Origin: a phage
Sequence record: PZ445530.1
Strand: one strand, 5' to 3'
Length of the DNA: 64,000 nt
Shown here: piece after piece, positions 1 to 64,000 of the stretch
Layout of the letters: each line of letters starts with the position of its first letter
How positions within the stretch are numbered: position 1 is the first letter of the stretch
The notes under the pieces: model-generated
Database searches by the model: none
The model's input: the letters and a program-made list of their open reading frames with translations, nothing else
Told to the model about the DNA's origin: nothing
Program-made: the position numbers and the translations under genes

Positions 1-476
1 TTGACGAAGTTGGTAATCAACTTGGTATTCTTAGGAATGGACTTTCAGATACTGATTTTCGTGCCACACTAATTATTCAGCAGGCCGCAGCATCAAGGGG
101 CGGGACTCGCGAAGATGTCATCTCCACCTTGCGACAATTGTTCGGAAGAGACAATTTCGATACGTGGAAAGGAGACAACTTCAGGTTTGACATAAATATT
201 AGAAAAACTTGCTTTGACATATTGCAGTCTATCGATCAGATCTTAGATATGCTACCATTACCTTGTCATTTGCGTCTTACAGAATCGCAAGGGCAAGCTT
301 TTGGTTTTGAAGGGGACTCTACAGCTCTTGGCTTCGGATCAGTGTGGGAAGAAAACCAATTCGGAGTTGGTGGGCTGGCTACTTTGCTATATGTTCCTGA
401 CGTAAGACCTGATTGGGACACCACAACCATTTATTGTGAAAGTATTACAGTAAACGCAACTAGACAGGAGGGTTAA
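1..476 (+). CDS. hypothetical protein, 5' end outside window (partial)
   Basis: Reading frame open from window start to stop at 474-476; followed immediately by next gene. Confidence 0.45.
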   Translation, partial: DEVGNQLGILRNGLSDTDFRATLIIQQAAASRGGTREDVISTLRQLFGRDNFDTWKGDNFRFDINIRKTCFDILQSIDQILDMLPLPCHLRLTESQGQAFGFEGDSTALGFGSVWEENQFGVGGLATLLYVPDVRPDWDTTTIYCESITVNATRQEG

Positions 477-2548
477 TGGCAACAGCTGTTTTTAAACCTT
501 ACCGTGATTACTCTACAATGGCTGCACAGTTTCATTACCGCACAGTTCAGGATACTGCCGTTCCTGGTAGAGATTATGATCATGTTGAGGGCGATGTAAC
601 TATCCCAGTTGGGGCAACCAGTATTGAGATCCCAGTGGAAATTGTTGACAAATTACCCAACAGGTTGCCAAGAAGCTTCTTTATGGAGTTTTCATCAAAA
701 TCTCAAGGGGTGATGATTGGAACACAAAGGGCGAAATGTACAATAGTTTCAGATGAGAATCTTGACAGGATATCTTGGGATACTGTTGAGGAGAGAATGT
801 TTCACCCCAGGTATTGGGTTACAACTACTCAGCAGACTGAAAGTACCTGTATTGTTGCAGATAACAACTGTTGTATTAACCGTTTAGTGTCAAGAACATA
901 TGGGGGTATGGCTGGGTGCATTTGGGAAACAGTTGACAAGTATGACCATTTCGGTATTGGGTTTGATGATCACTATGAGATGAGAAACACCAAGCTTTGG
1001 TTCAGAATGTCAATAACCAACGCCAGCAACTTCTCCACTCCTGAAAAGATGATTATGACTGTAGACCTTGTTGATGGCACAATCATCTATGTTCCTTTAG
1101 CTCAATATGCTGTCAGCATCTCAGAGGATAAAAATGTTGCAGAAATTCATATTGATTTTGAGGACTGCGTCGGGATGGACCAGAACAACAACATGATGGG
1201 TGTTGATCCTCGGCAGGTGAGAAGGATTTTAATACCACTTATGCCTAAAGACTGGGTAAGTAATAGCACAGATCCAAGAACGGAAAATGTAGAGTGTGAG
1301 TTGCGCCTAGATCTGCTTCAGCCAGACACAGGCTGGAAAATGATGCAGCTTAATAATATCCAGGTGAGAGAGCACGACGTTGGGATCTGCACCGCATATG
1401 ACGATATGTGGAACGTGTCCCCTTTAAGGGTGTTGAACAATATCAAGCGTCTGGGCTATACCGGAACCATAAACCATTATGTTGGTATGAGTCATTATTA
1501 TGACTACACATGGTCAGGAACCCAATGGTCTATAAACAGAACAGGAGCGCTAAACGCTGCAGCTTATAAATGGCATGATGATTTTATGTACAATGCTAAA
1601 CGACATAACTTCGACGTTATGCAATCTGTAAGTTTTGAGCTTTTCAGCGATGCCTGCCCGTTGGAATGGACCCAAAGAGACTGGAACGATAACTACGCTA
1701 AAACAGGGTATACACCTTGTAGCTACCTCCTGTCTCCAACCATTGAAGAGGGTATGAATTTCCTTACTGCAGTATTTAAGAATTTTGCATCAGCCGCTAT
1801 GAGAAACAACCTGCCAGTGATTATGCAGGTTGGTGAACCGTGGTGGTGGTACAATACCGATACTCGTAGACCTTGTATTTATGATTACCCTACAAAACAG
1901 GCGTTTTATGATGAGACAGGCGAGTATGCATTAGATATTGGGACTATTGACGATCCTAAAACTGGCGGTGTTTACGATAAGTATGTAGCATTTTGTCGTG
2001 GTAAGCTTGGCGCTCGTATTGCGGCTATTTCAAAGGCAATAAAGGCACACGCTGCATCAGCTCAGATGACAGCTCTGCTGTTTTTCCCAACCATTATGGA
2101 AACCGAGCTTACGCAAAAGCTTAACCTTGCTGACCAATATAAAAAGGAAGCAGGTGCTCTTGATTTCTTCTGCACCGAGTGCTACGATTGGGTGATGCAG
2201 GGAGGTATTGAAAAGGCAAAAGAGTCTGTAAACATACCTATCGTTAAGTTAGGTTGGCAACCGTCTGAAATACAATACCTTGCAGGGTTCGTTCCTAGTA
2301 AAGAGCTTGCTCCGGTATATGGTTACGACCCAACCAGGAATTACCAAGAATTTTTATGGAGATGTATTTGCGGAAACATGGCAACTATAGAGTATAGATA
2401 TCCTGAGGTAAAACAGTATGTGTGGGCATACCCGCAAGTAATGTCTGACAGCATCACTGTTACCGCTAGAGATTCTACCGTGCTTCATATGGGGCAGGTT
2501 GCTCTGAAAGGGTATGTAGAAGATGTTGTCCCGCCAGACTTCTCATAA
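476..2548 (+). CDS. hypothetical virion/tail-associated protein (690 aa)
   Basis: Long ORF with AGGAG-type RBS before ATG; heads the tail-fibre block; no catalytic motif recognised. Confidence 0.6.
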   Translation: MATAVFKPYRDYSTMAAQFHYRTVQDTAVPGRDYDHVEGDVTIPVGATSIEIPVEIVDKLPNRLPRSFFMEFSSKSQGVMIGTQRAKCTIVSDENLDRISWDTVEERMFHPRYWVTTTQQTESTCIVADNNCCINRLVSRTYGGMAGCIWETVDKYDHFGIGFDDHYEMRNTKLWFRMSITNASNFSTPEKMIMTVDLVDGTIIYVPLAQYAVSISEDKNVAEIHIDFEDCVGMDQNNNMMGVDPRQVRRILIPLMPKDWVSNSTDPRTENVECELRLDLLQPDTGWKMMQLNNIQVREHDVGICTAYDDMWNVSPLRVLNNIKRLGYTGTINHYVGMSHYYDYTWSGTQWSINRTGALNAAAYKWHDDFMYNAKRHNFDVMQSVSFELFSDACPLEWTQRDWNDNYAKTGYTPCSYLLSPTIEEGMNFLTAVFKNFASAAMRNNLPVIMQVGEPWWWYNTDTRRPCIYDYPTKQAFYDETGEYALDIGTIDDPKTGGVYDKYVAFCRGKLGARIAAISKAIKAHAASAQMTALLFFPTIMETELTQKLNLADQYKKEAGALDFFCTECYDWVMQGGIEKAKESVNIPIVKLGWQPSEIQYLAGFVPSKELAPVYGYDPTRNYQEFLWRCICGNMATIEYRYPEVKQYVWAYPQVMSDSITVTARDSTVLHMGQVALKGYVEDVVPPDFS

Positions 2549-2560
2549 TCAGGAGATAAA

Positions 2561-3601
2561 ATGTCAAAACCTAGTTTTCCATTAGAGATTTGGGCAGAGG
2601 AGGATCAGGTTCTGCCTAACACCCACAGACAGAACAGGCTACGCCCGATTGATGATTTGTGGAGAAAAGGTTGGGATCTTGGTCAAAAGCCCTCATGTGA
2701 AGAACTTAACTATATTTTCAATATGCTCGGGACTTGGGCAAAATACATCGCTGACGAGCAGATCCCCGCTCAAGAAGGCCGTTATCTGGTACGTGATAAT
2801 AACTTGAGTGATCTTTTGAACATTCCTGTTGCCCGTAGAAACCTTGGGATTATTACTAAGGAAGAGGCAGACGCCAGGTATGTAAAAGTTACAGGTGATA
2901 CAATGACAGGCCCATTGGGTTTGCAACGTATCAACTTTAAAGCTGCCGAGTCAGATAAGGCTTGGATAGAGACAACTATTGGCCCAGATAAGACAACTCT
3001 CGACTTTGGGTTAAGTGATAATACCGGGTCGTTTGATGATGGTGGTACATCTACAGTGGATGCGTTCCGTTGGAGATTCCAGCCAACTCAGCCGGATATT
3101 AATCCAGAGTTCACTTTGATGTACCTTAACGCGATCACGGCTAACCGTGCGCTGTTGAAAGTGGTAGGCAATGTTGAAGTTGTCGATAACATGAGGTGCA
3201 ATAACCTTACTATCAGCAATACAGCGACATTCACCAACTGTAATGTGGCTAGTCAGTTGACGGCTGGGTCAGTGTATGTTAATGGTGGTGCAAGTTGTGA
3301 CAGTATGGTTGTAAGAAGCCAGCACTGTGTTGTCGGTAACAGAAATGTGGTTCGCTCTGTGAACGGAGTGACGGCTAACGGTAACGGTGATGTAACGATC
3401 ACTATCCCGCAGACAGGTGTGCAAGACATCAGAATCGGTGCAAGACTTGTGGACGGAGTTTCTGAATCTCCAATCCGCAACGGCTACGTTGTCACAGGCT
3501 GGCATTTCGGTGACAAAAAAGAGATGCGTGGTTCAACCTACTGGGCAGGACCTTTACAAAAACTTGTAAATGGTCAATGGATCACTGTTAATTATGCATA
3601 G
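2561..3601 (+). CDS. tail fibre protein, paralog A (346 aa)
   Basis: RBS caggag before ATG; shares PLEIWA..., DGFRWRFQP, LNAITANRA, RNVVRxVNG and C-terminal QKLVNGQWIT(V/I)xYA with ORF 4616-5659; followed by a Tfa-like chaperone gene. Confidence 0.65.
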   Translation: MSKPSFPLEIWAEEDQVLPNTHRQNRLRPIDDLWRKGWDLGQKPSCEELNYIFNMLGTWAKYIADEQIPAQEGRYLVRDNNLSDLLNIPVARRNLGIITKEEADARYVKVTGDTMTGPLGLQRINFKAAESDKAWIETTIGPDKTTLDFGLSDNTGSFDDGGTSTVDAFRWRFQPTQPDINPEFTLMYLNAITANRALLKVVGNVEVVDNMRCNNLTISNTATFTNCNVASQLTAGSVYVNGGASCDSMVVRSQHCVVGNRNVVRSVNGVTANGNGDVTITIPQTGVQDIRIGARLVDGVSESPIRNGYVVTGWHFGDKKEMRGSTYWAGPLQKLVNGQWITVNYA

Positions 3602-3615
3602 ATCGGAGGACTAGC

Positions 3616-4200
3616 ATGAAAATACTTCAAGAGTTTAAACTTTACCAACCGGGATCTGGCGAATACCGCACCAACAAGGAAACCAAGGAGCTGACCCCTC
3701 AAGAGGTTGAGGATTACACAGCATGCACTGGGTATTTTTTACGTAATGATGATGGCGATTGGTATGTGCAGTCACGAACATTACGACAAGAAAATCCGGG
3801 GTGTATCTTCCTACTTGTTGACGAGAAGGGAATTCTTAAGACATCTACAGAAGAACCTGATGCCTTATGGCCTGCTCCAGGTCTTCGTGTGGTTATCGCC
3901 AAAAAAGAAGAGGTACCAGAAAACATTATGCTTCACCACGACGCTTTGCGTTTAGTTGGTGATGAATTTGTCACAGACAATGAATTCTTTGTTCAACAGG
4001 CAGAGGGTGTCATAGAGACAGAACTTGCTTGGGCTACTGCTAGAATTGGTGCCTATCAAGACATGATTGACCTTGAATATGATCTTACTGATGACCAGAA
4101 ACGTAACATCAGAGATTTGAAAATGTACAGGGTAAAACTTCTTGAAATAGATACATCTAAAGCCCCTGACATTTTCTTCCCGGAGCGACCTACCCTCTAA
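3616..4200 (+). CDS. tail fibre assembly protein (lambda Tfa-like)
   Basis: C-terminus YRVKLLEIDTSKAPDIFFPERP closely matches lambda Tfa C-terminus [22 protein letters not shown] (recalled from memory); positioned directly after a fibre gene. Confidence 0.65.
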   Translation: MKILQEFKLYQPGSGEYRTNKETKELTPQEVEDYTACTGYFLRNDDGDWYVQSRTLRQENPGCIFLLVDEKGILKTSTEEPDALWPAPGLRVVIAKKEEVPENIMLHHDALRLVGDEFVTDNEFFVQQAEGVIETELAWATARIGAYQDMIDLEYDLTDDQKRNIRDLKMYRVKLLEIDTSKAPDIFFPERPTL

Positions 4201-4211
4201 GAGGAGGTGTT

Positions 4212-4526
4212 GTGGAGTTGGATTTGGCGGCATTGTACGGTATCTGCATGGGTACCGTTGTCCCGATCTGTGTATGGGCTTTCAACCAGTGGCACACCAA
4301 ATGGAAAGGCATTTCCAAGAGGTTGGATGAACTGGAGAAAGACCTCATCTTAGTGAAAAACAGTATGGTTACAAAAGATAAACTTGATTCCGTTATCGAG
4401 ACCCGGTTAAGTAAGCTAGAGGCCGATATTAACGACCTTAAGCAGGATGTCAGGACAGATGTCTCCGGTATCCGAGCTGATGTACAAAAGATTTTGCACA
4501 TGCTCGTAGAGCATAGTAAAAGGTAA
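4212..4526 (+). CDS. small protein with N-terminal hydrophobic segment and coiled-coil-like C-terminus
   Basis: GTG start 5 nt after GAGGAGG; hydrophobic N-terminus (LAALYGICMGTVVPICVWAF). Confidence 0.45.
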   Translation: MELDLAALYGICMGTVVPICVWAFNQWHTKWKGISKRLDELEKDLILVKNSMVTKDKLDSVIETRLSKLEADINDLKQDVRTDVSGIRADVQKILHMLVEHSKR

Positions 4527-4534
4527 ACAAAGGT

Positions 4535-4568
4535 CAGAACGGAAAGGACTCCGTTCTTGCATTTTGTT
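4535..4568 (+). terminator. putative intrinsic terminator
   Basis: 7-bp stem AGAACGG/CCGTTCT with 9-nt loop followed by T-rich tract. Confidence 0.4.
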
Positions 4569-4615
4569 CCCTAAAGTGTTAAAATAGTCCTAAGGAATTT
4601 TCTCAGGAGAACGTG

Positions 4616-5659
4616 ATGACTAAACCAGTTATCCCTCTTGATATTTGGGCCAATCAGGATGTTGTGCTTGAAAATACGGGAGAGTTGAATAAGTCTCAAC
4701 CAAAAAAAGAAGAGAGATTGAAAGGTTGGGATATGACACAAAGAGTGGCATGTGAAGTTGTTAACTTTGAACTTCACATGCTTTCTGCGTGGTTGAAGCA
4801 TTTAACAGAAGATGTTGTCCCAGGATGGGATAATAGATTCTTAAGGGTCACTAATAATCTAGCAGACGTTCCAGACAAAGCTGCTGCACGTCAAGTTCTC
4901 AATGTATACTCACCTGAAGAAATGGACGATCTATATGTTGACAAGTCTGGAGACATAATGACTCAGACTCAAACTTTAGGTCTTCAAAGAATCGAGTTTG
5001 CATCTGCGTCAACAGACAGTGCGGCAATATATACCACCATAACTCCAGACAAGACGACGATGGATTTCTGGATTATGGACAACATCGGTGGTGCTGACGG
5101 CACAGACCTTGATGATCCTTCTCACCAAATAGATGGGTTCCGTTGGAGATTTCAACCTTCTGGTGGGCAGCCTGTGTTTTCAGCTATGAAGCTCAATGCT
5201 ATAACTGCCAACCGTGCAAGACTGGCTATCCAAGGAAATCTTGAATGCAACGATGCAAAAAGTTCCTCTGCAAATGCCAATGCGGTCACGATACCAAGAG
5301 CCACTGTTAATGGACAACAATCCTGCGGAAGCGCTCAAATAGGTGGAAGAGTTGATTGTAACGATGAAACCGTCAGGGGCCAATATGCAACAGTTGGTGG
5401 AAGAAACGTGGTCCGCAGGGTAAATGGTAACGGCGCAGACAGTAGCGGTAACCTTACTATCCCTATGCCTAGCAGAGGGGTTGATGATGTAAGGATAGCA
5501 AACCGTTTTAAAACCACCTACAGAGAGTCAAGAGTCTACCCTGGACATGTGATGTGCTCTGGTAACTACGCTTATAAACACCCTTATCAAGGTGATTACT
5601 GGACAGGTGCTATCCAAAAACTTGTAAATGGTCAATGGATCACTATATCTTATGCTTAA
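4616..5659 (+). CDS. tail fibre protein, paralog B (347 aa)
   Basis: ATG after aggaga RBS; paralogous to 2561-3601 with the same conserved blocks and C-terminal QKLVNGQWITISYA. Confidence 0.65.
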   Translation: MTKPVIPLDIWANQDVVLENTGELNKSQPKKEERLKGWDMTQRVACEVVNFELHMLSAWLKHLTEDVVPGWDNRFLRVTNNLADVPDKAAARQVLNVYSPEEMDDLYVDKSGDIMTQTQTLGLQRIEFASASTDSAAIYTTITPDKTTMDFWIMDNIGGADGTDLDDPSHQIDGFRWRFQPSGGQPVFSAMKLNAITANRARLAIQGNLECNDAKSSSANANAVTIPRATVNGQQSCGSAQIGGRVDCNDETVRGQYATVGGRNVVRRVNGNGADSSGNLTIPMPSRGVDDVRIANRFKTTYRESRVYPGHVMCSGNYAYKHPYQGDYWTGAIQKLVNGQWITISYA

Positions 5660-5670
5660 AAAGAGGGTAA

Positions 5671-5937
5671 ATGAAACTAACTCAGTTTTTATGGGGACTG
5701 GTTGCGGCATCTGATGACCCTACGAAAGTGTCCCAAACTAAGCTATGGTCGAACATAGGCATGGCGGTGATGACTGGGGTGTTTATTCATATGGGGTATA
5801 ATGATACGCTTCCTGAATGGTATACGTGGATATACGCGACTTCAGTAGCTTGCCCCCAGCTTATTAGCAAATTCATCTCGCTCCGGTGGGGTTGCCAGCA
5901 CCCTGACCACGTTAAAAACGAAGAGCAAAAAGCTTAA
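5671..5937 (+). CDS. small membrane protein (holin-like topology, function unproven)
   Basis: RBS aaagaggg; two hydrophobic segments (FLWGLVAA..., IGMAVMTGVFIHMGY). Confidence 0.45.
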   Translation: MKLTQFLWGLVAASDDPTKVSQTKLWSNIGMAVMTGVFIHMGYNDTLPEWYTWIYATSVACPQLISKFISLRWGCQHPDHVKNEEQKA

Positions 5938-5946
5938 GGAGAAATC

Positions 5947-7692
5947 ATGGCGCAAGACATGACAAGCTTTGAGCAGGCGGTAGATCAAGTAATTGTTGAT
6001 TCTGAACGTTTGCACCTGATTGTCAACGGTAACGCTGTGGATGAAGTTGTCGTAGAGGATGGGACCACCATCCCTACGGTACGAAAAGCCATGCTTGACA
6101 CCCTTTATTTTAAAACGCCACCGATCCCTTGGGCGTATGGTGCATCCACAACAGTTTTTAACCAGCTGTACGAGTTTAAAGGGGACACAGGCCCTCAGTG
6201 GTGGTACGCTCCCGCAGCATCAAAATCTAACCCGGTTAGAATGCCAGCAGATCCTTCACAATCTCCAAACTGGAGATTATATACCGATTCTGCAGTAATG
6301 GCAAAATACTACGCAAAACTTAACAGTCCGAGGTTCGAAGGTGACCCGCGAGTACCTACGCCTCCAATGGACGACAAATCCGAGTCTATAGCAAACACAG
6401 AGTTTGTTGTTGACTATGTGGATAGCATATTTGAAGCCATGGAGGGAATGAAAGTTACTGTAGGGTCTTTGGTGGTAAAAGGTCTTACAGAACTTGCTAA
6501 CACTATAGTTGGTGGCACACTCACCTTACATGGGCCTGTTAATGGAGCAGATTCTACTGCACGCTTCAGGAACCTAATCCTCACGGCAAATACTTCTACA
6601 CTTACTTTTGCGTGGAGTGATCCTAAGCATGCAGACTGGAGAAGCACAGAGCTGCAACCTCATAAAGTGTCCACCCACAGGGTTATAGCTGACACTATAA
6701 CTTCTGGGAAACCAGTGGCTAATAATAACGATGTGCATTTTGATGGTATAGGTAATAACTTTTTTGACTACGTGTACATTCGTGGTAATGCCATGAAGGC
6801 AGCAACCGAACCGACATTGCAGGTAGATGGAACCACCAGGGTTAAGAACCTTGAGGTGACAGGCACTGTTACAGGGATAACATACTCTGTCGATGGCACC
6901 ATGATCTACCCTAGCTATATTGAAAGCACGGGTGATGCATTGATAAATGGCGATTTGGAGGTTGGCGGGTCTGTAGTTATTCGAGGTACAGCCTCTATCC
7001 AAAATATAGCTCTGAATACTCTAAGAGTCAATGAGCGTGCAACTTTTGAAGGAGAAGGGCTTACAGCCAATAAAGGTACAATTACCGAGCTGACCACCAC
7101 CACTTTAACTGCAACAACTGCAAACTCTGAAAACTGCAACATTACCAGAAACTTGCAGGTAAATGGAGATGTTAGTTTAAACGCCGCAGGGACTGGCACC
7201 ACCTACCTTCACAATCTTGAAATATCCGGCACAGTGACCGGATGGCTGCCAGACTTCTCTAATGTCAACTTTGTCTGTAATGGCATTAACTCCAGTGGTA
7301 AGATAACCACCTCTCAAGAAATTGAGGCTGGTAAAACCATCACTGCCCCTACTTTCCACGCAGGAAAGGTAGATTTTGACTTAGAGGAGGTTGACGCGTC
7401 CAGTGGGACATGGACACCTAACGGGCAGGCCAGTATGTATGTTGTCCACGCTAAAGGGGATTTTACAATAGGTCAGTGGCCTGGGACATCAGCGGAAGAT
7501 AAACCTTATCCATTCACTGCAGTTATCTATGTCATTCAGGATGCTGTAGGTCACAACGTGACTTTGCACGATAAGTATGCTATCCTGTCGGCAACACCTG
7601 TTATTAACAACAGGGCTAACAGTGTTACCTTGCTGCAATTAACGTATTGTGGTGTTGGTGATATTGTAGACGTAGTAATTGCACAACGTTAA
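5947..7692 (+). CDS. tail fibre / receptor-binding protein (581 aa)
   Basis: RBS taaggag; Thr/Gly/Asn-rich repetitive beta-rich sequence typical of fibres. Confidence 0.55.
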   Translation: MAQDMTSFEQAVDQVIVDSERLHLIVNGNAVDEVVVEDGTTIPTVRKAMLDTLYFKTPPIPWAYGASTTVFNQLYEFKGDTGPQWWYAPAASKSNPVRMPADPSQSPNWRLYTDSAVMAKYYAKLNSPRFEGDPRVPTPPMDDKSESIANTEFVVDYVDSIFEAMEGMKVTVGSLVVKGLTELANTIVGGTLTLHGPVNGADSTARFRNLILTANTSTLTFAWSDPKHADWRSTELQPHKVSTHRVIADTITSGKPVANNNDVHFDGIGNNFFDYVYIRGNAMKAATEPTLQVDGTTRVKNLEVTGTVTGITYSVDGTMIYPSYIESTGDALINGDLEVGGSVVIRGTASIQNIALNTLRVNERATFEGEGLTANKGTITELTTTTLTATTANSENCNITRNLQVNGDVSLNAAGTGTTYLHNLEISGTVTGWLPDFSNVNFVCNGINSSGKITTSQEIEAGKTITAPTFHAGKVDFDLEEVDASSGTWTPNGQASMYVVHAKGDFTIGQWPGTSAEDKPYPFTAVIYVIQDAVGHNVTLHDKYAILSATPVINNRANSVTLLQLTYCGVGDIVDVVIAQR

Positions 7693-7701
7693 TATATCTA
7701 A

Positions 7702-7726
7702 CCGCTCCTGACGGGGCGGTTTTCTT
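7702..7726 (+). terminator. intrinsic terminator
   Basis: CCGCTCC-TGAC-GGGGCGG hairpin followed by TTTTCTT. Confidence 0.6.
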
Positions 7727-7740
7727 ATCTGGAGAACACA

Positions 7741-10700
7741 ATGCTTCCAATCCCTTTGCTAAAACTTGGTCGTCATTTCCTCGATAAGAGGGGTGGAATT
7801 AAGGAACTTGCTGTTCTGTCATACCCAATAGACAACAGTGATGGTACAAGCAACACAGTATCCTATGTAAATAGCTTGGCTATACTTTTTGATGATGGTC
7901 AGCTTAATATTACGGGCTATAACAAGTTCGGGGAGTGTCGCACTGGGGATCGTAACCCTATAAACTACCCAAGCGAAACAGCCTGGAATGTTGATCATGT
8001 GTGGAGAGCAGACCGTGCGTTTGTGATCCGGACTTTTGATAACCAGTTTTTCTACATCGGCTGCACTGCAGGTCTTATCGGATCCACTGCGGCAGGCGGT
8101 AATGATGTTTGCGTAAACGAGTGGACACCTCTTCCGGAACAGATTGTTAAAGGGTTGCACCTTGACACCCACCCAGAGCGCCTTATTGAGGTGATGGGTG
8201 GTATTAACAACACTGTCTGGGTTATTGCAGAGGCAGAAGGCACTGGCATACTTAAACTATATGGATCTGGTAACAACACCTACGGATCTTTGCATGTAGA
8301 TAAAAATCAGCATGCAACCCCTGTAAAGATTGGTGAGACATCGGAAAATCCGGAAACAGGTCCTTGGAAAAACCCAAGCATCAACTGCGAGGTGCATGAC
8401 AACTCTGTTATTTTCGGTGGTCCTAGAGGCTTCTGGATTGCTGGATACGACTTTCTAAGAAATAACAGTAGAAACGACCTTGTTTGGCCTCCTGTGCAGA
8501 TTACTCGTAACGATTTGAGGGGCATTCCTGCAGATGAAGAGTGGAAAGGGTTTATGTGCGGTCCTAACGGGGCAATAATTGCCACACAGAGGATGCACAA
8601 ACCAAATGACCAGCAGCTTGTTAACGTATTCTACGGGCAAGACGTTTGGGGAGATGACACGTGGCGTTCCTTAAATATCACCTACACCCATGAGGTGATA
8701 ATGGCTCGTGGATACGGCACAAGTGGCATTTTCTTCAATAATGGCACTAAACAGTATCGTGGATTCTCTCGCAACTTGTGTAATGATATTGGTGCACAAT
8801 CTGCAAACAATAGCCCTAGGGCTAATTTTATCCACTATCAGGCTCTTGCTACAGCTAAATATGTTGAGCAACGCCTGCCAGTTAGCTGGACAGAGAGTGT
8901 TTATTTCCAAGGCATCCACAGGGAAGGTTTCTTAGGAACCTTTACTGTTGTTAATGGCAAACTTTGGTGGTCAGGCATCCCAAGGGGGAGTTTTGCAGGA
9001 TCTAACAACCTCTTTGGCGGCAGACTTAACAGCCAAGGGTTCACAGAGATTCCGGAGAATTGGTATAAAAATGTCCCGGTAGATAGCTGGGGTATCGAAG
9101 ACATCTTTGATGTCAATGGTGTGAGCAATGTTAGCAACATTTACATCGGAGATACTGTCAAGATGAAATTGAAACCTCAGCCGGAGGGTGCTACGTTCAT
9201 TATTGACAAGATTGAGTTGGTAAATGCTGCAGGCACTGTTGTTACAGATGCAAACTATCAGTTCTCCACTAACTGGAACCATGGTGGTGCTAACGAAGTT
9301 GTGGTCACCCAGTATAACCGTAACATCAACAGACGTGGTTTGTATTCTATCAAGATCACCTACCATGACAAGCATGGCACTGGAAGAACCTATACGACAA
9401 GAACTTTGAACTGGAACACTATAGTTCCTGCGTATCCGTCCAACGGCAAGTGGCATACCGTTGGTAGAAACAAGCAGTTCCATGTTAACGATACTGTATA
9501 CTTTGGGCTGAATGGGACCCAGCCTGCAGTAGAAGGGGATACATCGTATATGGTCAGACTCCACAGAATGGATGCTGGATCAGTCACTTATGATGTGACC
9601 CAAGAGATCTACGATCAAAGACGTGCCACGTATGACAATATTGTAAAAACACAAGCCTTGTGGGAGTTCAATCCTAATGGCAAGGGTGGTAAAATGTTGC
9701 AGGTTAATGAGCAGAACGGAACGTCGTTGACTGTTCACGAACACCCAGACCCTTGGCCTGATCCTGGAAAACCTCACCCGAGAGCTCGTACACTGAAAAT
9801 TGTCAGCCATGATGCAGGATATTTCGGAATACGCTGGGAAGCTACAGTAAGATATGTCGACGGGACAACAAACAACATAGGGATTACACTTGGCGGCACT
9901 AGTGAAGATAACTCGCTGAAAATTGCCTACACGCCCAGAGGTATCTCTATTGATAGTATGGATGTTGTTCGCAATGGCTACGGCGATGTGAATGTCAAAG
10001 TTACTCTTGGCGAACATCTTGGTGGGGAAAGGATCATCATGTATGCCTTTGATCATGATCCACGCACCAATGGAACTTATGCAAATCAGGCATGGAGTTA
10101 CCTGATAAATGCACCTGAGCCGAATACTAAAGAGTTCTACTATGGTATGAAGCGAGATGTGTGCAAGAAAACAGGAACACATGACTGGATTGCTATCTGC
10201 GTTAAAGATGAGCGCACAGCTTGGGATGAGCCTGTTAACAGATGGTTCATAGGTATTCCTACCAGAAGTGATAAGTATGTCGCAGAATATATTGTATGCA
10301 TGGGCGGTACCAACCTAAACATGTGTTGGAACGAAGATGTAAACAAATACTCTGATTATGACTATATGAGGGATTACTCTTGTAATTTGTGGTTTAACCA
10401 AACTACAGGTTACCCTCCAAGACAGGCGAGAGTAAACCCTGCAATCTTCACAGACACGCAGGTTTTCTTGACAAAACAGGCCAACGAGGTTCAGACCTTC
10501 AAGAATAAATACGATCCTAACAAGTGGTTCTACAACTGTTACGGCGCATTTTTCTGGGGACCTGGTGAGTTACCTGGTGGGGGATCTTGCTTGAATGAGG
10601 CAACTTACGCAAGTGACTACATCATGGGGCAGGTCAAGAAGTATAAGATAATCCCCGGTCCTGAGACTTTGGGCAATGCCGTTGACCCTTATATCATCAT

Positions 10701-13368
10701 GACTGCACTGAGATCAAACATGGATGGGACATCCATGTCCATGCAAATTCCGGTAACAAACGGATACAAACGTGTTGTGATGATCATTAAGTGCGACCTG
10801 ATAGGTAAACAAGTTCTTGCAGAAAACGGGACATCCACACATCCTTTTGAGATCGCTCTGCACTATCAGTTTGCTGACTCACCTTTTGCAGGGGATAAGA
10901 GAATATCTGATACAGACGCACAGCGTTGTAAGAAAGTATTGTTGGGTGCAGGTTGGTGGTGGTATGAGTTTGATTTAACAGACAAATTCACCGACACGTC
11001 TAAAGTTGTAACAGGACTTCGTCTAGACCTTGGCGAGAACATGCACAAAGCTGTTTGTGATGGCACCTATGGTGACCCTACAATATACCTAAAATATGTT
11101 TCTTTTGAGCATCCGGAAGATGTTGTCTACGGTCCAAAACTGAGATTGTTTGGCAGCTGGATTGCAAAAGATAGGGTAGGCATGGGTAAGAAGGTAAGAG
11201 GGCTCTTGGTTGATGCAGGAACAGAAGACATGCTGGTTAATGCAGTGTGGCCTGAATTACCTGGGACTCAGTGGGACAACTCAGCCAAATCTATAAACTG
11301 GTTTAACATTCATAGGGCCATGTGGACCACTAACTGCTACTTGTGGAGAGAGCTTAACGATCAGGCCTTTGGATTCAGCGATGGTAGAAGGATGGCGATC
11401 ATTTGCTGGACAACACTGCAAAGATGTTATGACCATGACTATGAGATTGGGGGCAGGGCATGGAAAAATATCAGGGATAGAATCATAACCAATTTTGCAG
11501 ACGACAACGGTGGTGGAGCACATAACTTTGGCACAAGCCGACTCATCCATCTGAACGGATCCTCAGCCTACAAGAAAGAAGGTTACTCTGGGTCTATGAT
11601 CGAGTGGGGTCTGGTGAAAGATGCTCGCGTATTGATGGGCCAGCAACTTGCTGCCGCAATAGGTCCCAGCGCAGTGCAGTCGGTTAAACCAGCGTGGTTC
11701 GATATTCCATTGTGGTCACCCGGAACACCGGGAACTGCTGCAATCAACCCTACCACTGGGGATCTAGAAATCTCCGGGGAGGACTTGAAGCAGGTCGGTG
11801 GTTGGGACAAAACAGGGTACCAGGTTCAGTGGTGGAGAGCTGATGGATCTTTAGCTGCTGATGAGTTTGTTAAGGACAATTTCTACACTATGTCCTCTGC
11901 AAAAGCACAGCAATTATTTGGTCAGGCAACTCCGTCAACGATCACCATGTCTATGTGCTGTAAAGACAACAGGACTGGAGCTTTGGGGCCAAGGGTTGCT
12001 AAAGTTTTCTCAGGTATTAAATGGAATCTACCTGTCCAAAGTATTTCATGGAAGCAAATAGGTGATAACAAGCTGCTGGTTACCCCTGCCTGTCAGTTCA
12101 ACGCAACTCTTAACGTTGATCCTGCTGTTGCGGCAAACTCAGCTAAAGCTTCTGACTTCTCTGTGTCTAACACTGCTATGGCAGATGTGAGGAAGATTGA
12201 CACACTGAACGCCAGAATTACCTGTAAAAACACTTATGGCACATTCCAAATCATCAACAACTTCACAGATGCTGATTCTAAGGTAGTAAGGACAGCAAGC
12301 CAGACTCTGAGTTTAGGGACTCTGGCCTATGCGGCCCTGATCACCGAACAGTCGGCAACACTCCAAGGAGGCGGTGTAGGCAAGTCCATTGCAACACCTG
12401 TGTGGAAGCCAAATGAGTGGGTTGTGTTTGATTTGACTGTGGACTTCTCCAGCGATAATAGCTGGACATGGGTAAGGAATTGTTTGTCACAATTGATGGG
12501 CGGTCCAAGCTCCGTTAGTGATAGTCACGACTCTACTGACCCGAGTGTGTTCCAGGTAGGTAAAACTCACCCAGAGACTGGAGAAACGTTGCCTGACAGG
12601 AAGTATGCGTTGGTTTGCATCTCTTACGGGAAGGCAGATGTCACATTCTCAGGGACACACACTTATAACGGAACTTACAACTTCTCAAGGAAGTATAGTC
12701 TCAAAGCAGGGAACATTATAGACGAGGTCGGTGTGCTTTATAATCCGGGCAACGGCATAGGGATTGTGGGCGGTAAACTGCAGATGCAGGAACCTTCTAT
12801 CACCCCTTCCAACGTATCCGGGATTAGAAAGACTTGGGAAAGTAGTGATACCAACATTGCAACAGTGGATGCCACCACAGGGCTGGTAACATTTAAAGCT
12901 ACTGGGAATGTCACCATAAAGTTTGTAGTTAGAGATGATGCAGGCCGCAAAACGTCTTCAACATCGTTTACTGTCAGACAGATGGCACCTCAGTGGTTTA
13001 TTTGGGAAGGAAATCCTCTTGACGGGGCTTACCCTAGACCTGCAGGAACGTCCAATATGAGGGTCTTTACCGGTCCGGTCATGAACAATCCGACCACAAC
13101 CACCAACCCTACATTTTTTGGTGCTTACATACCTGAAATTATTGGCCTACCAAGGAACCAGATACAACTGCTTTTCGGAGCAGGTGTTGATGGTCTAGCC
13201 ACTTTTGGGTACAGTGACAACATTGATGCAGCCAGAAGCTCGGGTTGGATTGGATTTAAGTTTCAGTGGAACCCTGGTGGTAGAACATTAGGTGTTGCAA
13301 GCATAGGTGTTATGCTACCTGGTAACCAGCAATACCATCTCGAAGCTTATACAAACTTCCCTAGTTAA
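7741..13368 (+). CDS. large virion protein (1875 aa), probable tail/host-interaction protein with Ig-like domain near C-terminus
   Basis: Single uninterrupted 5.6 kb ORF with RBS; C-terminal segment (TWESSDTNIATVDATTGLVTFKATGNVTIKFVVRDDAGRKTSSTSFTV) resembles bacterial Ig-like (Big_2) domains. Confidence 0.65.
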   Translation: MLPIPLLKLGRHFLDKRGGIKELAVLSYPIDNSDGTSNTVSYVNSLAILFDDGQLNITGYNKFGECRTGDRNPINYPSETAWNVDHVWRADRAFVIRTFDNQFFYIGCTAGLIGSTAAGGNDVCVNEWTPLPEQIVKGLHLDTHPERLIEVMGGINNTVWVIAEAEGTGILKLYGSGNNTYGSLHVDKNQHATPVKIGETSENPETGPWKNPSINCEVHDNSVIFGGPRGFWIAGYDFLRNNSRNDLVWPPVQITRNDLRGIPADEEWKGFMCGPNGAIIATQRMHKPNDQQLVNVFYGQDVWGDDTWRSLNITYTHEVIMARGYGTSGIFFNNGTKQYRGFSRNLCNDIGAQSANNSPRANFIHYQALATAKYVEQRLPVSWTESVYFQGIHREGFLGTFTVVNGKLWWSGIPRGSFAGSNNLFGGRLNSQGFTEIPENWYKNVPVDSWGIEDIFDVNGVSNVSNIYIGDTVKMKLKPQPEGATFIIDKIELVNAAGTVVTDANYQFSTNWNHGGANEVVVTQYNRNINRRGLYSIKITYHDKHGTGRTYTTRTLNWNTIVPAYPSNGKWHTVGRNKQFHVNDTVYFGLNGTQPAVEGDTSYMVRLHRMDAGSVTYDVTQEIYDQRRATYDNIVKTQALWEFNPNGKGGKMLQVNEQNGTSLTVHEHPDPWPDPGKPHPRARTLKIVSHDAGYFGIRWEATVRYVDGTTNNIGITLGGTSEDNSLKIAYTPRGISIDSMDVVRNGYGDVNVKVTLGEHLGGERIIMYAFDHDPRTNGTYANQAWSYLINAPEPNTKEFYYGMKRDVCKKTGTHDWIAICVKDERTAWDEPVNRWFIGIPTRSDKYVAEYIVCMGGTNLNMCWNEDVNKYSDYDYMRDYSCNLWFNQTTGYPPRQARVNPAIFTDTQVFLTKQANEVQTFKNKYDPNKWFYNCYGAFFWGPGELPGGGSCLNEATYASDYIMGQVKKYKIIPGPETLGNAVDPYIIMTALRSNMDGTSMSMQIPVTNGYKRVVMIIKCDLIGKQVLAENGTSTHPFEIALHYQFADSPFAGDKRISDTDAQRCKKVLLGAGWWWYEFDLTDKFTDTSKVVTGLRLDLGENMHKAVCDGTYGDPTIYLKYVSFEHPEDVVYGPKLRLFGSWIAKDRVGMGKKVRGLLVDAGTEDMLVNAVWPELPGTQWDNSAKSINWFNIHRAMWTTNCYLWRELNDQAFGFSDGRRMAIICWTTLQRCYDHDYEIGGRAWKNIRDRIITNFADDNGGGAHNFGTSRLIHLNGSSAYKKEGYSGSMIEWGLVKDARVLMGQQLAAAIGPSAVQSVKPAWFDIPLWSPGTPGTAAINPTTGDLEISGEDLKQVGGWDKTGYQVQWWRADGSLAADEFVKDNFYTMSSAKAQQLFGQATPSTITMSMCCKDNRTGALGPRVAKVFSGIKWNLPVQSISWKQIGDNKLLVTPACQFNATLNVDPAVAANSAKASDFSVSNTAMADVRKIDTLNARITCKNTYGTFQIINNFTDADSKVVRTASQTLSLGTLAYAALITEQSATLQGGGVGKSIATPVWKPNEWVVFDLTVDFSSDNSWTWVRNCLSQLMGGPSSVSDSHDSTDPSVFQVGKTHPETGETLPDRKYALVCISYGKADVTFSGTHTYNGTYNFSRKYSLKAGNIIDEVGVLYNPGNGIGIVGGKLQMQEPSITPSNVSGIRKTWESSDTNIATVDATTGLVTFKATGNVTIKFVVRDDAGRKTSSTSFTVRQMAPQWFIWEGNPLDGAYPRPAGTSNMRVFTGPVMNNPTTTTNPTFFGAYIPEIIGLPRNQIQLLFGAGVDGLATFGYSDNIDAARSSGWIGFKFQWNPGGRTLGVASIGVMLPGNQQYHLEAYTNFPS

Positions 13369-13380
13369 CAGGAGGCAAAT

Positions 13381-13410
13381 AAAAAGGGGCCAGACGGCCC
13401 CTTTCTTTTT
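13381..13410. terminator. bidirectional intrinsic terminator between convergent genes
   Basis: AAAAAGGGGCC-AGAC-GGCCCCTTTCTTTTT: GC hairpin flanked by A-run and T-run. Confidence 0.65.
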
Positions 13411-13414
13411 ATAA

Positions 13415-13615
13415 TTAGTAATATTCCCAACACGACCCATCTTCAGACGGCTGGACACGCTTACCTTCATGATCGACATAGGTGTAACCACAGCCTTCAC
13501 AGATAACAGGGGCCGCATAACCTTCCTTCCACTGGTCCTCTGTGATCAGTCCTTTCAGATCTCCGCAGTCACGACCAAACAACTCTTCAGAACAATCTTT
13601 GCAAAAATCAGCCAT
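13415..13615 (-). CDS. small zinc-ribbon-like protein (66 aa)
   Basis: Cys pairs CKDC...CGDL...CEGCGY; first gene of minus-strand block. Confidence 0.45.
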   Translation of the reverse strand: MADFCKDCSEELFGRDCGDLKGLITEDQWKEGYAAPVICEGCGYTYVDHEGKRVQPSEDGSCWEYY

Positions 13616-13681
13616 CTCTATCAGTCTCCATATTTAACCAATCTATATTACATATTGCCGAAGAAACAGTATTTCATTTCA

Positions 13682-13900
13682 TCACAGATCTCCAACAACT
13701 TCCCAAATACCCCAGTGAGCATCTATATCCTTGATAAAGTATCTTTCTCCACGGTTTGTCCACACACCTATCCCAACTTTACCATCTATCCCATTGTATA
13801 CATCTGCCTCATACTCTTTGCCCGGTGTAAAGTGTACACCCATCATAAGGGCTGTTATTCCGTTAGGATTTTTAAATTTAACAAATTTTACTTTGCTCAT
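13682..13900 (-). CDS. hypothetical protein (72 aa)
   Basis: ORF in six-frame track, packed against neighbours. Confidence 0.4.
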   Translation of the reverse strand: MSKVKFVKFKNPNGITALMMGVHFTPGKEYEADVYNGIDGKVGIGVWTNRGERYFIKDIDAHWGIWEVVGDL

Positions 13901-13901
13901 A

Positions 13902-14480
13902 TTACTTAATCCTTGCAGTTACAGTAGCGCTATACCCCATGTAGTTATGAGACATAAAGAATGTAAGCCCTTTAAGTTCAGGATTCTTTCTAAGAAATCG
14001 TTTCAATTTTCGAATGCAATTAACACCATGATCATAGTTTGAGAAATTAAATTTAATACCCTGCTCCATCATAGTGCACACTTCTTCATGGGTATGCCAT
14101 TGTCTATCGTGGTCACAAAACCAGTAACCAATACCTTCTTTTTCTTGGATATGCAATCCCCAAAATACTTTATGCATTGGATATTTTGGTTTTCTACCAT
14201 GATAATGTAGTTTAATATTCACATGTGCCATTTTTTTTGTTACTCCGTTCTGTATCTGTGATAATGAGAATAGCAAACTGGGGTGTGTGCTGTCAACAAC
14301 ATTTTTAAGCGTTTTGGGGAAGTTTTTTGAAAGGTGGGTGTAATCCCAAGAGAGGGTGGAGTTATTGAAGGCACAGGCCTCTTTTGAGGCCTTAAAATCG
14401 ATTATGACACTTTGACGTAGCGCTCTGACAGAGCTGGAAAGCCAAAAGCAGTACCTACACTGCCGTACGCTATCCACCAT
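13902..14480 (-). CDS. hypothetical protein (192 aa)
   Basis: ORF in track; overlaps next ORF by 79 nt (start may be internal). Confidence 0.45.
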   Translation of the reverse strand: MVDSVRQCRYCFWLSSSVRALRQSVIIDFKASKEACAFNNSTLSWDYTHLSKNFPKTLKNVVDSTHPSLLFSLSQIQNGVTKKMAHVNIKLHYHGRKPKYPMHKVFWGLHIQEKEGIGYWFCDHDRQWHTHEEVCTMMEQGIKFNFSNYDHGVNCIRKLKRFLRKNPELKGLTFFMSHNYMGYSATVTARIK

Positions 14481-14782
14481 TGAAGTTCATCGTGACACCA
14501 TTTTCCGATCAGAAAGGTGCTTGGGTAGCGGGTCAGTATTTTGGCATAAGCTTTAGGGTCTGCATCCTCTGGGATAATGATGCTTGGAACATCTTTGTTA
14601 TGACCACAGCAGCAGTTTAGAGTTTTCAATCCTGCCGCCCATAGACTCATGATAGGCTTAGCCATGCACTTATCAAGGCACACACGTTTTTTGCCGTCTC
14701 GAAGTTTTTTAGGCACATCGACGATAACATTTGGATGCTTGGCACCTTTCACTTTCCAATTATAGGATTTACACTTGCACAT
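14402..14782 (-). CDS. Cys/His-rich hypothetical protein (126 aa)
   Basis: Cys-rich (CKCKSYNW..., CLDKC..., NCCCGHN). Confidence 0.4.
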   Translation of the reverse strand: MCKCKSYNWKVKGAKHPNVIVDVPKKLRDGKKRVCLDKCMAKPIMSLWAAGLKTLNCCCGHNKDVPSIIIPEDADPKAYAKILTRYPSTFLIGKWCHDELQWWIAYGSVGTAFGFPALSERYVKVS

Positions 14783-14989
14783 TTAATCAGTCTCCGTCTA
14801 GAAAGCAATACTTTACTTAAAATCTTTGTCACCTATTACGATTGCACGAATCCACTCATTGTGATGTTCAATGGCGGTAAGGTGTAACATAATGCAGTGA
14901 TTGTCATTACTAAACACGGTGCGGTAAGCTTTGGCAGCACCATGATATAACTTCCACATCAGGTAATGATATCTTCGCCTCATGACTCT

Positions 14990-15460
14990 TTACTCCGGTT
15001 CAGGATCTGGGTAATCTTCAATAATAAAGGGCCATCCGTTCCGCTTAGCCTCAGACTTATACTCAATCTCCTTCATTGCAAACTCTAACTGATTCTTAGC
15101 CGGAATACATGCCGGAGAATCATCAATCCAGATATCTGGGTAGATATCAAACTGCGCCAGATAGGCTGCCTTCTGAACACCACCAGTATAAAACACACCA
15201 ACATCAAGCTCCTTGCGCCAATACTCAATGTCTACATTGTCTTGAGTAATGAATCGGAAAGTCACAAGGTAGACTGTCCACCCCTCCTTCTTCAGATCCC
15301 TGATCAGGCGGGAGAAGATGAAAGGGCTCGCATTAAACGTTCCATCAAAGTCAATGGCAATGATGTGCGTGCCGTGGCGAGTCTCATATGGATTGCTCGT
15401 GGTAAGATTGCTGTAATTAAAAGGGACTTCTTCCCCGCAGTAGCTGTAGTCCATATTCAC
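14990..15460 (-). CDS. HAD-superfamily hydrolase-like protein (possible nucleotidase/phosphatase)
   Basis: Motif I IAIDFDGT near N-terminus and downstream IWIDD acidic motif. Confidence 0.5.
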   Translation of the reverse strand: MNMDYSYCGEEVPFNYSNLTTSNPYETRHGTHIIAIDFDGTFNASPFIFSRLIRDLKKEGWTVYLVTFRFITQDNVDIEYWRKELDVGVFYTGGVQKAAYLAQFDIYPDIWIDDSPACIPAKNQLEFAMKEIEYKSEAKRNGWPFIIEDYPDPEPE

Positions 15461-15732
15461 ACCTTCTCGTTGATAAATTTACGGGCGGTTTGGTGAGTTG
15501 TTTCTGCTGTCTTCAGAATGATATTAATTTTATTGTCAAGATCATTCATCTCAGCAGTTAATTCAGGGATTTCTCCAGCATGCATGGTGAAATCATACAT
15601 AGACATGCCCAGAATCTCATTGATGCGACGGTTGCATTCTGCAGCACGCTGGTTCATTTTCCAAGCTAACACCAAAGCCTCCTGCGTAGCCTCTAGTGCA
15701 AAATCTAATACGTCGGCCTCTTCTTTCGTCAT
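15457..15732 (-). CDS. hypothetical protein (91 aa)
   Basis: ORF in track, start/stop overlaps neighbours. Confidence 0.45.
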   Translation of the reverse strand: MTKEEADVLDFALEATQEALVLAWKMNQRAAECNRRINEILGMSMYDFTMHAGEIPELTAEMNDLDNKINIILKTAETTHQTARKFINEKV

Positions 15733-15789
15733 CTTAGTCTCTCCTGTTGTATTGTTGGTAGGTGTATGAATACCTTATAACTCACCTTT

Positions 15790-16356
15790 TTATTCAAACT
15801 GCAATAGTAAGTCCACCACCGCGCTAGGTCTGTCAACAAATTCCCCAGGTCCACATGCCCACAGAGGGTATCCGTCCACATACCGCCAAATCCAACCTGC
15901 AGTGTGGAGTTCGAGCAGGGCAGTACCGTCCTTACTGTCAACCACTCTTTCCCACAGTGTTGGGCAGCGAAGCTTGAGAATCGGATCACCTCCCTTATAC
16001 CCGTCCATGTAGATACCCATTGCAAAGTTCAGCATCATCTTTTTGTGCACTGATCTCTTACTGAGGGTGCTCATCACTTCCTCTTTGTGAATGTTTGTAA
16101 GCTTCTCTTTGGCTACCCGCAGATCGTTGCAACCATTGTTCAGCAAATCTTCCAGACACTTGATCCGGAGGTCGTGAATGTCTTTGTCGTGTACCGTTGG
16201 CACAGGGTCGTAGCGGTATAGCACTGTTGATACAAGGTTGCTCGGGTGTGGGTCTGACAACAACCCATAGCCCCAATACTCTTCTGTATCTGAAAGGACA
16301 AGGCACCCAATGTCTCTGTCAAGCTTTCCTGTGTTGTAAGCCACATTGACCGCCAT
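15790..16356 (-). CDS. hypothetical protein (188 aa)
   Basis: ORF in track. Confidence 0.5.
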   Translation of the reverse strand: MAVNVAYNTGKLDRDIGCLVLSDTEEYWGYGLLSDPHPSNLVSTVLYRYDPVPTVHDKDIHDLRIKCLEDLLNNGCNDLRVAKEKLTNIHKEEVMSTLSKRSVHKKMMLNFAMGIYMDGYKGGDPILKLRCPTLWERVVDSKDGTALLELHTAGWIWRYVDGYPLWACGPGEFVDRPSAVVDLLLQFE

Positions 16357-16358
16357 GA

Positions 16359-16604
16359 CTATAGCTCCACTAGCAAAGTGCTTTCAAAGTGCCGTTCATG
16401 CAGACCGTTGTAAGGGACCACCTCCACAACGCCATCACGGACATATGGGGCCATCATGGTGGTATAATCTCCAAACGGGTTGGTATTGTCACTAACCACA
16501 ACCACCTTCTGCCCTTCCTTGGCAGAGTGCCAAATAGATCTGCACTTCATCAGGTGTTCGAGAGCTCCAGGTAAAATTTTGTTACGTTCTTTACGGGTCT
16601 TCAT
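16359..16604 (-). CDS. hypothetical protein (81 aa)
   Basis: ORF in track, packed. Confidence 0.45.
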   Translation of the reverse strand: MKTRKERNKILPGALEHLMKCRSIWHSAKEGQKVVVVSDNTNPFGDYTTMMAPYVRDGVVEVVPYNGLHERHFESTLLVEL

Positions 16605-17050
16605 AACAGGTATAGCTCCTTATGAAAGTGATCTTTTAATTTCTCACTGAGAAACTTCTTGATACCTTCCTCTAAAGTGTTTTCGATGTAGTCCAGCTTA
16701 ACTGCTTCGATGGACATATCATAGATCGCCAGCTCTAAGCTGTCAAGTCCCATCATAGCATGAACCATAAGATTTTCATCTTCAGATACATTCAGGGGAC
16801 TTCCTATAACATCTGGAGGCAGAATAGTTTCCCAATTATTCTGGGTGGTAGTTCTCCCTCCCTCTGCTTTACGGCGCAGTTCGAATGTGTTCTTAGTATA
16901 AAACACTTCATAAGAAACGATACGACTGTCGCTCTCATAATAAACGAAGTTCAGGTAGGAGCCTAGCCGCAGTCGGCAAACTTCCACCCCAAACCATTGT
17001 TTCTTATAAGAATTCAGGCTAATGCTGTCGCATTCACGTTTGCTCAACAC
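16601..17050 (-). CDS. hypothetical protein (149 aa)
   Basis: ORF in track, ATGA-type overlap with downstream gene. Confidence 0.5.
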   Translation of the reverse strand: MLSKRECDSISLNSYKKQWFGVEVCRLRLGSYLNFVYYESDSRIVSYEVFYTKNTFELRRKAEGGRTTTQNNWETILPPDVIGSPLNVSEDENLMVHAMMGLDSLELAIYDMSIEAVKLDYIENTLEEGIKKFLSEKLKDHFHKELYLL

Positions 17051-17066
17051 GGCTATCTCCTTTTTG

Positions 17067-17300
17067 TTAATCTTCGTAAATCAGGATTTCTGCTTTAGGT
17101 TTTCGTGCTTTCAGGTCCAGCTCTATCCAGTGCACCATAGCTGTTTCAAGAAAAACAGCTTGGATGCATCCGTCCTCAGCGTGCCCCACCAACATAACGA
17201 GATCTTCACCTTCGTCATCTGCATCACGAACATAAAGAATCTCTCCAGATTCGAAGTCTTTCACAACCTGATTGCTAGATAATTTTCGAATTTTTGCCAT
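17067..17300 (-). CDS. hypothetical protein (77 aa)
   Basis: ORF in track. Confidence 0.45.
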   Translation of the reverse strand: MAKIRKLSSNQVVKDFESGEILYVRDADDEGEDLVMLVGHAEDGCIQAVFLETAMVHWIELDLKARKPKAEILIYED

Positions 17301-17301
17301 A

Positions 17302-17565
17302 TCAGAAACCCTCTAAAAAGCTCTTGTAGAAAACAATCTCAGTATCCACACCAGTCACAATCTTGTCGTTCCTGATTTCATCGGTAAGATAGGTGTCAAA
17401 ACGCAGAACCTGTGTGGTGTTGTCACACATCCACTCAGCTGCGACCATTGCGAAAATCTTAGCATCTTCATTATCTGGTGTGAATGTTACCACCTCACCG
17501 CACTTAAACTTTTCGATAGGCTGAGTGTTAGCTTTCGGTTCTGCGATAGTGATTTTTGTGGTCAT
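17302..17565 (-). CDS. hypothetical protein (87 aa)
   Basis: ORF in track. Confidence 0.45.
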   Translation of the reverse strand: MTTKITIAEPKANTQPIEKFKCGEVVTFTPDNEDAKIFAMVAAEWMCDNTTQVLRFDTYLTDEIRNDKIVTGVDTEIVFYKSFLEGF

Positions 17566-17831
17566 TATTCTTCCTCCATAGTTTCACCAAATACTTCGAT
17601 ACGAGCATCGAGCTCGGTTGCTTTCAGCTCCCCAACAAAATATTTTAGTTCTTTCTCGTCCAGATCGTAAGCCCACACACAAGAAGAACATGCAGATTTC
17701 ACAATCAGCAGCGTAGATACACGGCCTGACTCTGTGATCATGCTCACAATGGTTCCCACAGGGAACGTGTTGATAGCTTTTTTAACTGGGCGTTCAGCTT
17801 TAATTACTACCTCTGTTGCCATAAATAACAT
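17565..17831 (-). CDS. hypothetical protein (88 aa)
   Basis: ORF in track. Confidence 0.45.
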   Translation of the reverse strand: MLFMATEVVIKAERPVKKAINTFPVGTIVSMITESGRVSTLLIVKSACSSCVWAYDLDEKELKYFVGELKATELDARIEVFGETMEEE

Positions 17832-17837
17832 CCTCTC

Positions 17838-19319
17838 TTACTTAGCGTACTCGATTAATTCCACAGTTTTACCAAAGCTAGGGATATAATTTTTATTATA
17901 CCCTTCGGTTAGAACCCATAAAGTATCGTACTTTTTCCACTTGTTGTCAACAGCCTTTTGTTCAAAGTTATGCTCAAAGTATAGGTCGGTCAGGACGATG
18001 ACATCTTTTGCATTTGGTATGTTGGCATCCAGATACTCGAACACGCAAGCAGCTGTTGTTCCCCATGTTGAGTGGACCTCATAGTTGATCATTTCGTCTA
18101 TGTTGCCGCGAGTGTATACTTTAACCTCTCCAACCTCAGTTGACCAACAGAACATTGTAACCTTAAACTCTTTATACAGATTGCACAATCCGGTGATTTC
18201 ATTGAACATTTTCTTTAAAGTTCTTTGAGAGATCGAGCCAGAAACGTCTAAAGCCACCACAATATCTATAGTGTTTTCCGGATTACGACCAGGAACAATA
18301 ACGTGCTGGTTCTTGTTTATAGCCCCAACTTTTCGCATTGTGCTGGTCAAAGACCCAGATCGGCGACCAGGTTTTCTGTAGGTCAGTTCGGCCTTTCTTT
18401 TAGACAACATACGTTGCTTAATGATGTCTATATAGTTGATTACAGGCTTACCTCTGTTCTTGACAAACTCACGCACCGCCTCAGGGCAACGGCCTCCGGA
18501 CGCTTGCATTGCTGCCTCCAGCATATCACCAGAGTCCTGCATGGCCTGATCTTTATCAGATTGGCTGATTACAGGTTGTGGCTGATCATACCCCATAGCC
18601 TTTCCAAGATTATCACTGGTGCCACCGTTCCCACTCATGTGATCATCGGTTTGTCGCTTATCACTTTGAGAGTTCTCACCTTTACCGTTCTTACTTTTAC
18701 CGTTATTCTGATCTCTTTGCTTATCAAGAACTGCATAAACGTTCTCAGCAATCCATCCATGAAACTTCATGTCGCAGTAGCAGCTGGCTAAGAAGCCAAA
18801 AGGCTTACCTTTCATGAACGTAGTGCTTTTCCCCTTCGGGAAGAAAACACAAGGAGGTTTGCTAAAGTCAACCACAAGGCCTGTGTTGATAACGTGATCA
18901 CAAGCAATATTGAACAGTTCCGGCTCAAAGCTTTTACCACGGACTAGGTGATCACAGATAATATGCCCCACCTCATGTGACAGAAGGAAGGCCACCTCTT
19001 TCACAGATTTTGGGGAATAGAAAACTTCAGCCATCTCAAACTGCTCGTCAGTTAGAGAAGCCTTAAGAATAGCCTTGCGTTCATCAGCCAATCCCATAAT
19101 GAACTCAGGACTGTAATAGATGCGTTTATGGTCGGTTGCCATGGTGGAGCACCATGTGTGGTTTTCTACGAACTGCAACCCTGACAGTAGTGTGCCATAA
19201 AACGGCAGCTTTTCAAGGAGATACATACGTGCAGCCTGCAACATTCTCAGGGCATCATCTTTCTGCGAGGCAATGATTTCTGAACTTCTGCTATCCATTA
19301 AAACTCCAGAAGGGGCCAT
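17838..19319 (-). CDS. VWA-domain protein with N-terminal HExxH metallopeptidase-like motif
   Basis: HEVGHIICDH zinc-binding signature; C-terminal MIDAS-like IVVALDVSGSIS. Confidence 0.7.
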   Translation of the reverse strand: MAPSGVLMDSRSSEIIASQKDDALRMLQAARMYLLEKLPFYGTLLSGLQFVENHTWCSTMATDHKRIYYSPEFIMGLADERKAILKASLTDEQFEMAEVFYSPKSVKEVAFLLSHEVGHIICDHLVRGKSFEPELFNIACDHVINTGLVVDFSKPPCVFFPKGKSTTFMKGKPFGFLASCYCDMKFHGWIAENVYAVLDKQRDQNNGKSKNGKGENSQSDKRQTDDHMSGNGGTSDNLGKAMGYDQPQPVISQSDKDQAMQDSGDMLEAAMQASGGRCPEAVREFVKNRGKPVINYIDIIKQRMLSKRKAELTYRKPGRRSGSLTSTMRKVGAINKNQHVIVPGRNPENTIDIVVALDVSGSISQRTLKKMFNEITGLCNLYKEFKVTMFCWSTEVGEVKVYTRGNIDEMINYEVHSTWGTTAACVFEYLDANIPNAKDVIVLTDLYFEHNFEQKAVDNKWKKYDTLWVLTEGYNKNYIPSFGKTVELIEYAK

Positions 19320-19331
19320 TGGCCCCTGTCA

Positions 19332-20126
19332 TTATTTAACGTGTTTGAAAATACCTGCCAACTCGGTCATTGTCATGCGGGTGGTCTTCATAAGATCTGT
19401 CATAGCTTTCTCCATAATTGGAGATACTACCATAAAGTTTCCTTTAGTGAAACCTTTATTCCAGTCGGTCACCAACAGGGGTTTAAGTCCAGCTCCAAGA
19501 CGTTCACCAGTTAAAGCACAGCATTTGCGAATATACGAACTCTTAAATTGGCTGAACGACAGATCAACTTTCATACCTACATCGTAGAACGTTTGACAAT
19601 AGAAAGTGTAAGCTTTGGCAATCTCAACATCATCAGGTAGTGCAGGAACCTCTTCTGTAAGCTCCTCTTCGACCTCCTGAGTCTCTTTTTCCTCTTCATG
19701 CACCTGTTGCGTCATTTCTTCAATCTCTTCTGTGATAGGCTCGTTTACAATGTCGGAAATGTGCTTCTTGGGTGCACGATAAGTAACTTTAGACATCGGT
19801 AGCATATCTTCCTCCTCTTCTTCGTCAAAGAGTGCTAGTTTATCCTCTTCCGTTCCATATTGCAAGATGAAATCTTCAAAAGTATAATCACCTTTCAATT
19901 TCTCCATACGCTCTTCGCTCAGGTGGAGCATCATCTGCTGGACAATTTTTCGATCAGTTTCGTCTTTAATCAAGACTGCAGTCTTTTTATCTACCAGACA
20001 GTCCTTTAGAGAGTTGCATCTCAATCCCACCACACAACAGTTATCAACCGCATAAGGACCTTCATCATCTATCCGCTCCAGAGATGGGTAGAAAGGATTC
20101 CCCAGCCCGTTTTCATCTGTGTGCAT
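19332..20126 (-). CDS. acidic hypothetical protein (264 aa; possible internal start at 19796)
   Basis: Glu-rich central region; contains internal MSKVTYRA encoded by a 27-nt sequence identical to the start of gene 21639-21995. Confidence 0.5.
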   Translation of the reverse strand: MHTDENGLGNPFYPSLERIDDEGPYAVDNCCVVGLRCNSLKDCLVDKKTAVLIKDETDRKIVQQMMLHLSEERMEKLKGDYTFEDFILQYGTEEDKLALFDEEEEEDMLPMSKVTYRAPKKHISDIVNEPITEEIEEMTQQVHEEEKETQEVEEELTEEVPALPDDVEIAKAYTFYCQTFYDVGMKVDLSFSQFKSSYIRKCCALTGERLGAGLKPLLVTDWNKGFTKGNFMVVSPIMEKAMTDLMKTTRMTMTELAGIFKHVK

Positions 20127-20381
20127 GTCAAAAGGTATAAGGGTATAGTCGCATACTCCATCTCCTAAAAGTTTTTTACCAAATAGGAGATATTCTTCCC
20201 ATGACAGGTCGAACTCTATATCTCGTTTCCGTGCGTTATTCTGTTTGCGTCTATATTTTTGAGCAAGCGCTCTAACTCTTCTGGTGTATAATATTTTTCA
20301 AGATTCATGAGTCGTCTCTCGTGCTCTGTAAGTGAAGAAATCGTATCAATTGTCTCAACAGATGTCAACATCAAAAACGTG

Positions 20382-20410
20382 TTGACTTTACTCTAACTCC
20401 ACAATATAGT
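20382..20410 (+). promoter_or_regulatory. sigma70-like promoter for gene at 20451
   Basis: TTGACT - 17 bp - TATAGT in divergent intergenic region. Confidence 0.5.
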
Positions 20411-20450
20411 GCACCCATTCGAAAGAAAACTAACATAGGAGCACTTACTT

Positions 20451-21350
20451 ATGGCAAATCTTAACAGTTTTAGTACGCGGTGGAAACAGGACATAACAAC
20501 CAATCTTTCAGCTGGGGACATCCTTTCTGCAATTTACGAGGCTTTAGATGATAAAGCTACTTCAAAAGCGGTTTGTACCAACCCATTAATTCCTATAGTG
20601 ATGAAGGTTATTGAGCGTAGATTGGTATCTGGGTCTAATAAGTGGACATATTTAGATAATGAAGGACACACCTATTCCAATGGGTATGTCGATATAAAAG
20701 TAGAATACGCGGTATCATACCGCCGGAGCGGTTCTGTAACTTTCAACTTCTCTGGAGGTTTTCGATCTCTGGCTACCTCACCTTTTGTTTCCTCAGAGGA
20801 GAAGTATGAGCTGCCATTTCTTTGGATGATGGCTAACGCGACAGGAAAAACCCCCGTTAGCATCCGAGTAAAATACAACTACAACGGATCTAGTAAGATC
20901 TATGCCGAAAGTGTCTCAGCAAGTTTTTATTTTGTGATGGGGGATGGAATCCTCAAACATATAAAGATGTGCGATATGCATGATGTTATAAATGAAGTGA
21001 CTGATAAGAATGTTCTAGTGAAAGACCTCAACAATTTTTATACACCCGGAGACTATTACGTCAGCCGTCCACTGTGCATCTTTAATGCCGCACACCCTCT
21101 AGGTGAGTATTTGATCGCCAATAGCGATATTGCCAATAACCGCTTCGAGGTAGCAAGAGTTCAGAATGAGGTATTGACATCTTGCAAGAGCGGTGATAAG
21201 TTTACCGAAGAAGAGATGGGTGTTTTAGAAATGATGGGATATAAGTGTAGCCTTTGGGTAGATGAGGTGTTCAATGATTGCATCTATGGACAGGATATTT
21301 ACCCATTAAAGAAGTATACTGATTCCAGTTTAATTTACGCGGAGATTTGA
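20451..21350 (+). CDS. hypothetical protein (299 aa)
   Basis: RBS taggagc before ATG. Confidence 0.55.
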   Translation: MANLNSFSTRWKQDITTNLSAGDILSAIYEALDDKATSKAVCTNPLIPIVMKVIERRLVSGSNKWTYLDNEGHTYSNGYVDIKVEYAVSYRRSGSVTFNFSGGFRSLATSPFVSSEEKYELPFLWMMANATGKTPVSIRVKYNYNGSSKIYAESVSASFYFVMGDGILKHIKMCDMHDVINEVTDKNVLVKDLNNFYTPGDYYVSRPLCIFNAAHPLGEYLIANSDIANNRFEVARVQNEVLTSCKSGDKFTEEEMGVLEMMGYKCSLWVDEVFNDCIYGQDIYPLKKYTDSSLIYAEI

Positions 21351-21352
21351 CT

Positions 21353-21625
21353 ATGATGAAGTCATGTGGTAGTGTATATTATGTTGGTGAGAATGTTCAG
21401 GCAGATAGTGTGTGGAAATCCATTAAGTCCACCACCGATGATGCCTTTCTGAGCGGGTTATGTTTTCCCAGCCCAGGGGACACTCTCCCTTACCCTGGAG
21501 ATTTTGTTGTCAACAAGATGGACGGTTATACCGTGTGCCTGATGGTTGAAAAAATCTTTTTAGACACTAGACACAATCACCGTCTTGTGTTAAAATTTCA
21601 AGAATGTAAAATGACAATTGCCTAA
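21353..21625 (+). CDS. hypothetical protein (about 90 aa)
   Basis: First in-frame ATG of track ORF 21347-21625. Confidence 0.45.
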   Translation: MMKSCGSVYYVGENVQADSVWKSIKSTTDDAFLSGLCFPSPGDTLPYPGDFVVNKMDGYTVCLMVEKIFLDTRHNHRLVLKFQECKMTIA

Positions 21626-21638
21626 GGAGACCTTGCCG

Positions 21639-21995
21639 ATGTCTAAAGTTACTTATCGTGCAGCTATTTACTGCAATGAACACCCAATCAATAATGATGG
21701 TCACTGCCTTTTTAAAGAAAATCAATTGGGCTGTATTGTCCTCCCTGATGAAGGGGAAGGTTATCTGATTGCGTTGACAGGGTTTGAACCTGAAGCTCTG
21801 GAAGCCAATCTTGACTACCTGGTAGAGGAGGGTGCTGCAGACCTGGTTGCCAATGGCCTCTCCATAAGCCTTGACGAAGTGGAGCGCTTCATGGGCAATT
21901 ACCGTGTAGTGCGTGAGTTTACTGTCGAGATGGAAACTCCCGAGTGGGGTAGCCATGAAACTAATGCCGAAGAAAAAGAAGAGGAGGTAGAATAA
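21639..21995 (+). CDS. hypothetical protein, N-terminus MSKVTYRA
   Basis: AAGGAG RBS 7 nt before ATG at 21639 (track start 21618 is an upstream alternative). Confidence 0.5.
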   Translation: MSKVTYRAAIYCNEHPINNDGHCLFKENQLGCIVLPDEGEGYLIALTGFEPEALEANLDYLVEEGAADLVANGLSISLDEVERFMGNYRVVREFTVEMETPEWGSHETNAEEKEEEVE

Positions 21996-22252
21996 TGAAA
22001 GTGCAGATCTTGACTAATGCCGAGAAGATGTTTATTGAAGATACACCTTTTGAAGCTGGTGAGCTACAGTTCGTTTATTTTGTTGACTTAGATAAGGTGT
22101 TTCCTGCACTGAATCTAGGTTTGGATGAAGTTCCTCATAAGGTTTTGTGCCAAGTTGTTCGTGCCTTAGCGGCAGAGGGGGAGTTCCACACCCTTCAAGA
22201 TATCCAGACCTACGGGTATCTTGAACTACAACGAGAAGAAGAGGTGGACTGA
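21995..22252 (+). CDS. hypothetical protein (85 aa)
   Basis: GAGGAGG RBS; ATGA overlap with upstream stop. Confidence 0.45.
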   Translation: MKVQILTNAEKMFIEDTPFEAGELQFVYFVDLDKVFPALNLGLDEVPHKVLCQVVRALAAEGEFHTLQDIQTYGYLELQREEEVD

Positions 22253-22254
22253 TA

Positions 22255-22635
22255 ATGGCTCAGTGGAAGACAACAGTTGACCTTCATGATCAGTGGTTAG
22301 GACGCATCACTGAAGACGGGAAGCTAGTGGAGTGGGACAATAAGCATGTTAGCGAGTTGGCAAGTATTGTGGCTGGCAAGTTACGCTCCAAGTTCCCTGA
22401 ACAACTGGATCCTGATAGTTCAAAGTTCGATCCTGAGTTAGAGGATGTTGTATACTACTTCGACACCGTTGATGACTACGACGCGTGGTTTGCAGCACGG
22501 GAGCTTTACCCACAAGGCTCTGCTATGCGCCAGATGGAAGAAGATTATCCTCCGTGTGAGCAATTCAATAGTGCAATGACTTGCCTCTATGATTGGGCAG
22601 ATAAGAACCTTGTCTGGATTCGGACTGCATTTTAG
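22255..22635 (+). CDS. hypothetical protein (126 aa)
   Basis: ORF in track with upstream GAGG. Confidence 0.5.
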   Translation: MAQWKTTVDLHDQWLGRITEDGKLVEWDNKHVSELASIVAGKLRSKFPEQLDPDSSKFDPELEDVVYYFDTVDDYDAWFAARELYPQGSAMRQMEEDYPPCEQFNSAMTCLYDWADKNLVWIRTAF

Positions 22636-22679
22636 TGGGCAGGAATGGCGGCAAGGATGCTGCTTAAGGAGTGGTAGAG

Positions 22680-22949
22680 ATGTTATACCAGCAATATGAA
22701 CTTCGTGCAGAAAAAGAGTTAAATTTTGACAAAGATATTCACAGATATTATTATGGGAAAGTTAGAGGGCAAGCAAGAAAGTGTACTCCAACACTCTTTT
22801 ATGCCAGCAGACGACTAGCGCCAGAAGAGGCAACAGCAGAAAGGGTTGCGTACAACTGGAGAGTCACGTATGATATTGACAGATTCGATATGATATCTGT
22901 TTTGGAAAACTTTGAAAACACTTACACACAAGTAGAGGACTTTTACTAA
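22680..22949 (+). CDS. hypothetical protein (about 89 aa)
   Basis: ATG after aaggagtgg within track ORF 22671-22949. Confidence 0.45.
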   Translation: MLYQQYELRAEKELNFDKDIHRYYYGKVRGQARKCTPTLFYASRRLAPEEATAERVAYNWRVTYDIDRFDMISVLENFENTYTQVEDFY

Positions 22950-24133
22950 TGTCAAGAAACGTATTCGAAAGTGGTCAAATCACTGTCCGTGAGTTGCCAG
23001 CTATTATTCAGTTTGCCCAACGTCATAGCCGATCTGTCCTAATTTTGGGACCAATGGGTGTGGGTAAAAGCCAGGTGATGAAGCAGATCGCTGATAATAT
23101 GTTCGGTGAGCGAGATGACAACCTTGTTGACGTGCGACTGTCAGATAAAGATCCTGCCGACTTATCTGGGCTACCTATCCCTGTAGAAGCGGATGGAACT
23201 ACACGTACAGTGTTTGCAATTCCAGAATTTTGGCCTGCGGATCCTGACTGGAGCGGAATTATCTTTCTGGATGAGCTCACTCATGCAGATAACTACCTGC
23301 AAAAGGTTGCAATGCAAATTATGCTTGACCACAAGTGCGGCACCTATGCATTCCCTAAGGGTTCTGTTTTTGTGGCTGCGGGTAACCGTTCTACAGATGG
23401 TGCGGTTCTTTCGGCGCTCGAAGCCCCTCTGGCTAACCGTTTTATCATTGTAGAGGTTACAAGCAATGCAGAGGTGTTTATTGAGGACTACGCATTCCTC
23501 AACGGGGTTCACTCCTCTGTAATTGGGTATCTGAAAAGAGTTCCATCAGCTATTGATAATTATGAGGCTATGGCTGAGATTAATTGTCCATCTTTTGCCA
23601 CACCACGATCTTGGGTTGCTGCATCTGACATCTTGCACGATTTTGACAGCGGTATTATTTCTGACGCTATGGCCCGTGTTCTTCTACAAGGTGCTATTGG
23701 TCACACTGCAGCGGTAGAGATCTGGACTTACCACACCAAGAAACGTAATTTACCGGAAATCGGTCGGATTATGGCAGGTGGCTGCAAAGAATACGTAGGT
23801 CCTAAGCAGCCAGACATTTTGTGGATTCTTGGATCTGAAGGTTGTATCGCTATTCGCAATATGATGGAAAATGCAAGTATCTCCGACGAAGATCTTGTTA
23901 GCTGTGTGGCAAACTTCCTCGATTTCCTTTGGGAAAATTTCAAGGACGAGAACCGAGATTTTGTATTCTCAGTCTTTATGGCGATGATGAAACCTAACGC
24001 CTTAGGAAATGCCTTGCTTATCGGTAAAGGGCGTGACAAGATTGTTGCTCAGTTGATCAAAGCATATCCAAACCTGATGAAGATTGTAAAAGAGTTTGGT
24101 GAAGAGTTTAGCGCCATTTTGGCTAAAGCTTAA
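22949..24133 (+). CDS. AAA+ ATPase (MoxR/CbbQ-like)
   Basis: Walker A GPMGVGKS, Walker B IIFLDELTHA, sensor-1 AAGN, Arg finger LANRF. Confidence 0.7.
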   Translation: MSRNVFESGQITVRELPAIIQFAQRHSRSVLILGPMGVGKSQVMKQIADNMFGERDDNLVDVRLSDKDPADLSGLPIPVEADGTTRTVFAIPEFWPADPDWSGIIFLDELTHADNYLQKVAMQIMLDHKCGTYAFPKGSVFVAAGNRSTDGAVLSALEAPLANRFIIVEVTSNAEVFIEDYAFLNGVHSSVIGYLKRVPSAIDNYEAMAEINCPSFATPRSWVAASDILHDFDSGIISDAMARVLLQGAIGHTAAVEIWTYHTKKRNLPEIGRIMAGGCKEYVGPKQPDILWILGSEGCIAIRNMMENASISDEDLVSCVANFLDFLWENFKDENRDFVFSVFMAMMKPNALGNALLIGKGRDKIVAQLIKAYPNLMKIVKEFGEEFSAILAKA

Positions 24134-24142
24134 GGGGGTTGT

Positions 24143-24523
24143 ATGGCTAAAGTAGGTAAGCGGGGAAACTACCTGGTGGTATTGACCGAGGAGCCGGAGA
24201 AGGAGTACGAATGCAGCTCCACTTGCGTGATCGATATCCGAGAAAAGGATGTGGATGAAATCTGGTTTGAAATATTAGACGCTTGCGACAGCAGTGATTA
24301 TTTCTTCATCTATGTCAACGATAAGGCTGGATTCTTCCATGACGACGGAGAGTTGCCGTATGAAATCTATGAACTTGTAGAGGCTTGCCATCGTGGAGAT
24401 GCGGAGTTGTTTGGCCTACGGCTGAAAAGCGGTAAATTCTTCTATCAAGATGAGTGCATGAATCTTCATAACTTTGTAGAGGGAACTTGCAACGATGGAG
24501 AGATTTTGGCACACTACGATTAA
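24143..24523 (+). CDS. hypothetical protein (126 aa)
   Basis: RBS aaggggg before ATG. Confidence 0.5.
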   Translation: MAKVGKRGNYLVVLTEEPEKEYECSSTCVIDIREKDVDEIWFEILDACDSSDYFFIYVNDKAGFFHDDGELPYEIYELVEACHRGDAELFGLRLKSGKFFYQDECMNLHNFVEGTCNDGEILAHYD

Positions 24524-24535
24524 TTTCTAAGACCT

Positions 24536-24560
24536 CCCCCGCTTCGGCGGGGATTTTCTA
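24536..24560 (+). terminator. intrinsic terminator
   Basis: CCCCGC-TTCG-GCGGGG hairpin followed by ATTTTCTATTT. Confidence 0.55.
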
Positions 24561-24572
24561 TTTGGAGTCATT

Positions 24573-25073
24573 GTGAAAATTAAGATCTTTGCTATTATTT
24601 TGAGCGCACTTTTATCGCTGCCTGTTGTTGCAGCACCAAAACAAAAAGTATATCATACTTGCAAGCCATCAGATACTAAGGAAAACATTCTGGCATGCAA
24701 TATCTACAGGGAAGCTAGAGGAGATGGCACGATGGGTATGCTGGCATCTGGGTTTGCCACACTAAACAGGAAATCCCACCCTAAATACCCAGACACTATA
24801 AGAAAGATTGTCTACCAACCTAACCAGTTTTCGTGGACAAACCACGGCAAAACTTTTAAGGTGACAGAAAAAGATTCATGGGATCACGCTAAAAGTCTTG
24901 CAAAGATGCTTCTAAAGGTCTATAATAACAACCATGTTGCATACATGGCTATGGACATAACAGGTGGAGCAACACACTACCATACAACCAAAGTACGACC
25001 GAAATGGGCAAAAAAGATGCAGAGGACAGCTCAATTCGGGAGCCATATCTACTACAAGGAGCGCAATAAATGA
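24573..25073 (+). CDS. secreted cell-wall hydrolase, SleB/CwlJ-like (candidate endolysin)
   Basis: GTG start after GGAG; N-terminal signal peptide MKIKIFAIILSALLSLPVVAAP; CNIYREARGDG resembles SleB-family motif. Confidence 0.5.
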   Translation: MKIKIFAIILSALLSLPVVAAPKQKVYHTCKPSDTKENILACNIYREARGDGTMGMLASGFATLNRKSHPKYPDTIRKIVYQPNQFSWTNHGKTFKVTEKDSWDHAKSLAKMLLKVYNNNHVAYMAMDITGGATHYHTTKVRPKWAKKMQRTAQFGSHIYYKERNK

Positions 25074-27052
25074 TCGTAAACAGTAATGAAACTAAAGCGG
25101 TACTAACCGGGAATATGGAGGTCACCAGGGGCTCAATTTCTCTGAACAAAGAGACTTTTGGGCTAATCATTAAAGGGATTTACGAAGATAAGGTGCTGGC
25201 AAGCTGCCGTGAACCAATCTTCAATGCCGTGGACTCCCATGTTGAGTCTGGACGGGGTGATGTACCGATCATTATTCACTCTCCTACAGACCTTGAACCA
25301 TACTTCTTTGTGCAGGACGTTGGATTGGGCATGTCAGAAGAGATGGTCCGCAACACTTTCATGAACCTCGGGGAGTCAACCAAGCGCAACAGCAACGCTC
25401 TGGTAGGTAATAAAGGTGTTGGTTCAAAGGCTCCGTTCAGCATGGTGGACACTTTCGATGTTATCAGTGTGCACAATGGTGTTGAAAGCACATATCTATT
25501 GTTCTTGGATCAGGGTATCCCAAACGTTACCAAGATCCGTGAGCGGAAGACTGAAGAGCACAACGGGGTAAAAGTTCAGTTCCATGTTAAGAAAGAGCAT
25601 GTCCTGAAATATCGCACTGCTATTGCATCGTGCTTACGCTATGCGAAGTTTCCGTTCATCGTCACCGATCCTATGACCAGTAAGATGTTAGAAGGTGACA
25701 AGGTTGAGGCACAGTATCATTACGAGAAGGATGGCTGGAAAATGACCATCCTGAAAGGTTATACCAGTTCTGATGAGAGCCGTGTTGTGATGGGTCACCA
25801 ACCTTACCGCTCCAAGTTCCTGGAGACATTGACCGATTACCCTGCAATCTGCGTGGAAATTCCTATTGGGGATTGCAATATTAACCCTGGGCGTGAATGG
25901 ACCATAGAGGGCCATGACGACGGTGGATTCCAGGATCGCCTGGAGGCCTTTGTCAAAGAAGGTATACGTCTTCGCGGGGCAGAAGTTGTTGCAGAACTGG
26001 AGACGGCAAAAACCTCCGCAGAAGCACGTGAAATGATGAAGAATAGTGGAGTGTTCGGACACATCTTCGGCAAAAACTTTATGTGGAACCGTTGGGAAGA
26101 AACAGGGCTTGGCGACTTAGGCGATTGTGAAATTTTCGCTGGCGGCTTAAATAAAGGCCGCATAGGCTATGCTCGTTACGGAAAGTCGGAGTTCTTACGA
26201 GGTGTATACCTTGTATTTAACGACGGAGACGGCAAATATAACCGGAATAAGTGTAACTACTTAAGCGAGATCACCGGACGCAACGTTTTCTATTGCCGGA
26301 ACACGGATCTGGTGAAAGAGTTTAAAGAGGCGGCACACCATCCGTTCTTTGCAGATACGGTCAAATTGTTATCGGAGCTTCCACGCCGACCTGCGAAGAA
26401 AGGTGAAACCAAAACTCGTTACGAGCCAGGCTACTGGGTTAAGAAGCTTAGAGAGGATGGCTACTTCCATCGTGAGCGCCTCACGAAGGCAGAGTTCAAG
26501 AAGATTAAGCATTGCATCCCTTATGAGGGGGATATCCAACGGGGAAGCTGCTGGCTGGGCCAGATGAGTAACATCTACCAGCAAAATTATGACCGTGTGC
26601 GTGCTGCACTCCAGATTCCTGAAGGTGAAGATCTGTACCTGGTATCAGAATCTCGTCTGCTTTGGACTGATCCTGATTGCCAGTATGTTACAGAGAAGAA
26701 TGTGGAACATTTGTTGAAAGAGGATGCTTGGAAATTCTTACTGACTCGCGCAGCAAATGAAACTTCATATGACAGCCTGTATAGACAATTAGGGAAAATT
26801 ATCCCCATGCAGGATTTTGGAAATTATCGGCCACATTTCCACAAGTGGGAAGGTAACACCGCGTGGAAGCACAGTGAGCTAAATCATCGTGCCAAAATCT
26901 TAATCGCCAACCGAGTTAAATGCGGGAAGGCCTATATTGCAAGATTGGAAAAGAAATACCCACTTTTGAAGCATGTAGGCTTGAAATATTGGGACACCCC
27001 TGCTATGATTGAATACCGTGAGCTGATTGATACAAAGAATAACACCAAATAA
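25070..27052 (+). CDS. rIIA: rIIA-like protein with GHKL (histidine-kinase-like) ATPase domain
   Basis: N-box NAVDS, G1-box QDVGLGM, G2-like GNKGVGSKAPF; size 660 aa and position before a second large ORF as in rIIA/rIIB pairs. Confidence 0.55.
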   Translation: MIVNSNETKAVLTGNMEVTRGSISLNKETFGLIIKGIYEDKVLASCREPIFNAVDSHVESGRGDVPIIIHSPTDLEPYFFVQDVGLGMSEEMVRNTFMNLGESTKRNSNALVGNKGVGSKAPFSMVDTFDVISVHNGVESTYLLFLDQGIPNVTKIRERKTEEHNGVKVQFHVKKEHVLKYRTAIASCLRYAKFPFIVTDPMTSKMLEGDKVEAQYHYEKDGWKMTILKGYTSSDESRVVMGHQPYRSKFLETLTDYPAICVEIPIGDCNINPGREWTIEGHDDGGFQDRLEAFVKEGIRLRGAEVVAELETAKTSAEAREMMKNSGVFGHIFGKNFMWNRWEETGLGDLGDCEIFAGGLNKGRIGYARYGKSEFLRGVYLVFNDGDGKYNRNKCNYLSEITGRNVFYCRNTDLVKEFKEAAHHPFFADTVKLLSELPRRPAKKGETKTRYEPGYWVKKLREDGYFHRERLTKAEFKKIKHCIPYEGDIQRGSCWLGQMSNIYQQNYDRVRAALQIPEGEDLYLVSESRLLWTDPDCQYVTEKNVEHLLKEDAWKFLLTRAANETSYDSLYRQLGKIIPMQDFGNYRPHFHKWEGNTAWKHSELNHRAKILIANRVKCGKAYIARLEKKYPLLKHVGLKYWDTPAMIEYRELIDTKNNTK

Positions 27053-27061
27053 GGAGACAGT

Positions 27062-28268
27062 TATGATTTTCATCTACGAACACTTCAAAACTCGTAAAGA
27101 AGCACGCGACCGCCGTGCAGAACTTGAGAAGAAGGGTTTCACATGTGCCATTGAGAAAGGCGACACAACCTGGACACTGGCAGTTGGTGCCCCAGAGTTG
27201 TTCGATCCTGACCGTGACAGCGTCTGCTACACCCGTGAGGATTTTGAAACCCGTGAAGAGGCCCGTCTATTTCGATATGGGCTGGAAGATAATGGTAAGT
27301 ACGCCATGATCTTAGACTTAGGCGAAGGTTCCGTTAAACGTTGGGGCGTGGTATACCCACTGTGTGTTGTTCACGGTGTGGGGTTCACTGGGGTGGCAAT
27401 CAAGTCAGAAGAACCTTTAGTAGAAGTCAAAGACCCGGTGCTGGAGGTGGTGAGCAGTGTGTCTCAGCAACAGACTCGAAGCATCGAGCCTTTAGTAGTT
27501 ATTTGTGGGGAACTCCTCCAGATCACCTGCAACGAAGGCATTTTTGAAATTCGCCGCAGCGAAAGTGAGGAAGTTTACCAGAAAGTCTTCGACCATATCT
27601 CTGTTCAGGAATATGATGAGGCAATTGGTGAAATCCTTGTCTGGCTGGAACGCAAGAATGAGTTCACCACACTTGCAGACAACCTGATCATGAAAGATGG
27701 TAAGCTCTACTACTACGGTGTAGAGATGCGATCCACCATTGCAAAGAAAATTGAGAAAGACTATGCAGACGGAACACTGGATGACCGCTATGTGAAATTC
27801 CTCGTTCGCCTGCTACGCAATCCTTCTGCAAAATCTGTAAACATGCTCTACGATTTTATGCAGGCCAACGATATCCAGATTGCAGAAGATGGTCGAATCA
27901 TTTGCTACAAAGGGGTTCAGTTTAACGGCAGCAAGTGGGTGGATTGGCACAGTGGTAAAGTTCCACAATACCAGGGTGCTTTTGTATCCATGCCTCGTAA
28001 CTTTGTAGAGGATGATCCTGAAGCTGCGTGCTCCTATGGCTTACACTGCGCCAGCAAGGAGTATGCAAAGAGCTACGGCACTGTAATGACTGTCATGGTT
28101 GACCCTGCAGATGTGGTTAGTGTGCCATACCAACACAATAGCGCTAAGTGCCGTGCATGCCGCTATGAGATTGTGGTAGCTCCGGAAGCACGCAAGGACG
28201 GAGACCCGATTGAATACGTGGTTGACCGAGACGGTAACACTATCGACATTCTTTACGAGGAGGCGTAA
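27062..28268 (+). CDS. hypothetical protein, positional candidate for rIIB-like partner
   Basis: ATG after aaggagac; follows rIIA-like gene; no diagnostic motif recognised. Confidence 0.45.
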
Positions 28269-29638
28269 TGGAAAAAGGGCAGTATGATGTAGGCACAGAT
28301 GCTGCCCTTGTTGCAATCATGAGTGGGGAGAATGTCTTCGTTTCAGGACCCGCAGGTTGTGGGAAGACGTACCTCATCAACATGATCCAGTCAATGTATG
28401 GAGACTCTTGCATAACGGTTGCCCCGACAGGGGTAGCCGCTTTAAACGTTAATGGAGCAACAGCACACCGAACCTTCGATCTTGCAGCAGGTGTGAGCAT
28501 GGAGTCTGACTGGACTGCAATAAGGGCAAAAACAGCAAAGCCTTTGAAAAGCAAGGCATTTACCATCCTAATTATCGATGAAATCTCTATGATCCGTGCT
28601 GATAAGTTTATAGAGATGGATAGGAAACTCCGCTTCCTTCGAAAAAATGACAAACCTTTCGGAGGCATACAGGTCATATTGTTTGGCGATTTTTACCAGG
28701 CACCTCCTGTTGTCTCTTCTATGGAGAAGGAGGCCTACTTCAACTTCTACCACACAGACCTATGTTGCTATACCGAATCTTGGAAAGAGCTGGACCTTCA
28801 CAACATAGCCCTAATAGACCAGTTCCGACAGGAGTCTATTCGATTTGCCACAATGCTCAACTGTGTTCGTGAGGGTCGTCGCATAAAAGAGGTTGTAGCA
28901 GAACTTAATGCTCGCTGTTACAAAGGCGGTGTACCAACAGACGCTCTCACAATTTGCGCCACCAACAAACAAGCAGAGGAAGTGAACAGAAGGTTCTATG
29001 ATGCCATCAACGCCCCAGAGAAGGTATACACTGGTGAAATGAAGGGTAAGTTTCCCTCCACCCTGCCAGTTGAGCAGGAGATGAAGTTGAAAATTGGCAT
29101 GAAAGTTATGATAACCGCCAACGATGTTGACCCGACGCACAAAGTACCTTATTATGTTAACGGAACACGTGCCACAATTGTTAAATTTAAGAACAAGGCG
29201 GTGGTGGTAGAGCTTGAAGATGGAACACAGGTTGACATAGAGCAGAGGTTGTGGGAAAATAACGAGTATAAGCCATCTCAGAGATACAACATTGCAGAAA
29301 GGAAGATGGAGAAGTTTATAGAGAGGGTAGTGATTGGGTCATACAGGCAACTTCCTCTGAAATCTGGGTATGCCGTAACATCTCATAAAAGTCAAGGACT
29401 TACGCTAGATTGTTACAACCTGGACCTTGGAAAGAACGGAGCTTTCTCTCCTGGGATGACGTATGTTGCTTTGAGTCGGGTTAAGACAATACAAGGAATA
29501 AACTTGTTGCGTCCACTAAGAGAAGTTGACATTATTGTTGACCCGCGAGTCGTAGAGTTTTACAATACAACATTCCCTGACTTAGACAAAATTGTCAGGA
29601 AAGATTTTGAAACCAGAGCCGAAGAGGGGGACGTATGA
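28268..29638 (+). CDS. SF1B DNA helicase (Dda/RecD/Pif1-like)
   Basis: Walker A GPAGCGKTY, Walker B LIIDEISM, C-terminal VTSHKSQGLTLD motif. Confidence 0.7.
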   Translation: MEKGQYDVGTDAALVAIMSGENVFVSGPAGCGKTYLINMIQSMYGDSCITVAPTGVAALNVNGATAHRTFDLAAGVSMESDWTAIRAKTAKPLKSKAFTILIIDEISMIRADKFIEMDRKLRFLRKNDKPFGGIQVILFGDFYQAPPVVSSMEKEAYFNFYHTDLCCYTESWKELDLHNIALIDQFRQESIRFATMLNCVREGRRIKEVVAELNARCYKGGVPTDALTICATNKQAEEVNRRFYDAINAPEKVYTGEMKGKFPSTLPVEQEMKLKIGMKVMITANDVDPTHKVPYYVNGTRATIVKFKNKAVVVELEDGTQVDIEQRLWENNEYKPSQRYNIAERKMEKFIERVVIGSYRQLPLKSGYAVTSHKSQGLTLDCYNLDLGKNGAFSPGMTYVALSRVKTIQGINLLRPLREVDIIVDPRVVEFYNTTFPDLDKIVRKDFETRAEEGDV

Positions 29639-29976
29639 GTTTGTGGAGAAATATAGTTAACTACGTGTGTGGCAATCCAACTCCTGAAGAGAAGGATGTT
29701 GTGATTCACGATTTTACTAAAAGATCCCGTGAAAAAGATCTACTGTTAACAAAGGTGACTGATAAAGACCCTGCAGTAGGGGACTGGGCAGGTTTTGCGT
29801 TTACATCGGACAAATACACCTTTAACAAAGGTGACTACCTTGTTGTGGATTTTAACGAAGACATTGAGGGTGCTGAACCTTACTATCAGACCCTTATTGT
29901 TGCAGGGTGTGTTGATCTCTCTGCAGGTATGCACAGTTTGATTCTTTTTGAGCTTGACTCTGAAGACCTCCAGTAG
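29635..29976 (+). CDS. hypothetical protein (113 aa)
   Basis: ATGA overlap with helicase stop. Confidence 0.45.
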   Translation: MSLWRNIVNYVCGNPTPEEKDVVIHDFTKRSREKDLLLTKVTDKDPAVGDWAGFAFTSDKYTFNKGDYLVVDFNEDIEGAEPYYQTLIVAGCVDLSAGMHSLILFELDSEDLQ

Positions 29977-30037
29977 TAAGATGTAAGTATAAAGGGGAGG
30001 CACTCCTCCCCACAAAAACTAAGGAGAGCACCAAACG

Positions 30038-31362
30038 ATGAGTAAAACCAAATTAGAACTTACCTGGATAGGTAAAAACGAGCGCAAAAAGTTAGAGCCG
30101 CACATTTTGTTAGAAGATTCTAGCAAGTCTTACCACAGCCAGAAAGTGACCGAAAACGATATTTTTGATAATAAACTGATTTTTGGAGATAACTTATTAG
30201 CATTGAAGGCGCTAGAGCAAGAGTACGCAGGCAAAGTGAAGTGTGTTTACATAGACCCACCATTCAACACCGGGAGGGCTTTTGAGCACTACGATGATAG
30301 CCTGGAGCATTCCATTTGGCTGGGCTTAATGAGGGATAGGTTAGAAATAATTCGTAATCTTCTAAGTGATGATGGGGTAATATTCGTTCACTTAGATGAT
30401 TGCGAAATGGCGTATTTAAAAGTTTTGATGGACGAGATTTTTGGTCGTGCAAATCAGTTAAATACCATATCGATGACCACAAATTCCCCTTCGGGATTTA
30501 AGGCAACGGGAGCCACAGTTTTCTCCACAGCAAACTTTTTGCTTGTATATGCAAAAGATCGCACCCAGAAACCGCTTAACAAAATCTATATACCTAAAGG
30601 GTATGATACCGGATATAACAAATACCTATTAAACCCGGATGATCATTATAAAAATTGGACGTGGTGCGGTATTGCCGATGCGTTTGCAAAGGCCAATGGC
30701 TATAAAGATGCAAAAGAAGCCAAGAAAAAACTGCCTGACACATTCGATAATGAATTAGCACAATTTGCAATTGATAATGCAGAACGTGTATTTCAATCTG
30801 TTGCAATTGGTGGTGGTGCTAAAATAAAGAGAAAAGAAACTATAGAGAAGTCAAAGAAAGATAGGGATAAGGTTTATGTACATCCAAATGAGGATGTTGA
30901 AGGATTTTATATCGCAAATGGTAGGCAAATGGTCTTTTACTCCAACAGGCTTTTGGAAATTGACGGTGATATGCAACCTGCGGAACTAATAACTGATGTT
31001 TGGACAGACATTAGTTGGAATGGAATAGCAAATGAAGGCGGCGTTAGTTTCAAAAATGGGAAAAACCAGAAGCGCTTTTGAAGCGGATTTTCGAAATGTG
31101 TACGCGAGAAGGTGATTTGGTATTGGATTCATTCGGTGGTTCGGGAACTACTGCCGCTGTAGCTCACAAGATGAAAAGACGTTGGATCTCCATCGAGATT
31201 GGTGATCATTGCCATACCCATATTATTCCGCGCTTGGAAAAAGTGATCGATGGGGAAGATCAAGGTGGTATTTCTAAGTCTGTAAACTGGCAAGGTGGTG
31301 GTGGCTTCCGTTATTACAAACTTGCCCCGACCTTAATTGCGAAAGATAAGTCTGATCAATAA
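30038..31362 (+). CDS. beta-class DNA amino-methyltransferase (N6A/N4C type), reading frame interrupted by a frameshift near 31048-31062
   Basis: Motif IV VYIDPPFN in frame A; conserved KPEALLKRI...GDLVLDSFGGSGTT (motif I) continues only in frame B; frames swap within an A-rich tract. Confidence 0.6.
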
Positions 31363-31375
31363 AGAGTACAATCAA

Positions 31376-31681
31376 ATGATGAAACGTTATAAACCATACA
31401 CTTTTGAAATCGATTTCGAACTTGACGATATGTTCACTGTAGAAGCTCAGGCAGTTGTCCAGTTGCCAGACCCGGAGTGCCGTGATTCTGATGTTGACTA
31501 TTACGGATTTAGACAGATCACTGATGTGCATGTTTACCACAACGGTGAAGAGGTGGACTTCCACCAACTGCCAAACGATATTCGCCACTCAATTTACAAA
31601 CGTGCAGCCCGTGAACTAGAGTCCTATCTGGATGCAGCGACGACAGCAGCTGCATTTGCCGAAGAAGTGGGAGGTTTCTGA
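31376..31681 (+). CDS. hypothetical protein (101 aa)
   Basis: ATG at 31376 in track ORF frame. Confidence 0.45.
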   Translation: MMKRYKPYTFEIDFELDDMFTVEAQAVVQLPDPECRDSDVDYYGFRQITDVHVYHNGEEVDFHQLPNDIRHSIYKRAARELESYLDAATTAAAFAEEVGGF

Positions 31682-32076
31682 TGATTACAGGTGTGAAGAT
31701 TCTCCAATACCACTTAACCAAATTGGAAGATGCTGAAAAAGAGCTTGCAGAAGTTCTGAATAGTGGATATACTTTGCTATCATGCGCCTGCTCAGACACC
31801 TACGTTGTGTGGACACTTATCCGGAAGGAAGAGCCTGCAGGGATCTTGGTGCCAAACCCTAAGATTATTAGTGAGGTGGATGACTATTCCCAGGACGGCC
31901 TGCCAGAAGGCTGGGAAGTATGGGAAGGTGGTGAAAACCCTGCACCAGGTAAGTGGGTAAAATACAAACTACGTAGTGGTGCACAGTACGCTGACTACTC
32001 TGATGACCTAGACTGGAGTCATTCTTCACCAGGATCATCTGCAAGTTCATATGATATCGTTGCTTTTCAGGAATAA
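31681..32076 (+). CDS. hypothetical protein (131 aa)
   Basis: RBS gggagg; ATGA overlap. Confidence 0.5.
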   Translation: MITGVKILQYHLTKLEDAEKELAEVLNSGYTLLSCACSDTYVVWTLIRKEEPAGILVPNPKIISEVDDYSQDGLPEGWEVWEGGENPAPGKWVKYKLRSGAQYADYSDDLDWSHSSPGSSASSYDIVAFQE

Positions 32077-32088
32077 GGAGAGGGTGTT

Positions 32089-32571
32089 ATGTCAGATTTT
32101 ATGTGGAAAGTAGGCTATGCCACTCCTGAAATGTGCGAGGCTTGCTTTGTGAAAATAGGCCGCGAGGATATCGACAAAGTGATCCTTAAGTTTCGTGATG
32201 TGACTGTGATCGGCAACCGAGTGCTTAAGCACTTAAAGAATCTGAAGCTCACCAAAAAGAAGTTCTTCGGGCTTTTCGAAGAGAAAGTTGATGCTTGGAC
32301 CCATTGCATTCAGGAAGCTAAATCTCACTACAGTGCTATCGTTACTCCAGAACGGGCAGCTAAGATGGAAGGATTCATTAACAGCACAGAATTTGAGTGT
32401 CTGAAAGCTGCACTCGATAGTTATCCGAAATGCCTTAAGCACTTGGACAAGTATGCAGAAAAGGATGGGGAAATGTATCTAACCCTGGACGCATATTATG
32501 AGATGCAAGAAATTTTAAATTTAGATTTGACATTGGTATCCACCGAGTATACAATAGGTATCCGGGTTTAA
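32089..32571 (+). CDS. hypothetical protein (160 aa)
   Basis: RBS aggagagg before ATG. Confidence 0.5.
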   Translation: MSDFMWKVGYATPEMCEACFVKIGREDIDKVILKFRDVTVIGNRVLKHLKNLKLTKKKFFGLFEEKVDAWTHCIQEAKSHYSAIVTPERAAKMEGFINSTEFECLKAALDSYPKCLKHLDKYAEKDGEMYLTLDAYYEMQEILNLDLTLVSTEYTIGIRV

Positions 32572-32577
32572 CACTAG

Positions 32578-32604
32578 GCCCTGCCCGAAAGGGTGGGGCT
32601 TTTT
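32578..32604 (+). terminator. intrinsic terminator (copy 1 of a repeated terminator)
   Basis: GCCCTGCCC-GAAA-GGGTGGGGC hairpin followed by TTTTT; identical element at 43565-43592. Confidence 0.6.
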
Positions 32605-32622
32605 GCATTAGGAGACAGCAAA

Positions 32623-33387
32623 TTGAAATTTATCTACAAAGAACACTACCACAAAGGTGTTGTGTGGAGTCTATTTGACGGGTCTGGTGGTGCAGTCATT
32701 GACTGGGCAAAAGCTGGGTACCTGTGCCTGTGCTTTAATGCAGAAGGCGCTGATCACGGCAGTTATGCAGAGGTGATCACCGATCATCCCAACATTCACT
32801 ATGTGGACTATTGGATCGACCCGTGGTTCCCTCAGGAAACTTTTTGCATGTATCCGGCTCCAGATTTTATTCTTGCATTTCCTCCGTGCACGCATTTAGC
32901 GGTATCAGGTGCTGCACATTTTAAGAAAAAGCTGGCTAAGGACCCCATGATCCAAATTAATGCTGTAAAGGATGCTCGGGTTGCGGAAGAGCTGGGAGAG
33001 ATTTACGATTGCCCGTGGCATGTAGAGAATCCTGTGGGTGTTATGTCCACACTGTGGCGCAAACCTGATTACCGTTTTCACCCTTCGGATTATGGCGGGT
33101 ATTTACCGGAAGATGATGTAAACCCATGGTTTCCTGAATTTATAGCTCCACGTGATGCCTATCCAAAAATAACTTGCGGCTGGATAGGTAATGGATTTAT
33201 AATCCCAGCCACAAAACCTGTCCCGCAAATAGTTGACGCGGTTAGCGGGTATTCCATGCAACACGCCAAGCTGGGTGGAAAGAGTGCAAGAACGAAGATG
33301 ATTCGAAGCCTCACACCACGTGGCTGGGCAAAAGCCGTATTCCTAGCAAACGAGCCTGTAGTAAGGAGCAGAATTAATGGGAAGTAA
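32623..33387 (+). CDS. C5-cytosine DNA methyltransferase-like protein (compact, non-canonical)
   Basis: TTG start 7 nt after AGGAGA; motif I-like SLFDGSGG, motif IV-like FPPCTHLAVSGA (Gln replaced by Thr), motif VI-like HVENPVG in canonical order. Confidence 0.45.
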   Translation: MKFIYKEHYHKGVVWSLFDGSGGAVIDWAKAGYLCLCFNAEGADHGSYAEVITDHPNIHYVDYWIDPWFPQETFCMYPAPDFILAFPPCTHLAVSGAAHFKKKLAKDPMIQINAVKDARVAEELGEIYDCPWHVENPVGVMSTLWRKPDYRFHPSDYGGYLPEDDVNPWFPEFIAPRDAYPKITCGWIGNGFIIPATKPVPQIVDAVSGYSMQHAKLGGKSARTKMIRSLTPRGWAKAVFLANEPVVRSRINGK

Positions 33388-35455
33388 ATTTATGGCATCT
33401 GCATACAACCGTTTCGGTGAGCCAAACCCGAAAGCAACTAAGTATAAAAGTGGGGGAAGTGTGAAACGAGACTATCGTGATGAAAAAGAAGTTGAAACTG
33501 TAGAGACTGTTTTAGAAAATACTAAAATTGTCCCTGTCCCACAACAAAATATCGGTCTGATGGCTGCACAATATTTTGGTGTGCGATCAGCATTGTCACA
33601 AGAAGACGGTGTGACAGTCACTGCAACATATTTCCCATATTACGACCGCTACGGAAATCTGTCCGGTTTCAAAAAGCGTGACTGGACTATTCCTAAAGAA
33701 CAAAGGGGCCACTTCTCCGTTGTTGGCATCGTAAAGGCCAACTCCCAGATGTTTGGTCAAAAGCTGTGTGCATCTTCCAACAACCGTAAGCAGATTAACG
33801 TTTGTGAGGGGGAAGGTGATGTTATTGCAGCATGGCAGGCTGCATATCAGATACAAGTAAAAGGGATTCTCACCAACGCTAAAGCCCCGGCAAAGGTGAA
33901 GCAGTGGGCTAAAGAAGTCCAGGACGGGATCGATGCAGTTATCAACGGTGGTGATCTGGCAGGAAAACCATGCCTGCCTTTTGTTGGAATTAACTGTGGA
34001 TGTGCAAACGCAGTAGATACTTTTGCAAACAATGAGAAGTTTATCCGTAGCTATGGAACAGTTGTGCTGGCAATGGATAACGATGCAGCTAACGAGGTAG
34101 AGAAGCAAAAACACGTCATTAAAGGTGTTGAGGCCACGCACAATATCGCAGCATTTTTGATGGCTGATAACGTTTACCACGTAGAATACCCTGGTGAAGT
34201 AAACGACCCTGACGGTGTAAAAGATATCCGAGACATGCTGAAGGCTAAAAAGCTGGAAGATATTGTCAACATGTTCCGGCATCCTGTTAAATATGTGCCT
34301 GATGCGGTGTCGGATTTAGAAGACTTCTCTATCGAGTCTTTGCGGAAAAAGACTTCCAACGGGGTAGATATCAGCGCAGAGTTCCCAAAACTGCAAAAAA
34401 TGCTAAAAGGCTTGCACAAAGGGACACTCGTAATGCTTACAGGTCCATCAGGTGGCGGTAAAACAACCGTAGCTAAAAAACTGGAACACTGTATTGCAAG
34501 ATACCTAATGGACCCGACATGCCCGAAGGCTGATGACTATGAAGAGGATGATCGTCTATGTATGATCCATCTTGAGGAGGACCCAGAGGAAGCAATTAAC
34601 TCCTTGTATGCAAACCAGTTAGGGTTTGATGTTAAAGAGTTTGTTGAAGATCCTAGCCAGTTTTTAACTGATCAAGAACACGCAGAGATTCACCAATCAT
34701 GGGCAAAAGCTGGAAAAATCAAAGTGTTCAAACATTTCGGGTCTATTCCGGTGGATGAGTTGATTACCAAGCTTAAGCAAATGGTTTGCCTGTACCATTG
34801 CCGTTATATTGTGCTGGATCACCTGTCCATGGTAATTTCAGGGCTTAATGTTAAGGATGAGCGAAAAGAACTGGACATGGCTATGACTCAGCTGGCTGCG
34901 TTTTGTAAGCAGTTTAACGTGTTTATCTTGGTGATCGCTCACCTCAAACGTACAGAGATTGTGCCTCCTAAGGACAAGGATGGTAACCCGTTACCTTTCT
35001 GGTATCCTGTGCGAAAAGAGAATTTGCGAGGATCGGCGGGGCTTGAACAGTTGAGTTGGGTAGTCATAGGTGTCGAGGCCGAAGAAATGGTGGATCGTTC
35101 TCGTGGACGTGTCCGTCTGGTAGGTCTTAAAAACCGTCCAGCAAAAACTCTAGGTATTGCTGACACTTTGGTTATGGACCCGCACACAGGTAAGTTCCAT
35201 GATGCCAGTAATTGGTACTGGGACAAAGAAATGCAAATGTTTACAGACGGAGAAGGTGGGGAGGTTGTTTGGAGACCTCAGGCTATGTTTGAGGATCAGG
35301 AGCATGCAGTTGTAGAAACACCTATGGGCAAGGTTGTGGCTGATAAGGTTGTAACTCCTACTGTTAAGCCTGTTGACACGCAGGAAGACCTCCAGTACGA
35401 TGATCCGTCCTCTGACCATGTTCCTGGTTTTGAGGATGATGAAACACCTTTTTAA
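33377..35455 (+). CDS. DNA primase-helicase (TOPRIM primase + DnaB-like helicase, T7 gp4-type)
   Basis: TOPRIM motifs VCEGEGD and VLAMDNDAANE; helicase Walker A GPSGGGKTT and Walker B IVLDHLS. Confidence 0.75.
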   Translation: MGSKFMASAYNRFGEPNPKATKYKSGGSVKRDYRDEKEVETVETVLENTKIVPVPQQNIGLMAAQYFGVRSALSQEDGVTVTATYFPYYDRYGNLSGFKKRDWTIPKEQRGHFSVVGIVKANSQMFGQKLCASSNNRKQINVCEGEGDVIAAWQAAYQIQVKGILTNAKAPAKVKQWAKEVQDGIDAVINGGDLAGKPCLPFVGINCGCANAVDTFANNEKFIRSYGTVVLAMDNDAANEVEKQKHVIKGVEATHNIAAFLMADNVYHVEYPGEVNDPDGVKDIRDMLKAKKLEDIVNMFRHPVKYVPDAVSDLEDFSIESLRKKTSNGVDISAEFPKLQKMLKGLHKGTLVMLTGPSGGGKTTVAKKLEHCIARYLMDPTCPKADDYEEDDRLCMIHLEEDPEEAINSLYANQLGFDVKEFVEDPSQFLTDQEHAEIHQSWAKAGKIKVFKHFGSIPVDELITKLKQMVCLYHCRYIVLDHLSMVISGLNVKDERKELDMAMTQLAAFCKQFNVFILVIAHLKRTEIVPPKDKDGNPLPFWYPVRKENLRGSAGLEQLSWVVIGVEAEEMVDRSRGRVRLVGLKNRPAKTLGIADTLVMDPHTGKFHDASNWYWDKEMQMFTDGEGGEVVWRPQAMFEDQEHAVVETPMGKVVADKVVTPTVKPVDTQEDLQYDDPSSDHVPGFEDDETPF

Positions 35456-35513
35456 TGTTTAACAAAGAGTGGGAGGGGTAGTACAACCGCCTCCCCTTTA
35501 AGGAGAACTGTAT

Positions 35514-38500
35514 ATGAGCATGTGGTCGTTCGATTTTGAGTCATCCGGTTTGCTGGAAGACCCAGATCTTTATTATCACTGCGGCCTGTTTAAAGAGCTG
35601 AATAAGAACCGTTTTATGCTGTTCCTTCCTCTGAATGACCGCACACACTACTCCGAGGAGGATATAGAGAAGGCCAAGAACTTTATTCTGGCAAAGAAAA
35701 CTCTTTATAAGGATTTTGAAGTTCGCATAGCAGATTTTTCGGAGTTGGAAGGTTGGCTTACAGGAAATTCCGACTGGTCACCAACAGCTTTGAACTGCCA
35801 TAACTGCTACAGTTATGACTTTATGCTGATGGAGAGATTATCCGGTATTCATTTTGATATGTTCCGTGATCCTAAATGTATGGGGACTATCAACGACCAC
35901 CAGGTTAACCTGTTTGATACGTTGGCGATGAGCCGAATCTTGTGGCCTGATCGCCCTTTACCAAAAGGTTGTCCGGACTCCGTATTCAACCCGGTTACTA
36001 AGAAAATGCAGCCTGTTGGTCCTCACGGCCTTATGGCATGGGGCTACGCCCTTGGTAACCAGAAAGTTCAAATTGATGATTGGCGCGATCTTCCGTTGTG
36101 GAAGTATGTGGATCGTGTATTCGAGGACGTTATCATCCAGGAGCTACTCTGGAAAGAGCTGGTAGCGGAATCAAAAGGTGTATTCTACGGCAAATCTGAC
36201 ATGCAGAACTTTATGTACGATCCTGCCAAAGAGAAGCCGAAAGGGTTCAAGAAGATCACCTGGAAGAACGCATTGCGCCGGGGTATGCTGCAACACTTCC
36301 TGATGGAGCTGCAGGCCCGTCAGGGTGTGTATTTTGACATAGATGGAGCTATTGCTTTACGTGACCGTTGCGATGCGTGGATGAAAGAAATCGCTGATCG
36401 TGTTGAACCACAACTGCCTTTAAAAGAGCTGTCAATGTCTCAGCGGCCCAAGTTCCCTGAAAAGCCGTTTAACCAAGATGGGACAATCTCTAATAATGGT
36501 TGGAAATGGTTAAAAGATAAGCTTGGCTATCCTGTGGACATGAGTGCTTTAGAGTTCAAAGCCCCACCTAAGCGAGCATTTACCTCTACAGGAGATGTCA
36601 GTAAGATGGGGATAAAATGGTGTGAAGAGATGGGCTGCAAAGACCACGATAAGATGGCTGATTTCTTGAGAGGCTATATTAAGGGCACCTCCACACCACA
36701 ACCTTTACCTAAAGAGCTGATGGATCAGGCAATAAGCGATCTGCAGCAGAAGCGAATGCCTGACTGCAAGATACCTATGAAAATCAGCAATCAGGACGAT
36801 ATTAAGCGATACCTGATCAGTGCTGGTTGGCTTCCGACAATGTGGAGAACTAAGGATGTAACTAAAGACAGCAAGAAGAAAGCTTTACCTGATGCAGATG
36901 TTGATGCACGAGTATATGCATATATGGACGAGCTTTTGGAGTCAGAGTATTGTGACCTAATTATCAACTTCTGGAACAAAACTGATGCTAAGTTCCAGAC
37001 AACCGTGCACAAGTTCCGAAGCTTTCCTAACTCCGAAAGGATTAAAAAGGAAGTATTCGGGAAAATACGTAGAAAAGCTAGGGCACTTATTACTTCTCCG
37101 CAACTGAAAGATACGTTTGGACACCTGTGTCCGAATCTTGAAAAATTGAACGGAGAGATGGCTAAAGATATCGTCTTATGGTTATCATTGCGAAACCGCA
37201 GATCGGTACTTGATCCAATCAAGGAGGATAAGGTTGACACTGGTCTTCTTAATCACCCACGTTTGAAGATTGACCATAAGCTTCCTGCTAAAAGCTCTGG
37301 ATTAACAAACACTTCCAGACAGAAACACAGTATTTGTGCAAACATGCCTAAACCCTCTCCTAAAGTGGTTATGGGTAAAGAGATGCGTAGCTTGTGGGGT
37401 GTTCCTCCAGGATACTTTGAGATCGGTATCGACGGGTCCAACTTAGAGCAGCTTATCGGGGCTTGGGGTGCCTTTGAGTTCGACAACGGCCTGTATTACG
37501 ATGTTGTAAGTAACGGAGACGCACACCAAAACAATGCTGAGGCATATACAAAAGTAGCAGGCAGAGAGGTGTCCCGTAACGACGGTAAACCTATCACGTA
37601 TGGGGTTATGTACGGGGCACAAAAAGATAAAGTTGCAGATATGCTGGACATCTCTCCAGAGTTGGGACAAAGGGTAATCGATGCGCTTTGGGATGCCAAC
37701 CCTGGTCTTAAGGGCCGTAAAGAGGATCTGGAGAAATTCTGGGAAGCAACGGGTAAGAAGTTTATCTACTCTTTTGATGGTCATGCCATCTGGACCCGAT
37801 CTAAACACTCTTTACTTAATGCATACCAACAGAATGGTGGTGCATCGCTGTGTGACTTGGTTGGGATACTTATGCACCACCAAATGGTGAAGCGTGGGTG
37901 GTACGATGAAGGTGTTCGTCGTATTATCTATTACCATAAATAACATTGTGGCTTCGTGCAGTGATGCACGTCGAAAACCTCTTTAATTGACGGGAAGGCT
38001 AAGTTGACTTTTACACCTAAACATGGTAAAAGCTCAATATGCTAATCCGCAGCGAAGACTAAAGGGGTGTAGTTAAAATGGCTAGATCAGTTGAGTATCA
38101 CGGATATACCGTGTTTGATGATGGAACAATACCTTTATCGAAACGTGATCATACAACAATGTTTTGTTTTGATAATGGTCGAGGTTACCTTTGCGTAACC
38201 ATGTTCATCGAGGGGAAGCAGTGCACAAAAGGTGTCCACCACTTGGTTGCTGAATGCTTTGTATCAAACCCTGATCCTGAAAGGCTCACATGGGTGAACC
38301 ATAAGGACGGAAACAAATACAACAATGCATACTGGAACCTTGAATGGACCACCCCTGGTGGAAATATCAAACACGCTTATGATAATGACCTCAGAGTAAG
38401 GCCAGTCGGTGAGTATAATGCCAACGCTGTACTGACCGAGGATGAGGTAACGGAGATTTGCGAACTGTTACAAAGTGGTTTACGACAATGCGAGATTAGG

Positions 38501-39133
38501 GATCTTGGGTATCCTTATGAGACGGTCAGAGCCATAAAGCAAAGAAGACAGTGGAAACATATCTCTAAAAACTACACCTGGTAGTAACGTTCAGAGACTA
38601 TCGAAAGCATAGCGCCAACATAAATTGGTGCGAAGAAGCGAGTAGAGTAGACCAGCAAGTGCGGTCGAAATGGGAGGTGCCTTGGTAACAAGGTAGTGAG
38701 ATAGTCCGATCCATACAGGAAACTGTATGGCTGTGCACGTAATGGTGCGGGGTAGCTTAACGACCTACCTGAACTATTGGATGAGTACCAACTTCAAGTC
38801 CCTGACACACCGAAGTATAAGACTGTGTACACCTTCGACACAATTGAAGAATTGGAAGCATTTAAGGCAGAGCAGGAGGCCAAACTTCATGTGTTCGACG
38901 GTCATAAGTACAAAAAGGCACGCAAGGATGAAAACGGAAACGAAGTGGTTGACAGAGACGGAAACACGGTGTACGATCCTATCTTGAACGATGACGGAAA
39001 GCTTGAACTTATCTGGAGTCCTGTGGGCGAAATGGTGGTACATTGCTTCTGGCAAGCTTCTAAAATGATGGGAGTCCCGTTCCAGATCACAGGTGAATAC
39101 TTGTGTGGTCGTAATTGGGGTGATTGTCACTAA
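35514..39133 (+). CDS. family A DNA polymerase with 3'-5' exonuclease, interrupted by a group I intron (exon 1 35514-37937, exon 2 38780-39133)
   Basis: Exo I FDFES; motif A GIDGSNLEQL; motif B KPITYGVMYGAQ; splicing joins ...RIIYYH to DEYQLQV giving motif C HDE; C-terminus NWGDCH resembles T7 polymerase end. Confidence 0.8.
37938..38779 (+). mobile_element. group I self-splicing intron carrying an HNH endonuclease ORF
   Basis: Exon ends in U; internal guide GUGG pairs with exon CCAU; P2 hairpin CGTGCA-GTGA-TGCACG; P-like AATTGACGGGAAGG (37985-37998); Q AATCCGCAGC (38044-38053); R GTTCAGAGACTA (38589-38600); S-like GAGATAGTCC (38698-38707); terminal G at 38779. Confidence 0.75.
38078..38584 (+). 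CDS. HNH homing endonuclease (intron-encoded)
   Basis: HHLVAECF...NHKDGNKYNNAYWNLEW HNH/AP2-type motif; lies between intron Q and R elements. Confidence 0.8.
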   Translation: MARSVEYHGYTVFDDGTIPLSKRDHTTMFCFDNGRGYLCVTMFIEGKQCTKGVHHLVAECFVSNPDPERLTWVNHKDGNKYNNAYWNLEWTTPGGNIKHAYDNDLRVRPVGEYNANAVLTEDEVTEICELLQSGLRQCEIRDLGYPYETVRAIKQRRQWKHISKNYTW

Positions 39134-39182
39134 TGTAAACTATCAACACATGGAAGTGTTGTTGAGCAAAGAGGAGACTTTT

Positions 39183-39467
39183 ATGGTAGTAGAACCAACA
39201 AAAACATTTACATCTATGACTATCCCTGTTATTATGCAGGTGGAGTGTGTTCAGGTATCTCAAGTGTGGCCTGGTACCAAAATCCCAACAGGGCCTGATT
39301 TCTTTCAGGTTGGGAAAGTGTACAATGTCTGGAAGGCACCAGATTGTTACCCTTTCATCAAAGATGACCGTGGAATGTTGTGGTATCTTGGAAATGATTT
39401 GACACTGCACCTTGGGAATGTTATTATTGCAGTATTCAGACTTAACAAGAAGGAGACCGATCAATGA
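39183..39467 (+). CDS. small hypothetical protein (member of small paralog family)
   Basis: ATG 6 nt after GAGGAG, just downstream of polymerase stop. Confidence 0.4.
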   Translation: MVVEPTKTFTSMTIPVIMQVECVQVSQVWPGTKIPTGPDFFQVGKVYNVWKAPDCYPFIKDDRGMLWYLGNDLTLHLGNVIIAVFRLNKKETDQ

Positions 39468-39691
39468 CAACTTTGGTTAAAGCTACTTTTGTAGAAGAAA
39501 AGATGACAGACCTGTCATTCTTTAAAGAAGGAAAGACCTACGAGGTTTATTACGATAAAAATCGTGCAAACAAGATGATTAAAGACGAGGAAGGGATTGC
39601 CTGGTTTATCTCCCATCTGGCAAACGGTGAGTATCATATCTACGGAACCACCCTGCTTGCCAAGTTTGTAGCTGTAGAAGAGGACCTATGA
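39464..39691 (+). CDS. small hypothetical protein (75 aa)
   Basis: RBS ggagacc; ATGA overlap. Confidence 0.45.
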   Translation: MTTLVKATFVEEKMTDLSFFKEGKTYEVYYDKNRANKMIKDEEGIAWFISHLANGEYHIYGTTLLAKFVAVEEDL

Positions 39692-39882
39692 AAGTAAAGT
39701 ATCTTGCTGAAGGTATGAGTAGGTATTTTACCCTTGGCGAAGAATATTGGCCCTTTACAAGCAACGGCGATGTCTACGTGAAAGATAATTTCGGAACGCC
39801 GTGGTTTCTGCACTCTAATGGGCTGGGATACTCCATTTACTGCGGTGCAGTGAACAACACAACTCTTGCAGAGTTCGTTTAG
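39688..39882 (+). CDS. small hypothetical protein (64 aa)
   Basis: ATGA overlap; similar hydrophobic/aromatic pattern to neighbours. Confidence 0.4.
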   Translation: MKVKYLAEGMSRYFTLGEEYWPFTSNGDVYVKDNFGTPWFLHSNGLGYSIYCGAVNNTTLAEFV

Positions 39883-39892
39883 AGGAGGTAGG

Positions 39893-40264
39893 ATGTTAGT
39901 AAAAGGTACCCACACAGTCAAACAACGTATTGAAGTTGAGATTGATGATTGTGAGCTGAAGCATATTCTACGGTCATGTTCTAACGTTTTGCTCCTTAGC
40001 ATTCTCCAAGAGCGAGCGGAGAACGAGTTCTTAAATGCATTGGCAGGCCGTCCGGGTGACTTTTGTGTGCGTAAGCGTGGTGACAACAAGTCATGGCTGT
40101 GGGAAATCGATGCCGACTGGGATTACCACAAAAATGAGGGTATAGATGAGCCTATTCGTGAACTGACGGACAAAGAGATTCAGATGTACAATGAAGTTTG
40201 TCATTGGGCAACACGCCAACAAATTTACCTCGACCCTGTGTGGCTGATTGAAAATAGCCATTGA
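39893..40264 (+). CDS. hypothetical protein (123 aa)
   Basis: ATG after GAGGAGG. Confidence 0.45.
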   Translation: MLVKGTHTVKQRIEVEIDDCELKHILRSCSNVLLLSILQERAENEFLNALAGRPGDFCVRKRGDNKSWLWEIDADWDYHKNEGIDEPIRELTDKEIQMYNEVCHWATRQQIYLDPVWLIENSH

Positions 40265-40340
40265 CAAGAAGTAAGATTAGATATAAGATGCTTCACACAA
40301 ACAGATCGGTGATTTTTAAATAACTAAGGAGACTGCCAAG

Positions 40341-40595
40341 ATGAAAATTACTTTGAAGCCAGATTGCGTTGCAAATGACCGAGCTTTTAAAGATTGCCCA
40401 GTCGGTGCAATTTATGAAGCAGAGTTTTGTGAGAACCCTCTGGTAAAAGCCCTTCTGGAAGAAGGGGCCCCTTTATCACAAGAAGAGATCGATGAGCTGG
40501 AAAACTCAGCACAGTGCCTTACCTTTAAAGATGATGAAGGAGACTCTGTCTGGTGCACTGTTAATGAAGTCGTTTTTGTAAAACCTGAACATTAA
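40341..40595 (+). CDS. small hypothetical protein (84 aa)
   Basis: RBS taaggag; paralogous to 40659-40931 (KPD...AF(K/R)DC...DD(E/Q)GD.V.CT). Confidence 0.45.
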   Translation: MKITLKPDCVANDRAFKDCPVGAIYEAEFCENPLVKALLEEGAPLSQEEIDELENSAQCLTFKDDEGDSVWCTVNEVVFVKPEH

Positions 40596-40598
40596 TAC

Positions 40599-40627
40599 TT
40601 GACAACAGCGATAGGACCTAGTACAAT
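40599..40627 (+). promoter_or_regulatory. sigma70-like promoter with -10 inside an inverted repeat
   Basis: TTGACA - 17 bp - TACAAT; AGGACC...GGTCCT inverted repeat brackets the -10. Confidence 0.4.
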
Positions 40628-40658
40628 GGTCCTATCAAAACGAAAGGGGACCACAACA

Positions 40659-40931
40659 ATGACCAAACAATACCAACGAATTAAAGCCAAGGTTAAGCCA
40701 GACTATCTGGAGAAGGACTCTGCTTTTCGGGACTGCACAGCTGACAAAGTTTATACAGGGGCCGTCCTGTTGAACGATGAACTTGAAGTAGATATTCTGG
40801 GTAAAGAGGCAACTATTAAGGACGACCAAGGCGATTATGTTTGCTGCACCACACGTGAGCTAGAAATCTTAGAATACTTCGGTGAAATCTTCACCTCTCT
40901 TGATGATTACTTAGATGATGAGGAAGCGTGA
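40659..40931 (+). CDS. small hypothetical protein (90 aa)
   Basis: ATG after aaagggga; paralog of 40341-40595. Confidence 0.45.
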   Translation: MTKQYQRIKAKVKPDYLEKDSAFRDCTADKVYTGAVLLNDELEVDILGKEATIKDDQGDYVCCTTRELEILEYFGEIFTSLDDYLDDEEA

Positions 40932-41320
40932 TGAAAAATATTTGGGATATCGATATCTTTGAAGCCTCTAAGCTTGATGGTGCTGATGGAGTGATTATGG
41001 TGTCTGATGGCAAGGCAACACTAACTTCCGGAGATATCATCTATGCCTTGGACGAGCTGGCGCTTCTGAAATCTACCGGTAACACTTTGGAGGAGCGTCT
41101 TCAAGGATTCGCTTTCAAAGAAGGTACAAATACAGCCATGATGTGCACCACACGGACAGTTCAGGTTGGTAACGGTGTCTATATGATTATTGCTGTGTGT
41201 CCTAAATTCAGCAACGTCAACAAAGATGATGCTGACGCGGTCAACGATGTGGTTGTTCTCTTCGTGGGTGACGCTATGGCAGATCTGATGAATGCAGGAG
41301 AAGCAGCAAATGAAGACTGA
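40931..41320 (+). CDS. hypothetical protein (about 129 aa)
   Basis: ATG after gaggaag. Confidence 0.45.
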   Translation: MKNIWDIDIFEASKLDGADGVIMVSDGKATLTSGDIIYALDELALLKSTGNTLEERLQGFAFKEGTNTAMMCTTRTVQVGNGVYMIIAVCPKFSNVNKDDADAVNDVVVLFVGDAMADLMNAGEAANED

Positions 41321-41612
41321 AAACATCACCCCAGCAGGGTTCTTAAAAGTATACCGTGAACTGCTATATACTACAGAGGACAGTGTTCTAGAGTATCCAG
41401 AATATCTTTTGCTGTATAAGTATCTGCAGGAGGCTGGTGAAAATCTGCCAGTTAGTGCAGAAGGTGGTCCAAACTGGATATACAGTGCATGGAGAAAGGT
41501 TGACATTCTCCCAGACCCAGGTAAAGATATGGTAGTTTGGCAGCTTATCAACAACATCGGGATTCCAATCTTTGATGAAGCTGTTAAAATCTATTTTGAA
41601 CTTGACGATTAA
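41310..41612 (+). CDS. hypothetical protein (100 aa)
   Basis: ATG after caggagaag; overlaps upstream gene end. Confidence 0.4.
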   Translation: MKTENITPAGFLKVYRELLYTTEDSVLEYPEYLLLYKYLQEAGENLPVSAEGGPNWIYSAWRKVDILPDPGKDMVVWQLINNIGIPIFDEAVKIYFELDD

Positions 41613-41629
41613 TATCAGGAGACCTTAAG

Positions 41630-41875
41630 ATGACTGAAGCAGTTGCTCGCGCAGGACAGAAAGTACGTTGTGTTGAAGTAGGTTTTGGTGGCAAAGGGTG
41701 TCAAAACTTGACTCAAGGTAAGGAATACGCTGTTATCTCTGGGGGCGGAGACGAAAGTATTGTGTTCGAGGGCCACATCCTGGATGCTGAAAACTTTGAA
41801 ATCTTTGACGACGATGGGGACCCGATCACCTGCCTGCTGGACGGGAATTGGGGAACTTTCGAAGTGATTGGCTAA
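41630..41875 (+). CDS. small hypothetical protein (81 aa)
   Basis: RBS caggagacc. Confidence 0.45.
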   Translation: MTEAVARAGQKVRCVEVGFGGKGCQNLTQGKEYAVISGGGDESIVFEGHILDAENFEIFDDDGDPITCLLDGNWGTFEVIG

Positions 41876-41958
41876 CAAATACCTATTGTAATTTACAGAA
41901 GGGGATGCTAAAATAGTGTCTCCTTCTATGTTGTTCAAATAAAATCGGAGATTCCATA

Positions 41959-42327
41959 ATGGAACAAATGAACGATCAAGCGTCGGTTGCGATGAACGAG
42001 CAAGAACAACCTCAAGAATTTTTCTTAGGGTTAAGTAAAGATCAAGTGTCTCTTCTGCTAGTGCTTTCTTCTTTCATGGGAAGACTTCAGGAGCTCACAC
42101 AACAGCCAGAGGCTGAACAATTATTTCAGGCTCTGCGTGAAGAAGAAAAATATCGTCGTTTGGACTATGCCTTGGGTTGGGTAGCTCAACAACGAGATAT
42201 GCTGATGGCCCTCTCTGGGACCACAAGTTTTGCAATGGGCCTGTTGGCTCAAGTTCAGGACAAATTAATTCAAGCAGGGTTTGCACACACGGCAAACACT
42301 AACGAAGAACAAGGAGACAAAGAATGA
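41959..42327 (+). CDS. hypothetical protein (122 aa)
   Basis: RBS cggagatt. Confidence 0.45.
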   Translation: MEQMNDQASVAMNEQEQPQEFFLGLSKDQVSLLLVLSSFMGRLQELTQQPEAEQLFQALREEEKYRRLDYALGWVAQQRDMLMALSGTTSFAMGLLAQVQDKLIQAGFAHTANTNEEQGDKE

Positions 42328-43550
42328 GCGTTATTCAACAATTCGCTAACCCGATGAATCCGCGTGAAACTGTTTTACTGGCTCACGGCATGATTAAACG
42401 CGTCAGCATCAAGCCTATCAAAGGTGCTGATCCTACAACAGGTATTAAAACCACTGTGTGGCAAGGTAAGAAAATTGAGTCCAGCCACACCATCTCTTTA
42501 CTGATTTCTGAACTGGATTCCTCTGATAACCTACTTCAAGGTGGTGAAGAAGTTTGGATCAGTATGGGCGATAAGCTGCTTAAACCGGGTCATCAAGACT
42601 CTGTCTCTGTTAAAATTGATGACAAGTGGGAAACCGTAACGCCAGGATGGATCGTAAATATCCCTTTGAAGGCAAACGAGCATAACGGTAAGACCTACTA
42701 CAAAGGCTCACTGGCTAAGATGGTTAAGCTGGGTGCAGGAGAGGCTCCAGCAGCGACTCAGCAGCAAAAACAGCAACAAGGTGCACAATCACAAGGCCAG
42801 AAGCAGAAACCTCAGCAGAATGCCAATCAGGACGTTTTACGCATCTATGGTGATGTGACTCAGATTGTTGGCAACGTGGTTACTGTTAATGACCACAAGA
42901 TTGGCGAAGGTGCTATGGTTGTAACTGATGAGCAGCTTAAAGACCTGGTGGTAGGTGGTCGTGTTGCAGCCATTGTTGACAAAGACACCGGAAACATTAT
43001 CAGTGGTTTCAAAGCCTATCCTCCTAAGGCAGAGAACGGTACTCAAGGCTCTGGTGGCAAGCGTAAATCCTCTTACGACCCTATCGGTGTGGAAACGGGG
43101 CATAGCATCAATGCGTTGCAAATCATCCTGGATCGCGGGTTTAAGGTAGACGACCCACTAGGAGTGGCTAAAACACTACACGTAGTCACTATTGAGCTTA
43201 AGAAAGAGTATGCTCAAGCCACCAACCGAACTGAAGATGAAGTAGGTGCCAGTGTCGGTAATGCGGTGTTGAACGCTTGTCGCCGTATTGACAAGAAAAC
43301 GAAAGTTGATGATTTTGCAGCGGCAATTACTGCAGAAGCAAAAGATGTCTTGACTAATCTGGCTGAGCCGTTGTACGATTGGATCAAGAACGGTGCTGGG
43401 TCAACTGACCATCAAGAACCTCAGGCTGCCAAACAGGAAGCAGCTCCACAGCAAAACACTGTAGACGCTCCTCCTGTAAATGATGGGGAAGATGACCCGA
43501 TGGATCAGAATCCAGCACAGTACGCCTTTGATGATGACATCCCATTCTAA
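42324..43550 (+). CDS. protein with SSB-type C-terminal tail (ssDNA-binding protein or SSB-tail mimic)
   Basis: RBS caaggagac; Gln-rich low-complexity linker; C-terminus ...YAFDDDIPF identical to the bacterial SSB tip DDDIPF. Confidence 0.55.
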   Translation: MSVIQQFANPMNPRETVLLAHGMIKRVSIKPIKGADPTTGIKTTVWQGKKIESSHTISLLISELDSSDNLLQGGEEVWISMGDKLLKPGHQDSVSVKIDDKWETVTPGWIVNIPLKANEHNGKTYYKGSLAKMVKLGAGEAPAATQQQKQQQGAQSQGQKQKPQQNANQDVLRIYGDVTQIVGNVVTVNDHKIGEGAMVVTDEQLKDLVVGGRVAAIVDKDTGNIISGFKAYPPKAENGTQGSGGKRKSSYDPIGVETGHSINALQIILDRGFKVDDPLGVAKTLHVVTIELKKEYAQATNRTEDEVGASVGNAVLNACRRIDKKTKVDDFAAAITAEAKDVLTNLAEPLYDWIKNGAGSTDHQEPQAAKQEAAPQQNTVDAPPVNDGEDDPMDQNPAQYAFDDDIPF

Positions 43551-43564
43551 CATCTAGTTAACAT

Positions 43565-43592
43565 AGCCCTGCCCGAAAGGGTGGGGCATTTT
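43565..43592 (+). terminator. intrinsic terminator (copy 2 of repeated terminator)
   Basis: Same GCCCTGCCC-GAAA-GGGTGGGGC hairpin as 32578, followed by ATTTTT. Confidence 0.6.
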
Positions 43593-43612
43593 TGTATAAG
43601 GAGATCTGAAAA

Positions 43613-44029
43613 ATGACATTAGAAGATATCATTGTTAAACCTGAGAACTATGACCAATACAACCTGTCAACTCAATCTGTAGACCTTGGATGCGCCACAG
43701 TTAGTGCGTGGCTGGTTAACGGAAAAGAGCTGGACAAGTGCTTAGAAGCTCACATGTCTGTTAACAAGTTTCTGGATGAAAATACTCACTGGCTGGAAGG
43801 TGCAGGCGTATATGCTTCATGGTTGGAGAGCATGGGCTTTGACTATCAATCTGATGAAGGGTGGTGGAGCTATCTAGCTATCTGTCCAGAAACACGGCAA
43901 TGCTTCATGAAATACTCTGAAGATCTTGAGTACCGAGCGGTGGTTGATAGTGCTATTGCCCGTTATAGCCGTAAACCTTTTTCCCACGACATTAAAACTG
44001 TGGAAGAATTTGTTGAAGTTTTCTGTTGA
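43613..44029 (+). CDS. hypothetical protein (138 aa)
   Basis: RBS taaggagat. Confidence 0.5.
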   Translation: MTLEDIIVKPENYDQYNLSTQSVDLGCATVSAWLVNGKELDKCLEAHMSVNKFLDENTHWLEGAGVYASWLESMGFDYQSDEGWWSYLAICPETRQCFMKYSEDLEYRAVVDSAIARYSRKPFSHDIKTVEEFVEVFC

Positions 44030-44125
44030 CACAGGTTGAAAGGTGTGCAATTATAACTTCATATAACGGGAGGACGCGATGAACGAAGAAAACTGGGATG
44101 TATAACTAACAGGAGGCCACTGCCC

Positions 44126-44323
44126 ATGATTTATCGAATCCGTGTAAGAGAAGATGCACCAGGCTGTTACTTTGACTGGCGTGGGTGGTGGTTTCTCCAC
44201 CCAATGGATGGACTCACAGATAGAATGCTGGATGCTGCCCTTTATACAGATACCGACATAGAATATAATCTCTATCTGAAGGACGGTATAGATAACGGTC
44301 TATTTGAAGCAATTCCTGTGTAA
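44126..44323 (+). CDS. hypothetical protein (65 aa)
   Basis: RBS caggagg. Confidence 0.4.
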   Translation: MIYRIRVREDAPGCYFDWRGWWFLHPMDGLTDRMLDAALYTDTDIEYNLYLKDGIDNGLFEAIPV

Positions 44324-44388
44324 GAGACTGTGATAGCCATGTTTTATGATCTTCCTGTAGCACCACCTGTTGAACCTAGAGAACTAAG

Positions 44389-44814
44389 ATGATCTATGAA
44401 ATGCCAAAACTGATTCGTGACGATGCCCAAAACGCTAACACCATTATTATGGGCAAACGCATGGATATTATTTGTCATAAAGATTTCTGGGAAGGGAGTT
44501 ACTTCACAGAGTATTTTGGTAAACTGGACAATGGTCTGCTGATCCAGTTCTACACCGATGCGGAAAACAATATCTGCTGGGAGTTCGAAACTGAAGATAT
44601 CCATAAACTTTTCACCTTCCTAGGTATTAAGGTTGAGGCCAAGTTCGAAGAAGGTGAGTGCGACGATTGTGGATTCTACGAGGTAACAGATTTCTATCTC
44701 CCAAGTGGTGAGAACCTTTACTATGAAAGCCACTTCGGTAACTCCAATATGCCACAGTGCTGGACTGAGTTTTTTGAAATTGCGGAAGAGGAGCTGGCAT
44801 ACCGTGATTATTGA
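44389..44814 (+). CDS. hypothetical protein (141 aa)
   Basis: ORF in track. Confidence 0.45.
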   Translation: MIYEMPKLIRDDAQNANTIIMGKRMDIICHKDFWEGSYFTEYFGKLDNGLLIQFYTDAENNICWEFETEDIHKLFTFLGIKVEAKFEEGECDDCGFYEVTDFYLPSGENLYYESHFGNSNMPQCWTEFFEIAEEELAYRDY

Positions 44815-45262
44815 TACTGTAGAGGGAGATTTAATCTCCCTTTTTAAGAGCGGTGCTGGTCACCTGATCCACGGTTGTAACTGCTTCCACACAATGGGCA
44901 AGGGGATAGCAAAACAGATTTCCCGTGAGTTCCCTCAAGCATTGGCAGCTGACAAAGAGACTAGATATGGTTGCCTAAGTAAACTGGGTGCGTTCTCCCG
45001 ATGGGAGCACTTATCTCCGAGAGGTATTGTCTACGGAATCAATCTGTATACTCAGTTCTACCCAGGACCTAATGCTGAATATTTCTCAATTCTGAAAGGC
45101 TTTGAGCTAGTCAATGAGGTATTCAGTAGATCGACTTTACCATTCTACATCCCTAAGATCGGGTGCGGCATAGGCGGTTTGAAGTGGGAGCACGTAGAGG
45201 ACGTTATTAACCTTGCCACTTTTGATATGGATATTATCGTGGTAGACTACAAAAAGTGTTGA
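44804..45262 (+). CDS. macrodomain protein (TARG1/OARD1/DarG-like ADP-ribosyl hydrolase)
   Basis: GTG start after GAGGAG overlapping upstream stop; GDLISLF, HGCNCFHTMGKGIA and PKIGCGIGGLKWEHV parallel TARG1 blocks GDLF, HCISEDCRMGAGIA, PRIGCGLDRLQWENV (recalled from memory). Confidence 0.7.
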   Translation: MIIDTVEGDLISLFKSGAGHLIHGCNCFHTMGKGIAKQISREFPQALAADKETRYGCLSKLGAFSRWEHLSPRGIVYGINLYTQFYPGPNAEYFSILKGFELVNEVFSRSTLPFYIPKIGCGIGGLKWEHVEDVINLATFDMDIIVVDYKKC

Positions 45263-45315
45263 CAGCTGGTTTTTGGGATGGTGTAGTCACCACAACGATT
45301 GAGATAGGGAGCACT

Positions 45316-45486
45316 ATGGAGACTAAAATCTTAATTCTAGCTGTGATAGATACAACCGAAGGGGCTGTGTTCGAATCTGCAGGAGGGTATTTCTACCTAC
45401 CCTACGGAAAAAGAACTGCTGAACCAGGTAAAGATTCAATCATCAAAGTGTTCCCGTGTGCTTTCTGGCTGGAGATTTTGGTATAA
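45316..45486 (+). CDS. small hypothetical protein (56 aa)
   Basis: ATG after gatagggag; below track size cutoff. Confidence 0.3.
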   Translation: METKILILAVIDTTEGAVFESAGGYFYLPYGKRTAEPGKDSIIKVFPCAFWLEILV

Positions 45487-45512
45487 GATTGCAGAGGATT
45501 TGGGAGAGAATT

Positions 45513-45707
45513 ATGAGAAACAAGAGAGAGCTTTACTCTGGCGAGTGGATAAACGATCAACAGGTTGGAGAGGTAACCTGCTTCCGGTGTTTTACTCGGT
45601 ACAATCTTAAAACTGCACCAAAAAGTATTCCAAAGACTGATGGTTATTACATAAAAGAACCTCATTGCCCGAAATGTAAATGCCGATTATACTGGAGCAA
45701 CCTGTAA
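45513..45707 (+). CDS. small zinc-ribbon protein (64 aa)
   Basis: ATG after tgggagag; CFRC...CPKCKC Cys pairs. Confidence 0.4.
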   Translation: MRNKRELYSGEWINDQQVGEVTCFRCFTRYNLKTAPKSIPKTDGYYIKEPHCPKCKCRLYWSNL

Positions 45708-45711
45708 AAGA

Positions 45712-45739
45712 TTGACATCTGAAAACTACAGTGTATAAT
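45712..45739 (+). promoter_or_regulatory. sigma70-like promoter
   Basis: TTGACA - 16 bp - TATAAT upstream of gene 45771. Confidence 0.5.
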
Positions 45740-45770
45740 ATACGCACAGACTAACAGAGAGCGATGTATT

Positions 45771-45962
45771 ATGGTAATTTTTAACCGGGATGGTATCATA
45801 GTTAGACAGCACCCCTTCCTTGAATACTATCAAATTGAGCAATGGTGCTACGGGGATTGCAGTCACTCCTATGGGCAAAGTTGGGGATATCGCACAGTTT
45901 TTGAATCAACAGACCTTGACAAAGTAAGACAGAAAGTTTTAGAACTTATTAACAACAAGTGA
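45771..45962 (+). CDS. small hypothetical protein (63 aa)
   Basis: ORF in track downstream of promoter. Confidence 0.4.
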   Translation: MVIFNRDGIIVRQHPFLEYYQIEQWCYGDCSHSYGQSWGYRTVFESTDLDKVRQKVLELINNK

Positions 45963-45971
45963 GTATGATAC

Positions 45972-46304
45972 ATGGTAACATTAGAAAGACGTAAAGCTAT
46001 CGCCGCCACACTGGCAGACATCTTTTGGGATTGCAACTTAAAAGATACCCGAAATTGTGGCGCATCTGTAGATGTATTATTCCCACGGCCCACCATTGTT
46101 GCAATGGGAAACCTGTTAAACGTAGTGTACGGAGCATGGGACAAAGAAGGTGGATTCTATATCTGGCAACCTGACTACGGAGCCTGGAAAGAGGTAAGGG
46201 GTGCGGATGACTTTGGGCCTACAGTTGCTAAGATGGATGGCTGGGAAATTTATGTTGGAAACGACATGAAGCTGAAAGGCGAGATTGTTTACTGGTTACC
46301 TTAA
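45972..46304 (+). CDS. hypothetical protein (110 aa)
   Basis: ORF in track. Confidence 0.45.
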   Translation: MVTLERRKAIAATLADIFWDCNLKDTRNCGASVDVLFPRPTIVAMGNLLNVVYGAWDKEGGFYIWQPDYGAWKEVRGADDFGPTVAKMDGWEIYVGNDMKLKGEIVYWLP

Positions 46305-46324
46305 GAAAGTGCAGGAGATAAAGT

Positions 46325-46570
46325 ATGAACAAAGGGTGGACATTTGTAGACGGCGTTAAAAACATGCCTCTAGGAAAGTATATCGTAGCCATGGCTGATG
46401 AGGATGGCAATGTAGATTTCGGAGCTTGCGAGGTTGTTCTTGCAGGATCTGGTAACTATGTGAGTAAAACCGGGATAATTAACGGTCAGTTCTACTTTGA
46501 TCACAACCCTGTTGTAGCGTATATGACTATGCCAGAGTTCAAGTTCCCAAAGGAGGGTGCAGATGTTTAA
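46325..46570 (+). CDS. hypothetical protein (81 aa)
   Basis: RBS caggagat. Confidence 0.45.
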   Translation: MNKGWTFVDGVKNMPLGKYIVAMADEDGNVDFGACEVVLAGSGNYVSKTGIINGQFYFDHNPVVAYMTMPEFKFPKEGADV

Positions 46571-46760
46571 GCTTAAATCTGCATGGAACATCGCTGTGGG
46601 GGACGAGATCCGTATCCCAGGTGGAAAGACCATTATGAAGATATCTCGTATTGAGTACGAAGGTGACCGTGTATTCCACATCCTCGCAGAAGATGGTCGA
46701 GAAATTTATATACAGGCAGGTTCTCACATTTATATCCGTAAGAAAGGGGACGACAAATGA
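46563..46760 (+). CDS. small hypothetical protein (65 aa)
   Basis: ATG after aaggaggg. Confidence 0.4.
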   Translation: MFKLKSAWNIAVGDEIRIPGGKTIMKISRIEYEGDRVFHILAEDGREIYIQAGSHIYIRKKGDDK

Positions 46761-47086
46761 CAGAGATCATCATTTCAACTGCAGGGTATGTGTTCCTGAC
46801 AATCATTGCACTGACTATTTTGGTGACAGTGTATGGGTTTGTTATCCTTCCTATCCTTGAGACATTTAGTTTGTGTCGGTGTTGGAGAAAAGCTTACGGT
46901 CCACAACCATGGAAGGACTGGCCCCACCTGGTGCGCTTAGCGTTCTCTTATGCTTACGATCACTCCAGTAGTGCATGCATAACCGGATACCACGCCCACA
47001 ACTGGAGCTGGGAAGGATTGAGGAAATGGAATGTTACAAAGACCATACCTCTACGCATGTACAAACCTAAAAACAAAGACAGCTGA
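46757..47086 (+). CDS. membrane protein (109 aa)
   Basis: RBS aaagggga; N-terminal hydrophobic stretch AGYVFLTIIALTILVTVYGFVILPIL. Confidence 0.45.
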   Translation: MTEIIISTAGYVFLTIIALTILVTVYGFVILPILETFSLCRCWRKAYGPQPWKDWPHLVRLAFSYAYDHSSSACITGYHAHNWSWEGLRKWNVTKTIPLRMYKPKNKDS

Positions 47087-47397
47087 TACTTGAAAATTCC
47101 TGGCATATCAAGTGTAAGGGGGATTTCTAAAATGGATTTCCTCCTTTTGATATTTCACCGGGCTGGATATTTTAAAATTCTTAGAAAATCAGAAAATGGA
47201 TCGAAAACTAAAATGGATTTTTCAGAGTAGGCGCGACAAGCTGAATAACTCATCCTATCGTTTGCACCATATTCCAGGCCACCATTATAGATTTTCCACA
47301 CATGCTAACCTCCCTCTACTAGAACTTCCTCCACTTGCCCTTAACCTTCTATGGTAACAATCTAACCACTATCTTGAAGTTGCGGTGCAGCTTTCCA

Positions 47398-47481
47398 AGT
47401 ACTCGATCTGTTTTTCATTTCATGGCTTGGATTTTCTGAAAATTTTTCTCGATAAATTTCTCAGTACTCGATCTGTTTTTC
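47398..47481. repeat. tandem direct repeat (19-nt perfect core AGTACTCGATCTGTTTTTC, 2 copies) within ORF-free region
   Basis: Core at 47398-47416 and 47463-47481, each followed by GGATTTTCTG(A/G)AAAT-like sequence; AAATGGATTT motif recurs 47129-47575. Confidence 0.6.
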
Positions 47482-47690
47482 GTTTTCTGAATCGGATTTT
47501 CTGGAAATCGTTCCGGATCTCGACCTGAAATTTTTGGGGACGAAATCGATTTTTCGTTTTCAGAAATGGATTTTTAAAATTTCTATATGGGAATATTTTA
47601 TGGGATACTGTTTTATAGGAAATTGTTACGGAGGGTAATTAGCATGCTAATTAAATTTATTAAATGCGAGGAGTTCTCATTTAGAATTTT

Positions 47691-47900
47691 GAATGATAAT
47701 CATTCTCGTTTGCAGAATAACGGGCAGGCCCGGTGATTGTCTCCCGGCCCCTGTTGCCCCGGCTTGTTATTATAGTATCACACAGGACAAAGAAAGCAAG
47801 GATTTTTTGCATAAATTTTTAAATGATAATGATAACCGTTCTCATTTTATGCAGCGCCCATCCCCGGTGGTTGTCTTCCCCGTCACCGGTGCCTGCCGTC
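47691..47900. repeat. pair of imperfect ~65-bp direct repeats (AATGATAAT...TGCAG...CCCGGTG(A/G)TTGTCT)
   Basis: Shared ordered blocks at 47691-47760 and 47820-47890. Confidence 0.4.
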
Positions 47901-48114
47901 CTTTCGATAGGTATATTGTGCCACCTGGCGGGGCCGCTGTCAACACTTTTCAAAAAATTTTTCTAACCTGATGCGCTAACCGCTGCAACCTGGCGGGGCC
48001 AGCCTGGCAGGACCTAACTGACCAGGTAGGAGAGAATGAAGGCTTGTAAACCTGGTGGGCCTATGCTATAGGACAGGTAACAATTGAAGAGGAGGTACAA
48101 AAATAAAAGGTAAT

Positions 48115-48273
48115 ATGATCCCCCTGGAAAATGTAGCTATTAATGACGCTGAGGCTATCGCCCTGGTTGAAAAGGCCATGGCGGGAGCGTTGGAACATAA
48201 AGAAGAGTACGAAAAAATGATGGTTAACCTGGCAGGGCGGCGGCAGGTGGATTCTATCATAAAAATAATTTAA
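48115..48273 (+). CDS. small hypothetical protein (52 aa)
   Basis: ATG-initiated ORF below track cutoff, ends just before promoter at 48282; weak RBS. Confidence 0.3.
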   Translation: MIPLENVAINDAEAIALVEKAMAGALEHKEEYEKMMVNLAGRRQVDSIIKII

Positions 48274-48281
48274 AATAATTG

Positions 48282-48309
48282 TTGACAACCGGGGGAGTCC
48301 TGCTATTCT
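48282..48309 (+). promoter_or_regulatory. early-type sigma70-like promoter (cassette 1)
   Basis: TTGACA - 16 bp - TATTCT; CA-rich leader and purine-rich SD before ATG 48362. Confidence 0.5.
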
Positions 48310-48361
48310 TACCCTACAAGGTGAACAACACCGCACTAACTAGTAAAGAGGATAAAAAATC

Positions 48362-48559
48362 ATGAACGCATACGGAATCAAAGTACGTCGCAACACTCGC
48401 CAGGTGGTCACCGATCAAGTGGTTTGCCTGGTGGATGTAACCATCAACAACGGGCAAGGCCTTTATAAATTTCGTCGCGGTCATAGCTATACCCTGCAAC
48501 AGCTTAATCGTTGCGCCCTGACAAAAGGTCAGATCAATCACTGGTTTAATAAAAAATAA
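48362..48559 (+). CDS. small hypothetical protein (65 aa)
   Basis: ATG downstream of cassette promoter and SD gaggataaaa. Confidence 0.5.
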   Translation: MNAYGIKVRRNTRQVVTDQVVCLVDVTINNGQGLYKFRRGHSYTLQQLNRCALTKGQINHWFNKK

Positions 48560-48562
48560 GTA

Positions 48563-48591
48563 TTGACATACGCCCCGACACAAAATATACT
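48563..48591 (+). promoter_or_regulatory. early-type sigma70-like promoter (cassette 2)
   Basis: TTGACA - 17 bp - TATACT; CACAAAAGA leader; SD agaggataaaa. Confidence 0.55.
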
Positions 48592-48623
48592 GAAATCACA
48601 AAAGACACTAAGAGGATAAAATC

Positions 48624-49022
48624 ATGAAAACCACAACCTTTAATTTTGACAATGCCGACTTCTCTTTTTCTGATGTCAAGAACTGCCGCCGTGATCGTGG
48701 ATTTTACAAGGCTTATAATCTGGTTGGCCTGGACGATGATAATAATTTGCACGAAGTAGCGGAGATCCGGTACTATGCCGCCGCCAGCGGTAACACTAAC
48801 TACTGCGTTTTTTGGATACACGACAACAAGAACAATAAGTACGGTTATACTGGCGGCAAGGCGAGCGGTCACGGTTATGATAAAGCTAACGCAGCACTTG
48901 AGAGCGCATTAAATGCTATGGGGATCACTGCCAACGGCTGGATCTACGAAGAAGAGTTTTTGTCGGCACTTGCTGACCACCTAGGCTATAAAAAGCACAT
49001 TGTAACATGTGCCCACGAATAA
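48624..49022 (+). CDS. hypothetical protein (132 aa)
   Basis: ATG downstream of cassette. Confidence 0.5.
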   Translation: MKTTTFNFDNADFSFSDVKNCRRDRGFYKAYNLVGLDDDNNLHEVAEIRYYAAASGNTNYCVFWIHDNKNNKYGYTGGKASGHGYDKANAALESALNAMGITANGWIYEEEFLSALADHLGYKKHIVTCAHE

Positions 49023-49029
49023 AAAATTA

Positions 49030-49057
49030 TTGACACGCTGCAAAATTCAAGTAAACT
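49030..49057 (+). promoter_or_regulatory. early-type sigma70-like promoter (cassette 3) followed by 5' hairpin
   Basis: TTGACA - 16 bp - TAAACT; hairpin GGCGGG-GATGTTT-CCCGCC at 49068-49086; CACAAAGGAAAAAG leader. Confidence 0.55.
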
Positions 49058-49105
49058 AGACACAAAAGGCGGGGATGTTTCCCGCCAGCACAAAGGAAAA
49101 AGATC

Positions 49106-49510
49106 ATGAATAAGAACGTACGCCGCATCATGAACGAACTGGCAAACGATGAAAAAATTATTGACATGCATTTATTCAACATTTGCCGCCGTTGTGTAAC
49201 ATATAACAACCGCGCCGCAAAAGCGCGTGAGATGAACGCAAAAGGCACCTTAAAGCCATTCCAGGTGGTGGTAAAGGCCATTAAAGATGTAACTAATACG
49301 GCAAACCAGGTACAGGGGAACACCAACGAGAGTACCAATATTGATCCGGCTTACATCATGAAACGGATCCGGACCTGCAAGAACAAAGAGCAAGTGTATA
49401 ATATCATAGACTGGTTGGATTCTATGGGCGATGTGGTTTACAATAGGTTTTCTGCAGCTATCGAGATCCAGCTTGACAGGTTGGACGGTAAAGTACTGAA
49501 AACTTACTAA
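49106..49510 (+). CDS. hypothetical protein (134 aa)
   Basis: ATG downstream of cassette. Confidence 0.5.
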   Translation: MNKNVRRIMNELANDEKIIDMHLFNICRRCVTYNNRAAKAREMNAKGTLKPFQVVVKAIKDVTNTANQVQGNTNESTNIDPAYIMKRIRTCKNKEQVYNIIDWLDSMGDVVYNRFSAAIEIQLDRLDGKVLKTY

Positions 49511-49512
49511 GT

Positions 49513-49558
49513 TTATTTTTAGATGGCCTTGACTTCAGGGCCATCAATAAAGTAAACT
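49513..49558 (+). promoter_or_regulatory. palindrome-embedded promoter element, copy 1
   Basis: TTATTTTTA-GATGGCC-TTGACT-TCAG-GGCCATC-...-TAAACT: -35 inside loop of 7-bp inverted repeat, 18-bp spacer to -10. Confidence 0.5.
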
Positions 49559-49591
49559 AATCTCAACTAAGCGAAAAAAGGGGGCTTTAAG

Positions 49592-49711
49592 ATGAGCACT
49601 ACACGCCAATACACAAAGGTAACTATTATCGTTTGCGTTGTCGGTTACATCCTGGCGCAAATGTTAATGAGTAGCGCTAACAGTTTTGCAAAATTTTTCT
49701 TAAATTTTTAA
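49592..49711 (+). CDS. small hydrophobic protein (39 aa)
   Basis: ATG after aaagggggc; hydrophobic core VTIIVCVVGYILAQML; below track cutoff. Confidence 0.35.
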   Translation: MSTTRQYTKVTIIVCVVGYILAQMLMSSANSFAKFFLNF

Positions 49712-49712
49712 T

Positions 49713-49739
49713 TGACAAACTAACTTAGATCGATATACT
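49713..49739 (+). promoter_or_regulatory. early-type sigma70-like promoter (cassette 4) followed by 5' hairpin
   Basis: TTGACA - 15/16 bp - TATACT; hairpin GGGAA-AAC-TTCCC; CACACAAAAGGAGAAAA leader. Confidence 0.5.
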
Positions 49740-49790
49740 TAAACACGTAAACGGGAAAACTTCCCAGAGCACACAAAAGGAGAAAACACC

Positions 49791-50132
49791 ATGACTACTA
49801 TGACCGCCGCAGAAAAAGCTATGCAGATCGCCGCGCTGAAAAAACAGATCGCAGACCTTGAGAACAAGATCGACAACTTTGAAATCGACGAGGACAAGTA
49901 CGACGAAAACTATGATGAATGGTTAGACGAGATCTACGGCGAAATTATGATCGGAAACATTTCTTTTCTTCCGTCGCGTATCCTCAAGGAGCTAGATCCT
50001 ATCGCTTACCGCTGCGGATTTAGCGACTACATCGACAGCCTGGATATTGAGGAAGATGAAGAATACCAGGAACTACAGACAGAGTTAGAAGAAGCAAAAG
50101 AAGAGCTTGCGGAGCTGGAAGAAAACGAGTAA
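49791..50132 (+). CDS. acidic coiled-coil-like protein (113 aa)
   Basis: ATG downstream of cassette; Glu/Asp-rich. Confidence 0.5.
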   Translation: MTTMTAAEKAMQIAALKKQIADLENKIDNFEIDEDKYDENYDEWLDEIYGEIMIGNISFLPSRILKELDPIAYRCGFSDYIDSLDIEEDEEYQELQTELEEAKEELAELEENE

Positions 50133-50133
50133 G

Positions 50134-50179
50134 ATTATTTTTAGATGGCCTTGACTCCAGGGCCATCAATAAAGTAAAC
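50134..50179 (+). promoter_or_regulatory. palindrome-embedded promoter element, copy 2
   Basis: Same 46-bp element as 49513 with one loop substitution. Confidence 0.5.
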
Positions 50180-50221
50180 TTTATACTGTTAACACTGAAC
50201 TAATTCAGAGGAGTTAAAACC

Positions 50222-50467
50222 ATGGCAGCACTAATCACCAAATATTATGCCCCTACCAACACCAAAAGCGCCCGTATCATGGTAAAAGGCTTCGGACGTA
50301 AAAAGGTTTACACCTGGGATTATGCCTTAGACATGGAAGACAACTACACCAACGCGATGACCGATTTTATTAATGATCTGAACACGCGGATCTTGACAAA
50401 TTATAAAATTACCGATATTGCCTATATAGGGGAAGGCGGGATCTGTTTTGTCGGTATCGTCAAATAA
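50222..50467 (+). CDS. hypothetical protein (81 aa)
   Basis: RBS gaggagtt before ATG. Confidence 0.5.
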   Translation: MAALITKYYAPTNTKSARIMVKGFGRKKVYTWDYALDMEDNYTNAMTDFINDLNTRILTNYKITDIAYIGEGGICFVGIVK

Positions 50468-50542
50468 GCTGTTTTTTCGGTGGTCCTGGTAGCAGGGCCA
50501 TCTATAAAGATAGTTTATCAACACAATGAAAGGAGAAAGTAC

Positions 50543-50890
50543 ATGATCAGCGGGGCAAGTTTTATTATTGGCGCTATTGCTACGGCTTTAATTGTAAACA
50601 AGATCCAATCTAAAAACGAAAAAGAGAGCAACGCGCTCACAGAATACCCATTTTGGGTATTCAACGACAATGAAGACTACATTATCAAGTACAAGAATGA
50701 GAAGGGCGACCAGGTAACACCGCGACCGATCCCGGCCTACAAGATGCAAGAAACACTATACCGCCTAAAGGCTGGAGGCGCAAAAATCGTAGACTTTTGG
50801 GGATATGATTGCAAGGATCAGGAGGTTATAAAACGGCGTATCCGGGCTATTCAGGCCAATATTGAAGTTAGCAAGGGGGGGAATATATGA
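50543..50890 (+). CDS. membrane-anchored hypothetical protein (115 aa)
   Basis: ATG after aaaggagaaag; N-terminal hydrophobic segment; preceded by degenerate copy of palindromic element (about 50477-50510). Confidence 0.45.
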   Translation: MISGASFIIGAIATALIVNKIQSKNEKESNALTEYPFWVFNDNEDYIIKYKNEKGDQVTPRPIPAYKMQETLYRLKAGGAKIVDFWGYDCKDQEVIKRRIRAIQANIEVSKGGNI

Positions 50891-51084
50891 AGATTAATTT
50901 TGAGAAGATTGTAAAGCGATCTCATGATTCCGAAGAGCTGCCGGAACGACGCCAACGTAACAATAAACTGAATAAGCCAAAAAGATTTGGAAAGATCTGG
51001 CGAAATCATTATGATCGTAAATTGCCTGGCCTACTTTTGGAACGTGAACGACAGGCAGAACGATACCGCCATAAAGACAAATAA
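50887..51084 (+). CDS. small basic protein (65 aa)
   Basis: ATGA overlap; Arg/Lys-rich. Confidence 0.45.
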   Translation: MKINFEKIVKRSHDSEELPERRQRNNKLNKPKRFGKIWRNHYDRKLPGLLLERERQAERYRHKDK

Positions 51085-51094
51085 CAACCAACGC

Positions 51095-51120
51095 CCCCGC
51101 CATTGTGCGGGGCTTTTTAT
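51095..51120 (+). terminator. intrinsic terminator
   Basis: CCCCGC-CATTGT-GCGGGG hairpin followed by CTTTTTAT. Confidence 0.55.
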
Positions 51121-51242
51121 TTCTATCCTACGAATAGCGCCCCTGGTTGGCCCTGTAAGCGCCAAAAAGGCCCCACCTATGCAATCGCCCCCTTTAACCT
51201 GAAAACATCGCCCAGGGCCGTTTCATGGCGTTAAAAATATCA

Positions 51243-51270
51243 TTGACATCGTCAACAGGTTAGCTATACT
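51243..51270 (+). promoter_or_regulatory. early-type sigma70-like promoter (cassette 5)
   Basis: TTGACA - 16 bp - TATACT; SD gaaaggag. Confidence 0.55.
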
Positions 51271-51302
51271 AACCACATCAAAGAGAGAAAGGAGTAAACG
51301 CC

Positions 51303-51563
51303 ATGCGTAAATTAAAAAATTTTGATAAAGTTGATGTTGTCCTGAATAATTTTTACTACTGCAACAACAAGGCCATTTGGTGGCGTGATAGTTCCACCGA
51401 TAAAGTCAAGGCGCGCTTTCTCCAGGGGCACTGGCAAGGCCGCCCAGTGATTAAAATCATGGGGCAATTGGTAGCGTTTAAAAATTGCCGCCGTGTTGAT
51501 GACGTTGAGGAGATTTTAAACATTTTGCGCCACAATAATTTAAAAAATAGTGTTGACAAGTAA
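51303..51563 (+). CDS. hypothetical protein (86 aa)
   Basis: ATG downstream of cassette. Confidence 0.5.
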   Translation: MRKLKNFDKVDVVLNNFYYCNNKAIWWRDSSTDKVKARFLQGHWQGRPVIKIMGQLVAFKNCRRVDDVEEILNILRHNNLKNSVDK

Positions 51564-51580
51564 ATCTCAATAAGTATAAT
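51553..51580 (+). promoter_or_regulatory. early-type sigma70-like promoter (cassette 6) followed by 5' hairpin
   Basis: TTGACA - 16 bp - TATAAT; hairpin GGCGG-GAAAACTTA-CCGCC at 51591-51609; SD caggagaaaa before ATG 51638. Confidence 0.55.
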
Positions 51581-51637
51581 TAAACACACAGGCGGGAAAA
51601 CTTACCGCCACTAACAAAGAAAACAGGAGAAAATATC

Positions 51638-52262
51638 ATGACCACCGTTAACATTACCACAGGTTACAATTTATCTTTCGACGTGCTGACCGATGAACAA
51701 AAAAGAAAAAGCTATTGAAATGGTCCGCGAAAGAGAAGAACACAGCGGGGATAACTTTTTTGCAGAAAGTGTAATTGAAGACTACAAAGAACATATCTTT
51801 CCAGAGTATGGCCTTGAAGATACCAAGGTACATTGGTCCGGCTTTTGGTGCCAGGGCGACGGCGCGTCAATCAGTGCGGAAAACGTGGATTTAGAAAAAT
51901 TCTTGCGTAAAGTCAAGTCTCTGACTAAATTCCGCTCAATTCGTCACTTGTTCGGCACAATGCACGATGGCGAGCTATCCGCAAGTGTTGAGCGTGATCC
52001 ATATAGCCGCTATAGTCACGAAAACACTGTAAGCGGGTACATCGATACTACATGGCTAGACCTGACAGCCAAGCAAGAAAGTAAGGTTGAAGAGCTGGAA
52101 GAGTTGATCACCGAGAACGTACGGGAACTATCCCGCAAGGTTTACGTAGACCTGGAGCAAGCTTATCTTGAACAATTTACTACCGAAAACCTGATCGGCC
52201 TTATCGAGGCCAATGATTGGCGGTTTGATGTGGATGAATATGGAGAGATGAGTTTTTCATAA
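51638..52262 (+). CDS. hypothetical protein; frame interrupted after 26 codons at an A-rich tract (about 51699-51712), continuing in another frame as track ORF 51693-52262
   Basis: Cassette-positioned ATG at 51638 hits a stop after 26 codons; the long ORF resumes in a different frame within GAACAAAAAAGAAAAAGC and its own ATG lacks an SD. Confidence 0.4.
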
Positions 52263-52270
52263 ATAAAGTG

Positions 52271-52299
52271 TTGCAATAATCTAAAAACCTGCTATATTA
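52271..52299 (+). promoter_or_regulatory. early-type sigma70-like promoter (cassette 7) followed by 5' hairpin
   Basis: TTGCAA - 17 bp - TATATT; hairpin GGGGCAA-GACGT-TTGCCCC at 52307-52325; CACACAAAACAAAGAGGAAAA leader. Confidence 0.55.
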
Positions 52300-52352
52300 A
52301 AACTCAAGGGGCAAGACGTTTGCCCCCCACACAAAACAAAGAGGAAAACATC

Positions 52353-52733
52353 ATGAAAAACACTACTAAAGCTATTGACACCGTCATGTTTAACCTGGTT
52401 ACCTTTCGCGAGGATATGAAAGATCTTCCACGTGAAACAGTGTGCGATCACATTGAAAACTATCGCAAACTAATCAAAGAGTTGCCTTTAAAACGTGATC
52501 AGTATGCGGCTAACGCCATGCTTAATGCCATGATCAAAAAGATGATCCAGTGTGATTTAACTCTGGCCTATGACTATGCGGGTGGTCGTTTTGCAGTATA
52601 CAATCAGCCCGTGCCCGGTATGGGCACCACCGAAGAATTGCACGCGTTAAATCTGAAGCAAGATGTATGGGATAACATGCCCCGCGTGGTGGTGTGGGCA
52701 GAAAGCGGAAAGATTTACGGCGATAATTTTTAA
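52353..52733 (+). CDS. hypothetical protein (126 aa)
   Basis: ATG at cassette position. Confidence 0.5.
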   Translation: MKNTTKAIDTVMFNLVTFREDMKDLPRETVCDHIENYRKLIKELPLKRDQYAANAMLNAMIKKMIQCDLTLAYDYAGGRFAVYNQPVPGMGTTEELHALNLKQDVWDNMPRVVVWAESGKIYGDNF

Positions 52734-52736
52734 TCA

Positions 52737-52768
52737 GGTAACAGGCGGCATATTTGCCGCCTTATTGT
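52737..52768 (+). terminator. putative intrinsic terminator
   Basis: AGGCGGCA-TATTT-GCCGCCT hairpin followed by TATTGTT. Confidence 0.4.
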
Positions 52769-52797
52769 TAAACAGAGCTGCAAAAGAGGTACATAGA

Positions 52798-53169
52798 ATG
52801 GAATTTATTATTTTGGCTGTAGTAGTTGCCTTGTTCAACGCCTGGATAGCTGGCAAAATAGGTAGATCCGCTTTTCTATGGTTTGTTATATCTATTTTCC
52901 TGGGAGTGGTTGCAACCATTGTACTAGTTATCCTTGCAATTGTTGACAAGGATAATAATAAGAAGGGTAAAGTATTTTCCGACCTGTATGACGCCCAAAC
53001 TTTTGTTAACGCCTATTATAGTGATCTTCCGGTCTCCTTGCGCTGCAGCCTGGCGCAACAAGTTTTTGATGAGGCTAAAACCAGAGATCAAGCCCATGAG
53101 ATATGTTTAACTGAGGCGGATCGCCTATTTGAGAGGAATAGAAAATATGTGGGCCAGCCGTTTAAATAA
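52798..53169 (+). CDS. membrane protein (123 aa)
   Basis: ATG after aaagaggt; two hydrophobic segments near N-terminus. Confidence 0.45.
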   Translation: MEFIILAVVVALFNAWIAGKIGRSAFLWFVISIFLGVVATIVLVILAIVDKDNNKKGKVFSDLYDAQTFVNAYYSDLPVSLRCSLAQQVFDEAKTRDQAHEICLTEADRLFERNRKYVGQPFK

Positions 53170-53392
53170 TACCACGTTAATTAATCCCTTTAGTGAAGAT
53201 TTGAAGCCAGCCGCCTGGCGTGATGGATTCAATAACGAACGCTTTATTTTCAAGCCTGATCTTGAGGAATTTTATAACAATGGATCGAACAACAGCGGAG
53301 ATAATTTTTCTTGGGATGTGCGTGGTGATGGTACTCCTGGGGGCCATTGTAAACCACGTCACTACTACCAGGAGGAAAGGGGGAGACGATGA
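53147..53392 (+). CDS. hypothetical protein (81 aa)
   Basis: ATG after gagaggaatag. Confidence 0.4.
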   Translation: MWASRLNNTTLINPFSEDLKPAAWRDGFNNERFIFKPDLEEFYNNGSNNSGDNFSWDVRGDGTPGGHCKPRHYYQEERGRR

Positions 53393-53508
53393 CAACCAAG
53401 GATAAGCCCCGTACCGATAAGGCGCGCCGGGTTATGGTATGGCTTGAGATCATCGCCCTTGAAATATTGCTAGGCGTAGGGATGTACTTTATCGCTGTAA
53501 GTAACTAA
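53389..53508 (+). CDS. small membrane protein (39 aa)
   Basis: Strong RBS caggaggaaaggggg; hydrophobic C-terminal half; ATGA overlap. Confidence 0.45.
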   Translation: MTTKDKPRTDKARRVMVWLEIIALEILLGVGMYFIAVSN

Positions 53509-53512
53509 GAAC

Positions 53513-53540
53513 GGCCCCCGATCATGGGGGCCTATCTTTT
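53513..53540 (+). terminator. intrinsic terminator
   Basis: GGCCCCC-GATCAT-GGGGGCC hairpin followed by TATCTTTTT. Confidence 0.6.
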
Positions 53541-53563
53541 TAAAAAATTTCCCTTTCAGGGTG

Positions 53564-53591
53564 TTGCAATCCGGTCCGCAATATGGATAAT
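53564..53591 (+). promoter_or_regulatory. early-type sigma70-like promoter (cassette 8) followed by 5' hairpin
   Basis: TTGCAA - 16 bp - GATAAT; hairpin CGGGGA-AACA-TCCCCG at 53601-53616; CACACAAACAAAAG leader. Confidence 0.5.
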
Positions 53592-53650
53592 AACAATCAA
53601 CGGGGAAACATCCCCGCCACACAAACAAAAGCCCGAAGAGGAGAAAGAAG

Positions 53651-53850
53651 ATGAGCAACAATATCCGCGTTATTAACTTCAAAAAGAAGAAAAAATTGCC
53701 GTGCTGATTGACGGTCAAGAAATCTTCAAGGGCGACTATGAAGATCATCAAACGGCGATTAGTATCACTCGCGTGATTGGTTATCATAATTTCTACCCCC
53801 AAGGCGCTGAGGCAGCAGTTAAACGAATCAAAGAGATTGTAGGCCTGTAA
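53651..53850 (+). CDS. small hypothetical protein; frame interrupted at an A-rich tract (about 53683-53696)
   Basis: Cassette ATG at 53651 hits a stop after 17 codons; a 51-codon ORF continues in another frame through stop at 53848-53850; one extra A in the run would fuse them. Confidence 0.35.
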
Positions 53851-53852
53851 AA

Positions 53853-53899
53853 TTTATTTTTAGATGGCCTTGACTTCAGGGCCATCGATAAAGTAAATT
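53853..53899 (+). promoter_or_regulatory. palindrome-embedded promoter element, copy 3
   Basis: TTATTTTTA-GATGGCC-TTGACT-TCAG-GGCCATC-...-TAAATT. Confidence 0.5.
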
Positions 53900-53943
53900 T
53901 AAACCCTGTTAAAATACCACGCAGTTAACAAGGAGTGATAGAC

Positions 53944-54243
53944 ATGTTTATCCAGGCTAATAATCTTTATTTCTTTGATGGTCAGATCGTAGATGGTGTG
54001 GAAGTGGAGATCACCGGGTGCCCTGGTGGTCAGGCTATGACTTTCCGGAATAATGCCTTTGATGATTCTCATATCGTTATGAGAATGGAAGTTACGAAGC
54101 TGGACGACAAGAAAACACTTATTGACTATTCTGTGAAAGATCATCCAGACTACCACATGATCTATGGTGATTTGTGCATTGTTGACCGTGACAAGGTGGG
54201 CGGCATTGTGATCGCTATTGTGAACGATGTTTTCTCAAACTAA
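53944..54243 (+). CDS. hypothetical protein (99 aa)
   Basis: ATG after caaggagtga. Confidence 0.5.
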   Translation: MFIQANNLYFFDGQIVDGVEVEITGCPGGQAMTFRNNAFDDSHIVMRMEVTKLDDKKTLIDYSVKDHPDYHMIYGDLCIVDRDKVGGIVIAIVNDVFSN

Positions 54244-54260
54244 TTTCAGCAGGTGATTTT

Positions 54261-54611
54261 ATGAAAGTAAAACTATATTACCTTAATGAGCTTAACCCCC
54301 TTGCCCAGGTCCGCGCCCTGGCTAATACCTTGATTTGTGAGAAATCTGTATATTGTGTTGAGCTTAACGCCATGCGTGAACGTCTCAAAGGTGGTTACTT
54401 TGACATCCATGCTGCAATCAACGGCCTGAATATGGAATTTATCCGCTTACGTAACAACAGCCGGAATCTGGCAAGAATGGAACAAGATCCGGCCCACCTT
54501 CGTAAGCTGGTTATTGAAAATCATCTGATGTTCAATGCCGAGGGTGATTATTACCATTTTCACCGCAAACGTTGGTACCGTGGCGGCAATACAAGCAAGA
54601 ATGCAAAATAA
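54261..54611 (+). CDS. hypothetical protein (116 aa)
   Basis: ORF in track. Confidence 0.5.
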   Translation: MKVKLYYLNELNPLAQVRALANTLICEKSVYCVELNAMRERLKGGYFDIHAAINGLNMEFIRLRNNSRNLARMEQDPAHLRKLVIENHLMFNAEGDYYHFHRKRWYRGGNTSKNAK

Positions 54612-54645
54612 GGCCCCTAGCAGGGCCTGCAGCGATATAATCACA

Positions 54646-54680
54646 TAAAGGCTATGCGGTTGCATGGCCTTTATTATTTT
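54646..54680 (+). terminator. putative intrinsic terminator
   Basis: AAAGGCTATGC-GGTT-GCATGGCCTTT imperfect hairpin followed by ATTATTTT. Confidence 0.45.
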
Positions 54681-54729
54681 AGCGTTACAGCGACCCCTAA
54701 GGCGCTTAAAAAATTTTTTAAAGAAGTAC

Positions 54730-54757
54730 TTGCATCAAGCCCTACAGTATGGATAAT
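54730..54757 (+). promoter_or_regulatory. early-type sigma70-like promoter (cassette 9) followed by 5' hairpin
   Basis: TTGCAT - 16 bp - GATAAT; G/C hairpin at 54766-54780; SD taggag. Confidence 0.5.
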
Positions 54758-54813
54758 AGGACGTGTCGGGGGGCGGCCCCCAATCATTAACCGGATAGAT
54801 AGGAGTTAAAACC

Positions 54814-55098
54814 ATGGCTATTGTTACCGCTGGCGATGTAGTAGAAATGGAAGCAAAATACTTAAAAGCGGGTATGCATATCCTACGCAACGATCTTGAA
54901 CTGGTCCTGACAATGGTTGACTATAACCCAGGGCAAGATTATCCAAGTGTTGACTACTTTTTTGAGTATGTTGATGAAGAATTAAAAGAGGATGAGGCTT
55001 ATCAGGGCGAATTCTGTAATTTCTTTTGCTCTGATGAGGTTGTAAAAGTTATCTATCAACCTGGCGTACCTTTCCCGCTGCACGCTATCAATAAATAA
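54814..55098 (+). CDS. hypothetical protein (94 aa)
   Basis: ATG downstream of cassette. Confidence 0.5.
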   Translation: MAIVTAGDVVEMEAKYLKAGMHILRNDLELVLTMVDYNPGQDYPSVDYFFEYVDEELKEDEAYQGEFCNFFCSDEVVKVIYQPGVPFPLHAINK

Positions 55099-55154
55099 AC
55101 CTGGCGGGGCCGAAAAGGCCCCCCAATTATGAAAATAAAGAGAGGCAAATCATC

Positions 55155-55388
55155 ATGATGGAACAAATTAAACGCGCCGAGGCTATTAATGGCAACGTGA
55201 TCTATTTTGTCAGCAAAAACGAAAAAGGCGTACCCTATGCGGCTGTAATAGTACAGCCTGACGGCGATTATTGGTGCACTGTGTACGGCGCTTATTCTTT
55301 TGGGCGTCCAGTGCATGATAAAATTTTGAAAGTAGCGAACCCTACCGGGAAAAATATTACAGCAGAAAAATTTTTTGAAAAGTGTTGA
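55155..55388 (+). CDS. hypothetical protein (77 aa)
   Basis: RBS aaagagagg. Confidence 0.5.
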   Translation: MMEQIKRAEAINGNVIYFVSKNEKGVPYAAVIVQPDGDYWCTVYGAYSFGRPVHDKILKVANPTGKNITAEKFFEKC

Positions 55389-55412
55389 CATGACCTTATA
55401 AGACTGTAGAAT
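55385..55412 (+). promoter_or_regulatory. early-type sigma70-like promoter (cassette 10) followed by 5' hairpin
   Basis: TTGACA - 16 bp - TAGAAT; hairpin GGGGGGC-AACAA-GCCCCCC at 55423-55441; CACCAACCACAAAGAGGATAAAAA leader. Confidence 0.55.
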
Positions 55413-55466
55413 ATAAATCAAAGGGGGGCAACAAGCCCCCCACCAACCACAAAGAGGATAAAAATC

Positions 55467-55646
55467 ATGGCTATTATTGCAAAGACTGAGATCGTAGGCT
55501 TAGATTCTATTCTCCTCGCATATGAGGAAGCTATAGAAATGTATGTGGTTTCCTATGGTGAGTATATTCGTGAATATAAATCTATTGATCTGGCTTTTGA
55601 ATGTTATATTCGCCAGGTAAATAAAGCATATGATGATTATCGTTAA
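55467..55646 (+). CDS. small hypothetical protein (59 aa)
   Basis: ATG at cassette position; one codon below track cutoff. Confidence 0.45.
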   Translation: MAIIAKTEIVGLDSILLAYEEAIEMYVVSYGEYIREYKSIDLAFECYIRQVNKAYDDYR

Positions 55647-55652
55647 AATAGT

Positions 55653-55680
55653 TTGACAACAATTACAAATCGGGTAGAAT
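55653..55680 (+). promoter_or_regulatory. early-type sigma70-like promoter (cassette 11) followed by 5' hairpin
   Basis: TTGACA - 16 bp - TAGAAT; GTATTTCGTAG then hairpin GCGGCA-ATGA-TGCCGC. Confidence 0.55.
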
Positions 55681-55731
55681 GTATTTCGTAGGGCGGCAAT
55701 GATGCCGCTCACAACTAAAAGAGAGATCATC

Positions 55732-55926
55732 ATGGCGCTTAAAAAACTAACAAGCAATACTCGTTGGGATGAAATCGACGGGGAAGTTTACATTTTTGCC
55801 CGTAAACCAGGGGATCAAAAATGGTCAAAGGCTTTTACTTGCCATCCTGCAACAATAGATCTGATAAAAAGTCAAGGACTACGTGAAGCAGTAGCAAGAA
55901 GTTTACTGATCCCTTGTAAAAATTAG
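55732..55926 (+). CDS. small hypothetical protein (64 aa)
   Basis: ATG after aaaagagag; track start 55699 lies inside the leader hairpin. Confidence 0.45.
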   Translation: MALKKLTSNTRWDEIDGEVYIFARKPGDQKWSKAFTCHPATIDLIKSQGLREAVARSLLIPCKN

Positions 55927-55927
55927 T

Positions 55928-55955
55928 TTGACAACAGTCAACAATCTGGTAAAGT
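55928..55955 (+). promoter_or_regulatory. early-type sigma70-like promoter (cassette 12) followed by 5' hairpin
   Basis: TTGACA - 16 bp - TAAAGT; hairpin GCGGGA-ATACT-TCCCGC; leader CCATTAATGAGGGTA shared with cassette 13. Confidence 0.55.
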
Positions 55956-56003
55956 GTACTACATAGCGCGGGAATACTTCCCGCCATTAATGAGGGTAAT
56001 TTA

Positions 56004-56141
56004 ATGAAAACTTTCAACGCAACAGCCTCGACAATTGGTTATATTATTACAGTACAAGCCGTGGATCTGGTAGCAGCAGCAAACAAGATTAAAAAGATGA
56101 TTCCGCCAGGTAGTGAATTTTCCGTTTGGGAAGTAAAATAA
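56004..56141 (+). CDS. small hypothetical protein (45 aa)
   Basis: ATG after tgagggtaattta; below track cutoff. Confidence 0.4.
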   Translation: MKTFNATASTIGYIITVQAVDLVAAANKIKKMIPPGSEFSVWEVK

Positions 56142-56144
56142 ATC

Positions 56145-56172
56145 TTGACAATAATTTATTACTTGATAGACT
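56145..56172 (+). promoter_or_regulatory. early-type sigma70-like promoter (cassette 13)
   Basis: TTGACA - 16 bp - TAGACT; GTATTTCGTAG...CCATTAATGAGGGTA leader duplicated from cassettes 11/12. Confidence 0.55.
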
Positions 56173-56224
56173 GTATTTCGTAGTGCGGGGAAATAAGGCA
56201 ACGCCCATTAATGAGGGTAGAATC

Positions 56225-56329
56225 ATGTTAGAGAAAATTTTCACGGTTGTAGTAGTTGGCCTGGCATTATCGGTTGGATGGGTTGCAACTATGGCTAACA
56301 TGATCCTATCTTCCCACGGTATCGGTTAA
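56225..56329 (+). CDS. small hydrophobic peptide (34 aa)
   Basis: ATG at cassette position; hydrophobic FTVVVVGLALSVGWVATMANMIL. Confidence 0.4.
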   Translation: MLEKIFTVVVVGLALSVGWVATMANMILSSHGIG

Positions 56330-56330
56330 G

Positions 56331-56555
56331 GTGAATCAAATGATCACGAATAAAACAGGTAAAACGGAATTCTTGCGCGGCTTGCAGGTCGGCAAGCCTG
56401 AGATCTGGCATTGCACTAAAACACCACGTGACGAAATGAAAGACTTCACCGCCACGCTGCAACGGGTAAAGATATCCATTACGCAGAAAAAAGCCTTGAT
56501 AGTGGTGGAAGGTGAGATCCCTCAAGCCGTTGTTATAGTTGAGCGTACAGCATAG
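56331..56555 (+). CDS. hypothetical protein (74 aa)
   Basis: RBS aaggtga. Confidence 0.45.
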   Translation: MNQMITNKTGKTEFLRGLQVGKPEIWHCTKTPRDEMKDFTATLQRVKISITQKKALIVVEGEIPQAVVIVERTA

Positions 56556-56646
56556 TTTAATTTATACCGATACCCGAAAATTAACCAACAAAGCATAAAC
56601 AGGCGGTTGCCGCCGCCTTAAACGTAGCAGAAAGAGGATAGATACA

Positions 56647-56880
56647 ATGAAAAAGATGATCGCAGTAGTTGCCCTGGTTCTGGAAGAAGAAATTAAAGCC
56701 ATGCACCATAGCAACAGATTTATTGGTGACGCGCAGGATAATATGAAAGTATGCCGCCATAAAGTTAATGAAGTGCTTAAAGAGTACGGCTATAAAGATC
56801 TTATGATCAAACGTGAGGAAAAATTCCGCTACCGTAACGACCTGGCAAATCGGATTTTTGAAATATACGAATCATTATAA
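56647..56880 (+). CDS. hypothetical protein (77 aa)
   Basis: RBS agaaagaggat. Confidence 0.5.
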   Translation: MKKMIAVVALVLEEEIKAMHHSNRFIGDAQDNMKVCRHKVNEVLKEYGYKDLMIKREEKFRYRNDLANRIFEIYESL

Positions 56881-56898
56881 TTTTTTAACTGAATTATC

Positions 56899-56925
56899 AA
56901 GGGGCTTAGGCCCCTTTCTTTTTGT
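56899..56925 (+). terminator. intrinsic terminator ending the plus-strand small-gene block
   Basis: AAGGGGC-TTAG-GCCCCTT hairpin followed by TCTTTTTG. Confidence 0.6.
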
Positions 56926-57529
56926 CTGCTCTTCTCCTACCATAAACGGCCCTACCTGGCAAGTGGAATAATTGACTAGCCATCAATCCCACATACTGTA
57001 CAAATATACATGGAAAATAACTATTGCATAATTTTTCATTGTGTGGTAGCAAGTCCATTTTTACCCGTTTTCTCTCCCAAAAGTGCACGTAATGCCGCTA
57101 TTGCACAAATTTTAACCTGATGCACATCTCCAATATCTTGTCAACAACTAAAAATCTTTATAAGTCATACACTTACACAGCATCGAAAGCGTGTTCTACG
57201 CGAAAAATCGAGTATAACTATAGCCGCCAGATCTCAGAATTCACGTACGCACGCCATTCTATAGCCTGCAAAGTATTTATTCCAACCACAGAATAACGGA
57301 ATAGTCAATACCTGCATAAAATAATTATTCGTGCAAACTGCATAACATAAATCAGCTCAGGTGTCAACATTTTTCGTAAACAGTCCGAAATTATAACGAT
57401 GAGTTATCATAAACAGAGAAATCTTTAGTCGTCTAATGTTTACTGTACATTACTATACTGACTGGAATCATTAGATGACTAAGAGAAAGATAAGAAATAA
57501 TTAATAATGTAATTATTTTACCTGTAACA

Positions 57530-57791
57530 ATAAGGCAACTATGCAAACGAATGGCATGGCGCGACGGAGTCGCGACATAATATAAAAGCAGTAACCATCA
57601 CCCCCGTGATAGTTTGTCTGCAAACTATTAATCAGATCATAGTTGCCTTGTATTTAGTTAATCATGACATAACAAGCAAGGCAACTATAGATCTGCTAAT
57701 AGTTGCCCTGCTTTTATATTATGTCATGCTAATTATAATCAGTGCGATTATTGTCATGTATAATTATTGTCATGCAAACGAATGGCATGGC
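57530..57791. repeat. repeat cluster: 20-nt perfect direct repeat ATGCAAACGAATGGCATGGC (57541-57560, 57772-57791) and four alternating AGTTGCC/GGCAACT copies
   Basis: Direct repeat 231 bp apart; AGTTGCC-family at about 57534, 57641, 57680, 57701; palindrome CGCGAC-GGA-GTCGCG at 57562-57576. Confidence 0.6.
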
Positions 57792-57800
57792 TGATTATCG

Positions 57801-57890
57801 GTGTGTAAACAGTCAATCATGTAAATGGTTAGCATGTGAACAATCAGGAATGTAAACAATCCAGTGTGTAAACTAATAGGTGTGTAAAAG
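57801..57890. repeat. iteron-like array: six copies of TGTAAAC-like heptamer at 15-16 bp spacing
   Basis: TGTAAAC 57804, TGTAAAT 57820, TGTGAAC 57836, TGTAAAC 57851, TGTAAAC 57867, TGTAAAA 57883. Confidence 0.6.
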
Positions 57891-58439
57891 TGTCATGTTG
57901 TGTCAGTTAGGTCACATTATGTCAGACAAGTTTTTCTCCTCTTTGTCAAGTGCTGCATGAAAAATTTACAAACTGGTATGGTAGCATTTTTGCGGCCCTG
58001 TTTACATTCAGTAATGTATGTATAATCCTTGTTGTGTGGGCGTTTAGACGTCTAGACGGTTGGAAGTCCACAGGTCAATATCTAATCTATCGGCTGCTAA
58101 CTATATCCCACACAAATAGCAAGAAATATGATTGTTATATGCGTAAACTGTAACTCATGTTATCAATCCCTGTATGGATCGCCAGTGGTGCGCATAATGG
58201 GTATTATGTTAAATTGCCCGTAATGATAACTATTCTCACAATGATAGGTATTCTCATTCATCCACATAAAATAGGTTGCAAATGTTGTGCCACTGTGTGA
58301 ACGGCCTGGCCTATTAATTTGCCTCACTGCCTTGATATTTGAGAATTGTTATAAGAATGAGAAGTATTCCCATTTCGTCCGCCTGGCAGCACTCCTGTAG
58401 GTCAGGTCAAAATCGTGGTAGAATTGGGCCTGTTCAGAT

Positions 58440-58700
58440 ATTTCTGGCTGACTCTTCAGGTCTGTGTGGGAAAAGCCAACCTCTCCGGCGGGGCAGGGGG
58501 TCATGACGGGAAAATTGCAGGTCAATTAAAAATTTACGTGGTGTATGAAGCGCTCTTCAGGTAAGGCATGTATTATGGGATGAAACCCGCTTCAGGCAAT
58601 GATATTTGTGGGTGTGATATTTGCTGGAAAGCCAGATATGACGGGACTCCCGGCGGGGATGGGGTAGTACAGACAGGGAAAATATGAGAATGTAGTTGGG
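58440..58700. repeat. degenerate ~70-bp direct repeats (CTTCAGG...GTGGG...GAAA(A)GCCA...CTCC(C)GGCGGGG...ATGACGGGA) in ORF-free region
   Basis: Ordered shared blocks about 58446-58515 and 58570-58680; no ORF of 60 codons or more on either strand 58154-58776. Confidence 0.45.
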
Positions 58701-59360
58701 GAAATTGATCAGACAGGTAGAGTATGGAATATGTTACAAGTATGTTAAATATGGAGGTTGAATATCTGTAGGATTTGTGTGTAAAATCAAAGACTTAAGG
58801 GGTGTTGTGGTATTTTCTATAAATAATTCAAGTTTAATAGGCAATATTTGTCTCTATCCGTTTTGTGTGGTAAACAGATTCAGATTAGATTGGTTTACAA
58901 GTGTATACATAATATACAAATTAAAGATACAAGAAACCCCCCTCCCCCCTTCGGCTACCATTCACCTTTTCCTCTGACTGGTACTTAAACACTTATTCAG
59001 ACTCTTCAGGTTATCACCCATATATCATATGGCAGTGACTGGTGTCCTCCGGCCCCTCTTTCGTCACCCGTCCGCTTCGCCATGCTAATGCCATAGCCAA
59101 TGGTTCGGTTGTTCACCCTGTTCACTCAGGTGTATCTCCATACCCCTTCAAACCGAAGAGAACAGAAAACCCGAATTACTCGGTAAAAGAAAAGAGAAGA
59201 ACTTAATTTTATCAGGATAGGCAAGAATGTCAAGGCATGACTGCTCACTAAACAAGCAAACAGTCATGTGTGGAAGGTAAGTGATTGTGGTGGTGGGAAA
59301 TTTAGTTGAAAGATGTGTTATAGGTGCTTCCAGCACTTTAGCCGGGCAGCTAATTGTGTG

Positions 59361-59576
59361 TCAGTCCAGCGGTTCATCCTCTACTTCACTGAAATCAATG
59401 TTCATGGTCTCTTCCCAACCATCGATCTCAGCACAAGAGTGGAGTTCTTTAGGGTTTACTCCCAAAGCCTCAGCAACAGAGTCTATATTTAACACCTCTG
59501 GCAGGTATGATTCATCGAATTCAAGGTAAATCAGGCCACGAGTGTTGTCAGCTCCACCAAATATTTCTATCTTCAT
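59361..59576 (-). CDS. small acidic protein (71 aa)
   Basis: GAGGAG RBS upstream of ATG on minus strand. Confidence 0.5.
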   Translation of the reverse strand: MKIEIFGGADNTRGLIYLEFDESYLPEVLNIDSVAEALGVNPKELHSCAEIDGWEETMNIDFSEVEDEPLD

Positions 59577-59697
59577 GAAATCTCCTCTGGAAATGAGAGT
59601 GTGAACAGGGTTTTATACGTTCCGATGCACAGGAATTATGCACGTTTGCCTCTTCAGGCCATGCTTTAGCATGAGGAACCTGTGTGGGCTCGGTGCT

Positions 59698-59910
59698 TCA
59701 TAGTCTACCACCCCTGAACTCTTCGTGCTCAGGCATAATAGAGAACCAGATATCTACGATGTCTTCCCACGTTAGGTCATCAGCCTCAGGATCTACCTGG
59801 AGCGAAGATGGAGAATCTTCAGAATCTAAGTTTTCCTCTTTCACTGGCTCAGCCAAGGGACATATAGTCACTCCTTTGGATGTCTCTTCAGATGCATGTG
59901 TGTTTATCAT
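59698..59910 (-). CDS. small acidic protein (70 aa)
   Basis: ORF in track with upstream GGGTGG. Confidence 0.45.
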   Translation of the reverse strand: MINTHASEETSKGVTICPLAEPVKEENLDSEDSPSSLQVDPEADDLTWEDIVDIWFSIMPEHEEFRGGRL

Positions 59911-60270
59911 GTTCCACCCGTGAGTATTCCGGCAACAGCCGCTATGGACGTAATGATCATCAGGATCACCACTAAAACTTCGGACAATGTTCTCATTGTG
60001 TACTCCATATTCTACAAACTATGTGTGGATACTATCACTGGATCGGTAATGTGTCAACAGAAACGCCGCGAGGGTTTGGTTAAAATCCGAGCGTATGGTG
60101 ATTTGGGTCAAAACGGACGTGCGTTCTCGCTACGCTCGAAATACGGAGTTGTTTGTAGGGAGCTCTTAAACGCTCTGTAATGAGATTAACTGCCCAAGGT
60201 ATGCAATCGTGCACCAGATAAAGAAAAGGACGCCACAGAGCGTCCTAGGTGTCTTAAATTTGATATTTTG

Positions 60271-60582
60271 CTATACCCACGAGGGCTTATCAAGGTTGGA
60301 GTAGCTGAAAGGTGTCAAAAGGTGACTGTCAAAATCTCTCAAACTATCCAAATCTTTTTCCTCGTCCTGACACCATCTGTGCCTACATTTGTTGTTGTAG
60401 TGCATGGAATGCATAGCGTTCTGCAACTTAACAGGCACAAGTGATTCAGGAGTAGATAGTATTGTTGGGTATGCCAGAACCACCTCAAACAGTGGAAACA
60501 CATCGAAACTAAAGTCTACCTCTGCAGAGGTTGATGGCATGTAGGAGTATTTAGCCGCCTTTGTAGACATAATCCACCTCAC
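60271..60582 (-). CDS. hypothetical protein (103 aa)
   Basis: RBS gaggtgg. Confidence 0.5.
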   Translation of the reverse strand: MRWIMSTKAAKYSYMPSTSAEVDFSFDVFPLFEVVLAYPTILSTPESLVPVKLQNAMHSMHYNNKCRHRWCQDEEKDLDSLRDFDSHLLTPFSYSNLDKPSWV

Positions 60583-60911
60583 ACAGGTTTGATAATACCT
60601 TCACCGAATAGCTCTTCGTATCTAATCTTGTCCGGATCCCACTCCTGGATAATTTCGAAGACAATATCCAACCCAGGAACAATCACTTCTCCAGTGTCAA
60701 GCTTAGCAAGAACAAAACCGGAAGGTTGAATGGTTTCCCAGTTACGGCGATCAGAATAAAATACTTCGAAAATATCACCAACCTCAATCCGTTTCTGTTG
60801 CTCAAGATGCTCAAGGTTCTCTTTCATACGGATGCAGCGTATTTTTCGTGCAGGCCATAGACCACCTGCATCACGTTCATTCAATTCTTTTACAGTGATC
60901 GGTATACCCAT
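60579..60911 (-). CDS. hypothetical protein (110 aa)
   Basis: RBS aaggag; overlap with downstream gene. Confidence 0.5.
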   Translation of the reverse strand: MGIPITVKELNERDAGGLWPARKIRCIRMKENLEHLEQQKRIEVGDIFEVFYSDRRNWETIQPSGFVLAKLDTGEVIVPGLDIVFEIIQEWDPDKIRYEELFGEGIIKPV

Positions 60912-60938
60912 CTCAAATCTCCTTCATAGATAGTAAAA

Positions 60939-60965
60939 AGAGGGGCCCAAGCCCCTCTTTTTGTC
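60939..60965 (-). terminator. intrinsic terminator (hairpin flanked by A- and T-runs, potentially bidirectional)
   Basis: AGAGGGGC-CCAA-GCCCCTCT with AAAA upstream and TTTTT downstream. Confidence 0.55.
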
Positions 60966-60966
60966 A

Positions 60967-61272
60967 TTATTCTACAGAGCGTTTGAACAGAATGTCTGCC
61001 TCGGACATGTGCTCAACCTCTTCTTCGATTTTAGCTCGACGTTTTTCAGCCTCATAGCGAATATCGAACTCGGTAGCCACCAGAGATTTGATGAATTTAG
61101 GAGAATACAGGTGATCCTGCTTCTCAACGAGAATGATATCCTTAATGGCATCTTTCAGATCTTTAATCTGAAGTTGGAGTTCCACCAGTTCTTCGATTGT
61201 CTTGCGAAGGCGATCACGCTCTGCAGTGTCAGAAGGAAGAGAGGTGAACAGTTCAACTTTAGATTTAGCCAT
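60967..61272 (-). CDS. hypothetical coiled-coil-like protein (101 aa)
   Basis: RBS aaggagac. Confidence 0.5.
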   Translation of the reverse strand: MAKSKVELFTSLPSDTAERDRLRKTIEELVELQLQIKDLKDAIKDIILVEKQDHLYSPKFIKSLVATEFDIRYEAEKRRAKIEEEVEHMSEADILFKRSVE

Positions 61273-61300
61273 AGTAAGAGTCTCCTTATGTTGTTTTAAA

Positions 61301-61553
61301 TTAACGTTCTACAAAAATACCGTTCAGTTCAATAACCAGGAATTTCTGGTCTTCACTGTCGTCTCGTGCCAGCACCTCACAGACGTATCGGTCATCTCCA
61401 TCATCATCGCAGTCAAATACAAGACTGAGGACTTTATCATGATAAACCTTCGCCACTACCGCCTCGTAAGTATTGCCGATTGTGAATCCAAGATAATCTC
61501 CGATGCATTTGACAACAACATGGTCGCCAGCATTCAAGTCAATCTTCGTCATT
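61301..61553 (-). CDS. hypothetical protein (84 aa)
   Basis: ATG at 61553 preceded by aggagcg; internal start of track ORF 61301-61618. Confidence 0.45.
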
Positions 61554-61707
61554 ACTGCGCTCCTTGGGTAATAATACTGTATGTAAAACTTTAACCAGAG
61601 ATGTGAATAACGCCCCAAAACACACCGATAGCGCTAAAACAGACAAGGCCATCATTAAAGCTTCAGTAAAATCAGTCACTCCTCACCTCTTGTTAGTCAC
61701 TATACTG

Positions 61708-61971
61708 TCATTTATCCTTGCCGTCAAGAACTTTTTTAAATCTTTCAGGGATATCGCCTGTTCTTAGATAGCTCATGACCTCACAAGGTTCCCACTTGAA
61801 TTTCTTACAAAGCAGGGCGGCTGAGATTGTTTCATTGCGAAAAGAAAGGATATTAATATCCCATTCTGAGAACCCCAACTTCCGAAGGGTAGCTACAGAA
61901 ATCCTCACCGCAACCCAGCAGCAAAAACATGCAACAAACGCCACTGCTATAACCCACATCAGGATGTTCAT
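61708..61971 (-). CDS. small membrane protein (87 aa)
   Basis: RBS gaggtg; N-terminal hydrophobic MNILMWVIAVAFVACFCCWVAV. Confidence 0.5.
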   Translation of the reverse strand: MNILMWVIAVAFVACFCCWVAVRISVATLRKLGFSEWDINILSFRNETISAALLCKKFKWEPCEVMSYLRTGDIPERFKKVLDGKDK

Positions 61972-62060
61972 ACAAGCACCTCACTGAAATACAAGACACA
62001 GTGTTAAGGTTACAGACCAGCAAATAATTAACAGTGCCGTTGCAACCTTGGCAAGATTTA

Positions 62061-62348
62061 TCATAGTGCCTCTAAGATTTCATATCCTTCGGGTCGGAAT
62101 ACAAGCCACTCCGTGGCTCCGTTTGGTCGATACGTTTTATACAGAACAACCTGATCTCGGCACATGCACATAGCTACATAGTTTTCATCCACACCTGCAG
62201 CCTGCATTGCAGCTTCTTCTCCGGCAACTGCTTTGCTTACAACCTCCTTAGTAGGCAGGTGTGCGATCAGCTCGTCACCATCATTAATTCCAAAATGGCT
62301 GAGTTCTCCATTGGTATCTTTAATCTTAATCTTAACCAGATCTTTCAT
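62061..62348 (-). CDS. hypothetical protein (95 aa)
   Basis: RBS ggaggaag. Confidence 0.5.
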   Translation of the reverse strand: MKDLVKIKIKDTNGELSHFGINDGDELIAHLPTKEVVSKAVAGEEAAMQAAGVDENYVAMCMCRDQVVLYKTYRPNGATEWLVFRPEGYEILEAL

Positions 62349-62400
62349 TAGTCTTCCTCCAGGTTCAAAGGCCCTAAGATTTCATATGCCAGATTAGAAG

Positions 62401-62679
62401 TTACCAGAGGGTCTTCTGCATCTTTAGTATTATACCACCCGTGAATAACCAGAGTCCCACACTCTGTTTCATATCTAACTGGAACTGTTCTGCAGTTTCC
62501 TCATCCATCTCTAAGATCTCCATAAGGTACTTGATGTTAGGAAGGTATGCAGCTGTTACAGTTCCCTCTACCAGACCTTCGGGCCAACCTACATCCGGAT
62601 GACAAGTAGGAACCAGATTAGTCAGCTTAATAGTGTACGCTTTTTCTGCACGAGCCTTCAGTAACGGGTCAATCTTCAT
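62401..62679 (-). CDS. hypothetical protein (92 aa)
   Basis: RBS gaggagg; overlap with upstream gene. Confidence 0.5.
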   Translation of the reverse strand: MKIDPLLKARAEKAYTIKLTNLVPTCHPDVGWPEGLVEGTVTAAYLPNIKYLMEILEMDEETAEQFQLDMKQSVGLWLFTGGIILKMQKTLW

Positions 62680-63029
62680 TATTCGTCCTCCTCTTCGGTG
62701 CCTGCTTCCAGTAATAAGTTAAGAATATCTTCTGCACAAGGCTCATAGAACTCTTGGCCTTCATTATCAATGATTTTGTAGTCATCTCCACGAATAATCA
62801 GGGGATCACTCTCAAAATTATCGAGACCTTTAACAACGACAACACGATCGATTGCCATCATTGTAAGAACTTTATCGACATCTTCCTCTGCTACACCATA
62901 CTGCAGCAGAATGTCTTTGGTAGGAGGAACAGCATCCACCACAACGCCGTTACCAAAACCTTCCGGAAGTTTAGCTAAAATATCTTCCGGAACCACATTC
63001 ACATCAAAACCGGTAATTTCTACTTTCAT
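62679..63029 (-). CDS. hypothetical acidic protein (116 aa), paralog of 63030-63290
   Basis: Shares VN(V/I)..E(D/L)I..(K)..GFGN pattern with neighbour. Confidence 0.5.
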   Translation of the reverse strand: MKVEITGFDVNVVPEDILAKLPEGFGNGVVVDAVPPTKDILLQYGVAEEDVDKVLTMMAIDRVVVVKGLDNFESDPLIIRGDDYKIIDNEGQEFYEPCAEDILNLLLEAGTEEEDE

Positions 63030-63290
63030 TTACAGCACCTCTTCGTCAACTACTTCATAAAAATGGCCTGGGATTGCAATAGCGTTCTCACCTTCACCTA
63101 CAAACACAGTTCCGTCAAGAATCAACATCATAAGAATTTCTGTAATATCCTCTTCCGGAACGTTGCCAAAACCTTTAATCAGCTCGTAGGTTGGAATATT
63201 TACCTCTAAGATGTCACCATCTTTAGAACGGAAATCAACACCGTCCTGAATCTCTGCCGTTTCAAGGTTTTTCAATTTAATCTTCATCAA
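63030..63290 (-). CDS. hypothetical protein (86 aa), paralog of 62679-63029
   Basis: RBS aggagac. Confidence 0.5.
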   Translation of the reverse strand: MMKIKLKNLETAEIQDGVDFRSKDGDILEVNIPTYELIKGFGNVPEEDITEILMMLILDGTVFVGEGENAIAIPGHFYEVVDEEVL

Positions 63291-63366
63291 TCGGTCTCCT
63301 GTCTTGTTAAGATGAAGGTATTATTTCACACAGGGTTGGCGTTGTCAACACCTGTGTGCAAGAAAA

Positions 63367-63762
63367 TTACTGAAACAGTGCGGATAAATTACCTTCTGGT
63401 GGGAACTTATCTGCCAAAAACGGTGTTAGCACAGTAGCCTTCTGAAGATCTGGGGTCCACTCGTTGTTCAGAACATCCCAGTAGTACGCAATGTTGCTGT
63501 GTGGGTGCCGCATTACGAACTTTTTCCCTTCGTAGTCATCTGAAACCTCTACAGAAGAAATAACAACAGAATCTTCAAGGGTTTCTTCATAGAAAGATCC
63601 ACCTTCAAATTTCCAACGAGATGCAAGAGCCCCTGCCTTGAACGCTGCAGATAACGGACTGTCGGCAAGAACATACATTTCTTGCACTCTGTCGCTGCGA
63701 TCTTTGCTTCTTACGTTGTATACAGTATCTGAGCTATACTCAACACGGTATAGGCTTACCAT
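63367..63762 (-). CDS. hypothetical protein (131 aa)
   Basis: RBS gaggaggtg. Confidence 0.5.
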   Translation of the reverse strand: MVSLYRVEYSSDTVYNVRSKDRSDRVQEMYVLADSPLSAAFKAGALASRWKFEGGSFYEETLEDSVVISSVEVSDDYEGKKFVMRHPHSNIAYYWDVLNNEWTPDLQKATVLTPFLADKFPPEGNLSALFQ

Positions 63763-64000
63763 TACCGCACCTCCTCAATAACTTCCACATCTGAACCTAC
63801 CGCAAATGCAAAAGGACAGGTTTCATGAAAGATATCCGGATCGCCGCCAAGCTTGCTAACAATTTCTCCACCACTAATAAACACAAGCTCACCGATATTC
63901 ATCAGATTGCTGAAATAGTACCCATAATGATTAAAGAATGCAGCAGGGTCAGGTAGACTAGTAGCCTCAAGCACTACATCGGTTGAGGTTACTTTCTTAT
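63762..64000 (-). CDS. hypothetical protein, 5' end probably beyond window (partial)
   Basis: Frame stays open to window edge; track start at 63974 is a GTG. Confidence 0.4.
   Translation of the reverse strand, partial: KKVTSTDVVLEATSLPDPAAFFNHYGYYFSNLMNIGELVFISGGEIVSKLGGDPDIFHETCPFAFAVGSDVEVIEEVR

Follow-up and report, generated by a model that had tools for sequence, protein, structure and literature searches.

Two paralogous short tail fibres and a single Tfa-type chaperone in the short-tail-fibre locus of an rV5-like Escherichia coli phage

Why a phage should encode two paralogous short tail fibres next to a single assembly chaperone, and whether that chaperone serves both of them, is the question raised by a locus in sequence record PZ445530.1, of which a stretch of 64,000 nucleotides (hereafter the window) was analysed. 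The window belongs to an rV5-like E. coli myophage of the genus Vequintavirus, and the locus is its short-tail-fibre locus. The closest species was Vequintavirus slur16, represented by Escherichia phage JohannBauhin with 99.7% nucleotide identity and an annotation that agrees. The genes mapped to rV5 ORFs 33, 32, 31, 30 and 29, and all features described below lie on the plus strand, in the order fibre A (gp33), the chaperone Tfa (gp32), gp31, a hairpin with a late-promoter-like element, and fibre B (gp30). Fibre A was 99.4% identical to rV5 ORF33/gp33 and fibre B 99.1% identical to ORF30/gp30, while the Tfa proteins of Vequintavirus among the matches listed were 97.9–99.5% identical to that of the window, the rV5 value not being one of these. 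No NCBIfam model was found for any of the five locus proteins, and no tRNA gene was found in the 64,000-nt window. The paralogy of rV5 gp30 and gp33 had already been stated at 42.3% identity (Kropinski et al. 2013, PMC3606486; Maffei et al. 2021, PMC8594841), and two paralogous short tail fibres with a chaperone, homologous to Mu GpS/GpU, were described in the latter study (PMC8594841, S5D Fig). The locus, its paralogy and its Mu-like chaperone were hence already known, and no new biology is added to them here; the modest additions of the present work are an anchor signature of the B lineage, a separate late-promoter-like element for B, and the sharing of one tip by both fibres of a metagenomic relative, L005.

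Fibre A (2561..3601), the 346-aa orthologue of rV5 gp33, matched phrog_4465 with E=2e-171 and begins with a domain for wedge attachment, continues as a shaft and ends in a C-terminal tip of the Mu-GpS type. Searching the PDB sequences with phmmer aligned residues 1–108 with the short tail fibre of phiTE (9cuy_c, E=1.4e-19) and residues 286–343 with the Mu tail fibre S (5yvq, E=2e-6). The top Foldseek match of the fibre A model was 5yvq_A (E=2e-6), the model being an AlphaFold2 monomer of low confidence (mean pLDDT 62), as expected for an intertwined trimer. The tip of fibre A is a widespread module that recurs at 57–61% identity in fibres of Phapecoctavirus and in those of ~53-kb phages. A profile of the fibre family searched against the PDB recovered the N-terminus of the phiTE short tail fibre (E=2e-34) as well as Mu S (5yvq, residues 438–503, E=7.9e-13) and Mu S' (8ju3, E=4.5e-6). 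Each fibre consists of an N-terminal domain of ~80–100 aa, a shaft and a C-terminal tip of ~65 aa. Judged by sequence homology, the N-terminal domain corresponds to the phiTE domain that fixes the short tail fibre to baseplate wedge protein 1, where residues 3–92 were modelled attached to wedge 1 (PMC11972413). The tip of the family is homologous to the tip of the Mu tail fibre S, the part bound by the Mu chaperone.

The initial annotation had proposed that the reading frames at 2561–3601 and 4616–5659 encode two paralogous fibres which share their terminal blocks and diverge in the centre. The paralogy was borne out, as the alignment spanned both proteins with 152 of 356 positions identical (43%, BLASTP E=7e-94), far above chance, and both matched phrog_4465 (E<=1e-166). 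The shared C-terminal motif QKLVNGQWIT(V/I)xYA was likewise found at the end of both fibres. The distribution of similarity turned out otherwise. In a sliding window of 30 aa the pairwise alignment placed the best conserved stretch in the central shaft (A residues ~100–205, 50–67% identity), contrary to the proposed central divergence, and the second best at A residues 250–280 (~55%). As for the terminal blocks, the C-terminal one held for the last ~14 residues only, whereas residues 1–40 at the N-terminus were just 37–50% identical. Minima were located at residues 50–90 (27–30%), 205–240 (23–35%) and the tip loops at 280–325 (27–37%). Synonymous sites between A and B were near saturation. Recent gene conversion between the two genes of the window was considered and rejected, with third-codon-position identity at ~0.2–0.5 throughout, rising only slightly at the very 3' end.

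Fibre B (4616..5659), the 347-aa short tail fibre orthologous to rV5 gp30, matched phrog_4465 with E=4.8e-166. Its ATG at 4616 lies 5 nt past an AGGAG, which makes the GTG at 4613 an unlikely start. It is built like A, except that its N-terminal anchor is derived and its tip distinct. Residues 1–83 matched the phiTE short tail fibre by phmmer (E=1.2e-9), and no phmmer match at E<=1 was obtained between the tip alone and Mu S. The AlphaFold2 monomer model of fibre B, of low confidence (pLDDT 60), gave no significant Foldseek match, and no tip-only match of fibre B in other phages appeared among the 45 of 207 records listed. The tip nevertheless retained G310, Q334 and W341, which are invariant among 32 aligned family members, together with the same last strand QKLVNGQWIT. 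The predicted membership of fibre B in the Mu-S-type tip group thus draws on its full-length homology to A and on these retained invariant residues.

The gene at 3616..4200 encodes a tail fibre assembly chaperone of the Tfa/Caudo_TAP family (194 aa, rV5 gp32 orthologue) with the C-terminus MYRVKLLEIDTSKAPDIFFPERPTL. Its earlier description as a Tfa-like protein was confirmed by the profile search, in which Pfam PF02413 (Caudo_TAP), with a cut-off of 22.1 bits, scored 45.7 bits (E=9.1e-12, residues 121–192 on profile positions 60–130), and by a full-length match to phrog_136 'tail fiber assembly protein' (E=6.7e-36). PF02413 covers only the C-terminal 72 aa. In Tfa proteins the fibre-binding N-domain is variable and the C-domain conserved, and the Tfa of Mu remains on the fibre (PMC9608196). 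Identities of the N-domain and C-domain were 43 and 53% to L005, 30 and 44% to SSE121, and 35 and 34% to PaulScherrer. A phmmer search of Tfa against the PDB sequences did not recover Mu U and gave spurious matches only. Tfa begins 15 nt past the stop of fibre A, an arrangement also found in rV5, PaulScherrer, SSE121, L005 and L009, and tblastn revealed one Tfa place per Vequintavirus genome. That Tfa follows the first fibre only, as had been noted at the outset, was upheld, since fibre B precedes an 88-aa membrane protein and is not followed by a Tfa.

Small ORFs flank the chaperone and fibre B. A conserved protein of 104 aa with a GTG start (4212..4526, rV5 gp31; phrog_5345, E=1e-48) follows the chaperone, and a small ORF holds this position in PaulScherrer, SSE121, L005 and L009 as well. 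It gave weak, sub-threshold Pfam matches only, at residues ~25–98, which suggested a helical or coiled-coil remainder; Table S3 of the rV5 study lists it as 'membrane protein, 1 TMD' (PMC3606486). Directly 3' of fibre B lies a small membrane protein of 88 aa (5671..5937, rV5 gp29), which matched phrog_1322 'membrane protein' (E=3e-32) and had no Pfam match. The idea that gp29 is a degenerate second Tfa was discarded, as it belongs to a membrane protein family that also occurs in SSE121, a phage without fibre B whose homologue is 53% identical.

Two putative transcription signals of its own precede fibre B. By a consensus scan, a terminator-like hairpin followed by TGCATTTTGT was located between gp31 and fibre B (4536..4557), and L005 carries a comparable hairpin element at the same place, followed by TTGCATTTTG. 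Downstream of it, a late-promoter-like element (4564..4600) with the core TGTTAAAATA at 4577–4586 corresponds, with one mismatch in 37 nt, to the rV5 late promoter P030, which is itself a prediction from the literature (rV5 Table S4, PMC3606486). The late-promoter-like motif occurs twice in the window, and L005 carries GTGCTAAAATAA where the window has this element.

By analogy with Mu, Tfa would start trimerisation at the fibre C-terminus, and the single Tfa would most likely serve both A and B, because no other Tfa is detectable in the genome and because A and B alike have retained the invariant core of the tip and end in an identical C-terminal strand. A shared chaperone is thus the favoured inference. 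It is nonetheless conceivable, if fairly improbable, that Tfa is cognate to A only and that B folds unaided or is helped by host chaperones or a different phage protein. Tfa stands directly 3' of A, as in all single-fibre relatives, and for B a transcription unit of its own is predicted, downstream of the hairpin and the late-promoter-like element. Moreover, the A tip is individually recognisable as Mu-S-like and the B tip is not, and the A tip recurs, at 57–61% identity, in phages having their own Tfa homologues, with no such recurrence for B among the 45 of 207 records listed; Mu offers a precedent in S and S' with one chaperone each. An A-only chaperone is at odds, however, with the retention in the B tip of the family-invariant G310, Q334 and W341 and of the last strand QKLVNGQWIT, and with the failure of tblastn to detect a second Tfa in Vequintavirus genomes. 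Nor do the neighbours of B supply an obvious substitute: gp31 and gp29 occur also in relatives without B, and therefore do not look like B-specific helpers. In L005 the two fibres share their tip, so that one chaperone would naturally suit both there.

Regarding the origin of the pair, the second fibre copy was restricted to Vequintavirus, the 117 second places corresponding to 117 Vequintavirus records, with one copy in the relatives listed; the single-fibre relatives carry only the fibre, Tfa and the small ORF. Both A and B were near-invariant across the ~117 Vequintavirus genomes (95–100% identity). The dN/dS ratio within the genus was 0.03 for A and 0.04–0.07 for B, with dS up to 0.56, and this strong purifying selection on each copy indicates that both are functional. 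Between the window and the lineage L009, the tip was 92% conserved in A and 94% in B, the whole proteins being 87% and 78% identical, respectively. In part, these data show fibre B to be an ancient additional copy confined to Vequintavirus. A neighbour-joining tree grouped A with B only weakly (bootstrap 30), which is compatible with duplication within the Vequintavirus lineage as well as with uptake of a related fibre.

The N-terminal anchors offered another view of why two copies are kept. All four B-lineage sequences departed from the single-copy consensus (>=90%) at positions 19, 28, 30, 34, 41 and 51, with changes such as PIDDLW to PKKEER and similar, while the A lineage kept all six. The N-termini clustered by class (A–A 0.78–0.89, B–B 0.49–0.77, A–B 0.34–0.45) and the tips did not. 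On this basis, the paralogues might be defined by two baseplate anchors rather than two tips, the Mu-S-type tips, and with them the fit to the single Tfa, being exchangeable between the copies, a proposal we regard as tentative. If it is true, Vequintavirus virions would bear two sets of short fibres, each docked independently, and the shared tip of L005 would illustrate the exchange of tips. The corresponding explanation for the maintenance of the paralogues, that they are kept mainly for architecture with B re-anchored at another docking site on a wedge or on another fibre, is possible but doubtful. The B-lineage substitutions, absent from the A lineage, would correspond to the part of the phiTE fibre that makes up the joint with the wedge (PMC11972413), and the N-termini group by class while the L005 tips are 81% identical. 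In addition, B shares its predicted transcription unit with gp28, a homologue of the second fibre protein in the phiTE baseplate model (9cuy chain g, E=1e-76), and the long tail fibre of phiTE was reported to contact the short tail fibre (PMC11972413). Re-anchoring is weakened by the single fibre of phi92-like phages, which also lacks PIDDLW and yet docks on the wedge, by the chance that the N-terminus of B is simply faster-evolving, and by the sharing of tips in one lineage only, L005; no Vequintavirus baseplate structure was found in the literature searched.

The same anchor substitutions bear on a further and distinctly unlikely alternative, in which A and B would be rivals for one set of six wedge sites, or would assemble into heterotrimers, and the resulting mosaic virions would serve as bet-hedging. 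Both N-termini are homologous to the wedge-binding domain of phiTE, phi92 shows just six fibre III trimers (PMC13450770), and the A and B shafts are 50–67% identical. Competition for common sites is opposed by the conservation of the B-lineage substitutions, which suggests a distinct, selected interface, and heterotrimers would be hard to reconcile with 43% overall identity and indels in the shaft.

As to the virion, the main text of the rV5 study counts gp30, gp32 and gp33 among the detected proteins (PMC3606486); six tryptic peptides of these three proteins were searched for in the deposited rV5 mass spectrometry table of 19 proteins, and none of them, nor any entry of matching length, was present. 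Structural evidence for attachment of such fibres to the wedge comes from phiTE and phi92. Analogy with Mu, together with genetic data for LL12 and the BASEL phages, suggests trimeric fibres that would point downwards and use the outer core of the LPS as terminal receptor. Receptor genetics showed a dependence on waaC/waaG/waaF (PMC7229145, PMC8594841), and all tested members of Vequintavirus require a common LPS core, waaC/waaG (PMC8594841, PMC7229145); what varies in this group as a determinant of host range are the large lateral fibres (PMC8594841). The tip loops and the anchor domain are where A and B diverge most, and the two would probably recognise LPS cores of somewhat different structure or attach to the baseplate in different ways. 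Two receptor specificities of A and B may be proposed, but in the divergent relative L005 the A and B tips are nearly alike, with 56 of the 63 last aligned residues identical in the full-length alignment and 81% identity when the tips are aligned alone. Since these paralogues share a tip type, two specificities are not a constant feature of the fibre pair. The suggestion in the initial annotation of two alternative receptor-binding fibres that possibly broaden the host range was consequently weakened: the fibre pair itself stands, while the near-invariance of the paralogues, the single LPS core, the variability of the lateral fibres and the similar tips of L005 all speak against the functional part.

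Taken as a whole, the reading of the locus in terms of its architecture and origin, with fibres directed at the LPS core and one Tfa most likely for both, is probable. The rV5-like phages are common broad-host-range candidates against E. coli in therapy and biocontrol, and their short fibres would set the terminal step of LPS-core reception, so that the virion presence, the position and the chaperone use of both paralogues are relevant to fibre engineering and to resistance through changes of the LPS core.

Among known systems, rV5 (Kropinski 2013) and the BASEL Vequintavirus (Maffei 2021) carry the same genes in identical order and spacing, with nothing substantially different. The orthologous locus of phi92-like phages, Phapecoctavirus and Seunavirus has the order fibre, chaperone and small ORF but one fibre gene, the single fibre being 34% (PaulScherrer) and 51% (SSE121) identical to A; in phi92 the fibre III, gp147, was fitted as a Mu-like trimer under the wedge protein gp145 (PMC13450770). 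The N-terminal ~80–108 residues of the short tail fibre of phiTE (Certrevirus, Vequintavirinae; PDB 9cuy/9mjn) are homologous to those of A and B, and its C-terminus carries a similar motif, IQKKVNGVWVTI. Unlike A and B, however, the phiTE fibre, 554 aa in length, contains a long coiled coil as well as Ig-like domains, and it is a single copy in a flagellotropic phage. The rV5 gp30 and gp33 were likened to the T4 short tail fibre gp12 by HHpred (PMC3606486); neither phmmer with A and B nor the family profile matched the gp12 chains (PDB 1PDI and relatives) at E<=0.1, and because no gp12 match was obtained at the sensitivity used, the name short tail fibre expresses a functional analogy to T4 rather than family membership. 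In Mu S and S' (5yvq, 8ju3) the C-terminal ~65 residues are homologous, and a gene for a Tfa-family chaperone lies just downstream, as here, although the N-terminal anchor of A and B is of the phiTE/Vequintavirinae type and not of the Mu type. The (+) form of Mu targets glucose of the LPS core (PMC8594841). Mu has two alternative fibres, each with its own chaperone, whereas in the window two complete fibre genes coexist with a single one. Mu switches its fibres by inverting the G segment, so that only one is expressed at any time, and S and S' have the separate chaperones U and U'.

Fibre A (2561-3601, 346 aa; rV5 gp33), the Tfa-like chaperone (3616-4200, 194 aa; rV5 gp32) and fibre B (4616-5659, 347 aa; rV5 gp30) are encoded by three plus-strand ORFs with the boundaries proposed in the initial annotation, and ATG 4616 rather than GTG 4613 was assigned as the fibre B start because AGGAG precedes it at 5-nt spacing. 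BLASTP aligned A and B over their whole length with 43% identity (E=7e-94), and each belongs to phrog_4465 'tail fiber protein' along its entire length, which bears out the suggested paralogy; the motif QKLVNGQWIT(V/I)xYA was likewise present at both C-termini. The accompanying view that the terminal blocks are shared while the centre diverges stood only for the last ~14 residues, which make up the whole conserved C-terminal block. In a sliding 30-residue window the central shaft (residues ~100-205) was the best conserved part, at 50-67%, whereas the N-terminus reached only a moderate 37-50% and the minima lay at 50-90, 205-240 and 280-325. The observation was thus real, its pattern partly mis-described and its interpretation partly supported. 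Third-codon-position identity between the two genes was ~0.2-0.5 everywhere, and the duplication is therefore old; recent gene conversion between A and B in the window genome was excluded by the same values.

A family profile built from 32 members was searched against solved structures. With its first ~80 residues it matched the phiTE short tail fibre in 9cuy (E=2e-34); Pectobacterium phage phiTE is in the same subfamily, Vequintavirinae. The NLxDv..aaRxNLg-type shaft repeats matched a Pakpunavirus short tail fibre, and the last ~65 residues matched the Mu tail fibres S (5yvq, E=7.9e-13) and S' (8ju3). Searched singly, A matched both the phiTE short tail fibre (E=1.4e-19) and Mu S (E=2e-6), while B matched the phiTE fibre (E=1.2e-9) and no Mu S match was found for it. 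AlphaFold2 monomer models were poor (pLDDT 62 for A and 60 for B); 5yvq_A was the sole significant Foldseek match of the low-confidence A model (E=2e-6), and no match was retrieved with the B model. Cryo-EM of phiTE showed that residues 3-92 of the short tail fibre form a globular joint on wedge protein 1 (PMC11972413), and in phi92 the orthologous gp147 was placed beneath the wedge protein gp145 as 'fibre III', a downward-pointing fibre, and called Mu-like (PMC13450770).

The layout of A, Tfa, a 104-aa ORF and B also occurs in two further lineages, L009 (87%, 78% and 78% identical to the window in A, B and Tfa, respectively) and the more divergent L005 (73%, 47% and 47%), whose fibres lie at 116-1156 and 2190-3254 of the ENA metagenome contig ERZ15185469 NODE_327. 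Positions 19, 28, 30, 34, 41 and 51 each have a residue with at least 90% conservation among single-copy fibres; the A lineage retains every one of these residues, and all four B-lineage sequences deviate from them. PIDDLW is replaced by PKKEER, PEKDLR or PAKEQQ in the B lineage, and the deviating positions belong to the stretch by which the phiTE fibre is bound to wedge 1. When the window was compared with L009, conservation was highest in the C-terminal tips (A 92%, B 94%). The L005 fibres are 52% identical overall, yet their tips, both A-type, agree at 56 of the final 63 aligned positions when the whole proteins are compared (81% when the tips are aligned alone). As third-position identity in these tips is only 0.47-0.57, any tip exchange was not recent, and the likeness points to an older exchange or a strong common constraint. 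The anchor, not the tip, is thus the constant difference between A and B, which suggests that B may dock at a different site from A and that tips may move between the copies. A fibre-B variant of the L009 type (78% identity; L009-L011) is filed in NCBI as 'hypothetical protein [Escherichia coli]', on contigs up to 136,793 bp, large enough for a whole phage; it represents a lineage separate from the window and probably comes from a Vequintavirus-like genome that was assembled together with an E. coli isolate.

A tblastn search with A found 487 places in 370 phage records, and the surplus of 117 places equals the number of Vequintavirus records; all relatives among the matches listed (Seunavirus, Klebsiella, Cronobacter and Raoultella phages, phi92-like phages and Phapecoctavirus) had a single place. 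Fibre, chaperone and small ORF is the gene order of these single-fibre relatives. A neighbour-joining tree joined the A and B lineages with a bootstrap of only 30, B having the longer branch; that the duplication took place in the stem of Vequintavirus is plausible. Within the genus, dN/dS was 0.03 for A and 0.04-0.07 for B, with dS up to 0.56; both fibres are under strong purifying selection and are therefore functional genes.

The sole long gap in the fibre block, 89 nt at 4527-4615, precedes fibre B and contains a terminator-like hairpin (4536-4557) and a predicted counterpart (4564-4600, one mismatch) of P030, a late promoter predicted in rV5 by Kropinski et al. (PMC3606486). Fibre B therefore appears to open a separate late transcription unit, and both elements recur at the same place in L005 (2105-2189). 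Since the next predicted rV5 terminator, t028, lies after gene 28, B would probably be transcribed together with gp29 and gp28. The neighbouring genes described next all lie on the plus strand. Upstream, rV5 gp34 (476-2548, 690 aa), listed for rV5 as a structural protein with MS evidence (PMC3606486), carries Calx-beta, NCTSP_N and NCTSP TIM-barrel domains, the last from the family to which gp65 of N4, a non-contractile tail sheath protein, belongs (Pfam E=4e-80). A 2026 preprint connected a domain of N4 gp65 with the fibre that binds the NGR polysaccharide in phi92-like phages and Vequintavirus, exemplified by phi92 gp142; the LL12 counterpart of gp142 is gp33, to which rV5 gp34 would correspond. 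The 104-aa gp31 (4212-4526), after the chaperone, has one TM segment in the rV5 annotation and weak Pfam matches only, suggesting a coiled-coil remainder; similarly sized ORFs occupy its position in phi92-like and Seunavirus relatives (25-32% identity). The 88-aa gp29 (5671-5937; phrog_1322), in which two hydrophobic segments are visible on inspection, has a homologue of 53% identity in SSE121, a phage without fibre B. The N-terminal 325 residues of gp28 (5947-7692, 581 aa) are homologous to 9cuy chain g ('Putative tail fiber protein', E=1e-76), which is the other fibre protein in that phiTE baseplate model, and its orthologues carry Phage_phiTE_241_N and Phage_phiTE_241_C domains. For phiTE a long tail fibre, which may be chain g, is reported to be anchored via the sheath initiator and wedge 2A and to touch the short fibre (PMC11972413). 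Next follows the very large fibre protein gp27 (7741-13368, 1875 aa), whose relatives have Big_2/intimin-like domains and which is among the lateral fibre genes with allelic variation across Vequintavirus genomes (Maffei 2021, PMC8594841).

The C-terminal 72 residues of ORF 3616-4200 exceeded the Pfam Caudo_TAP threshold (45.7 bits vs 22.1, E=9e-12), and phrog_136 'tail fiber assembly protein' matched its full length, confirming the Tfa-like assignment. Tfa proteins bind the fibre tip through a variable N-domain and drive trimerisation through a conserved C-domain; 5yvq is a complex of Mu fibre and Tfa, which remains on the mature fibre (PMC9608196). We infer that one chaperone serves both fibres, given that Tfa is single-copy in Vequintavirus genomes (tblastn E<=1e-3) and that both tips keep G308/310, Q333/334 and W340/341, which do not vary across the 32 aligned sequences, and finish with the same last strand. 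Sharing is opposed by the precedent of Mu, in which each alternative fibre has its own chaperone, and by the tips themselves: that of A is a widespread module (57-61% identity to Phapecoctavirus and ~53-kb phage tips), none of the matches listed for B (45 of 207 records) was of this tip-only kind, and B alone is not recognisably Mu-like. Incorporation of both fibres into virions is less certain than the literature suggests; none of six tryptic peptides of gp30, gp32 and gp33, and no entry of their lengths, was found in the deposited rV5 MS table of 19 proteins.

Along its entire length, region 2400-5800 matched Escherichia phage JohannBauhin (Bas53, Vequintavirus slur16) at 99.7% identity, and 117 phage records, nearly all rV5-like E. 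coli myophages, matched it at 90% identity or more. Some 16-21 MG0656xx GenBank records are named 'Campylobacter phage' and give Campylobacter jejuni as host, yet across the locus they share 98-99% identity with rV5-like phages of E. coli; host mislabelling or carry-over contamination seems likely. The JohannBauhin order, lateral tail fibre, short tail fiber protein, tail fiber chaperone, hypothetical protein, short tail fiber protein, hypothetical protein and lateral tail fibre, corresponds to ORFs 34, 33, 32, 31, 30, 29 and 28 of the type phage rV5, in whose table gp32 is a Caudo_TAP tail fibre assembly protein and gp31 a 1-TMD membrane protein (Kropinski et al., PMC3606486). The LL12 requirement was mapped to the LPS outer core (Piya et al. 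2020, PMC7229145), and waaC and waaG were required by all members tested by Maffei et al. (PMC8594841), who saw no considerable allelic variation in the paralogues. The paralogy of the two fibres (42.3% identity) had been stated by Kropinski et al. as well as by Maffei et al. In light of these publications, the two-fibre, one-chaperone locus is therefore a correct rediscovery of a known one, already described by Maffei et al. as homologous to the phi92-like locus and to Mu GpS/GpU.

Follow-up and report, generated by a model that had tools for sequence, protein, structure and literature searches.

A MoxR-class AAA+ ATPase and an HExxH-VWA protein encoded on opposite strands of an rV5-like coliphage are a probable split two-gene module

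The 64,000 nucleotides of phage DNA analyzed here (PZ445530.1; the window) belong to a Vequintavirus, an rV5-like coliphage. A DUF2201-family protein with HExxH and von Willebrand factor A (VWA) motifs and an AAA+ ATPase are encoded on opposite strands of it, and Table 1 lists both genes with their key residues and the signals around them. The original prediction had placed the ATPase gene about 3.6 kb from the VWA gene; its coordinates hold, and the gap between the two genes is 3,630 nt.

Table 1. Genes, motifs and predicted signals of the locus (window positions).
Feature	Position	Strand	Remarks
DUF2201-family gene, rV5 gene 12/13 equivalent	17838..19319	minus	from N- to C-terminus: putative HExxH zinc-peptidase domain, disordered linker, VWA/MIDAS domain
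MIDAS DVSGS, residues 358-362	18234..18248	minus	completed by G420-T421 and T444-D445
H124 of VWA protein	18948-18950	minus	invariant, as is D141
HEVGH, the HExxH zinc-binding/catalytic motif, residues 115-119	18963..18977	minus	invariant in 28 sequences
GC-rich hairpin AGGGGCC-ATT-GGCCCCT	19311..19327		between gp11 stop and VWA start codon
Srd-like 'anti-sigma factor' gene, rV5 gp11, PHROG 3118	19332..20309	minus	first gene of leftward unit; frameshifted in window
Back-to-back sigma-70-like predicted promoters	20340..20410	both	minus TTGACA-17-TACGAT (20368-20340); plus TTGACT-17-TATAGT (20382-20410)
Small ORF, rV5 gp5, 89-92 aa	22671..22949	plus	stop overlaps ATPase start (TAATG)
Near-consensus sigma-70 predicted promoter TTGACA-17-TATTAT (11/12)	22726..22754	plus	195 nt upstream of ATPase ATG, inside small ORF
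MoxR-class AAA+ ATPase, 394 aa	22949..24133	plus	100% identical to rV5 gp4; AAA+ core, then family-specific helical C-terminal region of ~115 residues
Walker A GPMGVGKS, residues 34-41	23048..23071	plus	motif in alignment
Walker B D108-E109 (IIFLDE, 104-109)	23270..23275	plus	motif in alignment
Strong intrinsic terminator-like hairpin CCCCGCTTCGGCGGGG + T-run	24537..24552	plus	after ATPase and one more gene

The VWA protein matched two Pfam families above their gathering scores and in N-to-C order, DUF2201_N (PF13203, residues 96-321; 99.1 bits against a cutoff of 23.2), described in Pfam as a putative metallopeptidase domain, and the 'VWA-like' DUF2201 (PF09967, residues 353-488; 43.8 bits against 26.4). 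In an alignment of 28 members H115, E116, H119, H124 and D141 were invariant, as were D358, S360, G361, S362, G420, T421, T444 and D445; the VWA (Rossmann-like) fold carries the DxSxS...T...D motif of a full MIDAS. The HExxH stretch gave weak profile matches to the MJ1213 minigluzincin and to M48 peptidases, a structural search with the N-terminal domain returned no confident match, and zero PADLOC defense-system models matched the protein. Vequintavirus members carry extra insertions of ~40-60 residues relative to their N4-like counterparts. Pfam and the motifs bear out the earlier description of an HExxH protein with a C-terminal MIDAS at these coordinates, but its length of 493 aa should probably be reduced to 486: the likely start is ATG 19298, because GGAG lies 5 nt upstream and relatives begin at the aligned M8. 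ATG 19319 sits within the GC hairpin.

For the ATPase, all Pfam AAA models stayed below cutoff (AAA_5, 16.7 bits against 22), and PHROG 1297 ('ATPase') matched at 2e-110. The profile searches that had been suggested as a check thus gave significant matches for the VWA protein and fell short for the ATPase in Pfam only. Cellular homologues of ~360 aa (~34% identity, E ~1e-44) carry AAA_3 (PF07726) and AAA_5 (PF07728), so that membership of the window ATPase in these families is transitive. Among 23 aligned sequences G37, G39, K40, S41, D108 and E109 were invariant, as were N146, the putative sensor-1 residue, and R147, R164 and R220, which are candidates for the arginine finger and sensor 2. 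The top 12 Foldseek matches of the ATPase model were NorQ and CbbQ2 (E 1.7e-7 to 9e-7), most with a TM score of 0.6-0.65 normalized to the target, and the family profile also matched the AAA domains of midasin (E 1e-11). PADLOC models gave only P-loop-level matches (E above 0.002). The MoxR class comprises seven Snider-Houry subfamilies (PMC3893208). Homologues, motifs and folds together identify the window protein as a divergent MoxR-class AAA+ ATPase; the 'MoxR/CbbQ-like' label given to it before is correct for the class, and the CbbQ likeness exists at the fold level only.

The closest cellular relatives of both proteins are encoded by bacterial AAA_5 and DUF2201 operons (Sulfurivermis fontis, Sulfuricurvum, Sedimenticola). 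A DUF2201 gene directly follows that of the S. fontis AAA_5 ATPase, which is 31% identical to the window protein over 272 aa (E 7e-37), and the best hits given earlier by the rV5 authors were proteins of Sulfuricurvum and Thioalkalivibrio. We fetched 80 bacterial loci carrying an ATPase homologue: 71 contained a DUF2201 gene, which lay downstream on the same strand in 70, at spacings from overlap to a gap of ~900 nt; four of the nine loci without one were truncated contigs and five were not. Such operons occur in sulfur-oxidizing chemolithotrophs, sometimes near soxYZ-like genes. Their genes are strictly adjacent, unlike those of the window, and encode shorter proteins (~350 and ~415 aa). Some bacterial lineages have a third, lineage-specific operon gene that is absent from the window.

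The same arrangement recurs in phages. On N4-like contigs, ATPases 29-33% identical to that of the window are encoded directly upstream of DUF2201 genes, and Certrevirus KaOmega, whose genus belongs to the same subfamily as the window phage, has an adjacent pair (gp123/gp124). Of 52 loci with a VWA gene, 51 held an ATPase gene within the flank. It preceded the VWA gene on the same strand at 31 of them, and the 20 loci with the genes on opposite strands were all Vequintavirinae-like; at one locus (L014) a VWA gene had no ATPase gene within 10 kb on either side. The pair occurs in 624-786 phage records, and genomes with the ATPase and with the VWA gene were equal in number in Escherichia (211/211), Pectobacterium (26/26) and Cronobacter (17/17) phages. 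No ATPase-VWA fusion was found among the homologues; an 819-aa candidate (P0025) was rejected on inspection. Because ATPase homologues adjoin DUF2201 genes in bacteria, N4-like phages and Certrevirus, gene context indicates that the window ATPase and VWA protein are a cognate pair, and the comparison shows that the two genes form an ancient operon, with the ATPase gene first, among bacteria and in several groups of phages. The adjacency of orthologues in 70 of the 80 bacterial loci and in 30 viral loci also strongly supports the original proposal that the two would act as a chaperone-like pair.

The opposite-strand layout, with the genes 2-5 kb apart, was confined to the Vequintavirus/Seunavirus-type branch; in Seunavirus GEC_vB_MG, for example, gp262 and gp257c are divergent and ~2 kb apart. 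On this distribution the layout is a derived, lineage-specific rearrangement within the Vequintavirinae, most simply an inversion with one breakpoint between the ATPase and VWA genes. The orientation of a SleB gene fits inversion of the ATPase block at one locus (L027), but not clearly at another (L029). All 20 split viral loci and GEC_vB_MG keep both genes at full length, even where identity to the window falls to 39% for the VWA protein and 43-44% for the ATPase, and the Walker motifs, the MIDAS and all catalytic residues are invariant in split-lineage members.

The -35 boxes of the back-to-back promoters fall in an inverted repeat (20364-20386) that is kept across a ~61%-identity group, and an independent report (PMC3606486) places bidirectional promoters between rV5 genes 10 and 11. 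In the split lineage the gp11 gene always lies directly upstream of the VWA gene. A related locus (L008) has a hairpin of different stem sequence at the place of the one that precedes the window VWA gene, and its predicted promoter (6657-6629) lies at the same distance from the ATPase start as in the window; the small ORF is present in the closest genus only. Overall, the sigma-70 scan returned 36 sites where 26.6 were expected, modestly above chance. The earlier description of divergent transcription units is right for the layout, which is derived and not ancestral. It probably does not separate the two genes in time either, because both arms start at one conserved bidirectional promoter region and belong to non-late units.

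We consider it likely that the ATPase and the VWA protein are two subunits of one remodeling machine whose operon was later split. A hexameric MoxR-class ATPase would have the VWA protein as its cofactor, and the rearrangement placed their genes on opposite arms of the bidirectional promoter region. Host RNA polymerase would use the back-to-back sigma-70 promoters for both genes and a further promoter for the ATPase gene, with the two products accumulating together before the late genes are expressed. NorQ-NorD, CbbQ-CbbO and RavA-ViaA suggest by analogy how the machine may work: the VWA domain may dock on the ATPase ring, its MIDAS may bind a target protein through an acidic residue of the latter, and the target would be remodeled as ATP is hydrolyzed; the fused HExxH domain may cleave the target or the cofactor itself.

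NorQ-NorD and CbbQ-CbbO offer the closest solved ATPase fold and a partner VWA domain with a full MIDAS, as in the window. The AlphaFold model of the window ATPase (pLDDT 81) gives a candidate helix-2 insert hairpin and a candidate pre-sensor-1 hairpin: its secondary-structure string places strands 76-81 and 84-89 after beta2 and ahead of beta3, with short strands preceding beta4 at ~129-134. However, identity is only 15-20%, the phage ATPase has ~115 extra C-terminal residues, NorD and CbbO have no HExxH domain, the NorD 'finger', which inserts into the ATPase pore, had no identified counterpart in the window pair, and the phage lacks the clients cNOR and Rubisco. E. coli RavA-ViaA and midasin (Rea1), which has its own MIDAS, likewise combine an AAA_5-clade ATPase with a VWA/MIDAS module but differ in subfamily and architecture, RavA having a LARA domain and midasin being a single giant polypeptide. 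Among phages, the gp24 (AAA ATPase) and gp25 (vWFA protein) of coliphage N4 and other N4-like phages (Schitoviridae) are homologous to the window pair, the N4 VWA protein matching that of the window in tblastn (E 2e-10) with the same two-domain layout. Both belong to the 14-gene core of N4-like phages (PMC4193335), in which the genes are adjacent and co-directional with the ATPase first, rather than 3.6 kb apart on opposite strands; rII-like genes lie near the pair in both N4 and the window phage.

From the position of the genes we infer a pre-late, non-structural role for such a machine. A more specific reading, that the pair is an ATP-powered, MIDAS-targeted protease acting pre-late against a specific host protein in takeover or counter-defense, and not in virion assembly, is offered as speculation that is unlikely to be correct in full; on this reading the Vequintavirus module would share its bidirectional early promoter with the Srd-like anti-sigma factor.

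A late role, in which the pair would be a virion-assembly chaperone and protease that folds, assembles and processes structural proteins, has been proposed for the MoxR and vWA pair of group 2.2 jumbo phages (Iyer et al., 2021; PMC7824862). That pair has the same architecture, with an N-terminal metallopeptidase, and the same inferred chaperone/co-chaperone logic, and jumbo phages such as 121Q and GAP32 have homologues at 27% identity. The analogy with the ATV MoxR protein p618 points the same way, a fused peptidase domain would suit maturation, and roseophage RPP1 has the genes of some virion proteins close to its gp24/gp25 homologues (PMC4193335). In rV5 and N4, however, gene position points to pre-late expression: the rV5 genes lie in sigma-70 bidirectional units outside late genes 27-66, no T4-late-like motif was found directly upstream of either window gene, and N4 gp24/gp25, which lie between RNAP2 and the dCTP deaminase, are described as middle transcripts (PMC4193335). 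In the portion of the rV5 Table S3 covering genes 1-88, gp4 and gp12 are not flagged with 'MS evidence' as virion proteins, although a chaperone need not be packaged, and the same operon exists in bacteria without a phage context. We regard the assembly role as possible but rather unlikely.

Metal insertion is the best-documented function of MoxR-VWA pairs, for example NorQ-NorD, CoxD-CoxE and the chelatases (PMC13036017; PMC3893208). The window pair could likewise be a chaperone for metal insertion or cofactor maturation in a metalloenzyme of phage or host, with the HExxH domain binding or handing over metal and cleaving no peptide. NorQ as the closest fold, the dCTP deaminase, dUTPase and ThyX genes near the pair in N4-like phages, and the chemolithotroph setting of the bacterial operons, soxYZ-like neighbors included, would fit. 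This appears quite improbable to us: no conserved gene that could be a client is common to the phage and bacterial contexts, the third genes of the bacterial operons are confined to particular lineages and missing from the window, and both the Pfam description of DUF2201_N and the weak M48 and minigluzincin matches lean toward a peptidase.

It is very doubtful that the split made the two proteins functionally independent, leaving the ATPase to work alone or with another partner and the peptidase without ATP-driven remodeling. Loss of the operon does remove enforced co-expression, the ATPase gene has its own near-consensus promoter, and some loci have one gene without the other (the ATPase gene alone at five bacterial loci, the VWA gene with no ATPase gene nearby at L014), but both remain full-length with invariant Walker and MIDAS motifs in split-lineage members, and no second VWA or MoxR gene was found in the 13-29 kb region of the window that we scanned. 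Chance co-occurrence of unrelated AAA+ and VWA proteins in a large phage genome, as the sub-threshold Pfam scores of the ATPase and the separation of the genes on opposite strands might suggest, is effectively refuted by the specific orthology of this ATPase to DUF2201-linked ATPases and by adjacency kept in >100 independent loci.

Iyer et al. (2021) had described the MoxR and VWA pair in jumbo phages, and the window is a further example; the finding by itself alters no concept and is real but ordinary. The MoxR and DUF2201 (HExxH-VWA) pair is nevertheless among the more widespread phage modules and is experimentally uncharacterized; it is carried by rV5-like phages that have been investigated and used against E. 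coli O157:H7, and is also a conserved operon in sulfur-oxidizing bacteria. Recognizing the split genes as a module corrects misleading annotations such as 'HNH endonuclease' and 'DNA repair ATPase', and rV5 gp4/gp12 and N4 gp24/gp25 offer two genetically tractable E. coli systems for a substrate search. The split genes are a natural test of whether the pair needs its operon structure, and the host-targeting protease reading, if true, would give a first function to a core pair of N4-like phages found in >600 sequenced phages.

Over the 8-kb stretch around both genes, identity is 99.1% with Escherichia phage PMBT16 and 96-98% with many other rV5-like phages (Vequintavirus). The two ORFs of the original prediction, an AAA+ ATPase gene on the plus strand and, on the minus strand, a DUF2201-family gene for a protein with an HExxH motif and a VWA domain (hereafter the VWA protein), are both present as described. 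The ATPase matches, at 100% identity, gp4 of phage V5/rV5, which Table S3 of PMC3606486 labels 'MoxR - ATPase' as gene 4 in the rV5 numbering; the same table lists the rV5 VWA protein as gene 12 (441 aa) with an overlapping 81-aa gene 13, and notes PF13203. Whereas the VWA gene is split in the rV5 record DQ832317, it is a single intact ORF of 486-493 aa in the window and most relatives, and the division into genes 12 and 13 is probably a frameshift error of the old record. The predicted start of this ORF, at 19319, fared less well than the ORF itself: translation probably begins at 19298, because the first residue of relatives aligns with M8, a GGAG precedes 19298 by 5 nt, and position 19319 falls within a GC hairpin.

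Several database labels in this region look unsupported. The VWA protein is called 'HNH endonuclease' in PHROG 1314 and several RefSeq records and 'DNA repair ATPase' in the GEC_vB_MG record, the small ORF gp5 is called 'ATPase', and gp10, which lacks a Pfam hit, is called 'alpha 1-3 fucosyltransferase'. Sixteen 'Campylobacter phage' records, whose stated host is Campylobacter jejuni or Campylobacter, share 97-99% identity with E. coli rV5-like phages; this host label looks doubtful and may stem from contamination or mislabelling. The 'Campylobacter phage' matches H5, H10, H11, H26, and H29 (MG0656xx) are unannotated.

Synteny and co-occurrence bear out the original prediction that the ATPase and the VWA protein are a pair. 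An ATPase homologue lies within the flank at 51 of 52 loci with a DUF2201 homologue. The DUF2201 gene of Sulfurivermis fontis is preceded, 115 nt upstream, by the gene of a 348-aa AAA_5 protein that is 31% identical to the window ATPase over 272 residues (E 7e-37), and in three N4-like contigs the DUF2201 gene is directly preceded by that of a 372-392 aa ATPase, 29-33% identical to that of the window. In the reverse survey, 80 bacterial loci were retrieved using the ATPase alone; a DUF2201 gene was present in 71, downstream on the same strand in 70, and four of the nine loci without one are truncated too close to the ATPase for a neighbouring gene to be seen. In bacteria the two genes overlap by 1-40 nt or are separated by up to about 900 nt, mostly by less than 300 nt. 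Across complete phage genomes, the per-genus counts of the two proteins match closely. Coliphage N4 encodes the pair as gp24/gp25, and its GenBank record points to two similar Streptomyces coelicolor proteins ('protein 1' and 'protein 2').

A candidate natural ATPase-VWA fusion, the 819-aa DUF2201 homologue P0025, was rejected: all that it has in addition is a long N-terminal extension and a linker, without similarity to the ATPase. The contig IMGVR_UViG_3300045988_163358 (L014) is the sole related phage contig with Srd-like and VWA genes but no ATPase homologue nearby, here within 10 kb on either side. Every gene in its upstream 10 kb is on the strand of the VWA gene, and a megablast search for a close complete genome gave no match.

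The assignment of the ATPase to the MoxR-like AAA+ class is supported. The protein is divergent, and all Pfam AAA models score under their cutoffs; a single-sequence search of the PDB gave P-loop matches to Clp proteins only. Its homologues, invariant motifs, and model fold are nevertheless evidence for the assignment. The ATPase falls into PHROG 1297 (E 2e-110) and has >5,700 relatives, including cellular proteins of ~360 aa that carry AAA_3 and AAA_5 and share ~34% identity over ~85% of the query (E ~1e-44). Walker A, Walker B, N146, and four arginines are invariant in the family alignment, and a search with the family profile picks up midasin AAA domains (E 1e-11). The structures most similar to the ATPase model (pLDDT 81) are NorQ and CbbQ2, and the model has a putative hairpin at the site of the clade's helix-2 insert. 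About 115 helical C-terminal residues, conserved within the family, lie outside the NorQ-aligned part. A pairing of the MoxR subfamily APE2220 with COG3864/DUF2201 was not confirmed, and APE2220 contains CoxD; literature searches on a MoxR subfamily paired with COG3864/DUF2201, and on rV5 with MoxR, gave nothing usable.

The opposite-strand layout is limited to one branch. Viral loci with a VWA protein 39-99% identical to that of the window number 20, and in every one the ATPase is 3.5-5.3 kb away on the other strand; in the Seunavirus GEC_vB_MG it is ~2 kb from the VWA gene. The order ATPase then VWA gene, with a 67-nt gap, is found in contigs of 142-152 kb (33-35% identity) and is retained in Klebsiella phage KaOmega (Vequintavirinae, genus Certrevirus). 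Because the two genes are adjacent in all outgroups, adjacency is ancestral and the Vequintavirus split is a derived rearrangement that arose within the Vequintavirinae. A single inversion that broke the locus between the two genes would yield the observed layout, in which they face away from each other with promoter-proximal genes in between. SleB is the only gene common to split and adjacent contexts, and its position gives mixed signals on the path. The Srd-like gene (rV5 gp11, PHROG 3118) is always directly upstream of the VWA gene in the split lineage and is missing from adjacent-type loci. Both genes are full-length in the split lineage and keep all catalytic residues, which argues that the partnership outlived the split.

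The gap between the two arms contains two predicted promoters whose inverted repeat (AGTCAAC...GTTGACA) is kept, though the flanks diverged, in a group only ~61% identical at the VWA protein. We propose that this is a conserved bidirectional promoter common to both arms; bidirectional promoters between rV5 genes 10 and 11 were reported independently by Kropinski et al. (PMC3606486). These authors describe rV5 genes 11-26 and 10-1-238-164 as units apart from the late genes 27-66, which bear a T4-late-like motif. The window has 17 copies of this motif (TGGTAAAATA, <=1 mismatch) against 6.3 expected, a number reached in 0 of 100 shuffles, and six copies are on the plus strand of the structural-gene block 1-13400. 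This enrichment supports the late-promoter motif proposed for rV5. The window scan found no copy directly upstream of the ATPase or VWA gene, and one 1-mismatch copy within gp11. The predicted ATPase promoter is at exactly the same distance from the ATPase start in a locus of the ~61%-identity group (L008, 6657-6629), and the stop codon of gp5 and the ATG of the ATPase overlap (TAATG). With its own promoter inside gp5 and this overlap, the ATPase may be translated from two mRNAs, a long one with coupling to gp5 and one of its own. The N4 homologues are described as middle transcripts (PMC4193335). We infer this expression picture of both Vequintavirus genes from sequence; a search of the literature on Vequintavirus transcriptomics gave nothing usable.

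Coordinates of genes and sequence features around the ATPase and VWA genes
Feature	Coordinates	Strand	Remarks
VWA gene	17838-19319	-	
Hairpin	19311-19327		GC-rich; between gp11 stop codon and VWA start codon
gp11 (Srd-like)	19332-20309	-	
Homopolymer in gp11	20256-20260		T-run on + strand, A-run in gp11; A5 in window, A6 in phage magaca
Two back-to-back sigma-70-like promoters	20364-20386 (inverted repeat formed by -35 boxes)		In gap between arms; sequence scan
gp10	20451-21350		299 aa
gp5	22671-22949	+	92 aa
Predicted ATPase promoter	22726-22754	+	Sigma-70, 11/12 consensus; inside gp5, 195 nt before ATPase start
ATPase gene	22949-24133	+	394 aa
Strong terminator	24537-24552		End of ATPase unit; sequence scan
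rIIA-/rIIB-like genes	24573-28268		0.9 kb downstream of ATPase

A hairpin occurs at the site between gp11 and the VWA gene in L008 too (9975-9994), with the stem GGGGCC in the window and GGGGGC in L008. Because its position is kept despite the different stem sequence, these data point to a conserved RNA element, for instance an attenuator, processing site, or stabiliser. In the window, a homopolymer of gp11 lacks 1 nt, and the resulting frameshift leaves an N-terminal fragment of ~30 codons from ATG 20309, or a 52-aa ORF if counted from an upstream TTG, and a 264-aa ORF; the frameshift could be a sequencing error or real, possibly at a slippage-prone site. Genes similar to rIIA and rIIB lie near the pair in rV5-like phages and 3 kb downstream of gp25 in N4 (record 15460 onward), a proximity that may reflect merely shared early/middle timing.

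The cellular ATPase-DUF2201 operon was found almost only in sulfur-oxidising taxa, a sample that the search patterns may bias: Sulfurimonas, Sulfuricurvum, Sulfurovum, and Arcobacter among the Campylobacterota and Sedimenticola, Thiodiazotropha, and Thiotrichales among the Gammaproteobacteria. SoxY/SoxZ-like genes lie 4.6-5.1 kb downstream of the operon in seven loci, and an M48/TPR peptidase gene follows it in nine. The neighbours at the 80 bacterial loci were clustered in search of a third gene whose conservation might hint at the substrate. The third genes found were all lineage-specific: one for a 370-390 aa protein that follows the VWA gene at 18 gammaproteobacterial loci, one for a ~460 aa protein that precedes the ATPase at 16 Campylobacterota loci, neither protein with a Pfam match, and DUF6866 at 10 loci. 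The window and the phage loci hold no homologues of these third genes.

With the solved MoxR/VWA machines (PMC13036017) as a template, six ATPase subunits would form a ring with the VWA domain docked at the pore face, and an acidic client residue would be bound by the MIDAS. Hydrolysis of ATP would remodel the client through twisting or stretching of the cofactor. The DUF2201 family is distinguished by the fusion of an HExxH domain to the VWA domain, which suggests remodelling coupled to cleavage by the putative peptidase domain. A conserved basic segment (Y314, R319, R320, and S321; low pLDDT) precedes the VWA domain, and we speculate that it engages the pore or is a cleavage site. A single-sequence search of the PDB with the VWA protein gave no matches, and a PADLOC search found no defence-system membership of the pair. 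A published proposal assigns the module a role in virion assembly (PMC7824862). This may be so, but neither the pre-late position of the genes in rV5 and N4 nor the occurrence of the same operon in bacteria fits it well.

The pairs of N4 (gp24/gp25) and of jumbo phages (Iyer et al. 2021) and the annotation of rV5 gp4 as MoxR were already known. Our analysis adds that the Vequintavirus genes are the same module, that they were separated by a derived rearrangement within the subfamily, and that a conserved, predicted bidirectional promoter would serve both arms.

Follow-up and report, generated by a model that had tools for sequence, protein, structure and literature searches.

The invertible tail-fibre segments of phage Mu (the G segment, with Gin) and phage P1 (the C segment, with Cin) have inverted sites of 26-34 bp. 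Diversity-generating retroelements possess a reverse transcriptase and repeats of about 100 nt or more, with adenine-specific differences between the repeats. In phage T4, according to work discussed in PMC3016281 (Ripley 1982; Schultz, Carver & Drake 2006), templated mutations arise through sequential strand switching to an imperfect repeat located elsewhere. Homogenisation of the arms of inverted repeats through template switching has been documented (PMC8604942), the yeast survey having considered spacers of up to 70 nt (PMC8604942), and the two sites need not be close together in the linear sequence (PMC7954356). The locus described here lies in a 64,000-nt stretch of phage DNA (record PZ445530.1; the window), which belongs to an rV5-like Escherichia coli phage of the genus Vequintavirus. 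Two divergent genes in the window share a perfect inverted repeat, which is most likely a copying scar: the start of one early gene pasted into the dispensable linker of a neighbouring gene.

The inverted repeat and its two genes

The sequence CCGATGTCTAAAGTTACTTATCGTGCA occurs exactly twice in the window, at 21636-21662 on the plus strand and as its reverse complement at 19773-19799, which reproduces the perfect 27-nt inverted repeat reported at these positions in a preliminary description of the same DNA. A repeat search of the window gave two arms of 27 nt that are 100% complementary and have 1836 nt between them. Identity between the arms stops sharply at both edges, and the window contains neither a longer repeat that extends beyond the 27 nt nor a third copy of the 27-mer. 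In phage Murica the repeat is 29 nt long. No matching pair was obtained in 100 dinucleotide-preserving shuffles with up to three mismatches tolerated; the repeat is real and far beyond chance. The features of the locus are as follows.

19332..20308, minus strand: putative Srd-like / EndoVII-HNH-like two-domain early gene, homolog of rV5 gp11 (PHROG 3118, Murica alignment)
19701..19860, minus strand: segment of the Srd-like gene linker that carries the patch, from comparison of carrier and non-carrier alleles
19773..19799, minus strand: left arm, the derived copy in the Srd-like gene linker, reading P-M-S-K-V-T-Y-R-A in frame
20309..20450, both strands: predicted divergent (bidirectional) early promoter region, TTGACT-17-TATAGT (plus) and TTGACA-17-TACGAT (minus)
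20451..21625, plus strand: homologs of gp10 (299 aa) and gp9 (90-92 aa), PHROGs 12338 and 12847, function unknown
21624..21629, plus strand: AAGGAG ribosome-binding sequence of the ORF8 homolog, 9 nt 5' of the ATG
21636..21662, plus strand: right arm, the inferred donor, at the native 5' end of the rV5 ORF8 homolog
21639..21995, plus strand: homolog of rV5 ORF8 (118 aa, function unknown); the copied tract probably came from its start

The left arm is located within a gene whose full-length product in phage Murica has 325 aa, and the octapeptide MSKVTYRA is internal in this protein, at around residue 172. In a profile search the protein matched PHROG 3118 over residues 3-324 (E = 6.5e-113), with weaker matches to PHROG 1400 (Srd anti-sigma factor) and to PHROGs 4592 and 1035 (endonuclease VII), and the rV5 genome paper lists gp11 as a probable Srd homolog. 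The full-length profile match assigns the host gene of the left arm to the Srd-like / EndoVII-HNH-like early proteins, as judged by sequence similarity. A Pfam search with six local proteins, including the Srd-like protein and the gp10 and gp9 homologs, returned no matches. The preliminary description had placed the left arm in a minus-strand ORF at 19332-20126; the arm is indeed in frame there, but the true extent of the gene is 19332-20308. The shorter, 264-aa ORF arises because the window copy of the gene is interrupted by a 1-nt deletion which shifts the frame in a run of five T residues at 20256-20260 on the plus strand (A5 versus A6 in Murica gp11).

Comparison across five genera indicates that the Srd-like protein consists of a conserved N-domain and a conserved C-domain with an acidic, hypervariable linker between them. 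The linker, which bears the patch, cannot be aligned between genera, and carrier alleles (those with the left arm) have 69-80% identity to non-carrier alleles in 19701..19860 as against 90-100% in the domains on either side. The idea that two genes had fused and that MSKVTYRA marks a former start was rejected, since five Vequintavirinae genera all have the two-domain protein at full length.

The right arm comprises the final 3 nt of the ribosome-binding-site spacer followed by codons 1-8 (MSKVTYRA) of the ORF8 homolog. The AAGGAG sequence, which is the annotated ribosome-binding site in Murica, is outside the copied tract. MSKVTYRA is kept at the start of ORF8 in all 18 relatives examined, and the nucleotides of the arm vary among relatives at synonymous positions (TCT/TCA/TCC and GTT/GTC/GCT) and in the spacer (CCG/CCA/TCA/CTA/CCT). 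The ORF8 homolog matches PHROG 12908, of unknown function, and its protein family is confined to Vequintavirus (117 records). In sequence the Srd-like gene and the ORF8 homolog are otherwise unrelated, as the preliminary description had stated.

The segment between the arms consists of the divergent promoters, gp10, gp9 and the part of the Srd-like gene that encodes the N-domain. The predicted promoter region separates the Srd-like gene from the gp10 homolog inside the 1836-nt spacer, and a promoter, P11, is annotated in rV5. The gp10 and gp9 homologs are the genes which intervene between the arms and have no part in the repeat itself.

Distribution and polarity of the copy

A count of the 27-mer in related genomes, as the preliminary description had proposed, separates the two arms. 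The ORF8 arm was found with 0-3 substitutions in 18 of the 18 related loci examined, but the copy in the Srd-like linker is carried by only 28 of 118 related records and is missing from the other 90 (76%), rV5 among them; 13 of the 18 relatives examined lack it within six mismatches. The repeat is therefore not conserved among related phages, an outcome that the preliminary description had itself listed as refuting and that here counts against the functional readings. About 26 independently sequenced phages, Murica, FFH2 and nomine among them, and one gut-metagenome contig have the same carrier allele, and the carrier linker is present in at least three genomic backgrounds. Exact-match scans for the 27-mer gave no match in IMG/VR, and for a 24-mer gave one match in IMG/VR and two in metagenomes, with the parental context in those whose flanks were checked; metagenome matches L019 and L020 have a single copy each. 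There was no match in an exact-match scan of GTDB genome contigs, and the repeat sequence was not found in a collection of E. coli genomes.

In place of the left arm, the 90 non-carriers have a segment that makes the linker 12 nt longer (PMQDFKNFMADRAANK) and shares with the ORF8 start only two short in-frame microhomologies, ACCGATG and ATCGTGCAGC. Thirteen sampled non-carriers have CC[A/G]ATG-CAGGAyTTTAAAAAyTTyATGGCnrAk-CGTGsA at the position of the left arm, with a 25-nt core unlike ORF8. For non-carriers in general, the sole matches to ORF8 are CC[A/G]ATG and ATCGTG(C/G)AGC; in rV5 and ECP2303 they take the form of ACCGATG (7 nt) and CT[G/T]ATCGTGCAGC (12 of 13 positions), and in the FV3 group they are ACCAATG and ATCGTG. 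Microhomology was present at both tract junctions in the ancestral state.

The long form of the linker is found in two deeply divergent allele groups as well as in the most distant relative (88.8% identity), and the short, carrier form is one tight cluster (at least 97.5% identity) that has indels in common with the FV3 allele group. Because the carrier allele nests within the non-carrier alleles, the copy is derived, and by this comparison of alleles the perfect repeat is confined to one lineage, every other allele group having the long form. The reverse polarity, with the long form templated from elsewhere, was also considered and was rejected, as no donor, and no second copy of the long-form segment that could act as a template for the reverse change, was found in the window.

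A single ORF8-derived tract, (C)TACCGATGTCTAAAGTTACTTATCGTGCA, explains four or five of the seven carrier-specific changes around the site. ORF8 does not account for two substitutions that directly follow the tract (GCC to CCC and AAC to AAG), and neither the window nor the E. coli genomes yielded another donor for them; they may have accumulated as normal divergence along the long branch that leads to the carrier allele, or may be mistakes made in the event itself. An upstream change of TC to CT is fully explained only with a CCTACCG donor; CCTACCA and CTTACCG are the forms present in the sampled donors. The two arms differ from each other in Alma (ORF8 arm CCTATGTCTAAAGCT...) and in ECP32 (CCT... 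versus TCA...). Since the arms drift separately in these phages, there is no selection for their identity.

A probable templated mutation and the alternatives

The repeat most likely records one templated mutation that took place in the past in a single lineage of rV5-like phages. Among the readings put forward in the preliminary description, a recombination footprint is the one which the sampled alleles bear out, with ancestral and derived states both represented and a derived tract that is identical to the 5' end of ORF8 and bounded by microhomology. The ancestral Srd-like linker possessed two short in-frame inverted microhomologies, ACCGATG and (CT-)ATCGTGCAGC, to the 5' end of ORF8, which lies on the opposite strand at a distance of 1.84 kb. 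While DNA was being replicated or a break repaired, a strand end growing in the linker would have mis-annealed at one of these microhomologies, copied the stretch of the ORF8 start between them and rejoined its proper template at the second. The outcome was 13 nt of ORF8 sequence in place of 25 nt of linker, converting an imperfect inverted repeat to a perfect one of 29-30 nt, and a later A-to-G change upstream of ORF8 left the 27 nt seen in this window. The Srd-like reading frame was kept because the net change is -12 nt. The linker presumably tolerated the change and the allele persisted, and the carrier allele has since passed between genome backgrounds via ordinary homologous recombination.

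The allele comparison shows the ancestral and derived states, the direction of the change, the microhomologies and the absence of maintenance; the molecular route, by inference, could have been either a replicative template switch or a recombinational ectopic conversion. The 1.84-kb spacing, which is far greater than in classic quasipalindrome mutagenesis, counts against a templated mutation; across 1.8 kb, a switch between molecules (cross-fork or sister-strand) or recombination would be the more plausible route. Quasi-repeat substrates are common, and the window has 112 pairs of an inverted 10-mer with a nearby 7-mer, 10 of them within 3 kb. The carrier linker is probably near-neutral, though its presence in at least three backgrounds could instead reflect positive selection.

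It is also conceivable, though unlikely, that the copy confers ORF8-type initiation on the Srd-like mRNA, which would give a C-terminal-domain-only isoform that begins with MSKVTYRA or place both genes under a common translational regulator. The two mRNAs are identical in sense from -3 to +24 around an in-frame ATG, the acidic linker provides a GGAGGA upstream of this ATG, and the carrier linker occurs in several genome backgrounds. The carrier-specific TC to CT change, moreover, creates a weak promoter-like sequence, TTGACG-16-TATGCT, at 19828-19801 on the minus strand, which ends 4 nt 5' of the ATG; promoter-like matches, however, are not enriched (8 versus 5.8 +/- 2.4 expected). The ribosome-binding sequence of ORF8 was not copied, and the GGAGG of the linker is 14 nt from the ATG at 19796 and better placed, at 5 nt, for an upstream ATG at 19805-19803 that is found in non-carriers too. 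The Met codon at 19796 is itself older than the patch, being already present in non-carriers (CC[A/G]ATG), and other genera have no conserved internal Met. RNA folding gave no structure signal (z = -1.1 and -0.2), with unremarkable z-scores for both arm contexts and for the ancestral linker, and no Rfam family matched in the window. These observations argue against the internal start at 19796 suggested in the preliminary description. Its further suggestion of a shared initiation region or N-terminal signal likewise lacks support, given an octapeptide that is internal to the protein, lies in a hypervariable linker and is missing from 76% of relatives, including rV5.

An inversion is very unlikely. 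Here the arms would let the 1.84-kb segment flip by means of a site-specific recombinase or homologous recombination, swapping the C-terminal half of the Srd-like protein and the body of ORF8 between expression contexts. The arms match perfectly and both genes read through them in frame, and the bidirectional promoter region in the spacer would keep every gene transcribed after a flip. A length of 27-29 bp, such as the arms have, is near the minimum for homologous recombination. Against inversion, all 116 full-length relatives, about 26 of which are carriers, align collinearly and in one piece to a 3.5-kb query, and a carrier metagenome contig (L018) has the parental arrangement. The arms also decay separately, as described above for Alma and ECP32, and most of the genus lacks the repeat. 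The rV5 genome paper makes no mention of an integrase, recombinase or invertase, and no recombinase was among the best 25 of 69 PHROG families matched by the 27 large ORFs of the window. The junctions expected from a flip are Srd-N...GATATGCTA + 27-mer + GCTATTTACTGC and, on the side of the gp9 gene and the ribosome-binding site, ...AAGGAGACCTTR + 27-mer + CCCAAGAAGCAC (Srd-C). A flip, if it occurred, would yield a fusion of the Srd N-domain to the ORF8 body together with an Srd C-domain that starts with MSKVTYRA and uses the ribosome-binding site of ORF8 for its expression. That such a frame-preserving domain-swap switch, independent of a recombinase and born from a templated mutation, operates in this lytic phage, with isomers at appreciable frequency that differ in host takeover, is extremely doubtful.

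There is likewise very little likelihood that the 27-mer is a shared cis-regulatory DNA or RNA site through which a small RNA, or a protein of the phage or the host, would bind and co-regulate the two divergent early units. Exact nucleotide identity on both early transcripts and a small dyad within the 27-mer (CGAT...ATCG) are consistent with such a site, but no more than about 24% of relatives have the second copy, relatives differ at synonymous and spacer sites even in the ORF8 arm, and further copies were found neither in the window nor in the E. coli genome collection or GTDB genome contigs. Chance or convergent similarity, or an assembly artefact, has next to no probability: the pre-existing microhomologies are all that favours it, against the empty shuffles, the 13 nt between the microhomologies that are identical to ORF8 sequence, and the recurrence of the allele in about 26 independently sequenced phages and a metagenome contig.

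Comparison with known systems

As a templated mutation, the locus reveals no new biological system, the process itself being already known. It would represent a clean, natural, long-range (1.8 kb) case in a phage, for which more than 100 genomes sample both the ancestral and the derived state, and it suggests that a single step can replace a run of neighbouring codons, nine residues long in this case. It also suggests how unrelated genes may come to share perfect inverted repeats that have no function, and short exact repeats that span start codons need not be regulatory or signal elements.

A diversity-generating retroelement is unlikely, as the repeat is 27 nt and perfect and no reverse-transcriptase family was among the best 25 of the 69 PHROG families. 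The invertible segments of Mu and P1 resemble this locus in having short inverted repeats within coding sequence, such that inversion would swap protein halves in frame; they differ in that here no invertase and no alternative orientation in 116 genomes were found, the repeat decays and is restricted to one lineage, and it lies in early genes, not in tail-fibre genes. Models of microhomology-mediated template switching in break-induced replication (MMBIR and FoSTeS), as presented in the citing work (PMC7954356), are similar in that short identity alone guides strand invasion, the template may be distant and inverted templated insertions are possible. They are, however, models for large eukaryotic rearrangements, whereas two precise switches would suffice here and nothing larger is rearranged.

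In quasipalindrome mutagenesis, described for E. coli (PMC7202029) and for yeast genes (PMC8604942), an imperfect inverted repeat is likewise made perfect, the tract has microhomology at each of its limits and a run of adjacent amino-acid replacements results in coding sequence. The spacers in the classic cases are a few to tens of nt, which makes a hairpin route possible, as compared with 1.8 kb here. The T4 mutations discussed in PMC3016281 were selected in the laboratory, whereas the present event is deduced from natural variation; its donor is inverted and 1.84 kb away, and reported tracts are typically smaller than this one (13 nt replaced, 29-30 nt identical in the end, net change -12 nt). 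The two are nevertheless alike in their setting, large lytic myoviruses that have replication machinery of their own, and in their product, a multi-nucleotide replacement identical to an ectopic donor.

The inverted repeat and its two genes

The DNA is from a Vequintavirus, an rV5-like myovirus that infects E. coli. A 3.5-kb region matches 120 records of the phage collection at 88-99% identity, 116 of them in a full-length, single collinear alignment. Sixteen records titled 'Campylobacter phage' are 94-98.5% identical to window 19000-22500, with Campylobacter jejuni as the stated host for 15 of them; this deposit series suggests rV5-like coliphages that are mislabelled or contaminating. The features discussed are as follows.

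17838-19319, minus strand: VWA/metallopeptidase-like neighbour gene
19332-20308, minus strand: Srd-like gene, homolog of rV5 gp11
19773-19799, minus strand: left arm of the repeat, in the linker of the Srd-like gene
19828-19801, minus strand: promoter-like TTGACG-16-TATGCT
20451-21350, plus strand: gp10 homolog
21353-21625: gp9
21636-21662, plus strand: right (ORF8) arm of the repeat
21639-21995, plus strand: ORF8 homolog

The preliminary description had claimed a perfect 27-nt inverted repeat, and this is borne out: CCGATGTCTAAAGTTACTTATCGTGCA occurs as the right arm and, exactly reverse-complemented, as the left. No further copy with up to three mismatches is found in the window, and no match arose in 100 dinucleotide-preserving shuffles. 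The repeat is real and non-random. Its arms are separated by 1836 nt, and identity is lost sharply at either end. The plus copy consists of the 3 nt preceding the ATG and codons 1-8 of the ORF8 homolog, which has AAGGAG 9 nt upstream of the ATG, while the minus copy is in frame with the minus-strand ORF (product P-MSKVTYRA).

The gp11 homolog, 325 aa in phage Murica, was described as a probable Srd homolog in the rV5 genome paper. Its protein matches PHROG 3118 (E 6.5e-113) and, more weakly, Srd anti-sigma and endonuclease VII families; a Pfam search gave no match. The gene is broken in the window by a 1-nt deletion (A5 instead of A6; plus-strand T-run 20256-20260), which is why a 264-aa ORF is seen. 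Among 17 scorable relatives (18 sequences with the window) the deletion is found in Alma alone, whose annotation likewise has a 264-aa ORF. The frameshift may reflect an error of sequencing, slippage that recurs at this run, or genuine inactivation of the gene. The ORF8 homolog (118 aa; PHROG 12908, of unknown function) is confined to Vequintavirus (117 records). In relatives, the gp10 homolog is commonly annotated 'putative alpha 1-3 fucosyltransferase', though it has no Pfam match and its sole PHROG is of unknown function, and some records name the VWA/metallopeptidase-like gene an 'anti-sigma factor' or an 'HNH endonuclease'; these annotations are inconsistent and weakly founded.

Derivation of the linker arm

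The two arms were compared across 17 related loci (87-99% identity) and one gut-metagenome contig. The ORF8 arm is found in all of them with 0-3 substitutions. Within this set, the left arm occurs only in the window, Murica, Alma, inoa, ECP32 and the metagenome contig (the carriers). The remaining 13 loci have at the same position a form 12 nt longer, CC[A/G]ATG-CAGGAyTTTAAAAAyTTyATGGCnrAk-CGTGsA-GCCAACAAr, whose product is PMQDFKNFMA(D/N/E)R(A/G)ANK. A collection-wide screen with a 106-nt query centred on the left arm split cleanly into 28 records with at least 97% identity and 90 with 60-80%, type phage rV5 among the latter. The left arm is therefore not conserved, which argues against the earlier suggestion of a shared functional element.

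The long form is present in the FV3 and rV5 allele groups, which are mutually distinct by linker indels, and the most distant relative has it too; short-form alleles make up one tight cluster with the FV3-group indels. This distribution indicates that the short form is derived. Two microhomologies with the ORF8 start, inverted and matched in frame, already exist in the ancestral linker of rV5 and ECP2303: ACCGATG (left) and CT[G/T]ATCGTGCAGC (right). In place of the 25 nt that separate them, the derived allele has the 13 nt that separate the same motifs in ORF8 (TCTAAAGTTACTT). A single ORF8-derived tract, (C)TACCGATGTCTAAAGTTACTTATCGTGCA, explains 4-5 of the 7 carrier-specific differences near the site: the exchange of the core, GTGGA becoming GTGCA, CCA becoming CCG, and TC to CT in one base or in both. 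In Murica the repeat is perfect over 29 nt; in the window it is down to 27 nt because an A upstream of ORF8 later became G. GCC to CCC and AAC to AAG, directly downstream of the tract, are not templated by ORF8, and no other donor for them was found in the window. The reverse change would need a donor, and the window contains no other copy of the long-form core to serve as one. Since quasi-repeat substrates are common in the window (112 inverted pairings of a 10-mer and a 7-mer close to it, 10 of which fall within 3 kb), the substrate needs no special explanation.

The repeat is most likely a lineage-specific footprint of templated ectopic copying from the ORF8 start to the Srd-like linker. 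A recombination footprint had been one of the options raised, and it is the best explanation, with a derived tract that matches the ORF8 start and microhomology at both junctions. ORF8-start sequence would have been copied into the linker between the two pre-existing microhomologies, making an imperfect inverted repeat perfect. The net change is -12 nt and keeps the reading frame of the Srd-like gene; the footprint is probably near-neutral.

The carrier linker is present in at least three genomic backgrounds, with FV3/ECP26-like flanks on either side in ECP32 and a different N-domain and intergenic region in inoa, which points to spread of the allele by homologous recombination, as in ordinary phage mosaicism. 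Its spread is compatible with a selective advantage, which the linker may confer. Local mosaicism is also seen at gp9 (window, loci L001, L013 and L015, and the metagenome contig L018). The window gp9 is 100% identical to that of MaxBurger and 91.9% identical to those of Murica, Alma and the metagenome contig, although in gp10 and the Srd-like gene, on either side, these three match the window at 99-100% identity. One recombination boundary lies close to the repeat's right arm.

Possible uses of the repeat, and other repeats

The evidence says that the repeat is neither maintained nor used. The arms drift independently: Alma has an ORF8 arm CCTATGTCTAAAGCT... and an unchanged linker arm, and in ECP32 the linker arm starts CCT and the ORF8 arm TCA. 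A shared regulatory site is very unlikely. Rfam returned no family for the window, RNA folding of both arm contexts gave nothing remarkable, and searches for the sequence in the E. coli genome collection and GTDB genome contigs gave no match. The promoter-like site (9/12 match) stops 4 nt short of the 19796 ATG, and its -10-like hexamer TATGCT is carrier-only, made by TC to CT from ancestral TATGTC. It is only a lead because such matches are not enriched in the region (8 versus 5.8 +/- 2.4 expected).

An internal start at 19796, or a shared initiation region, had been proposed for the in-frame ATG and is very unlikely: this ATG is older than the patch, its nearest GGAGG is poorly spaced at 14 nt upstream, and the ORF8 ribosome-binding sequence lies outside the copied tract. 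Between Vequintavirinae genera the patch-bearing linker is highly variable in length and sequence (almost missing in Av-05), with conserved domains on either side and an internal Met conserved in none. That the arms bound an invertible segment is very unlikely, as they drift independently and the spacer is inverted in none of the 116 full-length relatives or the metagenome contig; no integrase, recombinase or invertase is mentioned in the rV5 genome paper or found among the top 25 of the 69 PHROG families matched by the window's large ORFs.

Two other kinds of repeat were seen in the window.

47938-47964, minus strand, and 55364-55390, plus strand: second perfect 27-nt inverted repeat, AGAAAAATTTTTTGAAAAGTGTTGACA
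49508-49558, 50130-50180, 50465-50515 and 53849-53899, plus strand: 51-nt repeat family, 69-96% identity

Each AGAAAAATTTTTTGAAAAGTGTTGACA copy has an A/T-rich upstream element and a TTGACA -35 box, followed after 16-17 nt by a -10-like hexamer (CACAAT or TAGAAT). The pair have the appearance of a conserved promoter present twice, facing outward and with 7.4 kb between the copies, a candidate for a functional kind of repeat, unlike that at 19773/21636. The 51-nt repeats lie directly after the stop codons of small plus-strand ORFs and have a GATGGCC...GGCCATC stem-loop with TTGACT in the loop, then a TAAACT -10-like box; they resemble the promoter-stem-loop cassettes known between small early genes of T4-type phages.

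Relation to known templated mutation

An imperfect inverted repeat, microhomology at two junctions, several nucleotides replaced by an exact match to an ectopic donor, and a repeat that ends up perfect are together the signature of templated mutation. In yeast, inverted-repeat arms are homogenised in coding sequence with several adjacent amino-acid changes (PMC8604942), and the alternate template may be distant in linear sequence (PMC7954356). The spacing of 1.84 kb here is large for a switch through a hairpin of the classic kind, so an intermolecular switch (cross-fork or sister-strand), or ectopic conversion in recombination-dependent repair, would be favoured. The repeat is a fresh example of a mutational process already known, not a new system, and its main value is as a well-resolved natural case of templated mutation acting at long range as phages evolve.

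Follow-up and report, generated by a model that had tools for sequence, protein, structure and literature searches.

The genome of a Vequintavirus (an rV5-like E. coli myovirus; record PZ445530.1), analysed here over a stretch of 64,000 nucleotides (the window), encodes a DNA amino-methyltransferase whose reading frame is broken where a run of six adenines in its relatives is represented by five. Our preferred explanation, with a probability of about 0.5, is that the A5 form is genuine and that a presumably dispensable anti-restriction gene has recently lost its function. In itself this is an ordinary feature, namely a known phage methyltransferase gene disabled, or apparently so, by the contraction of a homopolymer, and an equivalent split is already present in the GenBank annotation of another phage. 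Only two points are mildly unusual: the recurrence of alleles one base longer or shorter at the same tract, and the fact that the gene is nearly identical to a Type III mod gene of the host.

Organization of the disrupted methyltransferase gene

An earlier note on this DNA had proposed that a single amino-methyltransferase is encoded in two frames, one (frame A) carrying the DPPF of motif IV and ending at the stop at 31079-31081, and the other (frame B) opening only after a stop at 31045-31047. Both frames are read as such in the sequence (Table 1), and the interpretation as one gene of the amino-methyltransferase family is borne out by the ORFs, by the motifs and by matches of both pieces to the same Pfam profile. 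The ATG at 30038, which is preceded by a Shine-Dalgarno-like sequence, is also the annotated start in the phages JohannBauhin, MaxBurger and naswa. Frame A contains motif IV and the target-recognition region, followed by an out-of-frame tail that ends in NGKNQKRF before the stop. Frame B, which is -1 relative to frame A (30038 = 2 mod 3; 31048 = 1 mod 3), is closed upstream by the TAG at 31045-31047, begins with FQKWEKPEALLKRIFEMCTREGDLVLDSFGGSGTT and remains open up to its TAA; its conserved part starts with the codon AAA at 31063 and comprises the KPEALL block, the AdoMet-binding motif I and the C-terminus. Motifs IV and I are thus not found in one uninterrupted frame in the window, motif I being read in the -1 frame.

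When compared with the Pfam profile PF01555 (N6_N4_Mtase; gathering threshold 26.7 bits), frame A matched profile positions 1-177 with 77 bits, frame B matched positions 165-217 with 68 bits, and the fused protein of 441 residues matched positions 1-216 of 221 with 147.5 bits, each fragment singly as well as the fusion scoring above the threshold. As the profile recognizes both pieces and their fusion, frames A and B represent one gene and not a chance resemblance. The PHROG 67 family ('DNA methyltransferase') also matches end to end. The order of the elements, with motif IV followed by the target-recognition region and the KPEALL/motif I block, is that of the beta-class amino-methyltransferases, and the motif I region aligns to motif I of CcrM, M.MboIIA and M.PvuII; the product is accordingly assigned by its sequence to the beta-class DNA amino-methyltransferases of the PF01555 family.

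The native peptide across the junction, as seen in relatives, is ...SFKNGKKPEALL..., in which GGG AAA AAA CCA encodes G-K-K-P. The earlier reading of this block as 'WEKPEALL' has to be abandoned, as its 'W-E' is an out-of-frame translation of AAT GGG AAA. The same note was right in placing the change of frame at the A-run, but the range that it gave (31048-31062) covers just the start of the run. This tract and a second A6 tract further upstream, which is intact in the window, would be the two longest homopolymers of the gene in its intact form.

Table 1. Features of the methyltransferase locus and private indels elsewhere in the window (positions in the window)
Feature	Position	Strand	Basis or remark
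Shine-Dalgarno-like sequence AAGGAGAG	30021..30028	+	read from sequence; 5' of ATG 30038
Frame A, N-terminal methyltransferase ORF, 347 aa	30038..31081	+	ORF list; TGA 31079-31081
Catalytic motif IV, DPPF (within YIDPPF)	30254-30265	+	sequence and translation
Other A6 tract (KKK, codons AAG AAA AAA), unchanged in length	30725..30730	+	homopolymer list
Frame B continuation	31048..31362	+	translation; TAA 31360-31362
A5 tract, site of the frameshift	31061..31065	+	alignments; relatives have A6 (GGG AAA AAA CCA)
Motif I, FGGSG (AdoMet binding), in another frame than the N-terminal part	31132-31146	+	sequence and alignment
Out-of-frame remnant INKEYN (ATC AAT AAA GAG TAC AAT) of the host mod continuation	31355..31372	+	alignment
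Anti-sigma factor homologue, T5 vs T6 (+ strand)	T-run 20256-20260 (20246-20266); gene about 19332-20310	-	frameshift at about codon 16
G7 vs G6 in three comparators	50875-50881		last 4 or so codons of a 117-aa gene (bas53_0108 homologue)
A6 vs A5 in all 40 relatives listed	51699 (51693-51705)		first 20 or so codons of a 207-aa hypothetical shifted (bas53_0111 homologue)
A5 vs A6 in all relatives listed	53681 (53677-53690)		about codon 10 of a 66-aa hypothetical (bas53_0116 homologue)
2-nt (CA) insertion	near 62461, gene 62351-62679	-	109-aa gene (bas53_0143 homologue) split in two frames

Comparison with related phages

A segment of 2.2 kb around the gene matches 117 records in the phage collection, the best matches being JohannBauhin and MaxBurger with 99.8% nucleotide identity. 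The JohannBauhin homologue is a single CDS of 441 aa (bas53_0069; QXV81192.1) described as a 'putative N6 adenine methyltransferase'; the 'N6 adenine' label in the relatives is an annotation only, and the target base is here a prediction. The comparison with orthologues, which had been proposed in the earlier note, locates a 1-nt deletion in the A6 tract of an otherwise intact gene: relatives read AAT GGG AAA AAA CCA GAA where the window reads AAT GGG AAA AAC CAG, with one A fewer. A search with 91 nt spanning the site gave 76 matching records, without an identical one among them, and 59 of the 60 matches listed have one base more than the window; these 59 are all the listed INPHARED relatives in which the stretch is intact. 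As the intact relatives among the matches listed have the additional base, the allele of the window is a 1-nt contraction of A6.

The gene neighborhood is shared with other Vequintaviruses. In JohannBauhin, rV5 and JES2013 the same gene is preceded by a PIF1-type helicase and a 113-aa ORF, and is followed, as in the window, by small ORFs, a Dcm-like methyltransferase, a primase/helicase and the DNA polymerase; these homologues have one ORF of 441 aa with A6, whereas the window has two ORFs and A5. The methyltransferase-like gene downstream (32623-33384, + strand, 254 aa, 1.3 kb away; annotated in BASEL as a 'Dcm-like C5 cytosine methyltransferase') is unbroken here, with 98.8% amino acid identity to JohannBauhin, and public gene tables record no Pfam match for it. 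The methyltransferase is not mentioned in the rV5 genome paper or in the paper on the O157 typing phages (PMC4429339). Among the INPHARED records about 16 with MG0656xx accessions ('Campylobacter phage' A147, D1, C5 and others; host given as C. jejuni) are 98% identical to the E. coli Vequintaviruses in this region, and are probably mislabelled or contaminant genomes.

Possible recoding or reassembly of the two fragments

Three origins had been suggested for the split in the earlier note: a 1-nt homopolymer indel, a recent inactivation, and a -1 frameshift. The first two both agree with the A6 to A5 difference from the orthologues, and the third falls away. Lys-tRNA is slippery on A-runs, and a -1 shift after the AAA at 31061-31063 would yield exactly the native G-K-K-P-E, so that ribosomal frameshifting, or transcriptional slippage, at GGG-AAA-AAC might in principle restore the full-length enzyme. 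However, such a shift is not conserved, the 59 listed relatives with an intact stretch all being in frame at this position. The zero-frame GGG AAA AAC offers G AAA AAC, whose first base does not match, in place of a canonical X XXY YYZ heptamer; moreover, the 83 nt from the site have a minimum free energy of -16.8 kcal/mol against a mean of -16.7 kcal/mol for shuffled sequences (z = -0.04), which speaks against a stimulatory structure. An A5 run is also too short for efficient slippage by RNA polymerase. We accordingly reject programmed frameshifting, for want of a conserved shift, a slippery heptamer and a downstream RNA structure, and regard recoding of any kind at this site as highly improbable.

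Hardly more credit can be given to the idea that the 347-aa fragment and a C-terminal fragment re-initiated at TTG 31078 or ATG 31096 together form an active methyltransferase. The stop of frame A and the TTG overlap as TTGA (31078-31081), an arrangement suited to termination-reinitiation, and C-terminal ORFs of 88 or 94 aa have been called by gene callers in several assemblies. However, neither TTG 31078 nor ATG 31096 is preceded by a Shine-Dalgarno sequence, the re-initiated fragment would be deprived of the KPEALL part of the conserved block, and the split state is rare and scattered over lineages instead of being conserved.

Alleles of the A-tract

A survey of the tract recovered several alleles in addition to that of the window. 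Most phages have GGG-A6 or GGT-A6 and are in frame, as are two INPHARED records and an E. coli chromosomal gene with GGA-A6 (a run of A7). The -1 frame results from GGG-A5 in the window and in the Logan assemblies SRR24140670 and SRR27390182, and from GG-A6 in O157 typing phage 14, in ERZ27316607 with four similar contigs, and in ERR11477985 / JGI 2051223002 / SRR053014-15. A +1 allele, GG-A8, which gives a product of 389 aa, is found in SRR33769039 and SRR30400364. In a neighbor-joining tree based on 2876 gap-free columns, from which the counts of differences were also taken, the window differs from the in-frame MaxBurger and JohannBauhin at 15-17 positions, and from the two remaining genomes with A5 at 25 and at 69. 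Genomes carrying GG-A6 occupy at least two separate positions in the tree. Counted on this tree, the length of the tract has changed in at least five independent events.

Four of the assemblies with shifted alleles have an intact T6 tract in their anti-sigma factor gene, and the helicase, primase/helicase and polymerase around their methyltransferase are called at full length. Given the intact tract and the full-length neighbors, the methyltransferase shifts in these four assemblies are not a symptom of poor sequence. A close parallel is O157 typing phage 14 (KP869112.1), whose copy of the gene is also broken at this tract and yields ORFs of 347 and 88 aa, annotated as two GenBank CDSs (ECTP14_02412 and ECTP14_02411). 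It differs from the window in its allele, GG-A6, which was probably derived from GGA-A6, and in its background (85 differences in the 2876 columns). This phage is stated to have been sequenced on the Illumina MiSeq platform (PMC4429339).

The products of such alleles are also seen in protein collections. An exact look-up showed that the 88-aa C-terminal ORF, with its ATG start, had been called by itself on four public contigs, and a homology search recovered a cluster of truncated methyltransferase products in public data; exact look-ups in the public collection for the 347-aa product of the window and for the 94-aa product starting at TTG found neither. In IMG/VR the exact A5 pattern had 0 matches, and a variable-gap pattern able to catch A6 likewise had 0; as even A6 is missed, this collection is devoid of these phages and its zero for A5 is uninformative. 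The variable pattern further gave 11 JGI metagenome and 4 GTDB matches, all of them unrelated except UADI01, which has A6.

Knockouts of the gene are not confined to this tract. At the second A6 tract (30725-30730) the public truncated products P0127 (...EAKKNCL...) and P0134 (...EAKKKNCL...) represent a -1 and a +2 allele, respectively, the positions of the shifts having been deduced from the protein sequences together with the DNA of the window. Other public knockouts include the deletion of one A from an A3 run, an 11-nt duplication, and an in-frame deletion that takes out DPPF. In the metagenomic Vequintavirus scaffold ERZ28622804 scaffold_113 a deletion of 832 bp, equivalent to 30216-31047 of the window, has removed most of the methyltransferase; it is located at 2940-2955 of the compared stretch and is flanked by 8-nt microhomologies. 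Two sequences, a scaffold with an N-gap and a contig whose start lies within the gene, were not counted as split. The simplest reading of these alleles is that the gene is dispensable and has been lost again and again, mostly at its most slippage-prone sites.

These alleles also bear on the notion that the A6/A7 tract is maintained as a reversible ON/OFF switch of the phage methyltransferase, comparable to the repeats of the bacterial Type III mod genes, which are the classic phase-variable class of methyltransferases (phasevarions). In the phasevarions of Haemophilus, Neisseria and Helicobacter a repeat within the mod ORF switches the frame, and +1 and -1 forms are likewise found in the phage gene. 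The same tract has been both contracted and expanded in several lineages, with A5, A6, A7 and A8 forms of the repeat in the ORF occurring among isolates, and the second A6 tract also has -1 and +2 alleles. However, phasevarion tracts are long and their switching rates have been measured to be high, whereas the phage tract is A6-A7 in a lytic phage, well under the usual lengths for high-frequency switching, and any reversibility is putative. AAA AAA is, moreover, plain and common Lys-Lys coding in an AT-rich genome, and irreversible knockouts, such as the deletions and the duplication, speak for simple loss. We therefore consider a contingency switch improbable. Were it to operate, slippage might keep a mixture of methylase-ON particles, protected on rare cognate hosts, and OFF particles, though we would give such a mixture little chance; it is similarly doubtful that the OFF particles would be favoured where methylation is costly or is the target of methylation-dependent restriction. 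If true, this would be a phage counterpart of the bacterial phasevarions.

Indels in the window and the possibility of a miscall

A weightier alternative to a real null allele is an artefact of sequencing or assembly, in which one base of the run would have been missed and the DNA itself, with A6, would encode the whole protein of 441 aa. The site is a homopolymer and the remainder of the gene is without other defect, as expected of such an error. Furthermore, in a comparison over the corresponding 64 kb, homopolymers of at least five bases have a private length at 10 sites in the window, as against 4 in JohannBauhin, 2 in MaxBurger and 2 in naswa. Conserved genes of the window contain another 4-5 frame-breaking indels that are private to it, as against 0, 0 and 1 in the three comparators. 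The ORF-based screen for split genes gave many spurious antisense ORFs, and the cases retained are those that match annotated genes and are intact in all comparators.

The frame-breaking cases are diverse in their effects (Table 1). In the anti-sigma factor homologue residues 1-17 and 15-325 are in different frames, and its T5 allele is common only to the window and vB_Eco_Alma among 116 related records; that it is shared solely with a record that contains many split genes also counts in favour of an error. The indel at 51699 leaves an ORF of 189 aa from an ATG at 51693, that at 53681 leaves just an ORF of 49 aa with a GTG start, and the homologue of bas53_0143 is intact in all three comparators. 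Intergenic private homopolymer differences in the window are located at 14231, 49021, 51094, 54714 and 55436. Taken as a whole, this pattern of indels is what homopolymer base-calling errors produce.

Split genes are also encountered in two of the records used for comparison. vB_Eco_Alma (OV101294.1, 55000-104999) has rIIB, the primase/helicase (in three parts), the DNA polymerase (in two) and a tail fibre assembly gene in pieces, with 18 private short indels in 50 kb, and looks like an unpolished, error-prone assembly. In naswa (MN850595.1) the lateral tail fibre gene is divided into two CDSs by a private G3 in place of G4 (at about 10220 of the compared stretch); in the window and JohannBauhin alike, this large fibre protein is about 1875 aa long.

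A rough estimate, with about 7 errors over 278 runs of at least five bases, puts the chance of an error striking this particular tract at a few percent. However, tract shifts occur in otherwise clean independent assemblies, GGG-A5 included, and in a phage stated to be Illumina-sequenced, making a real A5 entirely plausible; the natural frequency of shifted alleles, again roughly estimated, is also a few percent and of the same order. Three of the other frameshifts in the window lie within the first 20 codons of their genes, with downstream starts present, and one in the last 4 codons, a placement that tolerated real mutations would show as well. With both rough estimates at a few percent, we rate a miscall as a serious possibility at somewhat below even odds, and prefer a real null allele.

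Origin from a host Type III mod gene

The closest solved structures to the phage protein are Type III Mod subunits, namely those of H. pylori (6k0w), EcoP15I (4zcf) and Mbo45V (7dsu), which are recovered with E = 1e-28 to 5e-19 and share the order of motif IV, target-recognition region and motif I. They are distant homologues only, of 567-644 aa, and at least EcoP15I Mod acts with a Res subunit. A far closer homologue is an E. coli 'site-specific DNA-methyltransferase' of 567/568 aa (WP_213054361.1-like), with 96% amino acid identity over residues 1-439 and 94.5% nucleotide identity between the genes. Of 5426 complete E. coli genomes, only 24-29 carry this mod gene. Strain APEC E16002 has it within a defence island, directly 5' of a gene for a 912-aa protein with a match to the Pfam ResIII domain and to PADLOC REase_III (634 bits); the E. 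coli Mod protein itself matches PADLOC MTase_III end to end with 944 bits.

The E. coli Type III Mod shares its motifs and the poly-A tract with the phage gene, the tract being A7 in the host, but the phage copy is without the C-terminal 128 or so residues and without a Res partner. Relative to the host gene, all phage copies examined have an 11-nt deletion after the KDK codons, which creates the phage stop, and the host homology ends about 20 nt past this deletion (window 31340-31375 in the alignment), leaving an out-of-frame remnant of the host continuation (Table 1). No ResIII protein is found among the neighbors of the phage gene, which are instead the PIF1-type helicase and small ORFs; in the absence of an adjacent ResIII protein the phage gene is an orphan and not a restriction-modification system. 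Of the attributes of a Type III system only the Mod family membership is thus seen, the adjacent Res and the full-length C-terminal region being absent. To judge from the alignments, the phage gene is an orphan and C-terminally truncated copy of a host Type III mod gene, of which it represents the first 1.3 kb; its high identity, the truncation and the remnant past the stop suggest that capture from a host defence island was fairly recent. Its role is presumably self-methylation against that Type III system. In the BASEL study the Vequintavirinae were found to be 'exceptionally susceptible' to the restriction-modification systems tested (PMC8594841), which is in keeping with a narrow usefulness of the methylase.

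Proposed loss of a dispensable anti-restriction gene

Under the preferred reading of a real null allele, a slippage-type deletion of one nucleotide would have converted the A6 tract, formed by the Lys-Lys codons of the NGKKPE block, into A5. Translation would then stop after 347 residues, with DPPF and the target-recognition region retained and the AdoMet-binding FGGSG domain lost; from this motif content the truncated product is predicted to be inactive and the A5 allele to be OFF (null). The gene would be useful only on hosts with the rare Type III system, and the recurrence of knockouts at its most mutable sites may be explained by its mattering only on such hosts. We presume the gene to be dispensable; from the shifts at the same tract in clean assemblies and in the phage stated to be Illumina-sequenced, we infer that the deletion lies in the DNA and not in the base calls.

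In annotations, this pair of ORFs is best entered as a single, disrupted methyltransferase gene (a pseudogene, or 'frameshift, verify sequence'), and neither as separate genes nor as a recoding site. Recurrent slippage at one tract would offer a cheap marker to distinguish methylase-ON from methylase-OFF stocks. The locus also bears on the susceptibility of Vequintaviruses to restriction-modification systems despite the methyltransferases that they encode (PMC8594841), and would provide a small example of an anti-restriction gene that was captured from a Type III system of the host and later lost repeatedly.
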